Shown here: positions 1-64,000 of the stretch, in pieces | Numbering within the stretch: position 1 is the stretch's first letter | Layout of the letters: every line of letters begins with the position of its first letter | Origin: Hydrolagus colliei | Taxonomy: Eukaryota | Assembly: GCA_035084275.1 (NCBI GenBank) | Contig: CM068756.1 | Coordinates: 4,340,001-4,404,000 of the forward strand | Direction of reading: 5' to 3' | DNA length: 64,000 nucleotides | The notes under the pieces: generated by a model | Told to the model about the DNA's origin: nothing | What the model saw: the letters and a program-made list of their open reading frames with translations, nothing else | Database searches by the model: none | Program-made: the position numbers and the translations under genes

Positions 1-989
1 ATTCCTATTACTTTATATGTGTCTGTTTCTGTGTGTGCATGTGGGTGTGTGGAGGGGGGTGGGGGGAGAGGGGGTTTTGGGGGAGAGGGAGGGTGCCAGC
101 TTGTATGTGTTTATGTGTAGAGAGGCATGGAGTGTTTCTGAATGTGTGATCGTGAACTTAAGTTCTTGCTAACTCTTGCTAACTGTAATGTATTAAACAC
201 CCAAGCAAATGGATGAGTTTAAATTTCAAATTTGGCCAAACTTTAGGCACTAAGATCCATAACGAATTTCTTTCACCACTTCTCAAGGAAGATCCTCGTT
301 GGACTAATTGATGCTCGAATAACTCCCATTGGGATGGGGAAGAGAAAGCGATCTTTGTGAAACTGCCCACCCTAACCCCCATTTCATGCTTTCTCCGTAT
401 CCTCTGATGTTCTTGTCTAACATCAATGAAACAAAGTCAAAATCAATAGGAGATTAACCTGAATAAGGCAGAGATAATCGCAACAGGAAGACATTAAAAT
501 GTGCTTCAATACACAAATTAAAGATAATGAGGGGAAAACCCCCCCAGAAAGCTATCAATTATTTTTGAATTGACTACGTCAGAATGGGTAAAATTAAGAT
601 GTAATTTACAGCATTTGGCATCCGCAGTTCACAAAAGGAACTAGAGTAAAGCAACGCGTTTGAAATGATGCAAATGATTATACTGATCGCCACTATTCAT
701 AGATGGTGTTGTAATTGTTGTAATCAAAGCTGTCTTCAGTTGTGTTGATACCCAGGTTACAATGAGTGTAAAAATACACCTAAATGTGTTACCAACTAGA
801 ATCAAATCCATGACAGATTGTACAGATTATGGAGATTGGCAGAGTTCCTATACATTGGTTAAATTACCAAACCGTTCGTGTTTCGTTTTTATTCCTTCGT
901 TTTTTTTTACTTCAAACTAGATAAGTACAGTACATACTGGAAAACAATATTGGAGGTTGAAAAAGAACAGATATAGACTGAGATATACA

Positions 990-1190
990 AACAACAACAA
1001 TGACAACAGTGCCTTTACCCCAGGGTAGCATCTCAGAGCGCTGCACAGAGACAGGATTGAACCCAAGCAATATTTCTTGGGGCAAGAAGATCTCTCTGTT
1101 CTTAAGGTTGGGAGAGAAGTAGAAGAATGGGATGGGAAGGAGGAGATTTTTTTGGTGGGGAGGGTTTAGATACATTTCCCTGAGGTGAAT
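990..1190 (-). mobile_element. L2 3' fragment
   Basis: (AAC)n tail and a degenerate L2 3' end. Confidence 0.55.
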
Positions 1191-3639
1191 TGCCCTTTCT
1201 TGTTCTGTGTTTGCTTGTTCGGACCTGTGGTGGACTTTTATCTTCCATTCGTTGTCCAACTGGTTAAAACAAGGGCAGGATTAGAGTCTCCAACACAAAT
1301 TGATTATAAGTCCCATCAAAGTCCACAAATACACCTATTAGCTGAATACTCTGAACATGTTTCCAGCCTTTGCTTGATGCCTTACGCTTGCACAACATGA
1401 CTAGTGCTGTAGTTTACTGCTGATATTAATATGACATTGCAAGAGAAGCTCTTTTGCACCAGGCAGCTGAGCCAAGTCCAAGTGAAATACTATACAGTAG
1501 TTACAGTCAATTTTAATATAGAATAGTACAGTGCATATTAAGTGATTGCATTAAGTGTAAACGTGAATGCTACTTAGTTGAGTGAACAGTATTTCTACTT
1601 ACGCTGGACCTTGTGTTTTTTCAGCCAGCTAGAATTCTCTACATTATCTCTTATACTGTATATAAATGCGTCCTTCTCTTTGGCATTCCCACTCTTTTGT
1701 GAAGAAGAAACAATCCCATTACAGCAATTTAGAAATCTAGCAGCTATTTCCTTTTGGTTTTGTTTATGAAGATGAAATCTTGTGGGAATGCTTCACAATG
1801 AGTTGTGATCTACAGCAGATGAGGATATCACTCCTGCACAATTGGAGCTGTCTGTAAACTAGTGCAAGGCTTCATATCAACAGTCGGGGATGAAGGAAAT
1901 ACTGTGCTCACTCTTTTGAACGCTTGGTAGAATTGGTTAAAATTAGCTATGGTCATTCATCATGACTGAATATATGTTGTATGTGTTGTACCAAACTTTG
2001 TTGCTACTGTATACGCTATCTTAAGTCTGTTGGTCATAAAAAATACTTAGATTGGTTTGAAGTCTGTCAGAGATGTGTATAGACACCAATGTTGCTCTCA
2101 ATCTGATTGGCATAATTGCCTCTGATTAATGTTGTCATTGGCGGTTTTCCAGTCTTATCGTAAAATGGAAATCTTTGAGAATGCTAGAACAATACTCCAC
2201 AAAGGGTTTTCCTGCAGCGATGTCACAGTTGCCGGTTATATGTTTTGTATGATTCTTGATGAAAGGTTATCTGATAGATTATGCCGAGTGATATTATTAT
2301 AATCCATCCCAACGGAGAAATTGATGGTGTGATTTGCATTGAGCTGCTGATGTGTGTTGTGCAGACGTTACCAGCAGGTAATCAACTCTGCCACCGACGC
2401 TGAGCTCCCAACTTCAAGACAACCGTACTTCAAACATTCAAGATTCATTCTCTACCATTAACAAATTTGGTTTACCCTTTAGCTAATGCTTAATATAAAA
2501 AGAAATATGAGCTAGAAAAACAGCTGGTAGTTAAATCGAATTATACTGTCTTCTGAGCTGGTTCAGGCAGAATCATCCTATCTTGCACTTATTTTCAGCC
2601 GTTCACCTTCAACCCACAAGACAAAGCACTTTGAATAAAATCCATCAGTAACTCCTCCAAAGTTGCGGAGGACAATTAAGCCAGTTGCACACTGCACCAT
2701 CATGGCAGAGGATTGTTGGTCTCTTATCTAAAGATCTTTATAGCACCGACACTTTCACAATCTCCATTTGTGCACACATTGGGAAGAGAAGGGATGATGG
2801 AGCGGTGGGGGGAAGTTTGGTGTTGCTCGCCTAAAGATACCCTTCCCAATGTACTGAACTACAAAACCCATCTTTGCACTATAGCTGCTGTGTGTTTGAT
2901 GCTTGGAGCTGATATGTTTTATAAAATGAGGCATTTCTAGGTTTGTAACTTGAGGCCAACACATACTCTTTAAAATTGTCCATACGGCTATCAAGGTGGC
3001 ATTTGGGATCTAAAACGTTGAGCTATTATCCATGTTCAAATGCTGTTAATTATATAGTGAAACAGCAAAAATAATTGCTTGCGATAGCTTTCCATGTTAG
3101 TTAATTAGCTGTTACCCCAGTCCACGTTTTAGCATCTCATTGTGGTCATGTGCCTATTAAATTGTCAATAACATATATATTTGTCAGAATTCCAACGCAG
3201 GTTAGACAATACATAGAAATGAACGGTTTCACTTGAGGAAAGTACATAGTAGTGAAATAAGACAGTAATCTCCGTGGAGTCTTGAGCAATTGCCTCACAA
3301 GAGCTCAGTGGTTTGAGCTCTTGCCTCACGGGAGACCTGGAGCAAAATATTGGGAAAGTTTCCTTACTCCACATACCTCTGTTTACCCAGCAGTAAGTAG
3401 GAACCTGGTTGTTAGTTATTTGACGATTGATTTTCTGGTGGTAATAATTTCTTCTAATTTTTTTTAATTGGGTCACTTCAATCAACGACTGTTTGTGGGG
3501 CACTGCTATGATCATTTTGTCGGAGAGCTCCTCCGAATTATGGGAAATTCCTTAAATTTGTCGTAATCTGGAACATTGCCCCAATCCTCCCACTGATCAA
3601 ATTATCTTTATGGGATGAGACCAGGTGGAATTTCAAGTT

Positions 3640-3900
3640 TCCCGAGCGGTAGGCAACTAAAAAGATCTGAATTGATTAGATTAGGAATCATTTTTCACTC
3701 AGAGTGGTTAGGGTATGGATTACCCTGAAGGGAACAGCAGATTTCATTTTAGCTTTTAAGAGGGAGCTAGACAGATTGGTAAAAAGGAATTTAGCAGGGG
3801 TATTGGGGTATTGGGGAAGGGCAGCTAAATGAGACTGAAAAGAATTGCTCTACAAAAACACGATAGACTAAATGCCTTTCTGTTCTGTGCTGTAAATTTG
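3640..3900 (+). mobile_element. Decayed CR1 3' fragment
   Basis: TTTTTCACTCAGAGTGGTTAGGGTATGGA...TTTTAAGGGGAGCTAGA. Confidence 0.65.
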
Positions 3901-4983
3901 TTTATTTCGTAGTTTTTGAGTAATTTATTAGCAGAACAACAAACTTGATATATAAAAGAAGTAGGCAGAATGCTCCAGACCTCAAATTAATGTATCGGCT
4001 GCATAGGAACGATTAACGGGAGGGAGGAGGGAGGAGGTTGAAGAGACCGAGCGGTGCCTCACACAGACTCAGTTCCTAAAAAATACTGTAAGGTGATTCC
4101 TAACAAATTTGACAAAAAAATTCAAAAATGTTTATGCAGAGAGACTTTTAAAAATGATTTGAAATATAAATTTGCAGGGCTATGCAGTAAGAGTGGTGGA
4201 GTGGGACTAATCTGATAGTTCTTTCAAATAGCTGGCACAGACAAGATGGATCAAATGGCCTCTTTCTGTAGTATAAGATTCTATAATACTTTTGTGTTTG
4301 CCGCTTGCTGAATGAATGAAAGTGCCGGTTAAAGTGTATGATACACACGCATGCCAGTGACAGACCCGTCAACCTCTTCTGTATTGTTCTGCTTCGAAAT
4401 GAACGTTTTTAAATGTGCTGCATTTTCTGAATTCTGGATTTTTTTTTTCCCCTGGCTGCTTTACATCATCTATTATAGAGATTAAAGACTGCATGAAAAT
4501 GTTATGTACATTTCTTTACAAGTGAAGTGAATAAGTCACAAGCGATATAAGATGACTAACATTCCGTGTTTTGACTGTATGGAGGTGAAAGTGCAAGGGC
4601 ATTTGGCGGGACTCCTTGTTTTTGATATTGAGCTGATCTCAAATAAATGGAATTGGGTAAAAGAGATTTATATGTGTTTCTTTTTATTCTTCCCACCTGT
4701 TTAGTATGTTGCCGTTTAGGAATTGATGATAACTTCATATTTTATGGATCTTTGGGGAAAATTGAAGGGGGTTGATTTGTGTATTGAGGTATATTTTAAT
4801 GTTAACCTTTGTTTTTATACTATATTGATTAAAAATGAAACTCGAGGAAATAATAGATTTCTGCAAAGCACTTTAATTAATTTCTTCTTTAACAGAAACT
4901 GACATCAAAGCCCAGTATCCAAATTGCAGGGCTACAGTAGGTTCATCACCTCCTATCTCCCGGTGCCCAGCACTGCAACCTGA

Positions 4984-5680
4984 CACAGAGAGAGACGTAC
5001 ACACACACAATCACAGACATTCTCAGATATACACACACACGTAGACATGCAGTCACACAGACAGTATAACACAGACAGACACTCACATATAGGAGACACA
5101 AAGACACATACGGATACCGTACTCACACAGACACACTCACACATAGACACTCACTCATAGAGATACTGACACACACATAGAGACATTCAATCAGACATAG
5201 AGACACTCACACATAGATACTCAATCACACAGAAACACACTCACAGATTCACTCACTCACAGACACTCACAGAGACACACACATGGAGACATACATAGAC
5301 ACACTCACTCATGGGGAGATACACACTCATAGACNNNNNNNNNNNNNNNNNNNNNNNNNNNNNNNNNNNNNNNNNNNNNNNNNNNNNNNNNNNNNNNNNN
5401 NNNNNNNNNNNNNNNNNNNNNNNNNNNNNNNNNNNNNNNNNNNNNNNNNNNNNNNNNNNNNNNNNNACGCACACACATAGACACACTCACTCATGGAGAC
5501 ACACACTCATAGACACACTCACTCATGGAGAGAGACACACACATTCATGGAGAGAGACACACACATAGACACACTCACTCATGGACACACACTCACTTAT
5601 GGAGACATAGACACACTATCCCATGGGAAGGAAGACACACACACAACACACACACACCTATAGACACACTTACTCACCAA
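4984..5680. repeat. CA/GA-rich microsatellite/minisatellite containing an assembly gap (N at 5335-5466)
   Basis: ACACACTCACTCATGGAGAC-like units; 132 Ns. Confidence 0.9.
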
Positions 5681-5744
5681 CTCATTCCCATTCCCCACTT
5701 GCCCCGTCCTCGGTGACATCAGGTAAACAGTTGGCAGTGAGGGG

Positions 5745-6020
5745 GACCAGAGACTGACGCGGTTGGCTCTACACGGTCCGCGTGTCACTTTGCTCACCTG
5801 TTGGGAGGGGGGGGGGCTGGGGGTGGTTCCCCCCAAGGTTCGCTCCACCACCTTGTGTTGGCGCCGGTATGTCTGAGCTGTTTGCTGGGCAAACTCCGAA
5901 CCATTGCTTGTGGCCCACAAATAAACAGTCACTACACTTCATTCTGTATATCCCGTGAAGCGCTTTGAGGCGTCTCAAGGACGCGATAAGGCGCCACATC
6001 GAACGCGAGGATAATCATTC
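5745..6020 (+). mobile_element. Second SINE-like element with a GC-rich body and the same L2-type tail
   Basis: 3' end CCCACAAATAAACAGTCACTACACTTC...GTGAAGCGCTTTGAGGCGTC...AAGGCGC; the body differs from the main SINE. Confidence 0.5.
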
Positions 6021-6279
6021 TCATATTATAAAATAAAAATAATAATACCAGTCCCTTAACTTGTATAAAGCGCCTGATCACATCATCGAGATGTTACAAA
6101 GCGCTTCACAGAATATACTGTAAAGTATATTCACTTACATATATATCTGTATATATTACTGTCTATAGAACCACTCATTTAATGTAAAATATTGAGGTTG
6201 GAGCCATGTTCACATATTGTAAATTAAACACAATTGGGAGCTTTGCTCCTTTTGATACTTGGCCAAGTTTTGCCAATCA

Positions 6280-6526
6280 GGTGAAACCTTGGGCAAGTTT
6301 CCTTACTCCACAAGCTTGACAACAATCCCTCAAGAAAAAAAAGAATAATAAATTGTTAATTTTTCAATCCACAATTGTTTGCGGAACACTGCTGGGCTCA
6401 ATTGGCTGCCACGTTTAGGCCACAAATATATACTCAGTTCACTTTAAGGTGTATTCTGTGAAGCGCTTTGAGGCATCTAGCGGATGTGAAATGTGCTGTA
6501 TCAAATGCAAGGATTATTATTATTAT
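6280..6526 (+). mobile_element. tRNA-derived SINE, 5'-truncated
   Basis: Same family; begins at GTGAAACCTTGGGCAAG. Confidence 0.8.
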
Positions 6527-7202
6527 ATAAACTGTTATCTTTATATAAGAAAATGTATCTTTATATAAAAAAAAAGCTATCTTGTAAGGAGATAAAATTG
6601 AGTGTTTCAAATTTATCAGGTATAGAATTATTTATCTCTGGTGAGAATGTGGCACAAAATTGTGAGAGGCCACAGAACGTGAGGAGAAAAGTCGTGGAAG
6701 CCTTTAGGTGGGAAAGCTGACAGTATTTCCCACCTAAAGTCAGTGGGACAATCCTGTTTAAAAACAACAGCTGCCACAATTTATTGTATATAAAACACAC
6801 AAATGGAAGAGCTGTTTTTTAAAAAAATAAGGTTGAGGTTGAGGTATTGTGTATCCTTTTTATATAAACAGGGAGCCTTGTTGGGGACAAAATTGTGCAA
6901 TTCAACTTTAGTGTGAATGCAATTATATATTTCTACCGAATGCAGCACAAAATAATTTTTTTTTAAATCGAGTACCACTTAGACAATTATACGACTTATG
7001 AAGGGTAAGATAAAAACTCATTCCCACATACAGGTGAACAATAAAAGTGAGGTGAAATCCTAAAATTATTATTTTATTTCAAATTCACTTCAGTGTATTC
7101 TTAATGTTGATGAATTCACTTCATAGTACATTATTATTGTTGATAAATCCATTTCACAATATATTCTGTGAAGTGCTTTCAGGCGTTGGACAGTGGGAAA
7201 GG

Positions 7203-7465
7203 ACTCCGGGATGGAGTTTGTTTGTTAGAGTAGACTCCAGGATGGAGTTTTCAATGGGAGAGGACTCCGGGATGGAGTTCAGTTGAGGGAAGGTACTCCG
7301 GGATGGAGTTGCAGAGTGTCAATGGACTCCGGGATGGAGTTTGCTTGTTCGAAGGAACTCCGGGATGGAGTTAGGTTGAGGGAAGGTACTCCGGGATGGA
7401 GTTATGTTGTGGGAAGTGACTCCGGGCTGCAGTCCTGCAGTGGGAACTAACTCGGGGATGGAGCT
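7203..7465. repeat. 31-bp-period minisatellite with a conserved palindromic core ACTCCGGGATGGAGT and variable linkers
   Basis: Cores start at 7203, 7234, 7264, 7295, 7326, 7357, 7388, 7419 and 7450. Confidence 0.9.
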
Positions 7466-7779
7466 GCTGGTTTGGATGGACATCAACCACTGTGATACGG
7501 GAGGACAGATTTCAGAGCGACCCAGCGATGCTGTTCCAGAGTCGGGCTGATCAGAGTTCCAAAACACACAGACAGAATGCCTGGAAGCTCAACCTCCAAT
7601 AGTGAGGTGAGTACATTGAAGGGACGTCAACTTTGGACATTGATCACTGAAGGATGGGAGCAGCCTGGGTGTCAGTTGTCGGTAAAAATGACAGAAAACA
7701 TGGGTTTGAGATGCGGGGAGGGAGGGAGTCGGAGAGACTCTGGGATAGAGTTGCACATTTGGAAAGACTGAATAATTCC

Positions 7780-9060
7780 ATTCAGCTGCCCAGAGTCAGT
7801 GTCTGACAGCGCTGGTTCAGAGGAGCTGAAGAGTCAGGATCTGCCACTGCAGTGTGCCTGGGCTTCGCTCGTGTGTGTATACAATCCTTGTCTGTGGGGT
7901 GTTGTTCAGTGTAGTTGCTGTCAGTGTTTTCCAGGGCTGGTTTAGCTTAGCCGCTAAGTTGAGTATGTGCCAGAGATGGTTTAGTGTTGGTACAGTACTG
8001 TGATAGTGAGGGGCAGGGCTAGATCAGTTTAACTACAATCAGCATCTGACAGCAGTGGTTCAGTGTAGCTGCCCAGAATCGGTATCTGCAGCGCTGGTTT
8101 TGTGTTCAGTGTGTAGCTGCAGAAAGTCGGTATCTGTTGGTATCTGCTGGTTCAGTGTGGCTGCTGATATCAGTGGGTGTCACAGCTGGATTAATGTGGT
8201 TGCACAGTCAGTATCTGTCAGCACTGGTTCAGTGTAACTGCTGAGACTTGGTGTCTGACAGAGCTGGTTTAGTGCAGTTGCTGAGATCAGTGAGTGTCAA
8301 CGCTGGTTCAGTTTGGCTGCTCAAAGGCATTGCACAGATGTAATTTTGTTGTTGTCAGTAGTGTCTGCCACGGCTGTTTCGGTTACCGCTCGATAGCCCG
8401 AAGGTTCGTTAGTCCGAAGGTTCGTTAGTCCGAAGCTTCCCCTAGCCCTAACCATAACTCTAACTCTAACCCTAACCTTTGGACTAATGAACCTTCAGAC
8501 TATCGCACCAAATGTTCGGATTAACAAACCTTATTTCATTTTCGGTTTGGACTATCGAACCTTCGGATTAAAGAACCTTCGGACTATCGAACCTTCGGAC
8601 TATCGAGCGGACCCCGGCTGTTTCAGTGTAGGTGCTGAGGATCAGTGTACTTTAGGGGCTGGTTCAGTTTCCACCAAGGCTGATTTAGTGTTGATACTGA
8701 GTTAGTATGTGCCAGGGCTAGTACAGTGCATTGTTGAGAGTCCATGTGTGCCTGGGCTTCGCTAGTGTGTTTGCATAATCATTGTCTGTGGGGTGTTGTT
8801 CAATGTAGATGCTGTCAGTGTTTTCCAGGGCTGGTTGAGTGTGGCTGCTGAGAGGAGTGTGTGTCAGAGCTAGTTCAGTTTAGCTGCAGAATTAGTGTCT
8901 GGTCAGGCCTGGTTCACTTTAGCTGCCCAGAGTCAGTGTCTGACAGCGCTGGTTCAGTTCAGTTTCCGAATCAGTGTGTGCCAGGGCTTGTTGAGGTGTG
9001 GCTGCTGAGAGGCATTGTGTATTGAGGGTTGGTTCCAGAGATTGAGGGAGACTGGCTTTA
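7780..9060. repeat. Degenerate ~38-bp minisatellite (GCTGGTTCAGTGTAGCTGCTGAGAGTCAGTGTCTGACAGC-like)
   Basis: Many diverged copies of GCTGGTTCAGTGT..GCTG..GAG..AGTGT; interrupted by the MITE at 8381. Confidence 0.8.
8381..8615. mobile_element. Palindromic MITE with 9-bp TSD (Mutator/MULE-like)
   Basis: TIRs GGTTACCGCTCGATAGCCCGAAGG / CCTTCGGACTATCGAGCGGACCCC; GGCTGTTTC duplicated at 8372-8380 and 8616-8624; internal (CCCTAA)-like repeats. Confidence 0.8.
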
Positions 9061-10099
9061 AGTTTGGGTGCCAATGAAGGGGTGGTGGGGGTGGGGGGTA
9101 AAGGACAGGATATATAAAGCAGGTCACTATCCATTGATGAAGACACTGATGGCATATGCTGGAATACAAAAGATTGCTTCTTTGCGCAAGCAGGAACATT
9201 CTACAAAGGACTGAAGAAAATCATACCAGGAACATGCAGGCAGAGAATACCCAGAGAAATTGTGCTCATTTTATCTTTGGTTTTGGTCATTATAATTGTA
9301 TAATTATTTATCACGGTTGAATGTATATTGTATCGTAACTAACATGCATCAAACTTTGTTGTTGCTGTATATGCCTGTGGTTTACATAAAATAAATTGGT
9401 TTGAAGACTCAGAGATGTGTATAGTCATCAATGTTTGCGCACAATCTGGATGACATGGTTTCTGGGGAAGAGAGCAGTGCAAAAGATACATTTGTGAAAC
9501 CAATAGAGAATTGTATCCTGGGATTTAACAAGCCGGGGTAGAGGGAGACGTGTCAGGATTCAGATGCTGTTGAAAGTGAGATGTCACCAATTGTCCCGGC
9601 CCCTAAATAATCCAAGTATCACTTCAATTCCCTCTGCTGCTTCTGTAAACTTATTATCATGCAAAAGGCTGAGATAAAAAAATCTAATATTGCAGTCGAA
9701 AAATATTTACTTCTGCTCCATGTATTACTTGGCTTTCCAAAAGTCACCCTCTCTACTATGTAAAATTGTAACTTGGCTACAATATTTGACATCACATCAA
9801 CATAATTATTCACTTCTAATTCATGCCATATTCCAACTTTATTTTCCTGTCCATGCTCTTTAAGCAACTGAACACTTAAAAATTAAGCAATGTTGAGATT
9901 TTTAACTAAGGTTTTTAACATTTCCATTCTATGAAGAGATCACATGGCAGCTGGTTGGAGTATGGAGTACATCACTGACCTTGGTTGGAGGAAAGTCCAT
10001 AAAATCTGTTTTGAAAAGAATGAGATAAATACTTTGAAAGAGGAATATTAGGTAGCAAGTCAAGGAATGGGATTAGATGAGGAGATTTGGGTGACAGTC

Positions 10100-10316
10100 C
10101 CACTGCCTCGGTGGTTAGAGCACTCGCCTTGAAAGCCAGATACGTGGGCTTGATTTCAGGCAGGGTGAAACCTTGGGCAAATTTTCTTATTCCACGCGCC
10201 TGATAATAATCTCTCAAAAAAACACGATAATAAATTGGTCATTTCAATCCACGATTGTTTGTGGGGCACTGCTGTGTGCAATTGGCTGCCGCATTTCATC
10301 CACATATATACAGTCT
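10100..10316 (+). mobile_element. tRNA-derived SINE, 3'-truncated
   Basis: Same family head and core. Confidence 0.8.
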
Positions 10317-10999
10317 ATTGGACTAATTAAACCATTGGAAAAAGTGCAGAATAACTGGGAATAATAGTTATTCACAACTTAATCATATTTACATTTACAA
10401 AATATTTGCCTCTCCTTACAGAAAACTTCTTTCATAACTAAGGCTGCAAATAAGAATTTGCTAAATTCTGAAGGCTCTCAAATGTTGTCAACAGAGCAAA
10501 TCTAGACCCAGCAAATCTCTGCATTAAAATCTGTAAAAGAACATTTAATAATGTTTCATTGAGTGAGGAACCCTCATGCCTTCAGTATTGTGTGCTTGCC
10601 TTCTGTGGTTTCTCCTTACAGTAACAGCCTACAAGAAATTAACTAACAGCACACAAATAATAATTGGTTTTAGAATTATCGCGGTATAATAGCATTTTTG
10701 TAAAATATTTTGTCACGGCTTGTTCGTTCCATTGTAATGTCTGAATTATGAATTTTCACCTGTGCACCTGAATATAGCAGCTGCTGCCTTCAAAACTATC
10801 TCTGGAGACTGAAAAGCAGGATCAGACTGTGGTCTTATAATAGAACAGACCATTTCTGTTTCACCGCAAACAATTAAGCAGCCTTCTAACACAATCTTTC
10901 TCAGCACCTGCTGCTCGTGGATATTCTTAATAAAAGATCTGTCACCTGGCGTTACCCTGGCAACCATGATGTTGAACATGTTAGAGTAATCCTTGACAA

Positions 11000-11255
11000 T
11001 TTGGGGGTGGCGGGGAGGAATCACCTTCAAATCAGAACGCGGACGGTTAGAAATGAGGTGAAGAAACCATCTTCACGCAGAGGATTGGGAAGATGTGGAA
11101 TGATCTGCTCCAGAAGGCCGGGGAGACCAGAATCGATAGAGATGTTTAAAATAGCAATCGACAGAGCGAGACAATGGGATTAAAATATTTATTGATATCT
11201 AATAGACTGCTAGAATAGGCTTTACGCCCCTACTTCTGTTTTTCTATGTTTCTAC
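11000..11255 (+). mobile_element. Decayed CR1 3' fragment
   Basis: AGAAATGAGGTGAAGAAACCATCTTCACGCAGAGG...TTTCTATGTTTCTA tail. Confidence 0.65.
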
Positions 11256-11886
11256 AGATATTACTGTGATATTATTTAGACCTTATCTAATCACAACTCA
11301 AAATAAAGTGTACATTTCAGCAAATGTACACTTTGCAGCAGCCAATTGCGCCCAGCAGACACCTACAAATAGTTATGGATTGAAATGACCAATTTTAAAA
11401 AACAAATTTGGAGAGATTATTATTAGGCTTCAATCTGTGAAGGTTAGGAAATAGTAATTATGGACTAATAGAATTATACCATATTAAAATCAGCAACTGT
11501 GTGTATCTTCCTGTGTGTATAATATAAAAACGAATGGGCTTTCACAAATGTCCTTCAGTGGGCTTTCCACACAGGATGTCTCTTTCAAACCATTACTCTT
11601 TTAAATGAAAATTATGTGGAATGCAAAGTTGATTCCATTTGTTGTGCTTCATTGTGAAATCTCATCAATTTGTGTTGAATTCACTTGACTATTGTTGGAT
11701 AACCCAATTTACAAGATCTCATTAACATCTCAATAATTTTTCCATCTGTAGATTTGTGCTTTTTCCCTTCAATGCGAGAACTCAGATTAAACTAACTAGT
11801 ATGTTTTGTTACATCCTTCTGTCTTTAATTTGAAATCCAAAAATAATATCAGGACTTGATGGTTTTTGATAGCTTGATATTACTGT

Positions 11887-12198
11887 GGAGTCCTGCAGCT
11901 CAGTGGTTAGAGCACTCACCTTGCAAGCGAGAGACCTGGGTTCAATTCCCGGCAGGGCGAAACCTTGGGCAATTTTCCTTACTCCACATTCCTAATAATA
12001 ATACTACCTTTTAAAAAAAAATCATAATTTCAATCCATTTCAAGCCGGTTTGTGGGACATTGCTGTGTGCAATTGGCTGCTGCGTTTCTCCTGCAAATAT
12101 ACAGTCAATTAACTTTGCAGCATATTCTGTGAAGCGCTTTGAGACGTCTAGAAGACGTGAAGAGCACTATATCAAATGCAAGGATTATTATTATTATT
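11887..12198 (+). mobile_element. Full-length tRNA-derived SINE with L2-type tail (major family in this window)
   Basis: Head GGAGTCCTGCAGCTCAGTGGTTAGAGC (A box)...GGTTCAATTCC (B box); Deu-like core TTGTGGGAC...AATTGGCTGC; tail AAATGCAAGG(ATT)n. Confidence 0.9.
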
Positions 12199-12887
12199 AG
12201 AAGCTACGAAGGCACAAAGAATAGGAATAGGAATCCCTTAAAGCTTCAACCAAAATGTGAATGTGTGCGCCCACACTAATCCCAAATTAGCAAAATTCTA
12301 GAACTGCAATATAGTTCTTATTTTGCCTAATGTGCATAAGCACACTTTTTTATTTACAGGAATCATTGGGTGCTTGACTCATTCGACATGAAAGGTGCTG
12401 TGCAAACACAAATTGCGTTGTGGTATATTGAAGCAAACTGGTATTTGTACCTCAGATGGTCATTCTTTAGATTGGATTACAAATGACGACGGAGGTCTTT
12501 CCCAGTGTGGCACGTGTGCAGGGTATCCACGTGTGTTATTCTTTCCTTCCTGAGCTGTCTCCAGCCTTTCTTTATCAGCAGCGGATTCCTGTGTCTAATG
12601 TGGGCAACTCAAAATCAAAACCGTGCTTGAAAGTGTGCACACCGAAGTATGCTGGGACCAGCCATTCGGGGCTCCAATACCAATGGAATATTGAGAACAA
12701 AATCTTTCCGAAACTCTAGTTAACTGTCAGGCGAGAAGCATCCCCACAGGAATTACAGTCCCAAGGGAATGGCATTCCCTTATTCAGCTATTTAATGACA
12801 AACGGACTTCCTAATCCATCTTTCATGTTGTTCCAACTCAAACGCACTGTTCTATGAACAGATCTGCCTGAAGCATAATCCTCTAAA

Positions 12888-12901
12888 GTTGCCTTGGTAA
12901 C
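12888..12901. promoter_or_regulatory. RFX X-box motif
   Basis: GTTGCCTTGGTAAC matches the RFX consensus; a second site, GTTACCCTGGCAAC, lies at 10951-10964. Motif match only. Confidence 0.3.
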
Positions 12902-13543
12902 CATAATACTTTCTGCATGATTGTGGCAGAGAATATAGCCTCCATATATATGTTTCATGAAATAATGTGAAGAGAGGTAAATAAACTCAACAGAGTGAAT
13001 CGAGGGAACATGTCCCATTCAACTGAATAGACTGGGAAAGATTAAACTGAGACAAAGATCGGATATCTCTGAACTCACTGACTTCATTTAAATTGTTTTG
13101 TAAGTAGGTGTGCTGTGTGTGGTATGTAGGGCTGGGTTTAAATGTTGAGCTCTCCATGATTAATACAGTACTAGTCTCTGCTCTCCAATCTCTTAATCCT
13201 TGCATTTGATACAGCACCTTTCATGTCATTGAGACATCTAAACACACTTCACAGGATATACTGTACTATAAAGTGGAAATACTGTGTTACAGTATGTTGT
13301 GAGTGAAAACATTAGTCGCTGGAGTTGAAATCTTTAGCAAAAATGCGGAGCGAGCTTGGTTTATTTCAATAAGACTTTGATATAAAGGCTGTTAAGGAGG
13401 AATTTTAAAACTCTCGCACATCTTAGAAAGCACACTGAAAGGTGAGTGTTTAACTCCTGGTCAGACATAAGAGTTAGTAATCTTAACGAAGCATCAAATT
13501 ACAAAGTACATATCAACATGGCCGTAACAGAAGTGAGCAAAGC

Positions 13544-16500
13544 AAAGACATATTTTGCCCAGCAGCATGGATATGCTCTAGTCACATTGAGCTCAGTGCT
13601 ATGAGGGGTGAGAGGTCCTGTTGCTTCTCCAATGAAGTGCCATTGGCATGTTTGTCCGCTGGCTGTAACTTTGGTGTGCCACTGCATGGTGCTGTGGAAA
13701 AAGCATCTGCTTCAAGTACCGTTTAACAGATGTGTGAGCTTCTGTGAGGCTCCATTATAGCTGACTGGAACTGTTTGCCTTAAGAGATAAAAGCTGGCCC
13801 ACATTCCTACTTGTTTTTAAGATCAAACAATAAAACTTTCATGGCAATAAACTAGATTAACCAATGTTTTCTCAGTGTTTACCCGCATTAGAGCTTTGGC
13901 TCATGTTGTCCGATGCTGAATTCAAATCAAACAGCACTTCACAAGGAGAAGAAAATGTGGTGTTAAGGTGGAACCCATTTTTAATGTTAGAATTTAATAT
14001 ATTGGTCTGATTAGTATAACAAGAAGAAAATCTTTGGAGTTTTCCAAATAGTTTAGTCACCTAGAGGAATCTTGAAGGCTAATTTGCAAATAAATGAGCG
14101 GATATAGACCACAGATGGGTGTTTTTATGTCACATGATAATCAAGCACCATCTGGTAGCAGACAATTCTATTAATTAACCTTCAGGATTCATTTTAAAGT
14201 TTTACACAGAGATCTTTACATTATATACTATTCTCTGAAGCTCTTTTAAATTTTTTTTAAAAAACTGGCTTGATTAGTCAGTTCTATTATTATTTTCCAG
14301 TGCAAGCAGCTGGCTTTGGGTGAGCAGAAGGGAAACCACAGATCTTAGTGAGGAAGGAGACTAATGCCTAATAGAAAGCCAATCTGGGAATGTTTTTCAG
14401 ATGGTTTTGCAAACCCTCCACCCCCCTCCCTCACCACCATGAGAAAGTTCAGGACCTTAACACTAGTTTGCACAGTAGTTAATGATCTTGTGAGAGAATG
14501 TTCGAGGGTGGTTGTTTATGGGAAATTGCTGGGATGACCACAATGCCACCTGTGCAGAAAAGTATCATTCATTTCATTTCCCATCAATGTTATTTGGGGG
14601 ATTTGAGATGTTTATTTTTATGCGAAAAGGTGCTGTATAATTGCAGCTTATGCAGCTTGAATTGTTTCTGAACTGTAAGGTGCCCCTGATTTGAAAGTGC
14701 TACCATACTATTGTGATTCCAAATATACACTGAGCAATATTAGAAAAAGTTGGAGTCAGTGACTGTGGTCTATGGTTCAAGAGCTGCTGTTTAATGTATG
14801 CGCTGTGGTGTGGTGAAGTGTGGTGCTGGACTACTTGTGTTGAAACGTGTCATTTTTACTTTGAATTCTCTTGTCGCAACTCACTGCTGCTGTCTCGAAT
14901 TCCCACGGTACAACCTCCTGAGGACAACCCAATAATCATACGTTAGAAATCCGCTGCTCTCTCCATGCCTCACCAATCAAATAATCTATAACTTGTTGCT
15001 GCTTAATAGCCCTTAACAAGTCTTTAATGAGCCGAGCAGTCTGTTTCTCCAAATGCTAGCGAGAAGAATGGCGAGTTTCTCAAACAAGCTTTTAACAAGT
15101 TGGATATGCAGATTAAAAAGATGCTTTGAGTTGCCGGGGGGAAGAACCAGTTGGAATGATGCAGAGTCTGAAAAGGTTGTCCTGAAAACAGATGATTTTC
15201 TGAAGACGGTGAAAAGTTTGGAAAGATCTTCATGTGGTGATGTGATGAAAGGTTGTGAAGCTCGAGCCTGAAAGGATTGTCCTTGGGGATTTAAACTGAT
15301 AAGGAATAGTTTGTGTCAGAAAAAAGTAATTCAGAGTAATTGCTGGACTACAGCATAGGGAAATTGGAACATCTTAAGAGGTGCATCATTACAGTAGATG
15401 ACTTTCCTTCTTGAATGCGGAACAAGAAGAATCACACATCTGGAATTAAGGAACAAAAAAAATGCAATTCTCAGTGGAAAGGGATTTCCCCTTCCTTGTT
15501 TCTATAACCAGCTCCCCTTAAAAGACATATTTTGCCCAGCATGGATATGCTCTAGTCACATTGAGCTCAGTGCTATGAGGGGTGAGAGGTCCTGTTGCTT
15601 CTCCAATGAAGTGCCATTGGCATGTTTGTCCGCTGGCTGTAACTTTGGTGTGCCACTGCATGGTGCTGTGGAAAAAGCATCTGCTTCAAGTACCGTTTAA
15701 CAGATGTGTGAGCTTCTGTGAGACTCCATTATAGCTGACTGGAACTGTTTGCCTTAAGAGATAAAAGCTGGCCCACATTCCTACTTGTTTTTAAGATCAA
15801 ACAATAAAACTTTCATGGCAATAAACTAGATTAACCAATGTTTTCTCAGTGTTTACCCGCATTAGAGCTTTGGCTCATGTAGTCCGATGCTGAATTCAAA
15901 TCTAATAGCACTTTACAAGGAGAAGAAAATGTGGTGCTAAGATGGAACCCATTTTTAATGTTAGAATTTAATATATTGGTCTGATTAGTATAACAAGAAG
16001 AAAATCTTTGGAGTTTTCCAAATAGTTTAGTCACCTAGAGGAATCTTGAAGGCTAATTTGCAAATAAATGAGCGGATATAGACCACAGATGGGTGTTTTT
16101 ATGTCACATGATAATCAAGCACCATCTGGTAGCAGACAATTCTATTAATTAACCTTCAGGATTCATTTTAAAGTTTTACACAGAGATCTTTACATTATAT
16201 ACTATTCTCTGAAGCTCTTTTAAATTTTTTTTAAAAAACTGGCTTGATTAGTCAGTTCTATTATTATTTTCCAGTGCAAGCAGCTGGCTTTGGGTGAGCA
16301 GAAGGGAAACCAAAGATCTTGCTGAGGAAGGAGACTAATGCCTAATAGAAAGCCAATCTGGGAATGTTTTTCAGATGGTTTTGCAAACCCTCCACCCCCC
16401 TCCCTCACCACCATGAGAAAGTTCAGGACCTTAACACTAGTTTGCACAGTAGTTAATGATCTTGTGAGAGAATGTTCGAGGGTGGTTGTTTATGGGAAAT

Positions 16501-17494
16501 TGCTGGGATGACCACAATGCCACCTGTGTAGAAAAGTATCATTCATTTCATTTCCCATCAATGTTATTTGGGGGCTTTGAGACGTTTATTTTTATGCGAA
16601 AAGGTGCTGTATAATTGCAGCTTATGCAGCTTGAATTGTTTCTGAACTGTAAGGTGCCCCTGATTTGAAAGTGCTACCATACTATTGTGTTTCCAAATAT
16701 ACACTGAGCAATATTAGAAAAAGTTGGAGTCAGTGACTGTGGTCTATGGTTCAAGAGCTGCTCTTTAATGTATGCGCTGTGGTGTGGTGAAGTGTGGTGC
16801 TGGACTACTTGTGTTGAAACGTATCATTTTTACTTTGAATTCTCTTGTCGCAACTCACTGCTGCTGTCTCGAATTCCCACGGTACAATCTCCTGAGGACA
16901 ACCCAATAATCACACGTTAGAAATCCGCTGCTCTCTCCATGCCTCACCAATCAAATAATCTATAACTTGTTGCTGCTTAATAGCCCTTAACAAGTCTTTA
17001 ATGAGCCGAGCAGTCTGTTTCTCCAAATGCTAGCGAGAAGAATGGCGAGTTTCTCAAACAAGCTTTTAACAAGTTGGATATGCAGATTAAAAAGATGCTT
17101 TGAGTTGCCGGGGGGAAGAACCAGTTGGAATGATGCAGAGTCTGAAAAGGTTGTCCTGAAAACAGATGATTTTCTGAAGACGGTGAAAAGTTTGGAAAGA
17201 TCTTCATGTGGGGATGTGATGAAAGGTTGTGAAGCTCGAGCCTGAAAGGATTGTCCTTGGGGATTTAAACTGATAAGGAATAGTTTGTGTCAGAAAAAAG
17301 TAATTCAGAGTAATTGCTGGACTACAGCATAGGGAAATTGGAACATCTTAAGAGGTGCATCATTACAGTAGATGACTTTCCTTCTTGAATGCGGAACAAG
17401 AAGAATCACACATCTGGAATTAAGGAACAAAAAAAATGCAATTCTCAGTGGAAAGGGATTTCCCCTTCCTTGTTTCTATAACCAGCTCCCCTTA
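13544..17494. repeat. Direct tandem duplication, ~1.97-kb unit (13544-15520, 15521-17494), ~99% identical
   Basis: Identical ORF-track entries offset by 1974 nt; about 20 substitutions and a 3-bp indel by eye. Confidence 0.95.
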
Positions 17495-17671
17495 TAGAAA
17501 TAGTTCTCCAAGACAGCTGAGAGATTGTAATGGAACAGGTACAGCTGCCAAATGTGACGTGCTCGGGCTGTCAGTTTACCCCGGGTGATCAAACCCTCAC
17601 CAGCAAAATAGCTGGGAATTGACAAATCTAACATTGGGCCATCAAGCTTCAATGTTAATTAGCAACTAGAG

Positions 17672-18056
17672 CAGTGGTTCCCAACTTTTTTTTGCTGCGT
17701 CCTAAATTAACCAATAGCAGGTCCTCGCGACCCAAAGTTTTTTTTGCTGCGTCCCAAATTAGCCTTCCACTGGTCCTCGCACAACTAGGGGCGATATCGC
17801 GACTGAAGCTCAGCTCAGCCAAAATGTTATCTCCGTCTGTTTTGTGGACTCAGCGCAACTCCTACGTACAGTACGCTCTATATACAAATTGGTCGGCAGT
17901 GTTGCATTGTTTTTTAGTGTTAAAAGCTTTTGTTAAGCATTAAAAAAGCATTTTCTTCATTAAAAGTGGGGGGAAAAAAATTCTGATGACCTTTCGTGAC
18001 CCTACTGAGGATACCTCCACGACCCTGATTTGGGAACCTGAGGTTGGGAACCACTG
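17672..18056. mobile_element. hAT (Charlie-like) MITE
   Basis: TIRs CAGTGGTTCCCAAC / GTTGGGAACCACTG; 8-bp TSD AACTAGAG / AAATAGAG. Confidence 0.88.
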
Positions 18057-21000
18057 AAATAGAGGGACCTGCCTTGCGTTTGCGTATAGTGAATTGAATC
18101 CGGGAGATAGTGGATTCAACACTTTAGCAACCCCTTCATAACAATAATAGATAATAATATATTAATAAACGTACATGTATCGGTATTTGAGACGTCCTTC
18201 CGACCTGACAAGGTGCTATACCAGATGCGATGATTATTAGTGTAGTATTGGTGAAAGTGCAACGCTTCTCATGTCACAAGGACGTCCTAAAGAGCTTCCT
18301 AAGATTTACTGTGAAGTGCACATTGGTATCTGTGTAATTGGTAGGCAATCTTTGGCTTAAGATTTTCATTCATCTTTGTGAGAGTTAGGAGATAAAGTTT
18401 GCTGTGTTCCTTAACACGCTGGTTCTCTTAACTAGCACAAGAAGTACACGCAGACATATCACAGATTTCACCCTTACATATGATTCCATTCTGGTTTACT
18501 AGATAACTAACCTACCGGCTGGCTTTCACAACTTTGATGCGTGGGATAAAAAGCTCTTTTTTTCATCTGTTCCTGATATCTGTGTATTAATTGGAATAAA
18601 AGTAGCCAGATGTCACTCTAGCTATAGGCAAACTCAGCAGCAACCTAGAGAAGCAGATTTCTGGGAGAAGCGATTTATTTTAATGCAGCGAGTGCTGTGT
18701 GCAAGCGCCAATGGCAACCTGTAGGCGTTTTGATGTAAATTCATCTCTCTTGCTAAAGCTATTGAACTTCTTAGGTGGTAGGAGGGGGACAACACACTGA
18801 AGTTTTGCCTGGGGCAACGGATAGACTTGAGTGTTTTCTGTAAGCGATGTGTTTAGGGCTGTCACTGGGGTATGTTACTCCATTTAAACCCTGTCCATTC
18901 CCTCCACTCAGTGGGCTAGGGCCCACTCCATGTCCCCCTCCCGGCCTGGCCTGCCCCATCATCAGCGTTAGATCCTCAGCCTCTCTGCCCCCAACTCCCT
19001 AACACAATCCCTCAGCCTCGCTCCCTCCCCTGCCTCCTTCAAGGCATGCCTTAAGACCCTCTTTCTCTGCATCTTTGGTCATCTTCCTTCCCCTATCTTA
19101 TAATTATTATTATTACCACCACCTGCCCTCCATCCATCCTGAACACATCCCCCAGCACCAGGATAGGTCAGATGTACTTTATTCCAGGCGATCCAGTTGG
19201 CAGCAGGACTGGGTGAGTTTACCCGTCTCTAATTTATTTCATATTCCCTGCAGAGATTGCATACATTTTGTTCTCATTAAAAAATCACACCTCCCCTTTA
19301 AGTTTCAGTTGAAAGAAACACATTTACACATAGAATTCATAATTGGAAACCATTGTAATTTTAACCAAAAGGTGACAGACTAGATATACATTTCACTAAA
19401 GAATTGCAATAAATGCCCAGCAAATGAAAAATCTGTGATGAATATCCATTCAACACTTTACTCAGAGAGTTAAGTACTTTACTCCAGTTAATTGCATATC
19501 TGTCAAGTGTATTGTTTTGAAAGCCAAAATTCTCCATATTCATTTATGTAGAATAATGGATAAAGGAAATGTCTTTTTATGAATATACGTTACCGCATGT
19601 TAATGTTTGGAAGAAGCTGGATTCTGATAGTCATTAGTAAAATAATTTTAATAGTTCTGAGCCTACGACAAAATAGTTGTTTTAAATTCTATTCCACATC
19701 TAGCTTGATAAATAACTCCATGAGCCATTTGACATAGCCAGTTATAAACTAAAGATAATATACCATGCTAAACTTAACCGTTTGCTCAGCTTTATCTAGG
19801 CTGCAATGTCCAGACAAAGGCATTTATTGAAACAATTTAAAAGACTATACAGTAGAGTATCATTCACTTAATTTCCTTTCAGTGTTATTTACGGGCTTTG
19901 AGATGTTTATTTTTACGTGAAAAGGTGCTATATAATTGTTGTTTATTATGAATCGTTTATAAATTATTATATTATTATTACTTTAAGGTGCCCCTGCTTT
20001 GAAAGTGCTACCATAGTATTGCGATTCAAAATATACACTCAGCAATGTTAGAAACAGCTGGAGTCAGCAACTGTGGATTGTGGTTCAAGAGGAGCTACTG
20101 CTTAATGTTTGTGTTGCAACGTGGTGAAGTGTGGTGCTGAGCTACATGTCTCTGGGTATGTTGAAACATATTTTTATTCTGAATTCTCTTATTGCAACTC
20201 ACTGCTGCCCTCCCAAAGTCCTACAGTACAATCCTCTGAGGACAGTCAAATAATCACAAGTTAGAAATCCTCTGCTCTCTCTGCGACTCACTGATCAAAT
20301 CATCTATAACGTGTCCCTACTTAGCAGCCTTTAACAAGTCTTTAATGAGCTGAGCAGCCTGTTTCCCCCCCCCCCCCCCCCCGCACCAAACGCTGTAGAA
20401 AGCGTTAGTAGGAAAGGCTTATACAGAGGAAAGCAAGTTTACTTAATGTAGACTGTAAGTGCAGAATTAGAGATCATGAATGCACAATCAATTCTTGCTT
20501 TTCTGCTGCTAAGCACTTAGCTTGTCAGGTCAGCACCTTCCCTCAGTCCACTGATGAGATAATTTATTGCGCAGTTTTGCGTCTCTATTTGATGCAAGTA
20601 GATGAGATAAAACATTGATTCAATCACATGTATGGACTCAGTCATGTCTGTTTTTTTTTGAGTTATTTAGTTTTCGATGGCTGAAAATAAAACTCAGTTT
20701 TTTTTAAATTTAATTAGAATCCCCAAAACAACTCTGAGATTGGAACAGATGACAGCAGCAGCTGAGTAGTCCATGTATTTTATCCTATTAGAGATGCAGT
20801 TGCCAATAGAAGATGTGGATAGAAAGTAGTTAAATCCTTTTCAATTATAATAATAATCCTGCATCTATCACAGATTTGTTCATTGGTTCGAGTTTCTACT
20901 CTAGTACACACATGTGGTTCAGAAGTAAAAAATAAATAATTCATGCATTTAATATAGCGCCTTATCGCGTCTGTAAGCGCTCCATGAAATATACTCTGAA

Positions 21001-21762
21001 GTGAATTGACTGTATATTTTGTGGTTGAAAATACAAGTAGAATGCATTCTATCGTGTCTTTTGGGGAAAATATAGATCTTTTACTTTCCACTTAGAGTGA
21101 TTTATTTTATACAGTAATAATAATAATCCTTACATTTATCGATGTCTCAAAGCGCTTCACAGCATACAACAACGTCCCAAGGTTGGGACCAGAGCAGGGG
21201 GGGAGGGAGAAGAAAAGAGGGCAGAAAGGGAGGAAAAGATGTAGGGACCAGAGCAGGCATAGTGGTTGGGGGAAGGAAAGAGTTAAAGAGGAGCAATATG
21301 CTGGAGTGAAGCTACTGAAGGCAAACATCTTATAATAAAGATACATGCACGGGCTGGAACAAACAATTGCTCATTCAAAGCTTGCAGCCCCCACCAGCAT
21401 TAATTATGATGTTTAAAATATATCATTTACATTCGGCAAAGATACAAGTTAGTGGTAATATAATAGTCCTGCTCGTCTGCAGGTCACTGCACAGAGAATG
21501 GAGATTAGTGTGGTGGATATTTACAATCACTTCATTAATTCACATGAATGCAATAACCGTAGCTATAACACGAGGCATTATGATCTCTCTCGCCCTCTTA
21601 AAATCATCCTGTGCCATGAAACAATCTTCAGATAACATAACTGCAAAAAGTAAAATGCAAAAAAGAAGGATTTAAAAGAATTCCAGGACTATGATTATTG
21701 TTGAGTGTACTACAATAATAATCCTTACATTTTGATATAGTACTTTTTCGCGTCTTGTAGAT

Positions 21763-22290
21763 CAGTGTTTCTCAACAACCGGCTGAGATTAGAGAAAAAA
21801 TAAATATACATCGACTTTGAAAAAACCAAACACATGACACAGAGTCTTAGATTTCTGAGCGGAGCGGATTTTCACAAAATCCTAAACATTTCATGATAAG
21901 TTTACATTCCGTTCCATTCCCTGCTGCTCCGCTTCAGGTCTCCCATTTAAAATTAGGTTTCCAGTGACGTGCGGTGGATACATTGACAGGGGGTAGGCAC
22001 TTTACTTCTGCAGTTTACTTTGGGAATAGAATGTGTGTAAAATGTAAAGGCCAACTCTACCAGAGAGATAGGGCCTACATTTTTAAAATGACCATGCTCA
22101 CTTCATGTCAAAGGTACTAAAATGTAAAATTACAGCAGGAAAAAAAACATTTTTTATTGTTATCTATACTAAATAGGGTGAGTTTCAGATTATTCAATTT
22201 AATTAAACCCCAGTGTCTGCACTTTCATTTAATTTCAAGTTTATATTCCACCTCCGACGGATCGCCCGCTTTCTTCCACCTCCGACAGAT
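21763..22290. mobile_element. hAT-like fragment nested in a SINE
   Basis: Begins with a CAGTGTTTCTCAAC TIR after a TAGA-containing target; right TIR missing; SINE sequence on both sides. Confidence 0.55.
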
Positions 22291-22559
22291 CAAATCGCTT
22301 TCACAGAATATACTGTTAAATTAATTGACTATACTGTATTTTGTGGGCAGAACGTGGCAGTCATTTGCGCACAGCAATGTGGATTGAAATGAAATTCAAA
22401 TGAAATTCAAATTGAGATGACCATTTTTTTGGGAGGGATTATTATTATTATTAGGCGTGTGGAGTAAGGAAACTTGCCCGAGGTTACTCCCAGCCTGAAC
22501 TCGAATCCAGGTCTCTCTCTTGCAAGGCGATTGCTCTCACCCCTGAGTTACAGGATTCC
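22291..22559 (-). mobile_element. tRNA-derived SINE; its tail lies at ~21715-21762, split off by a hAT insertion
   Basis: Same family on the reverse strand. Confidence 0.8.
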
Positions 22560-22600
22560 ATTACTACTGTATTAGGAAATGCACAATAGTTGTGAAGACT

Positions 22601-22677
22601 CCCTTGTAAAAAAGTACCATGGTAATGGTAGTACCATGATAGTACCACCATTACCATGAAACTTTTTTTTACAAGGG
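22601..22677. mobile_element. 77-bp foldback mini-MITE (CMC/EnSpm-like)
   Basis: CCCTTGTAAAAAA...TTTTTTTTACAAGGG, almost fully palindromic, flanked by CT/CT (putative 2-bp TSD). Confidence 0.65.
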
Positions 22678-23907
22678 CTGTCTTCCCATCACTTCTTGCC
22701 CCATGACCTAACTGAAATTGGCAACTTGGTTTGAATTCAAACCAATTGTCATTGCTTCATGGCAAGAGATGCATCGATCACCACTTCGCCTTCTCCAAGC
22801 TAATATTCTAATATTCCTTACCTCTTTGTGTCCAGGCAAGGACAGCTAAAGGTAGAGGAGAGACAGAGTAGAGGAAGTGCAAAATGTGTGAGCATGTCTG
22901 CCGCGTCAAACAAACTATTGGAGCCAACGCAATGTATAAAGCGTTAAAGCCGTATAACAGAACTGTGAATCTCACAGAAGAAATTAATCTGCTCGTGTTA
23001 TGATGGGCCTTTAACAGAATATACACCTGGCGATACCACAGGAAGAAGCAACTTTCAAAAAGATTGATGGAGTCGGACAATAAAACGTCAAAACATGAGA
23101 ACGCAAACAAGTGATCGACCAGAAGACGACTGGAGAAATCAACCCCCATGTTGCGGCGTGTGTGGCACAAACAGTTCGAAGACCAGAAGGGCACACATCA
23201 GGAGGGAGCTTCAGAAAAACAACAGCAGTGGGGTCAGCCAGGCGTCCGACACATGTGGAAACCCATCACTGCGCTTAAGAGCATCCAAACAAAGCTGAGA
23301 TTTCCATGCATCCCACCTACACATGGAAATCCCAGCGATAGATTACACATCCTGCTTATTCTGGATTGGCCGCAGGTCGGCAAGAGCCAGGGCTTGGGGA
23401 GCCCAGAGTGTGTGTAGGGGTACTACTGGAGACTTAACCAGTTAAAACCACATAGAATGTCATTGATATAGCTATCCGGTTAACTTTCCCACCTTTTGGC
23501 AAGGTAGGACCAATCGACCCATTAGGGCATTGGCCTTCAGACACACACACACACAAAATCACATGCATAGAACAAGTCGCAGGGCAGCATTGAAGGTTTC
23601 TGGGATAAACTCGTGTGGTATTATTCATCCCACTTCACGCTCACAAGGGAAAGAAGCAGAATAGTGTAAGATTTCTCTTTTGTCATTTTGAAAAATAGAT
23701 GAGAAAATAATAAACCAGCTTAGCACTAATTTAAACCCGCCTTCTATGAGGATTTGTGAGTAGGAAATACCGTAGAGAACGGAGTCTGCAGCTTTACAAT
23801 TGTTTTTTTATTTGGGACAATAGGTCAACATAATATTTCAGTATGAACACACCTACATTAATATACGAGTGGGGCAGAATAATCGAAAGCAAGAAGCAAG
23901 AACGAGA

Positions 23908-24036
23908 AACAAAAACAAAAGTTACTGGGGAAACTCAGCAGGTCAAGCAGCATCCAAGGAGAAAGGAAAAAGAGTCAACGTTTCTGACGAAGGGTTGCTT
24001 TTGTTTCAGATTCCCAGCATCTGTAGTATTTTGTGT
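23908..24036. mobile_element. Penelope-like non-autonomous relic (related pieces at ~34085-34215 and ~47302-47375)
   Basis: AAACTCAGCAGGTCAAGCAGCATCC...GAGTCAACGTTTCTGACGAAGGG...CCAGCATCTGTAGTATTTTG resembles inverted-repeat Penelope-type elements of chondrichthyans (from recall). Confidence 0.5.
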
Positions 24037-25504
24037 TCAACAAGAATGAGAGATTGTTATTCATACAGAATGTCGTAAAATTATCATGATTATTGTTCCT
24101 CCTCCATAAAACCTATGCTTGGGTGGTTTCAAGAAAGATCGTCAAATATTAAAGCTTTTACGACATTAATATAGTATACATATGATAGAGAGCCTGATTT
24201 TCTATGCGGTTTTAATGGTGGTGGCTGCTGTTTACTGCAGACAACTCTCTTTTGATAGATTAATTCCAACATTCTATCATTAAGCTGCCTTTTAACAAAT
24301 TATGCTTACTTTGTGTAAGGTGGCTAAGGGGAACTTAAACATTATGACTCGGAGGCAAAAACGCTACCGACTTAGCCAGGTGGATATCTCAAGACATAGG
24401 GGGAAACGTTTAGTAGCAAAAAGGCTTCAGCTACACTGCATTGCCTCCATGGCTTACCATTAATTAGAACTCATTGCTGTGTTACTGGTTGTTCTAAAGA
24501 GATATTTAGGGACGAGATCTATTTTATGCTGGGAATAATGTACGGTGGCATTAAGATCAAATACTTTTCTTAAATAATGTAAAATTTGAACAGAAGTAAT
24601 CAGTTTGCATTAGGTTTCATAAGAGATATCAACCCTTTTGCCAGCCTTCGGCCATTTCAGTTCAGGCTGCTCTGCATGTATCGTTAATTTGGCTGATCTT
24701 AATTAGACTTTTACATTAATGATTATATGAAATTCAAAATTAATACCATTGGATTTTGTTATTGCAAACAAACACAAGAATTGATAAACAGTGGCTATTC
24801 AATCCAAGTCAAGCACAGAATTCGGACATTTGGGATTGACGGTTTGTTTTGTTTGTTTGTTTCAGCACCTTGGGACATCCTCCCGACATGAAAGACTCTC
24901 TAGAAATGTAATTTTATCGTTGTTGTTATTGTTTTCCCTCCCATTTTCTGAAACAAAGTAGATATCAGACAAGCGTAGGTTTGAGCCCTCACTAGACGGA
25001 CAGCAGGAATTCCCTGCCAGCTTCCTAGTGAGGAGGAACTGACTCATGAGAGCATTGCCAATGTTCCTCCGCCCATGACTTAGACACCCTTCCAGACCCA
25101 TTGACTGGCAGTTTCACCAGTTAGAGATGCGGAGCTTGAATAGCGTGTGTTTACTTCTCTGCTTACCAATCAAGGTGATGACAAGCCCCAGGTGTGTGAG
25201 TGGGTGTTCACAAACCTGGACCTTACCCTGCCCCTCTCCCTTGCTCGGATCCCGACCTGACTGTTCAGCGCCTTGGGACGTCCTCCCAACACGAAAGGGG
25301 CTCTATAAATATAATATTATTGTTGTTTGGACGACACCTTCTAGTAGCTGTTGTCCCAAGTCTCAACAAGGTTGAAAAGGGATTTGGATAAAGAGTAGGT
25401 AGTGTTAGCGGAGTAGAGGTGTCAGCTGGAAATGATGTAGCTTCATTCTCTTCTGTAATTTCCATAAATCTAATTTAAATCCTACAACAAAGCTGGAAGG
25501 AGCA

Positions 25505-25830
25505 ATGGGAGACTGTTTCCCCTGGTTGGAGAAACTATAACTAGGTGTCATAGTTTTAAGATTATTGGTCAGCCTTTTCGCACCGAGTTGAGGAAAAACT
25601 TCTTCACTCAGAGGGTGATGAATTTATGGAATTCTCTACCCCAAAAGGCTGTAGATGCTCAGTCCTTGAACATATTCAAGACTGAAATTAATAGATTTCT
25701 TATGGATTAAGGGATATGGGGATAAGGCGGGCAGGTGAAATTAGATTAGAGGATCAGCCATGATCTTGTTGAATAGTGGCGTAGGCTCGAGGGGCTAAAT
25801 GGCCTACTCCTGCTCTTAATTATTATGTTC
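25505..25830 (+). mobile_element. CR1 LINE 3' fragment
   Basis: GAGGAAAAACTTCTTCACTCAGAGGGTGATGAATTTATGGAATTCTCTACCCC...GGCCTACTCCTGCTC...TATGTT, a typical CR1 3' end. Confidence 0.85.
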
Positions 25831-27267
25831 AATGAGCAACAAGAATATTGAAACATTGTGGTCTATCTGTGTGCCTCTGGTATGTCTAATCTTAAGAGCA
25901 CAGTTGAGTTAATAACTCACAATAAACAACCAAAAGTTAAAGGCATCTCTTAACTGGGTTTGTTTTCAGTGAATGTTGACCAGAATCCCCCAATGCAGCT
26001 GGAAAATGAACTGCATAATTTCGCGCATTTCGTAGTAATGATATGTATTGATTTTCCAAGGCAAATCCTCCCCCTGTCGAAAACAATCACCGGACTAAAG
26101 GGAAGTGATGGCAATCAATAAGCAGGCAACACTCAGATGTCTTATGGCCAGTAAGTAGTAAAGTAAAACCAATTTAAGTGTGATCATTTATTTATAACGC
26201 AAAGAGAACGGTTTGTACTAAGGGTGTTCTAAGTATGCTTCACGCAGTTCCCAACTATCTCTTACAAACAGACGTGGCTTATGTAAATTCTTTAGAATAT
26301 ACTAAGAGCATATAAGCTGTTTCGATTTGTTAAGTGATTCCAATTATTGAAGTTTAGCTGAGCTTCAGGGCAGATATATATTTGGATCGATTGGAAACGA
26401 TCAGTGATAAGAGTCCTGATTATGTATAAATTATGAATTATGATTATGAATACATGGTCAACAAATCAATTATAGCTTTCCATGAACTTGTTTTTATTCC
26501 TCCTTCATTGAATAGTAATTTTCTTATAACTGGACTGAACATAATTGAAGCCAAACCTGACATCCCCTCTTGTCACGTGTGCTCAGTAAAAACCAATTTG
26601 TCTGTCAGCTGTCAATTGATCACTCTGTTGATGTGGAGGATTTTGTTCCACATTTTCTCTTAAAAGCGTATGCATGTTGATTGGTGACACACTGTCAGTC
26701 AAACAGTATAAAATTAGCTCGTAAAATACTACAGCACTATGTGCTGTCATTCTCAAGAGTTAATTGGACTCATCCGTTTTATTAAGCTGTGTCATTACAA
26801 CCTCTATATGTTGCATTACAATGTGGCCTAGACCAAAGAGTATGTTCCTCTTTTATACAGTGGTCTGTTTCTTTGACCAAGTGTCCTGATCACACATGTC
26901 CATCTGTTGCAGAAGTGATGCATTGCAACACTTGAAGTGTCCAAATGGTGTTTTTTAGTGAAGTGTTGGAAGATTGCAATTTAAGATAAGAACGATCACT
27001 ACTACTGAAAAGCATATCAGACCAAGTGCATGGGCTAAAGAAAGACAAGGTGACTGGAGATGTATTATAATGATTGAGCTCTGCCTAAATCGCTCAAACC
27101 ATCACCCCGCACCCCCCACTCGCGTCCTGACCTGACTTTTCAGCGCTTTGGGACGTCCTCCCGACGTGAAATGCGCTTTATAAGTGCAATTTTGTGTTGT
27201 TGTTCTTTTCTGGATGGTCTGTTGCACAAATTCTCCAACCTTAAAACAACATACTTACAATAATAAA

Positions 27268-27577
27268 TAGTAATCCTTTGATATGTTTGATATAGCGCTT
27301 TTCACATTTTATCGACGTTTAAAAGCGCTTCACAAAATATACTCTAACATGAATTGACTGTACAGTATATTTGTAGGTGAAATGCTGCAGCCAATTCACA
27401 CAGCACTGTCCCACAAACAGTCGTGGAATAAAATGACCAATTGTTTTATTATTGTGGGATTTTTTGGATGGATTATTATGAGGCATGTGGAGTAAGGGAA
27501 CTTGCCCAAGGTTTCGCCCTGAACTGTCTGGATTCGAACACAGGTCTCACGCTTGTAAGGCTAACCACTGAGCTACA
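27268..27577 (-). mobile_element. tRNA-derived SINE
   Basis: Same family on the reverse strand. Confidence 0.85.
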
Positions 27578-29058
27578 CTTGAATAATTAGCTAAGGTCAA
27601 GTAGATAATATAAGTTAATTCTCGATTCCAACATTTGAAAATATATACCCTTGTGATGTAGTACACTCTAAGGTAAAATTCCACTGTTTTTGGGAGTGTA
27701 TAGAATTTTGAAAAAAATCAGAAACACAGCCTTAATTTTGAAGCTGTTTTTCTGTAAGTTTGTTTATGAACCAAAATGTGTATTTGCTGTTATTATTGGT
27801 TCCTCACAGTGGAGAAGGTCACATGAGATATGGCAAACAGTATTTGCGTCTGGTCACAAGCACGGGGAGAAAGGTGCAGAGCCTCTAAACTGGAGGGAGT
27901 GGATTGTACAGTTTCTAATATGAAACTATTATTAAGCCATTAATTCCGCCCATATACATACAGTCGATTCACATTACAATGTATTCTGTAAAGCACTTTG
28001 AGATGTCTAGAAGATGTGAAAATGCAAGGATTATTAAGCATATTATATTGTATTAAAAATAATACATTTCGAACTGAGAAGTCGCTGGAATAGAGAGCAT
28101 TACAGCTAGGGTCAAACTACAGTATATCTCTAATATGGGATGGAGGGGCATGACAAAAGCATACGACATTTTGTTGCATTCATTTAGATATGGAAATACA
28201 GCTCAGGCAATATTATGAGACTCTAAAGAGATGCTGGAGTTCACCTTTGATCCCAGAGCTACTGTAAATGTTCATATTGGAATAACATCATGAGTAGACT
28301 TTTTGATGCAAGAAAGTGCAGTCTTTCCATGTGGATACTTAAAGGAGGCAACATTATTTCACACACCAAACCAACAAATAGACATGTTATCTGAACAAAT
28401 TGAAATGAATGAAGCAAGGCTATTTATCTTTGAATTACAGATACTGTAATACAGCATTGCGGCCACAAAGCTTTTGATTCTTTGATCCTCAAGCCTAGAC
28501 TGACGCAGTATGTTTTATTATAAAACAGATAAGTTAGAGCAGAAGCTAACCGAAATGTGACAAGGAGTAATAGTGCAATTAAAAATGAGTATTATGACCA
28601 CTTTTAAAAATTGCCAATTTATTATCATCCGCAAGAATGTACATACACCTCTCTTTGTTTGCCATTATTCTAGTGATCCCTTTTATACATACTGGATTTC
28701 AAGTGAGACAGAGAATCAATCGCTTTGAATAACATCATGTTAGCCCCCACCTCCCACATTGCTGACGAGTAGCATGTCCAGTGAATTGCAGTTTCTCTTA
28801 AACTTATCTTTTATTCAGTAGCACTCACGTAGTGCAAGAAGTAAAATGCTGTTTCCACTAAAGTTTCTGACCACTGTTTCACTATCCACTTGTCTGATGT
28901 TGATTATATTGTACAAGTAAATACAGTATTACCATAGTGTGAGTCAGGCCATTCCACTCTCTTCATTTCCCTCTGCCCAGACACCCAGAAAGTCATTTAA
29001 AATAGTCACCAGTTAGTTTCAAATAGAATACATACACATAATAATCCAGGGTTTTCGT

Positions 29059-29377
29059 GGAGCCCTGAAGCTAGCTCAGTGGTTAGAGCACCCGCCTTGC
29101 AAGTGAGAGACCTGGGTTCGATTCCCAGTAGGGCAAAACCTTGGGCAAGTTTCCTTACTCCATACGCCTAATAATAATCCCTCCAAAATAAAAACAATAA
29201 TAAATAGGTCATTTCAATTCACGACAGTTTGTGGGACACTGCTGTGTACAATTGGCTGCTGTGTTTCGCCCACAAATATACAGTCGATTCACTTTACAGT
29301 ATATTCTGTGAGGCACTTTGAGACATATCGAAGACGTGAGAAGCACTATATCAAATGCAAGGATTATTATTATTATT
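29059..29377 (+). mobile_element. Full-length tRNA-derived SINE
   Basis: Same family as 11887-12198. Confidence 0.9.
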
Positions 29378-29550
29378 AAGTATACACAGCGTACACGTTG
29401 CATAGGTACGTAGTAGGATAACACATATATCGATGAGATGTGAAGTTCAAAAGCAGCACCATATTTCTTTTAAGCATGCACTTAAGAAGGAGGAAAGAGG
29501 GAAGCAACCAATGAAGGATATATTTCTCTTATAAACTACCATATATCATA

Positions 29551-30630
29551 ACAACAACAACCACAACAATTTACATTTATAGAGCGCCTTTCACGTCGGG
29601 AGGACGTCCCAAGGCGCTGAACAAGAGGCGTGTGACCCGAGCTGGGAGGGGAGTGTTTGGGAAGGGGTGAAACACGAAGGGGAGGTGAAAGAGTTCGGGG
29701 TGGAACAAAAGGCACGATCGAAGAGGAAAGTCTTCAAACCGGCCTTGAAAGAGGAAAGGGAAGAAACGAAACGGAGGGATTGAGGGATGGCATTCCATAA
29801 GGTGGGAGCGGAGAAACTGAAGGCCCGGCCTCCGATGGTGGGGAGGTTCGGGCGGGGGGCTTGGAGCAGGCCAAGTCCTGATGAACGGAGGGTCCGGGTG
29901 GGTGTGTAGGGGGAGAGTAGATCGGTTAAGTAGGATGGGGCAAGGCTGTGTAAGGCCTTGTAGGTGAGGACGAGGATCTTAAACTCGATCCTCTGGAGGA
30001 TGGGGAGCCAGTGGAGACGGGTGAGGGTGGGGGTTATGTGGTCACGGAGGCGGGTGCGGGATAGTACACGGGCTGCAGAGTTTTGGATGGCCTGCAGCCT
30101 GTGAATGGAGGAACTGGGGAGGCCGACTAGGAGAGAATTTCCGTAATCCAGCCGTAAGGTGATGTACGCGTGCACGAGTGTTTCGGCAGCGCGGGGGGTA
30201 AGATAGTTGCGGAGCCTGGCAATGTTGCGCAGATGGAAATAGGCGGTGCCGGTCAAGGCGCGGATGTGGGGGAGGAAGGAAAGTTTTTGATCGAACATGA
30301 TGCCGAGGTTCCTGACTGGCTTTGTGAGGTGGAGAGTGCAGCCTTGGATGTTCAGGTTGGCAGCGCCCGATGTGCGGAGGCGCTGGCTTGAGCCAATCAG
30401 GAGGGCCTCAGTCTTATTCACGTTCAATTGCAAAAAGTTGTCCCTCGTCCACGATTCGATGTCGGACAGACATGCTGTCAGAACATCGATCGTCTGGGGG
30501 TTGAGGGATGAGGCAGAAAGGTACAACTGGGTGTCATCTGCATACATGTGGAAATTTACCCCATGTCTGCGGATGACGTCGCCCAGAGGGAGCGTGTAAA
30601 GGGTGAAAAGGAGGGGACCGAGGACAGAGC
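29551..30630 (-). mobile_element. 5'-truncated L2 (LINE2) retrotransposon with an uninterrupted C-terminal RT frame
   Basis: SVLGPLLF...[10 protein letters not shown]...LNVNKTE...RLDYGNSLL...LHWLP; 3' stem-loop AGCGCCTTGGGACGTCCTCCCGACGTGAAAGGCGCT and (TTG)n tail. Confidence 0.95.
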
Positions 30631-33552
30631 TTTTTGATCTGATATCAAGTATGTCTAAATGGAAAACAATTAAACCTTCAGGTAAGCTGCCAAATTCAGT
30701 TAGTACTTTGCAATGTTAAACTGCAAATAGCAGTTAACAACTCCACAACCATATGAAACATATTTAGTCTTACAGTGGGTTTCTAGCAGTGGAATTAAGG
30801 AACTAGACTGCAGTCATGTGAAAGTATTAAGGGAACCATGCAGTTCATGAATTAGATTGAGTTAAGGATTAGCATGCTGCTTTAATGGGAAGATTTGGTG
30901 GATACTCTGGAAGGATGAGATTGAATGGGTGAAAGGGCTTTCTGTGTTCCTATCTCTCTTGTGCTTTTGTGTGTAGAGGGGGTTAACTCCAGCATAGATA
31001 CAACACAATTTACATTTATATAACATCTGTCATGTCGGGAGATCATCTCAATGGCTTTGCTTTGTGCTGTAAACGCACTATCAATTGGTGGCCTTTCATT
31101 CTGACATTGAAAATTTTATGAGAAAGTTTTATGATTTCAAGCTTCTTAACAAGTTGGTTACTTCTACTTTCTATATTTTGCTCAAGAGAGGCAGAAGATT
31201 AATTGACAGTAATAGTATCTACAAGCACAGGAATGAATGCTTGTGAAGTAATATGTTTTGCTTAAAACCCTTGGTCCCTAAACAGCTAGAATTGCCTGAT
31301 GCTCGATAGATTGCATAATCTTAGTGCAACAATATGGGGAGATTCGATGAAACTTGCAGATGAATTTCATCGCAGTGTTTCAAATACCAGCAGGAGTTTT
31401 GCATTCGTATTCATATGCAATTCGAATGAATTCATATGAATACGTATGAATTCATATCGGTCAAGTTAGTTTAGCCACATTTTCAAATTGTAGGGTTCAT
31501 TGCCAAAGTGATTGAATGAGTTTCTAAGAGAAATGTTAAGCAGCGAAGCAGTTTTCTTTCAATTGAAATACCGTAACAATATAATGCTGATATATTCTGG
31601 CATATTCAAAGTGGGCTGCAATACAGACTTCTCGTATCACAATAAAGATTTGCTTGCTGTCCATTTTCATACATTGACAACTTGATATTTCCAATTTACC
31701 AGGCTTAAATTTCCCAATATGATGTTTGCGAAACAGAAGGGGCCATTAACACAAACGGGTGGTTGTGAGTATTGCACAATACAACTGTCCCCCGTTCCCC
31801 ACCCCCACCCATGCCACGAACAAAACATTCAATATAGTAAAATATCCTTCACTTCACAAACCAATTGCATTTGATATCTTTGACACAATGAATCAAACAG
31901 CAGTCGAATTGTCACAGAGAGATTACATTAACTGAGCACAGCTAACAAGCCATATTGATCATGCAAAACCCACAACTTTCTATATCATTTGTATAGCGTC
32001 CTTCATGCAGGAAAGTGTCTCAGATGCTAGACCACACCATTCCACTGCAAGTGAGAGACAGCAGCTTTGGAAAATCAGAGCTATAAAAACACAGAGCCAA
32101 GGGAAAACTACAAACAGCGATGTGAAGACTCATAATGAGGTCTACTTCTATCAAGTCTGGAGAGATGACAAAGCCCCCACCCCCCAAAGACTCCATAAAA
32201 TGTACAGGCTTCAAAGCATTAAGTGCTGCATGTGCCTAATACAAGTCACTGCAGTGGGCAGTTTCAAAAGTACTTTTGATCTCTAATCCGCTTAGCTCCG
32301 CATTTGCATGTTACAAAATGAAGGGGAAAGGCAAAATGTTTGATGATGTACATTTGCATCTAGAACTCTCTTAATTTTCTGTGATTTTTGTGTTAATCAA
32401 GAAGAAACTCTCATCAAGCAATTGACACAAATCCACTCGGCAGTGTACATCCACAATGACAGGCTCTCACAACTTGTCCCTTCCTCCACCGATTTGCGCC
32501 GGGATGGAACTACTTTTCATCATATTTTCCTGCAACGTTTGACCCCCCTCACTCCCCACCCACCCCTCCCAAACTTTCAAAGCAGCATATTAATGAAGGT
32601 GAGATACGCACCCCCACCCCCCCCACCCCCCCCAATTAAACAAACGTATCTCCAACCTTTCAAGACTGCGTGCAATTACAGTGCAGAAAATGACAGTGAG
32701 CCCCAACATTTCTGTTCTAAATCTTATTGAATGTTGCTGATCAAAACAAATTGTCACTTCGAGACTACTCCACAGCAACAAAACCTGAAAGGATTTATTT
32801 TAAGAAGGCATTTGGTGTACAGCAAGGTTTGAAATCTTAGTTGCTTTACTTATAACCAATGGCTGCTTGACTGTGTGGGTTAGACTTAAAGTTCCATTGG
32901 CTTCATTAACACAAACCAAACACCAGCATTGCTACAGGAGGAGAAATTTCAACAAAGGTCTAAACTTACATTGTTTTCCTAGGATGATGAAGCATAGAGA
33001 ATTAGACAAATTCTTTAAATTCAGCCCTAATTTTCAGATCTCAAATGATGCATCGTAATTAAGACTGATGTAAAAATGCCTGATGAACTTTGCTTGTATT
33101 AAATAAAATTAAAATTTAAGAGCGTACTTTATAAAGGTATTCAAGTGATGACTTGAATTCAATGTCATTTATTACTTGAGCAGTATTCTGCCTGGAATTT
33201 ACAATTACATTCCTCTGATGGCTGCAAAATCGCAGTGTTATCTCTCCTTCAATTCCCGAGTGGTATCCTTTCATTAACCTGGTACTAATATTGTGTTAAC
33301 CTTGTGCACTGCAAACAGTTACTGAAGTTAAAATCAGATTCCAGTAATCAGACCATTATACAGTATTGCAGCTATTATAAAGCACTCTGCGATGCTGCCC
33401 TGTGTAAGGGCACCATATAGATGCATGTACTTGTTGTTGCAGCTAATTTCTTTGAATGTGGTCGGGATGTTTTGCACGACTGATGTCCACAAAACCTACT
33501 GACAGTGACTGGTATTATTGCAGAATATTTTTCACTGTGTTGTCTTATAAAT

Positions 33553-33864
33553 AATAAATAATCTTTGCATTTGATACAGCGCCCCTTTCACACTTTCTAG
33601 ACATCTCAAAGGGCTTCACAGAATATACTGTAGAGTGAATTGACTGTGTAATTGTGGGCAGAATATATCAGCCAATTGCGCACAACAGTGTCTCACAAAC
33701 AGTCATGGCCTGAAGTGACCAGTTTATTATTGTTTTTTTCTTAGAGGATTATTATCAGGCGTGTGGAGAAAGGAAACTTGCCCAAGGTTTTGCCCTGCTG
33801 GGAATCAAACCAAGGTTACTTGCTTGCGAGGCGAGTGCTCTAAACCACTGAGCTACAGGACTCC
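33553..33864 (-). mobile_element. tRNA-derived SINE
   Basis: Same family on the reverse strand; full length. Confidence 0.88.
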
Positions 33865-36800
33865 AGATAAACCATGTAACAGTGGACGGCTGAATACAAA
33901 ACAAACTGTAATTTGTCATGGTAACTGATGTAATTACTAGAGGGACGGGAGGATAGCAAACCTGCATTGTTCGGTCCTATAATTCAACATTAATAAAAGG
34001 GAACACTGGAAAAAATCAATTGTTGCCAAGGTGCATGATGTTTTACAATTAAATAAAACCATTATAAATGTACAGCACATTTAATCAGCACCTGGAAGAG
34101 AAAGAGGAAGCTAGTATTCCAAGTTCTCATTTAGCATAACCTCAGAAAAGACGAGTTAACCCTCGTCTTTTCTCTTTCAGATGCGTCACTCTCGAGTACA
34201 TTTCCAGTGTTTCTTTTCATCAGTATTTTGGTCGACCAAGGTTATCAAACAGTTCAAGATACAAGTTTTGTTGTCGGAAAGATATCTTTAATGTGGCTGG
34301 GAAATGATCACAGTTTGTTGCTTATTCTGCAGAGTTTGTAAGGATTACTTTTTTTTAATCGAAAATAAAATCAATGGACACGGAATAATATATCTAAACT
34401 AAGTAGAATCCAGTTTTCCTATATCTGCATTCTTGAAAGGATCTATGGATCTCGATTCTTACCATTTGCTGAATGCTTAAGTTCAGTATTTGTAATATTA
34501 TTATTATTATTTCAAGTACAAGTATTTCAAGCAAAAAATCCTCTTGACTGTTACTTTTGCCCTGACACTTTGGAGATATCCCTTCAATCCAATCAGCCTC
34601 CTGGGTGTGAATGCCCTTGCCGGGTTTAATTAGCAATTAGTAATGTGCTTATGAAGACACAATCCAATTTATTGCAAGGCAGTGAGAACAAAATAAGTTT
34701 AAAGCACTGTTCGTGAGGTTCAATAAGCATGTGCTACAGAAAGCAAATTGAAATAATCATAGTTTCCCCTGAAGAGAAGCCATGGTAATATGTTTAAAAA
34801 ATGCTACAAGTAGCAAGCTCGATGCACAGCATTTCATTAATTTCTCATTGTACTGTTAAATGCAAACCGGTTTGTTATCTGTTACTACTTTCCCTTGTGT
34901 CAAACATCAATTTGTTTACCCACGAATTGATACTTTTTGGTACTGCAGTGACATTTTTGTAGCAAAGAAATTTCAAATCGAAAGTCTAAAGTAAAATAAA
35001 ACACAGCACACTTAGCTATTTGAGAAACAAATTTGGCTGTGGAGAGAAACCGAATCTTCTATTTATTAAGGATTTCATATACAAGTGCCTGTAGCACTCA
35101 TACATCATTGTTTCTCACTCCTGATAAAACTGGGACATGACCATTTCTTTACATTTTACAAGGTTTATAATAGAATTTCTCGATAGGATTTTAAAAAAAT
35201 GTATATCAAAACATAAATAATCCTTGCATTTGATATTGATGTCGGAAGAATGTCTCAAAGCACTTACCAGGATACTATATATTGTAAAGTGTAGCGTTGC
35301 TATGTATTTAGTAGACACACATTATATATATTTTATGTAACAAACACAACTTATAATGGGAGGCAAAACAGTTCTGTCTATCATGCGTTCTGTTTTCCAG
35401 GGGAGAAAATACTCCTGCCAAAAGAGGGAAGTCACACCTGAATATGTGGGGGGGTCACATAGCGTTATGGAGTCAGAAATGGAATACATTTTCTGAAGAG
35501 CAGAACAATACCAATGAAGGAAGGTCTAAAGCTTTCTACTTGTTGCAAAATGCTTTGCCTTAGTAGTAAAATAATAAGTAAACAATCACTTTTTTGAACA
35601 ACTTTATATGTACAGTATATGTATACGTCTATATGGTAGGGCTTCCTTCAGAATCATTCAATGTTGAAAATTATAGCAGCCAATCCATAAGACTAAATAA
35701 AGCGTTGAATGTAGTATTTGTTAATAGTTCATTGTTGTAGGCCTGGCGTCATTGACATAGAGGGGGCTTCAATTTACACCACCTTAGAGTGATTTCTTGT
35801 AATACTCCAACTATGGTCATCTGATTTCATTTTTGTGTTGCAAATTATTACAGCACATTTTCAAAATGTGATCCCTTCTATGGTTTGCATGCCGCAAACC
35901 ACAGCAACAAGCCACATTTTTAATTAGAGAAGGTGGGTGAGCTTCCCACACTTAGTTAAATAGTTGCCCACTCAACGGCTTGAGGACTTGTCGAATGTTT
36001 CTCAGTGTTTGATGTGTTACATTTTTTATATTATTCTGCAGCGTAGACCAACATAGAAAATAGTATTTCGCTTAAAACGCCAAATACTGTACTGAAGCAG
36101 TACTCAGCAAGAACTCCAGTAAGGGATGAAATGTTCATGACCACTGATGGTTGGCAAGGTGGAATACATGAAGAATGAAATGATTCCAACTCTGACACCC
36201 TTAATGCATTGGCATCAGGGAGCTTCAGGGGTAAATTTGAGGGCCAGCTCTTTTTTTTAATAAACTCATCATCAGAGAATGTGATATCAGTAATTCTCAC
36301 TCTGCTTAATTACCTCAATGTGTTGCTTTTTTCCCCCCACCAGGAGCCCAAATGTGGCTAATCTGTATTCACCATCTTCAAGCAAAAGCAACCTTTACGT
36401 ATATTTTCCTGTGTATCCGAACAAAATAATAGTTTTGGAAATTACTGTAACAAGCATAGAATAAAACCAAACAGTCCAACAGTGGCATTGTGAGTATGAA
36501 TTGATCTATTTTATATAACAGACAAACATAAATAGATTGCGTCAGCCTCCATATATTTCCCACTGTTCTCTCGCTTCTTGAAGATCATTTTTTTTGTTAA
36601 TTCATTTTTTAAACAGTGGGAGGTAGAAGGAACCCAGTCATTCACTGTGCAACACTGCTTCATCATTATTGTAACTAGCGCATTTCATCATCTCTCTCTG
36701 TTGCGTCTAATTGCTATAGCTCAGGCATTCTTTATGCCTATTACTTTAATTGCACCAATACCATACATTAAAATTCTGTTTCCAACGTACAAGGAGCTGA

Positions 36801-37904
36801 AGACACTGACACACCATCTGAACCAGCTGTCACATTTCATGTTGACCTTCTACATGAGTTTGGGTCGCATGCTATAGACAAACTGTTCTTTACCCCACTG
36901 TGTAGCTCAGATCAAAAAGTTACTTGCACGGCTGTGCGTCTGTGCACCCACAGAGCTCAGTCTCGCTGACAGCTAATAATAACCACCCATTTCACTAACT
37001 CTCTGGCAGTCAGATAGGAACTGGATAAATTAGATAACTGTTCACAACTTAAAAGCAAGGGCAAACAGCAGGAATCAAAAAACAATGATTTTTTTTATCG
37101 CTAATAAAATGTGTGCTAGGTATATATCCACAAAGAACAAAATGACAGCTACTGTACATCATTTTTGAGCTCAAAAAACACAAGTGAACTGTGTGCATCT
37201 AACTCATTGCATTTTATCCTTCCATAAATCCCCAAGAGCCTTTTTTTTTATCCTGCTTGGCCTGCACATTCAGTGATCGCAACACCTCACTTAATGAAAA
37301 GAATAGATCATATCATTACTTTGCCGTTTGCTTTGCCGATAAATGATTGCTGGAGGTGACGTGGGTTAGGTAGCAGTTGGCAAGTTCTTAGTTGAGACAT
37401 CCGGTCGGTATGTACTGGTGCAGTGGAAGGAAAGAGCAACCAATCGATTGGCTATTGTTAGAGGAAATGATAGAATTAATGATAGCACAGAATCTTTGAG
37501 ATATGGAGGTCAAATTTGTGACATTTCGTAACAGGGTTCGATGTGAACATTGAATCCGTCACGGAATGTCAGACATTGCAGAGTCTCGTCCTTTGTTTAG
37601 CATTGGCACTAGGGGAAGGCCAGGCCGGATGTTTGATTACAGGACTCAATAAATTTCGTGTTGCGTTCAGAAGTAATCAATCAGGAACAAACTATCGCGG
37701 TTCCTTATTGTGACACAGTATTTGTGGAGTCCGGGAATTTCCTCGAGCTAACTATCCAGTTCATCCACCGGGCATTGTGTGGCTGACGCAACACTTCAAT
37801 ACTCTATCAGCAGAAGTGTCAGAGTATTTGTATCCATGGAAACCAGGCTTCAACATTGAATGACTGCCTGTTAGCACAGATATATTTTAGGACATTTTAA
37901 ACAT

Positions 37905-38540
37905 CTGTGATCATGGCTCTCTCGGCCTCCTTGTCCTCCTTGACCTCTCTGATGCCTTTGACGCTGTTGACCACTCGATCCTCCTACAATGCCTCTCCTC
38001 CCTGCCTTCCCAATTCCTCCCTCCATTGGCTGCAGATAATCCAGAACTCTGCGGCCCATGTCCTCTACTGCTCCAAGCTCCGTGATCCCATCTCCCCCAT
38101 CCTCGCCCGACTCCATTGGCTCCCCATCACCCAGAGGATTTAATTCAAGATCCTGATCCACACCTTCACAGCCCTCCATGGCCTCAGCCCACACTACCTC
38201 TGCGACCTCCTAACTTCCTACCAACCAGCCCGCCCCCCTCCTCTCAGCAGGCTCCAGCCTGCTGCACGTCCCCTGATGGGCGAGCCTTCAGCCACTCTAT
38301 CCCTAACCTCTGGAACTCCATCCCGAAGTCCCTCCACCTCGCCCCCTCCATGGTCTCCTTCAAGTCCTGTCTCAGAGCTTCCTCTTCGACGGTCCCATCG
38401 GTCACCCCAAATCCCCACCTTTCCCTCCACCCTCACCTTCCCTGACCCAGCTCAGGTCTGAAACATTCGCTGTCTAGCGCCTTGGGACATCCTCCTGAAG
38501 TGAAAGACGCTGTACAAATATAATTTTGTTGTTGTTGTTG
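37905..38540 (+). mobile_element. Decayed, internally deleted L2 LINE fragment
   Basis: LVLLDLSDAFD-like and IQNSAA...LHWLPI segments; same 3' stem-loop and TTG tail as the 29.6-kb copy. Confidence 0.85.
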
Positions 38541-39283
38541 ATACATGGAGCTGTGATCCATATACCTGTACTACATTGACTTCAGACCTCTCTGGGATAT
38601 TGGGTGAAACACACCAATATGATGTGACTCCAGAATTCTGACATAAATCAGAAGGGAGGTAGGGAAACGTTTAAATTCAGATACAGTGCGTAATGAAAAG
38701 ATTGAAGGTAGCTGCCCTCCAGTGGCAAGGAGTGACATGTTCACTCTTCCTGCTTCTGTACAATATCACACTGCAATCTGCCCTTAACCAATTTATTTCA
38801 GGCCAGAAATGTTAGGGAACTGATCCGGCCGCAAACTTTCTCCTCAAGTTAGAGAGGCTTGAATGGGTAAGGAGATAGAGTGGGCAGTGGGTAAGACTTG
38901 AAAGCATTGAAAGCATACCTTGCTCTGAGAGCCAGCGCAGATTTGATGAATGTCTATGTTTCTAAGTTGCTTTGGTGCTTTTAAATTTCCAAACTCCAGG
39001 GCCTGTGTTGCAACAAGTAACATTTTGGGAGACTTTGGTAGCGAGGAGCCATAAAAACCCGACAGAAATTTGGTGAGCACGTTATTTGCAGTAAGTGTTA
39101 GGAGTACTGTACAAAAATGGTCAGTTTCCAAATCATACAAGATAAAGATGTTCTAATGGGAATAACTGTTAGGTCCCAACAGAGAATAAGGTACACAAAC
39201 AAACACTGCCTCGCTGATGTGTCATGCCACCGGTTGCTTTTACATCCATTTGTCTGGTAATGGAACAATCACTCTCCCTAGAG

Positions 39284-39576
39284 CAGTGGCTTCCAAACTT
39301 GAAATATCGGCGCCCACCCCACCCTAACTCAGCAAAGTTCTCATTGCAGCCCCCCCCCCCCCTCCTTCACACACGGCTCCACACACTCAGTCCTCGGCTC
39401 CACACACTCAGGTCTTCAGCTCCACACACTCGTGTCCTCGGCTCCACACGCACTCGGGAGCTCGAGACTCTAAAGCTCCGCGCCACCCTCCCACTCCCCC
39501 CACCCGAGCCAACGATAGGCACCCCCCTACTCCCTCCTCCCCAAGGGAGGCGTGCCCCACAGTTTGCAAACCAGTG
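39284..39576. mobile_element. hAT MITE
   Basis: TIRs CAGTGGCTTCCAAACT / AGTTTGCAAACCAGTG; 8-bp TSD CCCTAGAG / CCCTACAG. Confidence 0.8.
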
Positions 39577-39885
39577 CCCTACAGGGATATACTGTGCTTG
39601 TCTAATCCCAGAAAGCGTAACGTGTAGGTTGGCAAGAGTCAAGGCTTGGGGACCACATTTGGGGTACTGGAGGAGTTTAACCAGTTAAAACCACTTAGCT
39701 TTACAAACATTGGCATGCTTCCCACTTCTTATCCAGCTTTGAACAACCCTCTCCGTTAAGGCTTTGGCTTGTAGAGTTAATGGGATCTAAGTGGAAAGAA
39801 TCCTACCACCTACTACTAATCAACCTTTCCAATTCCTGCCAACAATCTAATCTGCCTGATCTACCATCATTTGTCCCTTGGAGTA

Positions 39886-40348
39886 CAAGTATCCCTCCCC
39901 AACCACGGGAGATACTTTCTTGAAAACCTCCACGGTTAGTAAAACCGTGGTTGGAAAATACAAGGCCCCTATGGGAAACATGGGGATAGGGGGAGTAAGT
40001 TTGCTTGTCCTTGAACCAAACACAAAAATATTCATGTCATTTACCTAAATCCTCATGATGATGAAGATGGGGCAGGTGGTTGTTAGGTGCTGTTACATAG
40101 AAGAGGAGCCCTGTGCACCCTCTTCCTTCTCCTCCAGATCATAAATCACCAACGAGTGCGAGGGGGTGGATGTGGAGAAGGGACATCGTCGCTGGTTGAT
40201 TGCGACATCGCAACTGGTTCCTAGCGTCAAACGCTAGTGTTAGCGTTAAAACCCGTGGCAAGGGTTGTCTCAGCGAGCCAACCGCAGATACATGAAACCC
40301 CCGTAACATTCACGGTAGAAAAAAACCATGGTTGGGGCGGGGGACCTG
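39886..40348. mobile_element. Tc1/mariner (pogo/Tigger-like) MITE
   Basis: TA-flanked imperfect TIRs CAAGTATCCCTCCCCAACCACGG / CCATGGTTGGGGCGGGGGACCTG. Confidence 0.65.
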
Positions 40349-40624
40349 TACTGCGGACCTGCCTGGCACATGATCGTCAGAGATCAGAAACTGACGGAAC
40401 GAAAAGAAACCCATTCAATAAGTCAAAGTCACTCCAACCATGTTAGCGCCATTCCTGTTGAGATAAACAGATGCTCCGATAAACTAAACAGTCCCTAAAT
40501 TACTGGACCCAAAACAACATCACTTGAAGGAAGACGGGTCAAGAATGAGAATTGAAGAACAAGCTATTTGCAAATGTGGTTATCTTAATTTTAAAGTAAG
40601 TGAGAAACTTTGCAGAAACTTACA

Positions 40625-40948
40625 TAATAATAATAATAATAATCCTTGCATTTGATATAGTGCTTTTCACATCGTATCATCGTCTCAAAGCGCTTCACAG
40701 AATATACTGTAAAGTAAATTGACTGTATATCTGTGGGTGAAATGCGGCAGCCAATTGCGCGCATCAGCGTCCCCCACAAAACAGTCGTGGGTTGAAATGA
40801 CCAATTTGTATTATTGTGTTTTTTGCGGGGGGGGCGATGGATCATTATTAGGCGTGTGGAGTAAGGAAACTGCCCAAGGTTTCGCCCTGACCTGCCTGGA
40901 TTCGAACACGCTCGTAAGGCGAGTGCTCTAACCACTGAGCTGTAGGAT
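40625..40948 (-). mobile_element. tRNA-derived SINE
   Basis: Same family; CpG-rich, so probably a young copy. Confidence 0.88.
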
Positions 40949-41535
40949 ACTGTATACTTCTGCAGTATACAGTAAAAAAAATTTTTGATAAGAGTCCAGG
41001 ATAGAACAGATGGTCTGTGGAAGAAACTCCATATCTTAGAAATATATAAATACTGTAGACAGACAGATATAGATAATCATCCAATTATTGCATTATATGT
41101 GATATATAATTATATATCATGTACAAATGATACATGTAATGAGGAATTATTGAAAACGAGATGAGTTACAGCTGTTACTGTGAGCTCCAAACTATCCAGG
41201 ATAATTCAGCAATTATGTGAGGAGCAGAAGGGATCGAAACTACCTCATGGGCTCGTTCACCTGCTGATCATGTGCCCGAGTATCAATTCCCCTGATTTAA
41301 TGGCTGGGAATGAGCAGGTTTCTCACATTGAGAGATTGTAATTCTGTTGGTGAAGTGGGGGCGGGGGAAGAGAGTCAGGTGAAGAGGTGGCTTTGGTCAG
41401 TTCAGGTCAGGTCGGGTGAGGTGAGAGTTGGTGGGGGGTATGGGGTGGGGGGGAAGGGTTTGAACTGTTTGTGGAACGACACTAAACACACAATGTAGGG
41501 AGGAGAGGATGATAAGTTTCTCGACAGCAAAGTTT

Positions 41536-41567
41536 GAGAGACAGGGACAGACAGAGAGAGCGACACC

Positions 41568-41600
<33 letters not shown>

Positions 41601-41720
41601 CAGACAGAGAGAGACCCACAGAGAGAGACACACAGAGACAGAGAGAGAGAGACCCACATAGACAGAGAGAGACACACACAGACAAAGAGAGACACACACA
41701 CACGCACACAGAGAGAGAGA
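41536..41720. repeat. (GA)n/(GACA)n microsatellite immediately 5' of the GPCR ATG
   Basis: Seen directly in the sequence. Confidence 0.9.
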
Positions 41721-41758
41721 CGCGAATCCCAACTTTGCAACGCAGCCTCGCCAAGTGA

Positions 41759-42560
41759 ATGATGGAGAACCAAAGCCTGGTGGATGCCAATGCATCTGCC
41801 TGGGGTGTGGAGAGATCTGTGCAAGAGGCGGCGGCGGTGGCTGCCACCATCAAAACGTGTCTCATTGTAGCGCTGGGCGGTTTGATCATCCTGGGCAACA
41901 CTGCGGTCATCATGGTCATCTCCTCCTCGGTGTCTGGATGGTCCAAAAACAGCCGCTACGTCCTGATCTCCCTGACCGGCGCCGACGCCGCCTTGGCTCT
42001 GATAGTCATCCCCCTGAACCTGTATGGGAGCCGGGTCCCTGAGCTCAGACGTCAGTTGGACCCTCCCTTCTGTCACCTGGCTGTCTTCCTCAACTCCAGC
42101 GTCCTCACCTCCTCCATCTACTCCCTAGCCACCATCAGCATCGAGCGCTACATCGCCGTCTTCTACCCTCTCAGGTACGCCTTCCTGATGACCAGTGTCA
42201 GGATCAAAGCCCTCATCGCCCTGGCTTGGCTGATGCCGCCCGTCCTCATGCTGCCCATCTCGGTGCCCGGGGGGGTGGTCCAAGTCTACTTCTCCGGATC
42301 GTCCTTGATCTGCAACTTGGATTTTTCCAGCAACCTGCCTTACTCCGTGACTCTGACCACCTTGGTCTTCTTCCCCTGCTCCCTCATCATGACCTTCGCC
42401 AACTTCCGCCTCTGGTTCGCAGCCAGGAGTCACCTCAACCGGTTCAAACCCTCCAAAGTGGGCAGGCGAAGGCACGATTCGGCCTCCAGGATTCTGGTGC
42501 CTGTGGTTATGGTCTATTACACCTGCTGGACCCCCTGTGTCTGCAACATCCTCTACCAGG
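41759..42560 (+). CDS. Orphan class A (rhodopsin-like) GPCR, GPR21/GPR52-like, coding exon 1 (TM1-TM6)
   Basis: ORF MMENQSL... with N-glycosylation sequons (NQS, NAS), TM1 GN, TM2 SLTGAD, TM3 C...ERY, TM4 W, TM5 FFP and TM6 CWTP. Phase-1 donor CAGG|GTGAGT at 42560/42561. Confidence 0.93.
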
Positions 42561-42759
42561 GTGAGTATCTGTCCTTCGGGTGAGATGTTAAACTGAGGTC
42601 CTCTTGGCAGGTTTGGGTGGAATGTTAAGGACCCATCGCTTGGCACTGTTTGAAAAGGAGAGTTTCTTTTTCTCTCACTCTCGCTCTCTGTATCCTAGCT
42701 AATAATCAACCCCCACCCACCCAAATAAAATTGGTTACTCGCTCCAAGGGTGTGAAAAT

Positions 42760-43065
42760 TACATTTGTATAGCGTCTGTCCCATCAGGAGGCTGGACAGA
42801 TACTGCTTCAGACCCGAGCTGTGGACGGGGGTGGAGGGGGTGGGTGGTGGGGGGGGTGAGTTGTTGTCGATGGGTCCATCGAAGAGGAGAGTCTTGAGGC
42901 GAGACTTGAAGGAGGCCAGGGATTATACAAATGTAATTTTGTTGTTTGTGCACAAGCTGTACACACCCTACTCAATTCACTTTTAATTTTAAGCGGTAAC
43001 TGTCCAGCGCCTTGGGACATCCTTCTGACATGAAAGGCGCTATACAAATGTAATGATGTTGTTGT
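42760..43065. mobile_element. Short L2 3'-end fragments in both orientations in the GPCR intron
   Basis: Minus-strand L2 tail at ~42760-42920 and a plus-strand stem-loop/TTG tail at ~43000-43065. Confidence 0.65.
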
Positions 43066-43264
43066 TTACAGTACATTGTGTTAAGTGTTTGTGACGTCTA
43101 GAAGATGTGAAAAGCGCTATATCAAATGCAAGGATTATCGTTATTATTAAAACGTTGCACTTTGTTCTGTTGAAATTGCTTGTTTTTAAACGAGTATAAA
43201 AATGACACAATTCATCACATTTTCCACTTCGAGGCCCTCCTAACCAAATGTGTTTCAATTTTAG

Positions 43265-43593
43265 CTCTAACGCAACAGAGGGTGTCGGAATGGTTAGAGT
43301 TTGTTGCCCTGTGGTTACCCTGCGGAAATGGCTTTCTCAACTGTATTGTATACTTCTGGATGAACAAGAGCTTCAGAAAAAAGTTTCAGAAAATGATGAA
43401 CAAACTTGTGGGATACCAGTGTTTCGCGGCCCAAGAGAACACTATTGCCAAATTTCCCAATCGAAGCTCGTTCAAGGTTTGGGATCGCCCCATCGAAGTG
43501 AGATTTTGCAGCATCTCGTCCATTTGTAACTTGGTGCCCTCTATGAGTGATGAGAGAATACATTGTGAAAAATTCAGACCTGTACATCTGTGA
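43265..43593 (+). CDS. Orphan class A GPCR, coding exon 2 (ECL3, TM7, helix 8, C-tail)
   Basis: Acceptor TTTTAG|CT at 43264/43265 joins exon 1 in frame: ALTQQRVSEWLEFVALWLPCGNGFLNCIVYFWMNKSFRKKF...PVHL*. Spliced CDS is 1131 nt = 376 aa. Confidence 0.92.
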
Positions 43594-46419
43594 CATATCT
43601 GGGTGGTGGTTAAGGCTTGTGGCTGCAAATAGCAAAACTGCACAGGGGAGCTGTTTTATTCTGGCAAGAAGTTCTAACCAGGGCGGGCTGTGGCTTTCAG
43701 ATTTATGGATTTCAGTAAATATAACGAGAACCAACTCAATATATTCCAATTTATTTCCTCTATCTTCCAGTTTAAATTTGAGCTTACCTCTAAGGCAATT
43801 CACGTGGTGTCACGATAACATAATTAAATATAATTATCTTAATTGTTTGTTAATTTGGAATCTCAAAAGCACGTCATTGAATAAATTTGTAGTTCCATAG
43901 TGTATTTCTTTGTGTATTTAAAATGAGAAGTAAAGTAGTTGAAAGGATTTCCTTTTTTTGTAGACTTTGTTTTGAGGTTTCCTGTTACTTCAATGGGGTA
44001 ATTGTATTTGTAAAGAGATTAGTTGCTGGGCATTCACTTACTCCTATTGATCACTGCTCAAAGTAGCTTTAGAAAGGCCCTTTTCATCTAAGAAAGGTAA
44101 TAGAATCAGGGTGATTGGTTAGACCGCCATTGCCAGTTAGATCTAAACTGAGCCTGAAGTGCTTGAGCAATTTCAGCACGATTTAATTGAAACGTAGATC
44201 TGCTTCTGATTACTAGTCAATTACCCAAGGATACTTTTGATTCCATAGATTGGTTGTGAAGCCCATTGAATAGAAGTCTACTTATCCTAAACCATTTTAA
44301 AAAGAATAATTAATGTTTTAAAAGAATTATTTTTTAAAAAAAGTATTATGTAATCGCTTTGGAAAATTTATGCTAACTTGAAGTGAAGGCCTCCCTTTTT
44401 CTTAAAAACAACAAAAGTGGGAATTCAAATATGCTTCACGACTAACGTTGTCAGCAGAAATAAGAGGCTTCTACTCTCGGGTACTGGTTCATTTCGGAAT
44501 AAACTTACAGCTGCTGAATTGATTTGAACAAGATTCTCTTGTCCTGGGCCTTTCTCTAGGCCTTTTATTAAGTACAGTGTGCTGAAAAACTGGTCTTTGT
44601 AACCATATTAAGTAGGACTATCTTGGCCTGACCAAAATAAGCCAATGTTAAATTGTGTAAAAAAGGATGGTGCGAAGCCTCGGTATGTGTAATTTAGTTG
44701 CGACTAATTCCTGTTCTTTAGACTAACTGTTGAGTTCTAGGGATGAAGTATTTTGAAAGAAAAAGCCCTTCAGTTCTGCTGGTAATGTTATCTTTTAATC
44801 TTTTTTTCTTCTGGGAAGGAGGTGATGCACTTTAAAACACCACAATATTGTACACTTTTGTTACTTGTATTGTGCCATATTGTATATTTTATATTATGTT
44901 TATAAGGTAATCTTAGGATTTCGAAGTAAGTTTAATGGGAAATTGTTAATTTTTGGGGGACTTGGATGTTCAGAACATTTCCTAGTTTGTGCTACTAAAG
45001 CTGGATGATTGCAATATCAGAAAATAAAGCTATGATGCCTCAAGTGAATCTTTTGTCATTTCTGGAAAAACGCTGTTAACACTTTTTAGCACAAATTATG
45101 AATTTTCTAACTTTCATACAAGGCAAAATACTGTTTTAAAAAAAAACAGAAGCACTAACTTGGTGGGACTCCTTCTCACTTTAATTTAAACCTGCTGCTT
45201 ATAAATATTTAGAACTACTTCAATGTTTTAGGATAAGTGAGAAAGACATCGCTCCATACAATTTTCGGTAACCACTATGTACTCACTTCCTACACAGACT
45301 TTTATTCAATTTACAGCTAAAAGTTCTACAAATTCAATTCTTAGGTTCATTCAATTTCGCAGATTCAATCAGCCTTAATATACAAGTTTGCTTTAAATCC
45401 AAAGTGATTCTGAAAGAAAAAGACAAGTCACAAATATGATTCAAACCACAGCATCTTTTATTAATGAGAGTGTTTGTAGAAAATATTGTAACTTTTCAAT
45501 TCGACTTCCAGGTCAATTCAGGAACTACGACGCACCCCAAGCAGTTGTTTTCAAACACTTCTGAAACATTTCTGCAATGGTTATCCATGATGCCCTTCAT
45601 TTAATATTGTATTAATTTATAAACAGCTGTTCTGTAGCAACCAACTGTTAAGACCATAGGTAACACTCCATAAACTGATGTGGATTGAAAGATAGTCTAG
45701 TTTATAATTAAATACAAATCTATGTTAGCTCTTCCTCTCCCCCACCCTCCCTCCACCGATTATGAATGTGTGTCCTCTTGTTAAAGATGAACATAGAATG
45801 AAGTTAAGTGTGTTGTTGTATTGAGGCTCTCTGATGGCACATCGAAAGTAAAGTACGACTAAGCCATTCAAAGCAGACAAGCCCCTCTAAAACAATGAGA
45901 TGAAAAATTCACTAAAATAATGAAGAGTTGGAGAAGCCAATGGCTGGGTGGTCTTGTGATTTTTTTCATACAAATCATTTATTGTTTGTGATTGATTGGG
46001 AGAAAAAACGAAATTTCCTTCCTTTCTCAGACATTTGAGGATTTGTTGAATATTTTTTAAATGTACATAAAAAATGTACTTTTACTAAAAATATATACAT
46101 TTTTGCCTTGTTGCAGTTTGCTCTTGAATTACATTGTTTCCTAATCCTTGGATTTAGTTATCCTTTATTTGATGTACATTAGGCTAAATATAATGAAACC
46201 AGATTTCTATTCGCAGTATTGAGTTAAAGTGCAGAAGTCAGTAGATTGGGTTAATTTTTTAAAGAAACAAAATCACTTGCCATTTATATATTGAGAAAAT
46301 AAATCAAGTGTAAATGCCGGCAAAATCCTATCAAAACTCGAAAGTTGCTTTGTGTAACTTTGGTTTTGAAATTATTGTATCGCATTCTAAATGTTCTCTG
46401 TGATTTTGTTTTCCAAATA

Positions 46420-46812
46420 CAGTAAAAGCTTGGTTATCCGGCACCCAGCCAACTGGAACGATCAACCAACCGGTATCTCCCAATACAATTCACCATTCCA
46501 GCAACCGAATCTCATACCGTAGCCATCCAGGACACTCACTTTGTGCATGTGTGCGCATGCGCACTTATTAAAAGTACCAAATGCTGCAATGCTTTTTTTA
46601 CCGATCATTTTACAGAGTGTGCTGGAATGCTTTATTGGTAAATATCCATACAATATTCTGTTATTATTTAGTCTATTATTAATATGGTATGTTTTAAAAT
46701 AAGTAAATTTTTTGTGTAGGATTTCCGGCAACTTGCTGTTCGAATATCCAACATATTTAATTAACCAGCATCGGTCAGGTCCCGAGGGTGCCGGATAACG
46801 AAGCTTTTACTG
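46420..46812. mobile_element. pogo/Tigger-like MITE in the SULT 3' region
   Basis: TA|CAGTAAAAGCTTGGTTATCCGGCACCC ... GGGTGCCGGATAACGAAGCTTTTACTG|TA. Confidence 0.88.
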
Positions 46813-46868
46813 TAGTTGGGTTTTCCTGAGCAGGGCCTTTAGAACTGCACAAGATTAGGGAATTGGGC

Positions 46869-46981
46869 TCATAAATTCCAGATAAACCGAATGTCAGAAT
46901 TGCTTAGTTTCTCCTGGCAAATCTTCTGAAAAAACTGGATCTGTTCCTCTGTGAAATGTTCTTTCCAGTCTCCAACTATGC
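46869..46981 (-). CDS. SULT5A1: SULT5A1-like coding exon 6 (last)
   Basis: GIVGDWKEHFTEEQ...FIWNL* completes the RKGxxGDWK motif. Total CDS is 864 nt = 287 aa. Confidence 0.9.
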
Positions 46982-47063
46982 CTGCACAAGAGTGAGAAAA
47001 TCAATCATAATGAGATCGAACTTACAGCAAAGATCTGAGATCTGATCTGTGACTTTCACTGAC

Positions 47064-47244
47064 CTTTTCTCATGAATTTGCCGATCCTGTGATCCATAAT
47101 TTCATTGGGAACCAGTGTGTAGTTCGCCATCTGGTTGTCCTTCATGGTGGTGAAAGTGCAACAGGGAACGATTGCATCAATTTGTTCCGGTGAAAGTGGG
47201 TGGCCTAGGAAATTGCACGTCTTTTCAACACATTGTCTGAGATT
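47064..47244 (-). CDS. SULT5A1: SULT5A1-like coding exon 5
   Basis: NLRQCVEKTCNFLG...MKDNQMANY...FMRKG; 181 nt. Confidence 0.9.
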
Positions 47245-48137
47245 CTGTAAAGATAACGGGTGTAATTTTGACAGGCCCTCATGAAATTCTCTTGCACTCT
47301 TAAACAAAAACAGAAGTTGCTGGGAAAACTCAGCAGGTCAGGCAGCATCCATGGAGAAAGGAAAGTGAGTCAACTCCCTACTGTCTGCTAAGCTTGTGTT
47401 TCTACCCCTGCCCCTGACTCGGTCCCGGGATCCGCTATTGTGAAGCGCTCTGAGATGCCGTCCGGCGTGGAGGGCGCTATATAAATCGAAGTTGTTGTTG
47501 TGTTAGGATTAAATTCGTTTCTGACTAGATTGGAGGAGCTTTGTTCAAATTTCCTGCCCAAATATCTAAAATAACTTGCCTCTGTTGAGAGTTTAGTATT
47601 TCCTTATTCTTTGGCTGGACTCAGTGTTATTAGCAGTAAGCTCACAGTACATATTCTTCAAATGTTTCCCATGTTTCCCATTGCTGGAGTTTTTCCACAT
47701 GCAACATGTTCAATAGTTCCTCTTTCCTTATTCGTTTCCTGTATGTTTCTGAAGTGTTTCACAAAGTTGAGGCTTTGTCGCACAATATGGCAGTGTTCCA
47801 TTTATCGCATGCATTTATCATATAATTAGCCTTCACCAATTAGAGGACCAATTAGACATCATTATAAAAGGATCTGCCACTGGGTTATTTGAGGTTTCAT
47901 TTTGTTCTGTAATCTCCCATCAGCTCTGCTCTTTCAGCCACTGCTTCCTGAAACTCTGGAACACTCTTCCTCTATCCCCTCGCCCTGCCCCTTCTGTCCC
48001 CATCTTCAAGCCGTGCCTGAAGACTTTCCTCTTTGACTGTGCCTCAGTCCCTCCCACCAAGGCTCGGCATTGTGCATCGCCACTGTCAAATGTAATTAGT
48101 ATTATGATGAGACATAGCAATAAAACAAACTCTTTAC

Positions 48138-48232
48138 CTTCTTCATTTCTTCGTAGGTAATGAACAGGAAGTCGAATTCTTCTTTGTGCTCCAGCCATTC
48201 TTTTATATGGTCAAACCAAGACCCAAAGTGCA
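48138..48232 (-). CDS. SULT5A1: SULT5A1-like coding exon 4
   Basis: [32 protein letters not shown]; 95 nt; AG/GT boundaries. Confidence 0.9.
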
Positions 48233-49674
48233 CTGAAAAGCAAGATAAAAGAGTCACTTTGAATCTCACTGACCAGACTTATCAAACTATTTTCCCCACT
48301 GTCAAAATATAAATATAAAAAAATATAAATATTAAAAAAGATTGAGACATTAGTTAACTTTTCCCTAAATGGATTGTGGTCAACGGCACTGTTTTATTCA
48401 CAGTTTAGCGTTAATTTAATAATGATGTACTGATCGCTACATGGCCTGATATGTTTGAAATCACATGGATCTCAGGACTTAGGTTGACTTGAATTCCTCT
48501 TTCCCTCCCTCCACCCTACAAATATAAGGCAGTCCATGCCCATTAAATGTATTGCAATCTGCTGTGTAAATAATGTACAGTGCTCCATCTCAGAGACGAA
48601 AAGCTTTACATTTGGAAATGTCCTATTCATTCCATGCCTCTGAACTGTACCAAAATTTTCTTTCAAACTGTAGATTGCCTTTACATTTATGGCACTTTGT
48701 GAGTAATTTATTGAATACATTTAACCAATTTCTTAACCAATAATTATAATAATAATAATCCTTGCATTTGATATAGTGCTTATCTATGCCTTTTGGATTT
48801 CTAAAGGTTTGTGTCCATATTTGCCATTTTACCTATAAATAAAAGTAAAGGCAGTAATATCTCCAATCTTACAGTTGCTTTGGGAGAAAAAAAACTATTC
48901 TTTCTTCAGATCATAATAACGTCCTTCATATCAATGTCTTTGATCAATATAAAGGTTGCTTGTAAACCATTCACTTTCCTTTCAATTGCACTTATTCTTT
49001 ACAAATTCTGTGCTTGCATTTCAATAACATTGGCTACATTTTATCTAAAGCGTTTCCATTTTTTTTTAACTGGTTATAAATGACCAATTTCTCAATCGCT
49101 TGACAACTTGCAATGGCAACTGTGAGAAATGGATCGGATCTGCTGGAGTAAATGTAACAACAGGAATTACTTCAGAGAACAGGAAGAAACCAGCAGATGC
49201 ACCTAATACCACAAACAGTCCAGTTTGCGCATCACAATCCACATTTAAACTTAACTTCAAGATACTCATGTTCAAACCCACTGATTGTCTGCCACCTCCC
49301 TGCCTCTTTGACCTCCTCACTCCCCAATCCATCACCCGGCGCCTCCACTCAACTGGCCTCCTGCTCTCCCCTCATATCCTCCACCCCACCATTGGAGGTT
49401 GTGCTTTCAGCCTGATCCAATCTCTCCGCCTTGACCCCCCCTTCCACTTAGACCACATTTACGGCCACCTTTCTCCTCCTCCGACCCCACCCACCCCTCT
49501 ACCCCAGCTTGGGAGTCAGGCTCCAATGACTAGGCACTCTGAGACGCTACCCATTGTGCTTGAGTGTATTTCCACATTTAGTGTGGTACGGTGAGGCAAA
49601 GTGTCACCGTCGTATGTGGTTAGTTGCTTCAGCAATCGGCACAGAAACAAATGAAATAAATAAAAATTGCATAC

Positions 49675-49801
49675 CCTCTCCGAAAGCAAACTTCCTCACA
49701 AATTCTTCAAAGGTTCCTGGGTCTGGTAGGAATTGTGCCATTTTGTGAAAATAGTAAAATGATACAATTATATCCTTTGGGTTTCTCGCAAGGTAAATCA
49801 C
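49675..49801 (-). CDS. SULT5A1: SULT5A1-like coding exon 3
   Basis: VIYLARNPKDIIVSFYYF (3'-phosphate binding motif); 127 nt; AG/GT boundaries. Confidence 0.9.
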
Positions 49802-49869
49802 CTATGAAACACAATGGCAAAATGTACAACAGACTCTCACTACAATCCACTACAACAAGCTAAATACTG

Positions 49870-50179
49870 TAATAATAATCTCTGCATTTGATATAGCACT
49901 TTTCATGTCTTCTAGATGTCTCAAAGCGCTTCACAGAATATACTGTAAAGGGAATTGACTGTATATTTCTGGGCAAAACGTGGCAGCCAATTGCGCACAG
50001 GAAGATCCCACAAACAGTTGTGGATTGAAATGACCAATTTATTATTGTTGTTTTTTTTGAGGGGTTATTATTAGGCGTGTGGAGTAAGGAAACTTACCCA
50101 AGGTTTCACCCTGCCTGGACTTGGACCCAGATCTCTCACTTGTAAAGCAAGTGCTCTAACCACTGAGCTACAGGACTCC
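49870..50179 (-). mobile_element. tRNA-derived SINE in SULT intron 2
   Basis: Same family; full length. Confidence 0.88.
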
Positions 50180-50612
50180 AAATGAAACGTTCTGGTTCAA
50201 TAAGGTGCCTGGAGAAGAGCAATGGGAGCTGGCAGCCTGTATTCCTGTTCGCGCTCTCCATTGCTCTCACACTAACTGGGAATGGAGTGTAGACAGTACA
50301 TCATTGAGCTCCAGTGCATGAGTATTGAACTCAGCATCAGTTTAGATTGCAAATGCCAAATGGCCTGTTACGGTTGTCAACACCCCAAGCCACAAACGGC
50401 AGGAAAGAAACATCATGCTATTTTCTTGATGTTCACAAGAAAAACAGAATAACTACAGTAGCTGCTTCACCATAGCTACTGTGGTGCAGGGCTATATATC
50501 TAAAGGAAATGCTTAAAAAATGTACTTGTTTTTCTACATCTCGTTTCCTTTATAAAGCTGCAAAAAGGACTGACTATCAGAAGCGATTGCTTGGTGCTTA
50601 AAGTTCACGTAC

Positions 50613-50821
50613 CTTCGGTTTAGATTGTTTCAGAGATTTGGAAAGGATGTGATAGGGCAGATGTGATGTGATGATCCGATTGTCTGGTCTGTTCTGCAGA
50701 ATGTCCTCACAGTAGTATTGCTCAAGCCATGGGGCGCGCATCCAGTTTGGGAGGGTTTTCACAGCATCTTCGTTTCCAGCATTGTATATCAGTGTGAGAA
50801 TCTCCTGCATCCATGTTGTAC
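50613..50821 (-). CDS. SULT5A1: SULT5A1-like coding exon 2
   Basis: GTTWMQEIL...RAPWLE...IITSHLP (catalytic His)...KPK; AG/GT boundaries; 209 nt. Confidence 0.9.
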
Positions 50822-52762
50822 CTATTGGAATTAGACATCAAAACATTGAACACTGTATTAGAGCTAAGTAGATACTGTATATAGCTAAGTATCAGTGTCC
50901 ACGACGGTCGTGCGCAATTGGCTATTGCATTTCGTCTGCAAAATATACAGTCAAATTAACTTAGGAGTACTGTACTGTATATTCTGTGAAGCGCTTTGAG
51001 ATGTCTCAATGATGTGATAAGGCGCTATATCAAATGCAAGGATTATTATTATTGAGTTCGATGCAGTAATTTGTTCTGTCATTCATTTGGGGGGGAATAA
51101 ATAACAGGAAGTTCTTCTGTGCCTACAACATCTATTTGTTCCAAGTTAAAATCCCCTATTGGATGTTACACTTCATTTCAATTCCAATTGCCTATGACGT
51201 GTTATAAAGTTGTAAATATAAAGTGGATTTCCATGTTTCGTTCTCCTTCCCCTGCCCTCCTTTAAAGCAGCACGGTGTGTGTTTCGAATCACTCATTTAA
51301 ATGTCACTGAATACTTCACTGAATAGCATAAGGCAGCATTCTCCTGTGCATTTCCATTTCCCTTTTCTACTTCCATTACTAAGTAAAACAAAAGGCACTT
51401 CACATGTGAGAGCGCAAAAGAACAAGAAACAGCAGGAGACAAACTGTGGTTTCTATGTGCATCTCCGCTGAAGTTAAATTACCCACTTGAGAAGGTGCTG
51501 GCCCGGATTCTTGTGTAAAAAGAAGCATGTTTGAAAAATAAAGTATTCAAGCTGCATGAACAGAATTGCAGAACAGCGAGCCTTGAGGTTAGAGGAAGTG
51601 GGCGCCTAGACACCTCGACATCACCAATGTTGTGATATTGTTCTTTAAAATCAATCGACCACAATCTGTCGCCCTGATTCCCTGTTGAACACATCATTCT
51701 CTCAATACCACAGGACTGTACCCATTAGCTCTCACGTGACCTTATGTGGCTCTTATGTGGTGGCTTCATAGAACATCCTAATTGGGTCAACAGGTCCACA
51801 CCTACGTTATATAATGCCTCTCAAGCAGGGTAGAATGCCAGCGAGCTTGTCAGACCAGTAGAAACAATCTTCCACTTTGAAAGGGCTACGGGGGGAGTCA
51901 ATACAACCTGTCGCTATACAACCTGAACTCCAGTGTGAAACAGATTCCGTGCCGCTATCACCATACTGCTCCTGAGCAAAGGTTTATTTTATTCATATGG
52001 TACATCAATTCCTGAGGCACCTTCAAGTGAATGTCCTCGAAAACCTGCAGGTATTGTGCAAACTGATTTGACTTTGATGAACAAAATTGTTATGATAAAA
52101 TTCAGGTCAATATCGCAGAATGTTCTCTCTGTTCTAAGAGGTTCGATTGGCCTCCAGAGTTTTCTTTGGGTCTGAATGGGTAGTATTCCACAAATATACA
52201 GTCAATTCACTTTACAGTATATTCTGTGAAGCCCTTTGAGATGTCGATAAGATGTGAAAAGTGCTATATCAAAATGCAAGGATTATCAAAATGCAAGGAT
52301 TATTATAGTATAGGCGTTAACTAATTAAACTCCAGAAATGCCACAGCCACACTTCGGGGTCCCCAAGCCTTGGCTGTTGCCAGTATGCACCTACTAGAGT
52401 ACTTTGATAAGCAGGCTATTATAAGCAGGGTGCGTTGCTCGGGGGAAAGAGTCTGTACTCCCATTGCAGAGAACCCAAATTCCTACATATATTGAATTTA
52501 GTAGTTAGATTTGGAGCTTCTCAAGCACGGTGATGGGTTTGGACACAAATACAAATACCAAACAAGTGGTCGATTTATGAAATATCCCTTTCACTAATGC
52601 CTGAGCCAGATTGGCAGGTTGCCTGGATAAAATGTATAAAAGAATTAGAAATTTTGTCGCAAGTATTTATGGCGAACAATGAAAATGTCCGGTAAAGAAA
52701 ACAACTCTAACATGTAACAGCACAGTTAGTGACTTGAGCTGCAAAGCTCTGGTGCTCCTTAC

Positions 52763-52901
52763 CTGATTTGGGATATGTGACCAGGAGAGTATCGGTCTCG
52801 TGGAATTTAAAGTCCTTGGCATATTCCAGGGATTTCATTGTGTGCAAGTGCCCAGGAAAGTTGATGTTTGAGTAACGCAAAGTCACATCTAGGTCAGCCA
52901 T
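52763..52901 (-). CDS. SULT5A1: Cytosolic sulfotransferase (SULT5A1-like), coding exon 1
   Basis: MADLDVT...LLVTYPKSG (PAPS-binding 5'-PSB loop); donor G|GTAAG. The symbol rests on SULT motifs plus the head-to-head position next to DPEP1, as known for Sult5a1. Confidence 0.88.
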
Positions 52902-53042
52902 GGCTTGGAGAACTGCAGAGAGTAGTTGCTCGATAAAGAGGGTTTGCCTTTTATTCAAGCCCAAACAAACACGTCACATTTTGCTGCTTCCCTTTTTACA
53001 CATCACTGTATCAGTAAGGCATGGTAAAGCCCCCAACTAATT

Positions 53043-53710
53043 AATAATAATAATAATCCGTGCATTTTCATATAGCGCTTTTTCACGTCTTCTAGACATC
53101 TCAAAGCGCTTCATAGAATACACTGTAAAGTGAATTGACTGTATATTTGGGGGCGAAACGCAGCAGCCAATTGCGCACAGCAGCGTCCCACAAACAGTCA
53201 TGGATTGAAATGATCAATTTTATTATTGTGTTTTTTTGGAAGGATTATTATTAGACTTGTGGAGTAAGGAATCTTGCCCAAGGTTTCGCCTTGACCTGCC
53301 TGCATTCGAATGGTTGTCCTTTGCATGACTTCATCAGGCAGAAGGTTGGTTAAGCACTTTCTGGTGATTAGTCGGGCACAATTTTGAGTACAAATTCCTC
53401 CTTCCTTTGCGCACAAAAAACTCGATCGTTGCCCTTTACAATCGATATTACGCATGTTTCCTTACTCCCCACGCCTCTGTTTACCCAGTAAGTAGGAACC
53501 CAGTTCTAGGGTTAATAATCCCTCAAAAACAATAATAATTTTGTCACTCAATCCACAACTGTTTGTAGGACACTGCTGTGCGCAATTAGCTGCTGCGTTT
53601 TGCCACAAATATACAGTCAATTCATTTTACAAGATATCCTGTAAAGTCTTTTGAGACATCTAGAAGACATGAAAAGTGCTATATGAAATGAAAGGATTAT
53701 TATTGTTATT
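53043..53710. mobile_element. Inverted pair of SINEs (53043-53310 minus; ~53455-53710 plus)
   Basis: Two copies of the same family in opposite orientation, ~145 bp apart, just upstream of the SULT ATG. Confidence 0.82.
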
Positions 53711-55579
53711 AATCCTGTGAAGTGCGTTAAGATGCACTCCTGATTTGAAAGGCGTGATAGTGAATGCAACAATTGTTGTGTTGAATCAAATCTTGAGCAC
53801 TAGTCCGTCACTACAGCGCAGTAATGGAGAAACAACGGTTTGTCCTTCGTTTGGATGAGAAACTGAAGTGAGGTTCCATCTGCCTGATAGAGTGACTGAT
53901 AAATATCCCCCAAAAGTAATCAGAAAGAATAGGGACTTTCTCCTGGAATCCCAACTAACTAACAAACTCCCAGATAAATCTGTCATTCCGCGTGGAATAG
54001 GCTTCATTGAATGACTAATTATTTAAAAGCAGTCTTCTATTCCACCTGCTAAAAACTGCTCTCAGCTGTTTTCTGTCCGTTTGTTTTGAAGCAGATCAGA
54101 GTGAACAGATCCGACTTCCATAATGACATTAAAACAAATTACACTTGTATTAGTGCCTTTCACGTCGGGGGGAACGTCCCAATACTGCCACCGAGAGGCT
54201 GAAAGAGTACTTTATGTGGTTTGCAAAGTTTGATAAGAGTGAATTTCTATGAAAGCTCACAGCACGCTTTGATTAAAATCCCCATCTGCTGTTTCAAATC
54301 ACATGCGATATCTTCATTTCTGCTAAATTTCTGTTTAACAAAATTCCTGTCACTGAATATCTTGTTCACGGAAACCTGACAAAATTTCCAACTCAGCTCT
54401 GATTCCCATCAGTCGTTTGGTCTGTTTCATTTATGTCACAACTTTGCCATTGTAAATATACTGTGGAAAAAACAATGGAATCCTAACAAGTAAGGGCAAA
54501 TAAACATGTTGACTCCAAACTGTTACCCACAGAGCACATCTTTATATAATCTCTGGAAATGTTTAACCTTGTTTCATTATATTTTTGCTACAAAAGTATT
54601 ACCATAGGCCTCAACAGACAATACACTTGATTTTTTTTCAATCAGATCCCTCTTTCCTTGTTGAGAGTTTACGTTACTCCTAATTCTGATGGGAACGGGT
54701 TCAATAAACCAAATGGTTTTTCCTAATTATTCTAGTTTCTTTTGGTCCATGTCTGATAAGCGTAAGTAAAATTTGGGACTAGTTGGATAGCTCTATCAAA
54801 CAGCTGGCCCGGGCACGATGGACCGAATGGCCTCCTTTGGTGCTGTAAAATTCAATGATTCTTATGTCTCTGGAGCACTGAACATCCAAATTAATAACCT
54901 TTGTGACTGGTCATCGATTCCAGGTCAGCATGTTTACCAAAGTAAGAAAAAAGCATTTAAAATTGAGTTTCTAAAATCTGTTTTCATTTTAATGGGCACA
55001 TCCTTTCATTTTGCCCACAAATATACACTCAATTTAATTTACAGTGTATTCTGTGAACCGCCTTGAGACATCTAGAGGACCTGAAAGGCTCTATATCAAA
55101 TGCAAGGATTATTATTATTATTAGCTGGACAGTCAGGGTTTGCACCTGACCTGTGGGTTGGAATCAAGAGGGGTGGAGGGGCTAAGGGAGTGAGGTGAGA
55201 AGATGACTGAAGACATGGCCAAGGAGGAAGGTCTCAAGATGGGTGTTGAAGGAGGAAGCGAGGGGAAGGGATTCCGGGATGAGTTTTCAGGCGGGTGGAC
55301 TTTTGTTCAGGTCCCATTGCACTTAATTAAAATTTCCTCCGCAATCATTGTTTCCAGGAGTTGTTTAGAAAATGGTAACATTGACCATTTGTTGTTGTTG
55401 TTGTTGTTGTACGGACATTGTCTTACATATAGGAAACTGTTGCAAAGTTTATAGGAACAGTGTGGATTACTGCTCGAATAGGTAGATTTATAAAATGGGT
55501 TCAGAAGATAGGGAAGCATCACAAAAACACAAGATTGGTTTGGATGTGTGCTGGTATGTTTAACTTCATCCAACCAGAA

Positions 55580-55820
55580 TATAATAATAATAATCCTTGC
55601 ATTTTATATAGCGCTTTTCACATCTTGTCGAAGTCTCAAAGCGCTTCACAGAATTTACTGTAAAGTGAATTGACTGTATATTTGTGGGCGAAAAGTGGCA
55701 GCTAATTGCGCACAGTAGTGCCCCACAAACGGCTGTGGCTTCAAATGACCAATTTTACTTTTGTGGTTTTTTTTGGAGGGATTATTATTAGGCGTGTGGA
55801 GTAAGGAAACTTGCCCAAGG
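55580..55820 (-). mobile_element. tRNA-derived SINE, head truncated
   Basis: Same family. Confidence 0.82.
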
Positions 55821-55950
55821 AGCTCTAGCTTGTCTATTCGTCGCTTATAGATCATTCCTCTAAAAATGGCGCTGCCTCCAGGGTATGGGGGCCTGTTACG
55901 TCACACTGACTAGCTATGTGATGTCTGAAAATTCTGGTGCCATATGCGGT

Positions 55951-56533
55951 AATAATAATAATAAGAGGAATAATAAGAATAATAATCCTTGCATTTGGTA
56001 TAGCGCTTTTCATGTCTTCTAGATGTCTCAAGGTGCATCACAGAATATACTGTAACATGAATTGACTATATTTGTGGGTGAAATATGGCAGCCAATTGCG
56101 CACAGCAGTGTCCCACAAATAGTCAAGGATTGAAATGACCAATCTATTATTTTTCTTTCGAGGGATTATAACCTCTGTGACCCCCTACCAACCTTCCCCA
56201 CTCCCTCTGCTCAGCGGGCTCTAGCCTAACCCCCACCCTAACCTCTTTCAAGTCCCACCTCAAGACCCTCCTCTTCAATATCCCATCAGCCAATTCCTCT
56301 CCTTTCCCTCCACCCTCCCCAATCCCGATCCCAGCTTGGGTCTGAAACATTGACTGTCCAACATCTTGTGATGTCCTCCCAATGTGAAAGGTGCTATACA
56401 AATGTAATTTTGTTGTTGTTGTTATCAGGTATGTGGAGTAAGGAAACTTGACCAAAGTTTCTCCCTGCTTGGAATCAAACCCAGGTTTCTTGCTTGCGAG
56501 ACGAATGCTCTAACCACTGAGCTACAGGACTCC
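55951..56533 (-). mobile_element. SINE interrupted by a plus-strand L2 3' fragment (~56171-56421)
   Basis: The SINE stops at AGGGATTATA and resumes at TTATCAGGTATGTGGAGTAAGG after an L2 fragment ending in (TTG)n. Confidence 0.82.
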
Positions 56534-57739
56534 TGCGTGGTAGCTGTGTATGTGTCTTTAAACTCATACATATTTTGATCACTTTGTTTTAAGATGCATA
56601 CCTTTACTTGGAGCAGAGGTTGATGTGAATATACTTTTTAAAACACTGAACCCAGATAAAGCTAGTGACTAAGATCATTTTATGACAATATCCAGATACC
56701 ACTATAAGAATGATTAGGTTGGCAACCATTTGAGAATACATAATACTATAAATCTTTTAGGGGGAAATTGCAATCTCGTGCCATCTACTGATAGTATGTT
56801 TATATCCCCTTTACGTTGCACAACCTTCAGTTATCTGGTGTCGTTGAACATTCTCGTTTCACTTTTTTTTAATAGTTCAGAATAACAATAATGAAGTGCA
56901 CTTTAAACACATGACATACATAAAGTGTTCATCAGATTAGTTCAGTGGGTTTCAACACATTGTGAGCTTCTATCCCCATATCGGGATTTGAGCCGACAGT
57001 CCATATTGATCGGGGGAGCACGACATTGTCAAAAGAAACATTTTATGGATGAAACGTTAAATCTGATTCTCATCTGCCTTCCAGAGCAGTTAACGATCCC
57101 ATGTGTCTATTTGAAAAGAGAAGGGGAGTTTCTCTTGGTGTCTTAGCCAACAATGCTATTAATGATTGTTTGAAGAATCAGTGGCGTGAAAATTGGCTGC
57201 CCCATATTTGCCTACAAATAAACACCTGACAATAATTGAAGCGGTACGAGATGTTTCAATGTTGCAGTCACTGCATCAAATGGAAGGATTGTTATGGTTG
57301 GTATTAATGGGGAGTCCTGTAAAAGGGAAATGTTGTCAATGTGGCCGGTACACAGTAATACGAAGAATTAAATAGGATTTTTGGAAGAAATAACCAGATA
57401 CATTTCTGGGTATAAATAGATTCAAACGTTGTTGGTGGAATTTTTGTTTTGTTTCTGTCTAGAATAGGAATACCCAAGGTTAACACTTGGAGAGCTCAAG
57501 GAGGTTCTGATGAAGGATTAGACCCGAAAAACTAAACATTAAGATACCAATTAAACGTTAGCGCTTATTGAACCTAAAATAGCAACAACTTCAGTTATTG
57601 CAGTATTTTAAGGCACTATTTTCTTTGCACTTTATTTACAGATAGGAAAAGCGGTTTACAGGCTGTGTGGAACACAGTAGCAGTGGAAGGGTACAGGAGG
57701 TGATTTAAGATAGATTTATTTTGTAATTGAGATGGTCAA

Positions 57740-58000
57740 TAACAACAACAATGACAACATTGCATTTGCGTAGCACCATTCATGTTGGGAAGACATCCCA
57801 AGACACTGGACAGACAGTATTTCAGACCCAAGCTGCGAGTAGGGATTGGATAGGGTGAAGGGCAGGGGGGAAGGAGGTTGGTCAACAGAATGGTCGAAGA
57901 GGATGGCCTTAAGGTGGGTCTCGAAGGAGGCTAGGGATGGGGCGAGGTGGAGGGACTGTGAGATGGAGTTCCAGAGGGTGGGAGCAGAGTGGCTAAAGTT
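57740..58000 (-). mobile_element. L2 3' fragment
   Basis: AAC tail plus GGTCGAAGAGGATGGCCTTAAGG...GAGTTCCAGAGGGTGGG, homologous to the 29.6-kb L2. Confidence 0.7.
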
Positions 58001-59749
58001 CTGTCCACTGATTAAGGCTTCAGTAAACTAAAAAAAACAATAAAACAATTAACTTTGACCAGTTTGTGAGGTTCTCAGATGTGCACAGCTTCATTCAGCT
58101 AAATAGACGACAACAACAGTAGTAATGAGGTAAAGGTGACACATGTAGGACAAAGGAGGAAGGAAAATCAGAATCCACGTTACCCCTGTCTGCTCTCACA
58201 CGCTTCCCAAACCACAAAGGTCAGGCTGACGCAAATCCTACAAGGCAATTCCCTCCCAACTCTCCCAGGATGTGGAACGTTATGTGGCAAGAAGCCTCAT
58301 AAAATGCATGTGGGGAAATAAAACACAAATCTAAACAGCCACTGTGACCTTCTCCAATTTCAAGAACTGAAACAGAAAACTCACCATTTAATTAAAGAGA
58401 ACTAGCAAAGGGCATGTGTTTTGTATTAATAGAAATTGTAAGTTCCAAACTAAAGATTCTTCTCAGGTAAAAGGCCAAGTACGAGCAGGAGAATTAGCCA
58501 CAAACACAAATAGTGCCCTCAATGGAGAGGTTGGTGGTTTGGTTACAGTTCAAGATCTCTTACTCCACCCCCTTCATTCAGTGGAAGTAAAAAATCTTTC
58601 CTACTGTAAGCATACACATCAGACTTACAGTGTTTACATTGTTTAGAGGAATTACTTTCCTGATAAGAAACCCATTGGAATCAAGTCACATTTCTGTAGA
58701 AAATTGTCTATAAGAACACAGTATTGTACAGGACTGGAAAAGAGCATTATGGTTCATTTGGCCAGACCCAACGTAATATTTGTAACACATGCTCAGGCAC
58801 AGCGGTTGTATTTAGAAACGTCTCATTCCTCTTTCTCCCGCCCCCACCACGCCACCCACTCCATGACGCCACATGTCTGTACATCAACAGCATTTCGTGG
58901 CTAAACTGAAATACAATTGGAGCAAGTCTTGTCCTTGTGACTAGACTAAAGGTTTCCTCGTGTCTAGACTAAAGGAAGTCAAGAGAGACACATCAATTGT
59001 GGCCATTTCACAACTCAATGACTTCAGTTATATCTACTTTTTGGCAAAATTACAAAATACAAAAAAGCGCTCACTGATATGATACACTAGTCCAATCACT
59101 GAACCCAGACACTATCAAGTCAGATTCAGATATTGGTGGAGGTACTGAGGAGGGTGTTAATCAATCGGTGGAATTTTTCATAAAATGTTTCATTTTTCTG
59201 TGCCCAAATCTTTGTAGTCACAGTAAACATACTGTACTCGCAGTGTACCATGTGGTTTACTTACCTTGAGTCTTATTATCAGGCGAATGTTTCAGAATTC
59301 AGAATGTATTCAGAATTCTTCAAACCCACTTTCTAATGTGTATGAAAGGGACATACTGTACATGTAGAACTGCATTTGGTATGTAGGGCCTTTCACGTCG
59401 GGAGGATATCACCAAGCGTTTCAAATAGGATATATATTATATAATGTGTAATGATTGTGGATTTTTTTGAACAAAACTGGTTTCCTGTACTGTAATTGTT
59501 TCTCTCACTGGGAGCCTGTGAATAGATAGAAAGGTTTCAGTGTTGTTTGTTAATGGGGTGGGGGTGGGTGCTGCCTGAAAGAACAATAGGAAGACCACTG
59601 TCCCTCATCCCTATTCTGCTGCTGATTATTTAGTGTTTGTAATGATTATTTCCACACTTGGAAAATAGATGTCAGGTCACATTTAAGAAATTCAACTTTT
59701 CAAAATTCTCATCCATTTTGTGCCATTTCTCTTCAATTATAACCATCGT

Positions 59750-60046
59750 GGTATCCTGTAGCACTCGCCTCGCAGGAGAGAGACCTCGGTTAGTTTCCGG
59801 CAAGTAGAAATCATGGGCAAGATTCCTTACTCCCCATGCCTGATAATAATCCCTGAAGGGAAAAAAAATCAATCTTCACTTTAATGCGTTAGATAATGCA
59901 TTACATCTGGTCACTTCAATCCACGACTGTTTTGGGGACACTGTTGTATACTGATGTATTTCTTCCACAAATATACAGTAGATTTACTTTACATTATATT
60001 GTGTGAAGTGCCTTGAAACATCTCGAAGACGTGAAAAGTGCTATAT
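59750..60046 (+). mobile_element. tRNA-derived SINE split by a 1.77-kb insertion; tail resumes at 61821-61885
   Basis: Ends abruptly at AAAAGTGCTATAT; the missing CAAAxxCAAGG(ATT)n tail is found after 61859. Confidence 0.85.
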
Positions 60047-60761
60047 GTTGGCTGCTGCCAATGTTATTGTTCGGGAAAATAGCCGGTGGGAATGACCGAC
60101 CGCTGCCGAGAGGAGACAAGTCTGTTTAATTGTGAAGAAGCCGTTTAATTGCTTTCGGTGCAGTTGCGAGACGCTGCAGTCTGGCGGATTGAGAGGTCAC
60201 CGTGACTGTGTGCTAGTACTGGACATGATTTTCCAGGATGTTCTAGGAACTCCACGTACTTGGAAAAACTCAACTGGCTGACCGTGTACCCGTTGGAAAT
60301 GAATAACTCCATTCAACTAACTTGCTGTGATTGCAACTATTTGAACAAAAGCCACGTTTGTGTGATGTCAAACATTTACACGCGCACCTAAGGAGTGCAG
60401 GTCCAGACAAGCGTTTGGGAGATGTAGATATACAATGGTTATGGGAATGTCTGGTCTTTTAGCCCTTTAACATTCAACATCTATCCCTTTAACATTCAAC
60501 AGTAGAACCTTTTGCGACAGATCAGGTGCCAAGAGACACTAATGATATTTGCTTGCCATAGACCAATTGATTCTGATCAGATTCCTGAAATATGATCAGA
60601 TTTCCTGAAGGAAATTTGATTAGAATTACTGAACCGTAGCTTGGAAAATGTGAAGAATCTTTAGTTTTCTTATCCACTGTCCTAGAGCCGATTTGTAGGA
60701 CATCCAACAGCCCGATGAGAACTCCACCACCAGTGAATTCAAAACCTTTAATGAAATATTA

Positions 60762-61068
60762 ATAATAGTTCTTCCATTTGCTATAGCGCTTTCCATGTCT
60801 TCTAGATGTGTCAGAGCACTTCACAGAATATACTGTAAAGTGAATTGACTGTATATTTGTGGGTTAAACGTGGCAGCCAATGGCACACAGCAGTGTCCCA
60901 CAAACAATCGTGGATTGAGTGATCAAATTATTATTGTGTTTTTTTTCTTGAGAAATTATTATCAGGTGTACGGAGTAAGGAAACTTGCTCTAGGTTTCAC
61001 CCTGCTGGAAATGGAACCTAGGTCTCTTGCTTGCGAGCGCTGTAACCACTCACTGAGCTACAGGTTTC
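60762..61068 (-). mobile_element. tRNA-derived SINE carried inside the ZNF276-derived insert
   Basis: Same family on the reverse strand. Confidence 0.85.
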
Positions 61069-61473
61069 CACAGAAGAACTAAGGTCTAACACAAGATCTA
61101 ACTTCACAAGAATGCTTCCTAAATTGAGAATTTTGATGTCGACCCAATATCCAGTAACTCAATGTTGCAACTCATTGCTAATACACCAATGTGCTGCAGC
61201 ACCAAAATCCTTTTCGCATCTTAAATACTGTATGTAAGGGAAGAAATAATACATGCTCTATTTTGATTTGTAAAACTAGCTGGTTTTGCAAGCCTCAATA
61301 TTTTAGTGAGTGCCCCAGAAATACATTTCTTTTAAATTGCCTTTTCTAAATGTGTCGGTAATTTTAATACAGTATACATGATGAACTTCCTCAAATATTA
61401 GTTCTCAGCATAGTTTACACACAATAACAAATGGTAATCTTTTAAAGCAAAATTTCTCCCCCTTTTCTATCAG

Positions 61474-61792
61474 CTGCACCTACTGTTGTGACCACTAGCT
61501 ACTGCCGCCTCTGCCATGGCAAGTTTTCCTCCAGGAGTTTGCGGAATGTCTTTGCAAAGGTTCCTCTGATTGACGCAAATCCAGAGAGGCAACGAAGAGC
61601 ACAACAGATCTTCTGTGCCGATTTCCAGAGACTGGTTGGCATTGTGGTAAGGCAGGACCCCACCTTGCCCCAGTTTATCTGTAGGAACTGTCACACTCAG
61701 TTTTATAAATGCCGGAGTATCCTGCGAAACTTCATTCAACGAGTGAATTCTTCTCCCATGGCCCCCGTACAACGAGGACAAGAGGCGGGCAG
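61474..61792 (+). CDS. ZNF276: Isolated ZNF276-derived zf-AD (ZAD) exon; a duplicated gene fragment of unknown expression status
   Basis: Open frame YCRLCHGKFSSRSLR...DFQRLVGIVVRQDPTLPQFICRNCHTQFYKCRSILRNFIQRVN matches the ZNF276 N-terminal ZAD as recalled (CxxC...CxxC). Polypyrimidine+CAG acceptor at 61473; AG|GTAC donor at 61792. No other ZNF276 exons are recognisable in the window. Confidence 0.85.
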
Positions 61793-62140
61793 GTACCTAA
61801 AGACCAGATGATTAATGTGTGTGCCTTGAAACATCTCAAAGACGTGAAAAGTGCTATATCAAACACAAGGATTATTATTATGTATTATTATTGTTGTGAA
61901 TATTCAACGGTGCTCAAATGGTTAACAAACCGGCATTTGCAAACAGAGATGTACCTTTGGATGTTGCTCTCTGCACCTCTGCATATTATTAGCGACATAT
62001 TCTGTGATTCAGCCAAGAGATAATGCATTTCAATGTTCCGGTTTAGATCCAATTTGACTTTATCACAGGAAGAGATACAGAGCGAACACAAACAGAGAAA
62101 GTTTAAGGACTTGTATTTTTCCCATTCACAGACGGAGAAA

Positions 62141-62244
62141 ATGTGGATATCAGTCTTTCTTTTATGCCTTTTTACTCTCACTTCTGCAGATGAGTTCAAT
62201 ATGCGGGCAGAGAAACTGATGTCAACCAATCCTCTTATAGACGG
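62141..62244 (+). CDS. DPEP1: Dipeptidase 1 (membrane dipeptidase, M19), coding exon 1 with signal peptide
   Basis: MWISVFLLCLFTLTSA signal peptide, then ...PLIDG; acceptor 9 nt upstream of the ATG (exon starts 62132); donor GG|GTGAGT, phase 2. Confidence 0.92.
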
Positions 62245-62727
62245 GTGAGTGGAGATCATTTTAATAGATAAAAGTTACAAAAGTGACCAATTTCTAGATT
62301 TGCACTGTATCTGGATTTTAAGTGCAATAATAGATCAAGATAGTGGCTTTCTTTTAGCTATCAGTAATGTTTACAGAAATTGGCATCTCTGTGGTAATGT
62401 TTTTTCATATACACTTGTTTGCACGGAGCACTCAGTGTCATAAGAAAATACATCAAGCAATGTTAATGTTTCCTACAGTAACTGCAGTTATATATAAATA
62501 TATAATAATAATCCTTGCATTTGATATAGCGCTTTCCACATCTTATCAACGTTCCAAAGCGCTGCACAGAATATACTGTAAAGTGAATTGACTATATATT
62601 TGATAATACTTGCCTTTGATATATCGCCTCATCCCACTTCTTTTATGGGTGATTGACGTCTTTATATTAGAATTAATAGATAGCAAAATACCCCAATTTG
62701 TTTTGACATTTTAACCCTTCTTTTCAG

Positions 62728-62854
62728 ACACAATGATCTACCCTGGCAACTTCTAGTACGTTTCAACAATCAGCTGAACCAAGTGGATCTGAACACGTTC
62801 AATGGAACTCACACCAACATCCCCAAGCTGAAACGTGGCCTTGTTGGAGGACTG
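62728..62854 (+). CDS. DPEP1: DPEP1 coding exon 2
   Basis: (G)HNDLPWQL...[15 protein letters not shown] contains the Zn-binding H and D of the DGHNDLP motif; AG/GT boundaries. Confidence 0.93.
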
Positions 62855-63163
62855 GTATGATGTTTGTTTAGTCATAGATTGATTGAAGCATTTTACTAAC
62901 CAGTAGTAATGAATGAGAAAGGCCACCTGGCCCCTGAAGCCCACTGTATCCAATGGATCATTACCTAATTTAGCCCCAATTAGTTATATTCTAATATAAC
63001 CGGTTTAAGTTTATCTCGGGACATTCAGGAGCAAAACGTGGAGAACTTCCAGTAAAAAAAAGTTGCATTCCTCCTGAGCCAGTTGTTGCTTGTTTGATCT
63101 ACAATAACAAGACAAACTGAACTAATTGTCTGGATTGGACTCTTGTATGTCCCACTCTTCTAG

Positions 63164-63296
63164 TTTTGGGCAGCATACACACCTTGTGACACCCAGTACA
63201 AGGACGCTGTGAGACAGACCTTGGATCAGATTGATGTCATCCACAGAATGTGCAAGAAATACCCCGAGACATTCGCTTTTGCCGAAACGAGCGATG
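63164..63296 (+). CDS. DPEP1: DPEP1 coding exon 3
   Basis: [37 protein letters not shown]; 133 nt. Confidence 0.93.
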
Positions 63297-63660
63297 GTGA
63301 GTTAATAATAATCTTTGCATTTGATTTGGCCCCGATCACCTTGTCGAGACGTCTCAGATTATACTGGATAGTGAATTGACTGTATATTTTGTGGGCGAAA
63401 TGCGGCGGCCAATTGCGCACAGCAGTTGTGAATTGAATGGTCCATTCCCAACATTTCCCACCATTGTTTAAATCTTGAAAGGTTGGTCAACCAAACACTG
63501 CATCGACTGGGATCCAAATGTGAGAAATGTGAGAAAAAACAAAATGAAAGTTCGTCAGGAAGAAATCTCAAACTCTGTCAGGAAGAAACCAGTGTGATTT
63601 GTGACATCACTTTGAATTCAAGTGAAAAATCATTGACAACCTGAATCTCTTTCTGATTAG

Positions 63661-63811
63661 ATATAATGAAAGCTTTCAAAGCTAAAAAGGTGGCCAGTCT
63701 AATTGGTATTGAAGGCGGACACTCGATAGACAGCAGCATGGCTACACTACGGCTCTTCTATTCACTGGGAGTGCGTTACATGACCCTTACACACGGCTGC
63801 AACACACCTTG
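63661..63811 (+). CDS. DPEP1: DPEP1 coding exon 4 (gene continues beyond the window)
   Basis: [15 protein letters not shown]...[10 protein letters not shown] (catalytic Glu motif); donor TG|GTAAG. Confidence 0.93.
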
Positions 63812-64000
63812 GTAAGCAATAAATATTGCTGTTAAAAAGATGTTAATGTAAAATGTTAATCTTTTATACATATAACAGAATTTAAAGAGGATGCTCCAGT
63901 CTCTAGCCTGAGTGGATCTAATCTGCGGTATTTCTCAATGGGATTATTCAGGATCACAGTTAAAAATTCTTATCAACCCACAGGAACTCTATTTGTTTCA

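Follow-up and report, generated by a model that had tools for sequence, protein, structure and literature searches.

A copy of ZNF276 exon 2 inside a split SINE upstream of DPEP1 in Hydrolagus colliei, probably left by a local template switch

Copy-and-paste rearrangements, in which a small template is joined to a larger one, have been described in several systems. In the cancer genomes of Li et al. (2020, PMC7025897), strings of joints that return to re-replicate a segment of the host are termed 'cycles', and strings with local templates 'local n-jumps'. As far as that account sets them out, the cases are somatic, cycles typically draw their templates from other chromosomes, and local two-jumps of the named classes have inverted joints. 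Animal captures into pre-existing elements show a cis bias and short microhomology: single-copy Pack-TIRs, as portrayed in part of PMC8277862, acquire nearby non-TE sequence in an older element by transposition-independent gap filling, 57% of them lying within 15 kb of the parent, with a median microhomology of 2 bp and an insert-free element in outgroups. Human templated sequence insertion polymorphisms (TSIPs) are heritable copies of unique sequence with an intact donor, and those of class 1 carry a site duplication of at least 5 bp, typically 5–15 bp (PMC5110952, as outlined there). Finally, the de novo germline templated insertions, dispersed duplications and DUP-NML-DUP structures of PMC12583596 can, in its description, show a pair of duplicated segments that enclose single-copy DNA.

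Here we describe a locus of the chimaera H. colliei, located in a stretch of 64,000 nucleotides that is referred to as the window (contig CM068756.1, positions 4,340,001 to 4,404,000), in which an old SINE is interrupted by a copy of part of ZNF276 and a short SINE segment is present on both sides of the copy. Like the local two-jumps and cycles of PMC7025897, this is a copy-and-paste structure with a small template joined to a larger one, two joints that are phased in the assembly and a re-replicated host segment; unlike the cases described there, it is germline, occurs in a fish, spans 20 kb and has two direct joints. With the single-copy Pack-TIRs it shares the capture of nearby non-TE sequence in an older element, but the element interrupted here is a SINE instead of a TIR transposon, and some of its bases are duplicated where, by the account in PMC8277862, gaps are found between the Pack-TIR breakpoints. 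The duplication at the site resembles TSIP class 1 and the microhomology class 2. However, the poly(A) or poly(A) signal of class 1 is absent, and in contrast to class 2 there is a duplication instead of a microdeletion and the donor is near instead of distant, so that, judged from its sequence and from the classes as delineated in PMC5110952, the insertion fits neither. The inverted joints that define DUP-NML-DUP in PMC12583596 also differ from the direct joints observed here, where the duplicated segments measure only 39 bp and 1.8 kb. The class of event is known; for this particular locus, no published account was found in the open-access literature.

The host element, which we take to be a tRNA-type SINE with an L2-like tail, is an old copy that differs from the majority of local copies at 56 of 264 positions in its 5′ part (21%). 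This part, at 59750–60046 of the plus strand (5′ start approximate; profile match 59908–60046), is cut off at 60046 and lacks the tail, and a 39-mer plus the tail resume at 61821–61886. The 39-mers at 60008–60046 (+) and 61821–61859 (+) are identical at 38 positions and differ at one, and the second is followed by the remainder of the tail at 61860–61886 (+), which matches the family profile. On the SINE 3′-end profile the upstream piece corresponds to positions 1–146 and the downstream piece to 108–173, an overlap of 39 positions. Both 39-mers have in common several letters that are rare among the local family copies (60012C in 2/25, 60017A in 1/25, 60009T in 5/24 and 60024C in 4/23). The repeat, the profile overlap and these letters indicate that one SINE copy was split and partly duplicated, as had been proposed in the first-pass annotation of this DNA. 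Two independent SINEs were ruled out by the common rare letters together with an exact search of the 1.0-Gb genome, where a 30-base part of the 39-mer occurs at three places, i.e., in both 39-mers and in one C1 copy whose upstream letters are the family's usual ones. Since 3 bp at each end of the insert also occur in the donor flanks, the repeated host segment is 33–39 bp long; it is real, but the term target-site duplication, under which it was first listed, is better replaced by re-copied host segment. A sample of 544 kb of the assembly yielded 46 candidate pairs of split-SINE pieces, of which this locus alone has a near-identical duplication of at least 25 bp, the next-longest being 22, 12, 11 and 10 bp.

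The first 39-mer spans the 3′ stem-loop of the family, which has decayed in this SINE copy: folding z-scores are −0.3 to −1.0, versus −4.2 and −5.8 for an intact family copy, and the RNA hairpin energy is −5.3 versus −26.1 kcal/mol for stretches of unequal length. A DNA hairpin or cruciform as the trigger of the event is unsupported (z −0.7 to +1.3 for this copy). The 3′ hairpin and tail of this SINE are present in several repeat families in the 544 kb sampled. Among 55 matches starting near the hairpin, 22 have flanks related to other such flanks, and others are short stubs in unrelated DNA.

The insert (60047–61820, +; 1774 bp) begins in ZNF276 intron 1, of which it contains the 3′ part, and runs through exon 2 into intron 2. 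A genome search with the insert gave a single long match, the donor at G000:C23:4420286-4422059 (80286–82059 on the window scale), on the same strand and 20,239 bp downstream; the other matches (49/51) hit the inner SINE. The native, near-identical ZNF276 region that an insertion would predict is thus present, and copy and donor differ by nine substitutions in 1774 positions without any indel (0.5%; 99.5% identical). The flanks of the donor are unrelated to the SINE. All the contents ascribed to the insert at first reading were found, namely non-coding DNA, a SINE, an intact ZAD exon and 28 bp past its donor site, with no AATAAA or ATTAAA in the insert and no poly(A) at its ends. The second SINE (about 60755–61073, −) is inverted and was carried from the donor intron, where it is also present. 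The copy of exon 2 (61474–61792, +; 319 bp, phase 1 to 2) is identical to the exon in the native gene, has unchanged acceptor and donor sites, matches Pfam zf-AD (ZAD) with 1.7e-08 and is 89% to shark ZNF276, and the last 28 bp (61793–61820, +) are an intron 2 stub copied from the donor. ZAD exons occur at two places in the genome, both 100% at the protein level, and native ZNF276 is complete, with exons from 79611 to 88596 (window scale); the donor is therefore intact and the insert an extra copy. This is not the sole ZAD exon, and a nesting of DPEP1 in the native gene, raised as a possible objection, was ruled out since DPEP1 lies at 62141–70900 and the whole of ZNF276 at 79611–88596. A larger segmental duplication was likewise ruled out, as copy-donor identity ends at the microhomologies and no wider duplication was seen in a 144-kb self-comparison. 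A weak FANCA match on the minus strand (E 6e-4, under the cut-off) follows ZNF276.

Five of the nine copy-donor differences lie in the inner SINE, at 60781–61053. Counted as events, five of eight fall within 183 bp (p 0.02, post hoc), with derived letters in both copies. Six of the nine are located within 184 bp at 60656–60839, including a TG/CA pair at a CpG of the family.

The two joints are direct, not inverted, and neither contains untemplated bases. At the left joint the host ends with TAT (60044–60046, +), and the same TAT precedes the donor; at the right joint the donor continues with GTG, with which the second 39-mer begins. The right joint corresponds to profile positions 108–111, at the foot of the SINE 3′ hairpin. 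Microhomology of at least 3 bp at both joints has a P of about 0.003 for random joins, and a landing at random so near the source (within 22 kb) a P of about 4e-5. The joints are phased in the assembly; the contigs from the samples are short.

Read-derived short contigs from six of 17 runs were examined for the reality and zygosity of the insertion. X1 may be the assembly's own sample, X5 is a second sample and study of this species (organism A), and X6 is from a related species (organism B). In X1 a 94-bp contig (61769–61862) spans the right joint, with 52 letters on one side and 42 on the other, and in X5 a 57-bp contig (61794–61850) crosses it with 27 and 30 letters per side, under the 31-letter threshold. 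Contigs of both samples start exactly at 60044; X5 forks at 60044 and 61823, and contigs end at 61823. The contig ends at 61769 in X1 and at 60037, 61794 and 61850 in X5 are all four positions predicted for a k=31 graph with the insertion, positions that were computed after the contigs had been seen. The X5 ends at 60037 and 61850 are those expected if the 39-mers are identical there, which suggests a 39/39 duplication in X5 and a mismatch that arose later, on the window's haplotype. No contig in the six runs spans an empty site; the end of an X1 contig at 60046 was dismissed as evidence for an empty allele, as the C1 SINE has the same letters. In X5 the depths are 80–83 in the shared part, 24 at the junction, 34–38 in the flank and 50–52 in two other long contigs, and could reflect a heterozygous site; in X1 they are 53–55, 41 and 39–42 for shared part, junction and flank and fit neither zygosity model, contig depth being no copy number.

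An assembly artefact, either a misjoin between SINEs or a misplaced second haplotype of the ZNF276 intron, would agree with the 99.5% identity of copy and donor, which is near the allelic level (X5 and the window differ at 2 of 659 flank bases), and with the observation that among the contigs of the runs examined no single piece spans the whole insertion. It is nevertheless extremely improbable and largely refuted by the X1 contig that bridges the right joint and by X5, from another sample and study, which crosses this joint and forks at 60044 and 61823. As contigs of two samples break or cross the joints as an insertion predicts, misassembly is unlikely. The right joint is crossed in X1 and X5; no contig bridges the left joint. 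The insertion seems to be present in X5 too, where the variants linked to it differ.

In organism B (11 substitutions and six gaps in 516 bases, 7 substitutions in 197 and 9 in 237), a 695-bp contig of X6 runs past the donor end (61823) without a fork into 474 unlike letters, and another contig (61854–62049) contains the SINE tail and unique flank. The X6 contigs suggest that the insert is absent in organism B. X7 and X11 also pass the donor end unforked, but at a depth under 5. Because organism B has the SINE tail and an unforked donor end, and the SINE is 21% from the family majority, the insert is likely younger than the SINE, and the SINE likely predates the split of the species. With X5 differing from the window at 2/659 bases, part of the 0.5% copy-donor difference may be allelic. 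At the mutation rate of the epaulette shark, given as 7e-10 per generation in PMC10587355 and used as a rough proxy, a difference of 0.25% per copy corresponds to about 3.6 million generations, which is an upper bound. On the time scale of these species the insertion is young, yet not new; it had been called recent, which holds in a relative sense only, since a second sample appears to carry it with other linked variants.

The locus is probably the product of a single local two-jump template switch in germline replication or break repair. From a stalled fork or broken end inside the SINE, synthesis would have switched at a 3-bp match to nearby ZNF276, copied 1.77 kb of that gene and come back at another 3-bp match about 39 bases behind its exit point, so that the host segment was copied twice. 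The route may have been FoSTeS/MMBIR or synthesis-dependent gap filling, and the geometry would be that of a non-inverted local two-jump, or 'cycle of templated insertion'. The donor, its orientation, both joints and the repeat can be read directly at the locus; we infer that one event took place, that the template was DNA and that the copy has no function, and the copy is likely neutral. A DNA template is supported by the retained introns, the absence of a poly(A) signal or tail and the single donor on the same contig and strand. The initial description as a local, young, DNA-templated insertion is in this respect borne out by the native donor 20 kb away and the microhomology at both joints, with the template probably DNA. 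By itself, the sequence would fit equally well one event or a duplication plus a deletion, and a DNA or an RNA template.

An alternative in two steps would begin with the tandem duplication of 22 kb (60008 to 82062, including DPEP1 and ZNF276 exons 1–2); the first copy would then lose 20.2 kb by deletion and keep 39 bp and 1.77 kb. The two joints would be identical, with 3 bp of microhomology each, and the window also has a 1977-bp tandem duplication. Such a succession is distinctly unlikely, however, as the deletion must start within 39 bp of the start of the duplication, no further remnant of the 22-kb unit is found in the 144-kb self-comparison, and phased structures of this kind are argued in PMC7025897, from cancer data, to be mostly single events.

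If the template was RNA, which we regard as unlikely, synthesis by a LINE reverse transcriptase would have been primed where the SINE was broken. It would have followed this SINE's own transcript for 39 nt, up to the foot of the hairpin, moved by way of GTG to unspliced ZNF276 pre-mRNA for another 1.77 kb, and ended with the left end being joined through TAT. The right joint indeed adjoins a modest peak of SINE 5′ ends at profile positions 105–107: of the truncated, tail-reaching matches in 544 kb, counted after leaving out this locus and 24 matches with related flanks or from other families, 17 of 175 begin at 105–111 (2.4 versus 1.4 per position, p 0.02). However, the excess is absent among matches scoring at least 30 (6 versus 7.8 expected), and the hairpin has decayed in this SINE copy. 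The insert is in sense orientation and wholly within the ZNF276 transcription unit, 5′ microhomology is described as typical of truncated L1 inserts (PMC4245944), and human TSIs can, by the account in PMC5110952, derive from RNA; yet the insert is without tail, poly(A) or splicing. There is also no A-to-G excess: positions 60808 and 61383 read A in the donor and G in the copy, and G is likewise found there in the family (22/24) or in organism B. The repeat of 33–39 bp exceeds the typical target-site duplications of L1 (15 bp) and ZfL2-1 (5 bp), but LINE inserts with long duplications (>20 bp) exist and are treated as a recognised class in PMC4245944. A variant of the RNA route would start from a young LINE that lies before ZNF276 exon 1, the insert then being its 5′-truncated orphan 3′ transduction. 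The LINE fragment in question contains an RT domain, lies on the donor's strand and ends at 79130, which is 1.15 kb before the donor, but its reading frame is broken at about 78445, and a transduction leaves the landing 20 kb from the source unexplained. The unspliced transduction suggested in the first-pass annotation is thus disfavoured by the proximity of the source, the missing tail and poly(A) and the length of the duplication.

Several features of the surroundings were observed as well. The LINE fragment upstream of ZNF276 (L012:3726-5130; 77726–79130) is young, with 98% likeness to copies on other contigs, and ends about 480 bp before the ZNF276 start codon. An RT-bearing LINE fragment, found at 29553–30715 (−) of the window and near the start of L018, has a relative of 92% likeness 49 kb upstream. 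The tandem duplication at 13544–17494 is head-to-tail, with 98.9% identity between its units. An exon of a rhodopsin-family GPCR is located at 41759–42580 (+; 7tm_1 positions 1–225 of 260, E 6e-30), and this gene probably has two coding exons because a GT donor-like site precedes the stop. The gap between DPEP1 and ZNF276 is less than 9 kb (70900–79600) and consists mostly of repeats; none of 16 long ORFs from 64–80 kb matched a non-LINE family, and a Snf7 search gave no CHMP1A match on this contig among the best candidates. In human, several genes separate DPEP1 and ZNF276.

DPEP1 (62141–70900) lies between the copy and the donor and is 72–95% to elephant-shark dipeptidase 1 over most exons. 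Its first coding exon (62132–62244, +; predicted acceptor 62132, ATG 62141, donor 62245) is 80% to residues 1–35 of that protein. The exon has an acceptor-like site 9 nt upstream of its ATG, and 61860–62131 contains no donor-like site scoring above 3, so the insert may lie in a 5′ intron of DPEP1. The first exon of DPEP1 was not located, and nothing about it emerged from the literature; at 58465–58467 there are a candidate donor and an HNF4-like site, as scored with weights for splice and HNF4 sites. A run that was examined for expression, X17, yielded an intronic piece only.

The reading frame of the captured exon argues against the exon shuffling in progress that had been envisaged. At the acceptors 62132 and 62069 the ZAD frame of this exon (phase 1 to 2) is offset by 2 from that of DPEP1 and would stop after 134 or 155 codons, and its only ATG lies near the exon end, with no start ahead of the domain, so that no ZAD-dipeptidase fusion would follow. 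The exon contains four ATGs: two give short ORFs that end in the exon, a third starts an ORF that overlaps the DPEP1 start out of frame, and the fourth (61709) is in frame at the 62132 acceptor, where it would add 31 non-ZAD residues before the DPEP1 start. If spliced, the exon could add only upstream ATGs or this 31-residue extension, and at most the copy would be a pseudoexon in the DPEP1 5′ leader. A more far-reaching scenario would combine in-place repair of a break in the old SINE by a LINE reverse transcriptase (SINE transcript, run-off at the hairpin foot, jump to unspliced pre-mRNA) with splicing of the captured exon into the DPEP1 leader, where upstream ATGs and the 31-residue extension from a second ZNF276 frame would make it a segregating regulatory allele produced by cis RNA capture; we consider this very unlikely.

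Should RNA show the intact exon in the DPEP1 leader, the importance of the locus would be greater, and if captures throughout the genome start at the SINE hairpin, this would point to reverse transcription acting in place. As it stands, the locus provides a resolved germline example of a kind of local copy-and-paste rearrangement that has been described in human genomes, here in a cartilaginous fish and with the donor, the joints and the re-copied segment readable to the base, and it illustrates that a long apparent target-site duplication need not imply transposition.

Follow-up and report, generated by a model that had tools for sequence, protein, structure and literature searches.

The window, which is the whole stretch of 64,000 bp that was analysed (C23:4340001-4404000; C23 is the contig that carries the window, native ZNF276 and DPEP1), contains a 1,780-bp piece of ZNF276 that ends 308 bp upstream of the first coding exon of DPEP1. 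This piece is probably a young passenger copy that arose by a template switch in DNA and yields no working ZAD-DPEP1 protein. On sequence comparison, the ZAD exon near DPEP1 is copied from the neighbouring gene ZNF276 and is not an innovation of DPEP1. The coordinates of the features are shown in Table 1.

Table 1. Features of the insertion and of the 5' part of DPEP1 (window positions unless marked C23)
Feature	Position	Strand	Remarks
SINE-like repeat hosting the insertion, 5' part	59760..60046	+	Tail from 61860 to about 61890
Left copy of the 39-bp target duplication	60008..60046	.	Last 3 bp TAT (60044-60046) equal the start of the source block
ZNF276-derived block	60044..61823	+	1,780 bp; source C23:4420283-4422062, same orientation
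ZNF276 exon 2 copy (ZAD)	61474..61792	+	319 bp, phase 1-2; Pfam PF07776; identical to native exon
17-codon uORF	61516..61569	+	Favourable Kozak context; not in the ZAD frame
Right copy of the 39-bp target duplication	61821..61859	.	First 3 bp GTG (61821-61823) equal the end of the source block
DPEP1 first coding exon	62132..62244	+	ATG 62141; encodes signal peptide, first helix and, from the first strand, L-I-D-G
DPEP1 second coding exon	62728..62854	+	Starts within the Gly codon preceding H-N-D
DPEP1 third coding exon	63164..63296	+	Pfam PF01244; 95% to elephant shark DPEP1
DPEP1 fourth coding exon	63661..63811	+	Six further exons beyond the window

The block has the marks of a recent templated partial duplication, namely a near-identical source elsewhere in the genome, sharp boundaries at both ends, microhomology at the junctions and an interrupted target. 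It is 99.49% identical to its source, with 9 substitutions and 0 gaps over 1,780 bp, and comprises the last 1,430 bp of ZNF276 intron 1, exon 2 and the first 31 bp of intron 2. Only two matches to the ZAD exon are present in the genome, 20,239 bp apart, and two were likewise found for the left 657 bp of the block. ZNF276 exon 1, its ATG, the CpG-rich surroundings and the C2H2 finger exons are absent from the block and occur at the native locus only; with the start exon and finger exons missing, the block is a fragment, and it was rejected as a second ZNF276 gene copy. Native ZNF276 is complete. Its exon 1 begins MKRNKRGRF (ATG at C23:4419611; the source block begins 672 bp further downstream) and has a phase-1 donor that splices in frame to exon 2, the finger exons extend to about C23:4428596, and the gene matches shark proteins along their length. 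A nested arrangement, with DPEP1 inside a ZNF276 intron, was rejected, as native ZNF276 has its own exons 1 and 2 downstream. Compared with ZNF276/ZFP276 exon 2 (PF07776), the copy is identical to the native exon of this genome and 89% identical to that of shark ZNF276; it differs from the gene in having no exon 1, promoter region or C2H2 fingers.

Reads assembled from individual animals bear on whether the duplication is real. The right junction of the copy, where the repeat tail comes after the end of the exon, stands in a 94-bp contig of run X2 (sample S1) at depth 38; S1 is possibly the source of the assembly, in which case X2 is not independent. Contigs of X1 (S1) and of X5 (S2, from another study) terminate exactly at 60044. 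In X5 the depth over the block is 80-83 against 34-38 in the flanks, or 2.2 times, and these are signs only, as the junction itself is not among the contigs. With the junction contig of the copy at full flank depth in S1 and the block at 2.2 times the flanks in S2, the insertion may be fixed or common, which either selection or drift could yield. An assembly artefact is extremely improbable as the origin of the duplicate: the 99.5% identity does resemble the level of nearby allelic differences (7 listed differences per about 1.2 kb in run X1), but the copy-specific right junction is present in X2, contigs from two samples and two studies stop at the left boundary, and a mis-join would not create a 39-bp target duplication in which one CpG has decayed.

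The depths in S1 are additive, with 38 at the copy junction, 14.7 in a 3,158-bp contig through the native junction and 50, their sum, in the shared block. Contig depth is a weak measure that gives no copy number, and the following ratios are to be taken as hints. The native ZNF276 contig of S1 (C23:4422008 onward) has less than half the depth of DPEP1 (window 58500-64000), at 14.7 against 32-38, and in the related species B the ZNF276 stretch has a depth of 28-42 against 53-115 for DPEP1; the summed depths of S2 imply about equal values for the two genes. This would mean that some animals are hemizygous for ZNF276, or else that the DPEP1 block is amplified. GC bias was rejected as the cause of the half depth (38% versus 35-42%), as was a second DPEP1 copy, of which the assembly has none, only two distant paralogs. 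Sex linkage found no support: the one X fragment reported from holocephalans corresponds for the most part to human chromosome 1 (PMC12952989), and human DPEP1 lies at 16q24.3 (PMC11730190).

The insertion interrupts a SINE-like repeat, so labelled from its size and copy number. When the insert was removed in silico, other local copies of the repeat aligned across the junction, i.e. the repeat is continuous. The two 39-bp target copies differ by one G>A at a CpG, position 61838 in the right copy. Neither a poly(A) at the 3' end nor a TTTT/A site was found at the junctions of the block. A local DNA template switch would account for the TAT, the GTG and the 39-bp duplication together. A 3' end that had broken or stalled inside the repeat would have annealed via TAT to ZNF276 intron 1, 1.78 kb of ZNF276 would then have been copied by a template switch during repair or replication, and re-annealing via GTG 39 bp back in the repeat would have duplicated the target.

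Among known systems, the block resembles the microhomology template-switch duplications of the FoSTeS/MMBIR type in its local source, in the 3-bp microhomology at both junctions, in the retained intron and in the small target duplication, which re-annealing behind the break explains. It differs in consisting of one clean insert, no other rearrangement having been observed, and the likeness is one of sequence alone. Like the templated sequence insertion polymorphisms (TSIP) described in PMC5110952, it is a piece templated from another locus at a new site, but its source is 20 kb away rather than distant. Its microhomology is as in class 2 and its target duplication as in class 1, so neither class fully fits (PMC5110952): class 1, the LINE-mediated retrocopy, was rejected as the poly(A) tail and TTTT/A site are missing, and class 2 was rejected as the 39-bp duplication accompanies the microhomology.

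Insertion by way of RNA, in which a LINE enzyme acting in trans at a staggered nick would have copied unspliced ZNF276 pre-mRNA into DNA, is an unlikely alternative to the DNA template switch. The target duplication, which marks class 1 insertions (PMC5110952), is compatible with such a route, as are the ZNF276 sense orientation of the block and the reverse-transcriptase ORFs that are common nearby; the junctions, with microhomology at both ends and with the poly(A) and TTTT/A signals missing, argue against it, and so does a source just 20 kb distant. Reverse-transcriptase-like ORFs of LINE type were observed in the window at 30715-29594 (minus strand) and at C23:4417726-4419041, the latter between a CpG-rich region near C23:4417400 and ZNF276 exon 1.

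The exon copy has an acceptor AG|CTG at 61473/61474 and a donor CAG|GTACCT at 61792/61793. It differs from native exon 2 at 0 of 319 positions, and 40 bp on the acceptor side and 6 bp on the donor side are also identical, the sole change near a splice site being at donor +7. On a simple consensus score the donor is weak, at 2.1 compared with 2.4-5.8 for five other local donors. The exon matches the Pfam zf-AD domain (PF07776) with 35.6 bits against a cut-off of 28 and contains both CxxC pairs, CRLC and CRNC, as expected of a ZAD; its best protein matches are to shark ZNF276 (84-89%). Much of what the sequence-only reading had described in this exon was borne out: AG and GT are present, the four Cys are kept, the frame is unbroken, and the donor is in phase with the acceptor of DPEP1 exon 2, so that 61792 to 62728 joins in frame with H-N-D retained. 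The same reading had correctly placed the splice from 61792 to 62132 outside the ZAD frame (stop after 29 codons) and the only ATG in the ZAD frame late in the exon, at 61758. Agreement in phase between two splice sites would be about a one-in-three event.

The intact state of the exon is probably explained by its age. In the related species B, one contig of depth 30 crosses the native right junction, reaching 216 bp to one side and 470 bp to the other, and the copy junction is not among the four records of that species, whose contigs show presence and not absence; of 12 runs, seven were compared, and X7, X8 and X12 were too shallow to count (depth 2-5). Relative to the reference, species B carries 9-12 substitutions per 480-690 bp (1.5-2.3%), which is 3-4 times the copy-native distance of 0.5%. 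Polarisation with 46 local repeat alignments placed changes on both copies (60781 in the copy, 60839 in the native sequence), with one CpG decayed each way. The insertion would postdate the split from the related species, and the exon would have had no time to decay.

None of the 9 changes of the block falls in the exon copy and all 9 fall in the flanking intron, a distribution in the direction expected under selection and not significant (chance P = 0.17-0.20 at 0.5% divergence). Only 6.6% of single-base changes in the exon copy would introduce a stop codon or alter a ligand Cys; an unbroken exon is therefore expected about 88% of the time. Purifying selection on the exon copy is therefore not detectable from these changes (0 of 9 in the exon, P = 0.17), and the exon likely looks intact because the copy is young. 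The ratio dN/dS relative to native ZNF276 is uninformative because copy and parent exon differ at 0 sites.

The host gene DPEP1 is intact, with 10 coding exons, 408 aa and hydrophobic ends, and the whole model is 87% identical to elephant shark DPEP1. Together, the matches to shark ZNF276 and elephant shark DPEP1 point to a cartilaginous fish, probably a chimaera, as the bearer of this DNA. An AlphaFold model of the elephant shark protein, made with a 40-sequence alignment, has a pLDDT of 85 and a TM score of 0.89 against human renal dipeptidase (1ITQ). DPEP1 is the membrane dipeptidase of peptidase family M19 (PF01244). According to PMC11730190, DPEP1 folds as an (alpha/beta)8 barrel, its signal peptide has 16 residues, and the protein carries three disulfide sites, N-glycans and a GPI anchor. 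Translation here is predicted to begin still at the gene's own ATG and to give a secreted enzyme with a GPI anchor. Two more membrane-dipeptidase paralogs were observed at C23:5546440-5552156 and 10011639-10018160, with 49-67% identity to DPEP1, exon by exon.

That the ATG exon of DPEP1 has its own acceptor, as had been noted earlier, was confirmed (AG 9 nt upstream of ATG 62141); the acceptor at 62132 is in phase 0 relative to the ATG. An upstream DPEP1 exon is likely, because of this acceptor and because human DPEP1 has 11 exons according to PMC11730190 and 10 coding exons are present here. Nothing convincing as DPEP1 exon 1 was found in 44000-62131 by a donor scan, the CpG profile and similarity to an 8-residue extension seen in two sharks. 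An extension of 11 residues, in frame before the DPEP1 signal peptide, is common to two distant sharks (P0215, P0223) and corresponds to the 62132-62140 side. Several gene models start after it, and an upstream exon matching it was not found in 44000-62131.

Elsewhere in the window, positions 13544-17494 hold a tandem duplication of 1,977 bp with 98.9% identity, each unit of which contains the same open stretches of 84-100 codons, possibly an exon. Judged by motifs, the minus strand of 47059-52973 presumably carries exons of a cytosolic sulfotransferase-like gene, and two long ORFs on the plus strand of 41759-43590 are taken to resemble a two-exon class A GPCR.

A novel dipeptidase fused to the ZAD, one of the two outcomes that the sequence-only reading had proposed, is not supported, given that the copy has no ZNF276 exon 1 or ATG, that conserved fold elements are lost and that youth explains the intact exon. 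Such a functional fusion, with an upstream exon providing a phase-1 ATG and the signal-peptide exon skipped to give a dimerising, non-secreted dipeptidase, is highly improbable. Joining 61792 to 62728 preserves both the reading frame and H-N-D, and the ZAD is complete by Pfam, but the domain has no start, ZNF276 exon 1 lying outside the copy. No convincing phase-1 exon with a start was found upstream in a donor scan, in agreement with the earlier reading: of the 6 strong donors in 53100-61400, only 2 follow an ATG frame of phase 1, and both are chance-looking ORFs. A phase-0 upstream exon, as the DPEP1 acceptor implies, would stop 5 codons into the copy, and ATG 61758 lies behind the ZAD and would give a protein with no ZAD.

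The fusion must also skip the signal-peptide exon, which has a strong donor (5.7), and the skip deletes conserved core residues. The exon boundary falls within the Gly35 codon, midway along the first strand (32-37), and the product would be without residues 1-34, i.e. the signal peptide, the helix 18-29 and L32-I33-D34 of that strand, with Gly35 changed to Arg. Measured against family M19, the H and D of HND, which we take to be the zinc ligands, are retained (invariant in 40/40 aligned sequences), and the first strand L-I-D-G-H-N-D and the preceding helix are incomplete. The deleted columns are conserved in 38-39 of 40 aligned DPEP1 sequences. Among the matches listed, LIDG or LVDG precedes HNDLPW in 108 of the 111 homologs that have HNDLPW; the other three (P0225, P0235 and P0236) have no start Met and look like read-through of gene models. 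The first strand is probably one of the barrel strands, and its loss would break the enzyme. Disulfides and N-glycans do not form outside the secretory route. The three disulfide sites and the N-glycans of DPEP1 (PMC11730190) would therefore not form in a fusion that is not secreted.

Precedents for the parts of a fusion exist, in that the human ZFP276 ZAD can substitute for a dimerising ZAD of Drosophila (PMC12649048) and that animal proteins gain domains mainly through duplication followed by the joining of exons from neighbouring genes (PMC2926785). The present case is similar to the latter in that duplication has put an exon beside those of a neighbour with one side phase-compatible; it differs in that the exon copy is asymmetric (phase 1-2), has no start and gives no evidence of use. 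No fused protein is among the matches listed. A DPEP1 junction was found in 0 of the 131 ZAD matches listed (of 215 found) and a ZAD motif in 0 of the 120 DPEP1 matches listed (of 175 found), both of which are weak evidence, and a literature search on ZNF276 and DPEP1 gave no report of the locus among the titles and abstracts listed.

The passenger copy of ZNF276 may still be touched by splicing. Because its splice signals are identical to those of the native ZNF276 exon, inclusion of the copy in DPEP1 mRNA is quite possible. If spliced at all, it would be predicted to join the next acceptor, 62132, and to act as 5'UTR. Through this joint, ATG 61709 is in frame with DPEP1 and would place 31 extra residues before the signal peptide, and ATG 61758 would open an ORF that runs over the DPEP1 start in a different frame. 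A 5'UTR cassette exon with uORFs, the second outcome proposed by the sequence-only reading, is the plausible side effect of the insertion. It is rather unlikely that the insert falls within DPEP1 intron 1 and that a large share of the mRNAs carry it, between exon 1 and 62132, as a 5'UTR exon of 319 nt, with uORFs lowering translation and ATG 61709 extending the protein. Acceptor, donor and the 1.4 kb upstream intron all equal those of native exon 2, the next acceptor is 339 bp away, ATGs are present at 61516, 61546, 61709 and 61758, and an upstream DPEP1 exon is likely. DPEP1 exon 1 was, however, not located in 44000-62131, so transcription may begin downstream of the copy; the donor scores low relative to its neighbours, and nothing shows selection on the exon copy. 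A combined outcome, which would be exon shuffling at its very beginning and in which a species-specific copy of the vertebrate ZAD exon would already be spliced into DPEP1 transcripts and throttle them via uORFs, with a minor skip isoform making a ZAD-dipeptidase from an unrecognised upstream start, is very improbable on the sequence evidence.

A functional fusion, if true, would be the first ZAD on an enzyme among those found here, and the evidence is against it. Regular inclusion of the copy, if true, would offer a natural experiment on the tolerance of a 5'UTR for a new exon. The exon also cautions that an orphan exon may look intact because it is young and not because it functions. The block is a clean and datable example of a whole domain exon, with its splice signals, placed beside a neighbouring gene, probably by a local template switch, and as such it is raw material for domain gain.
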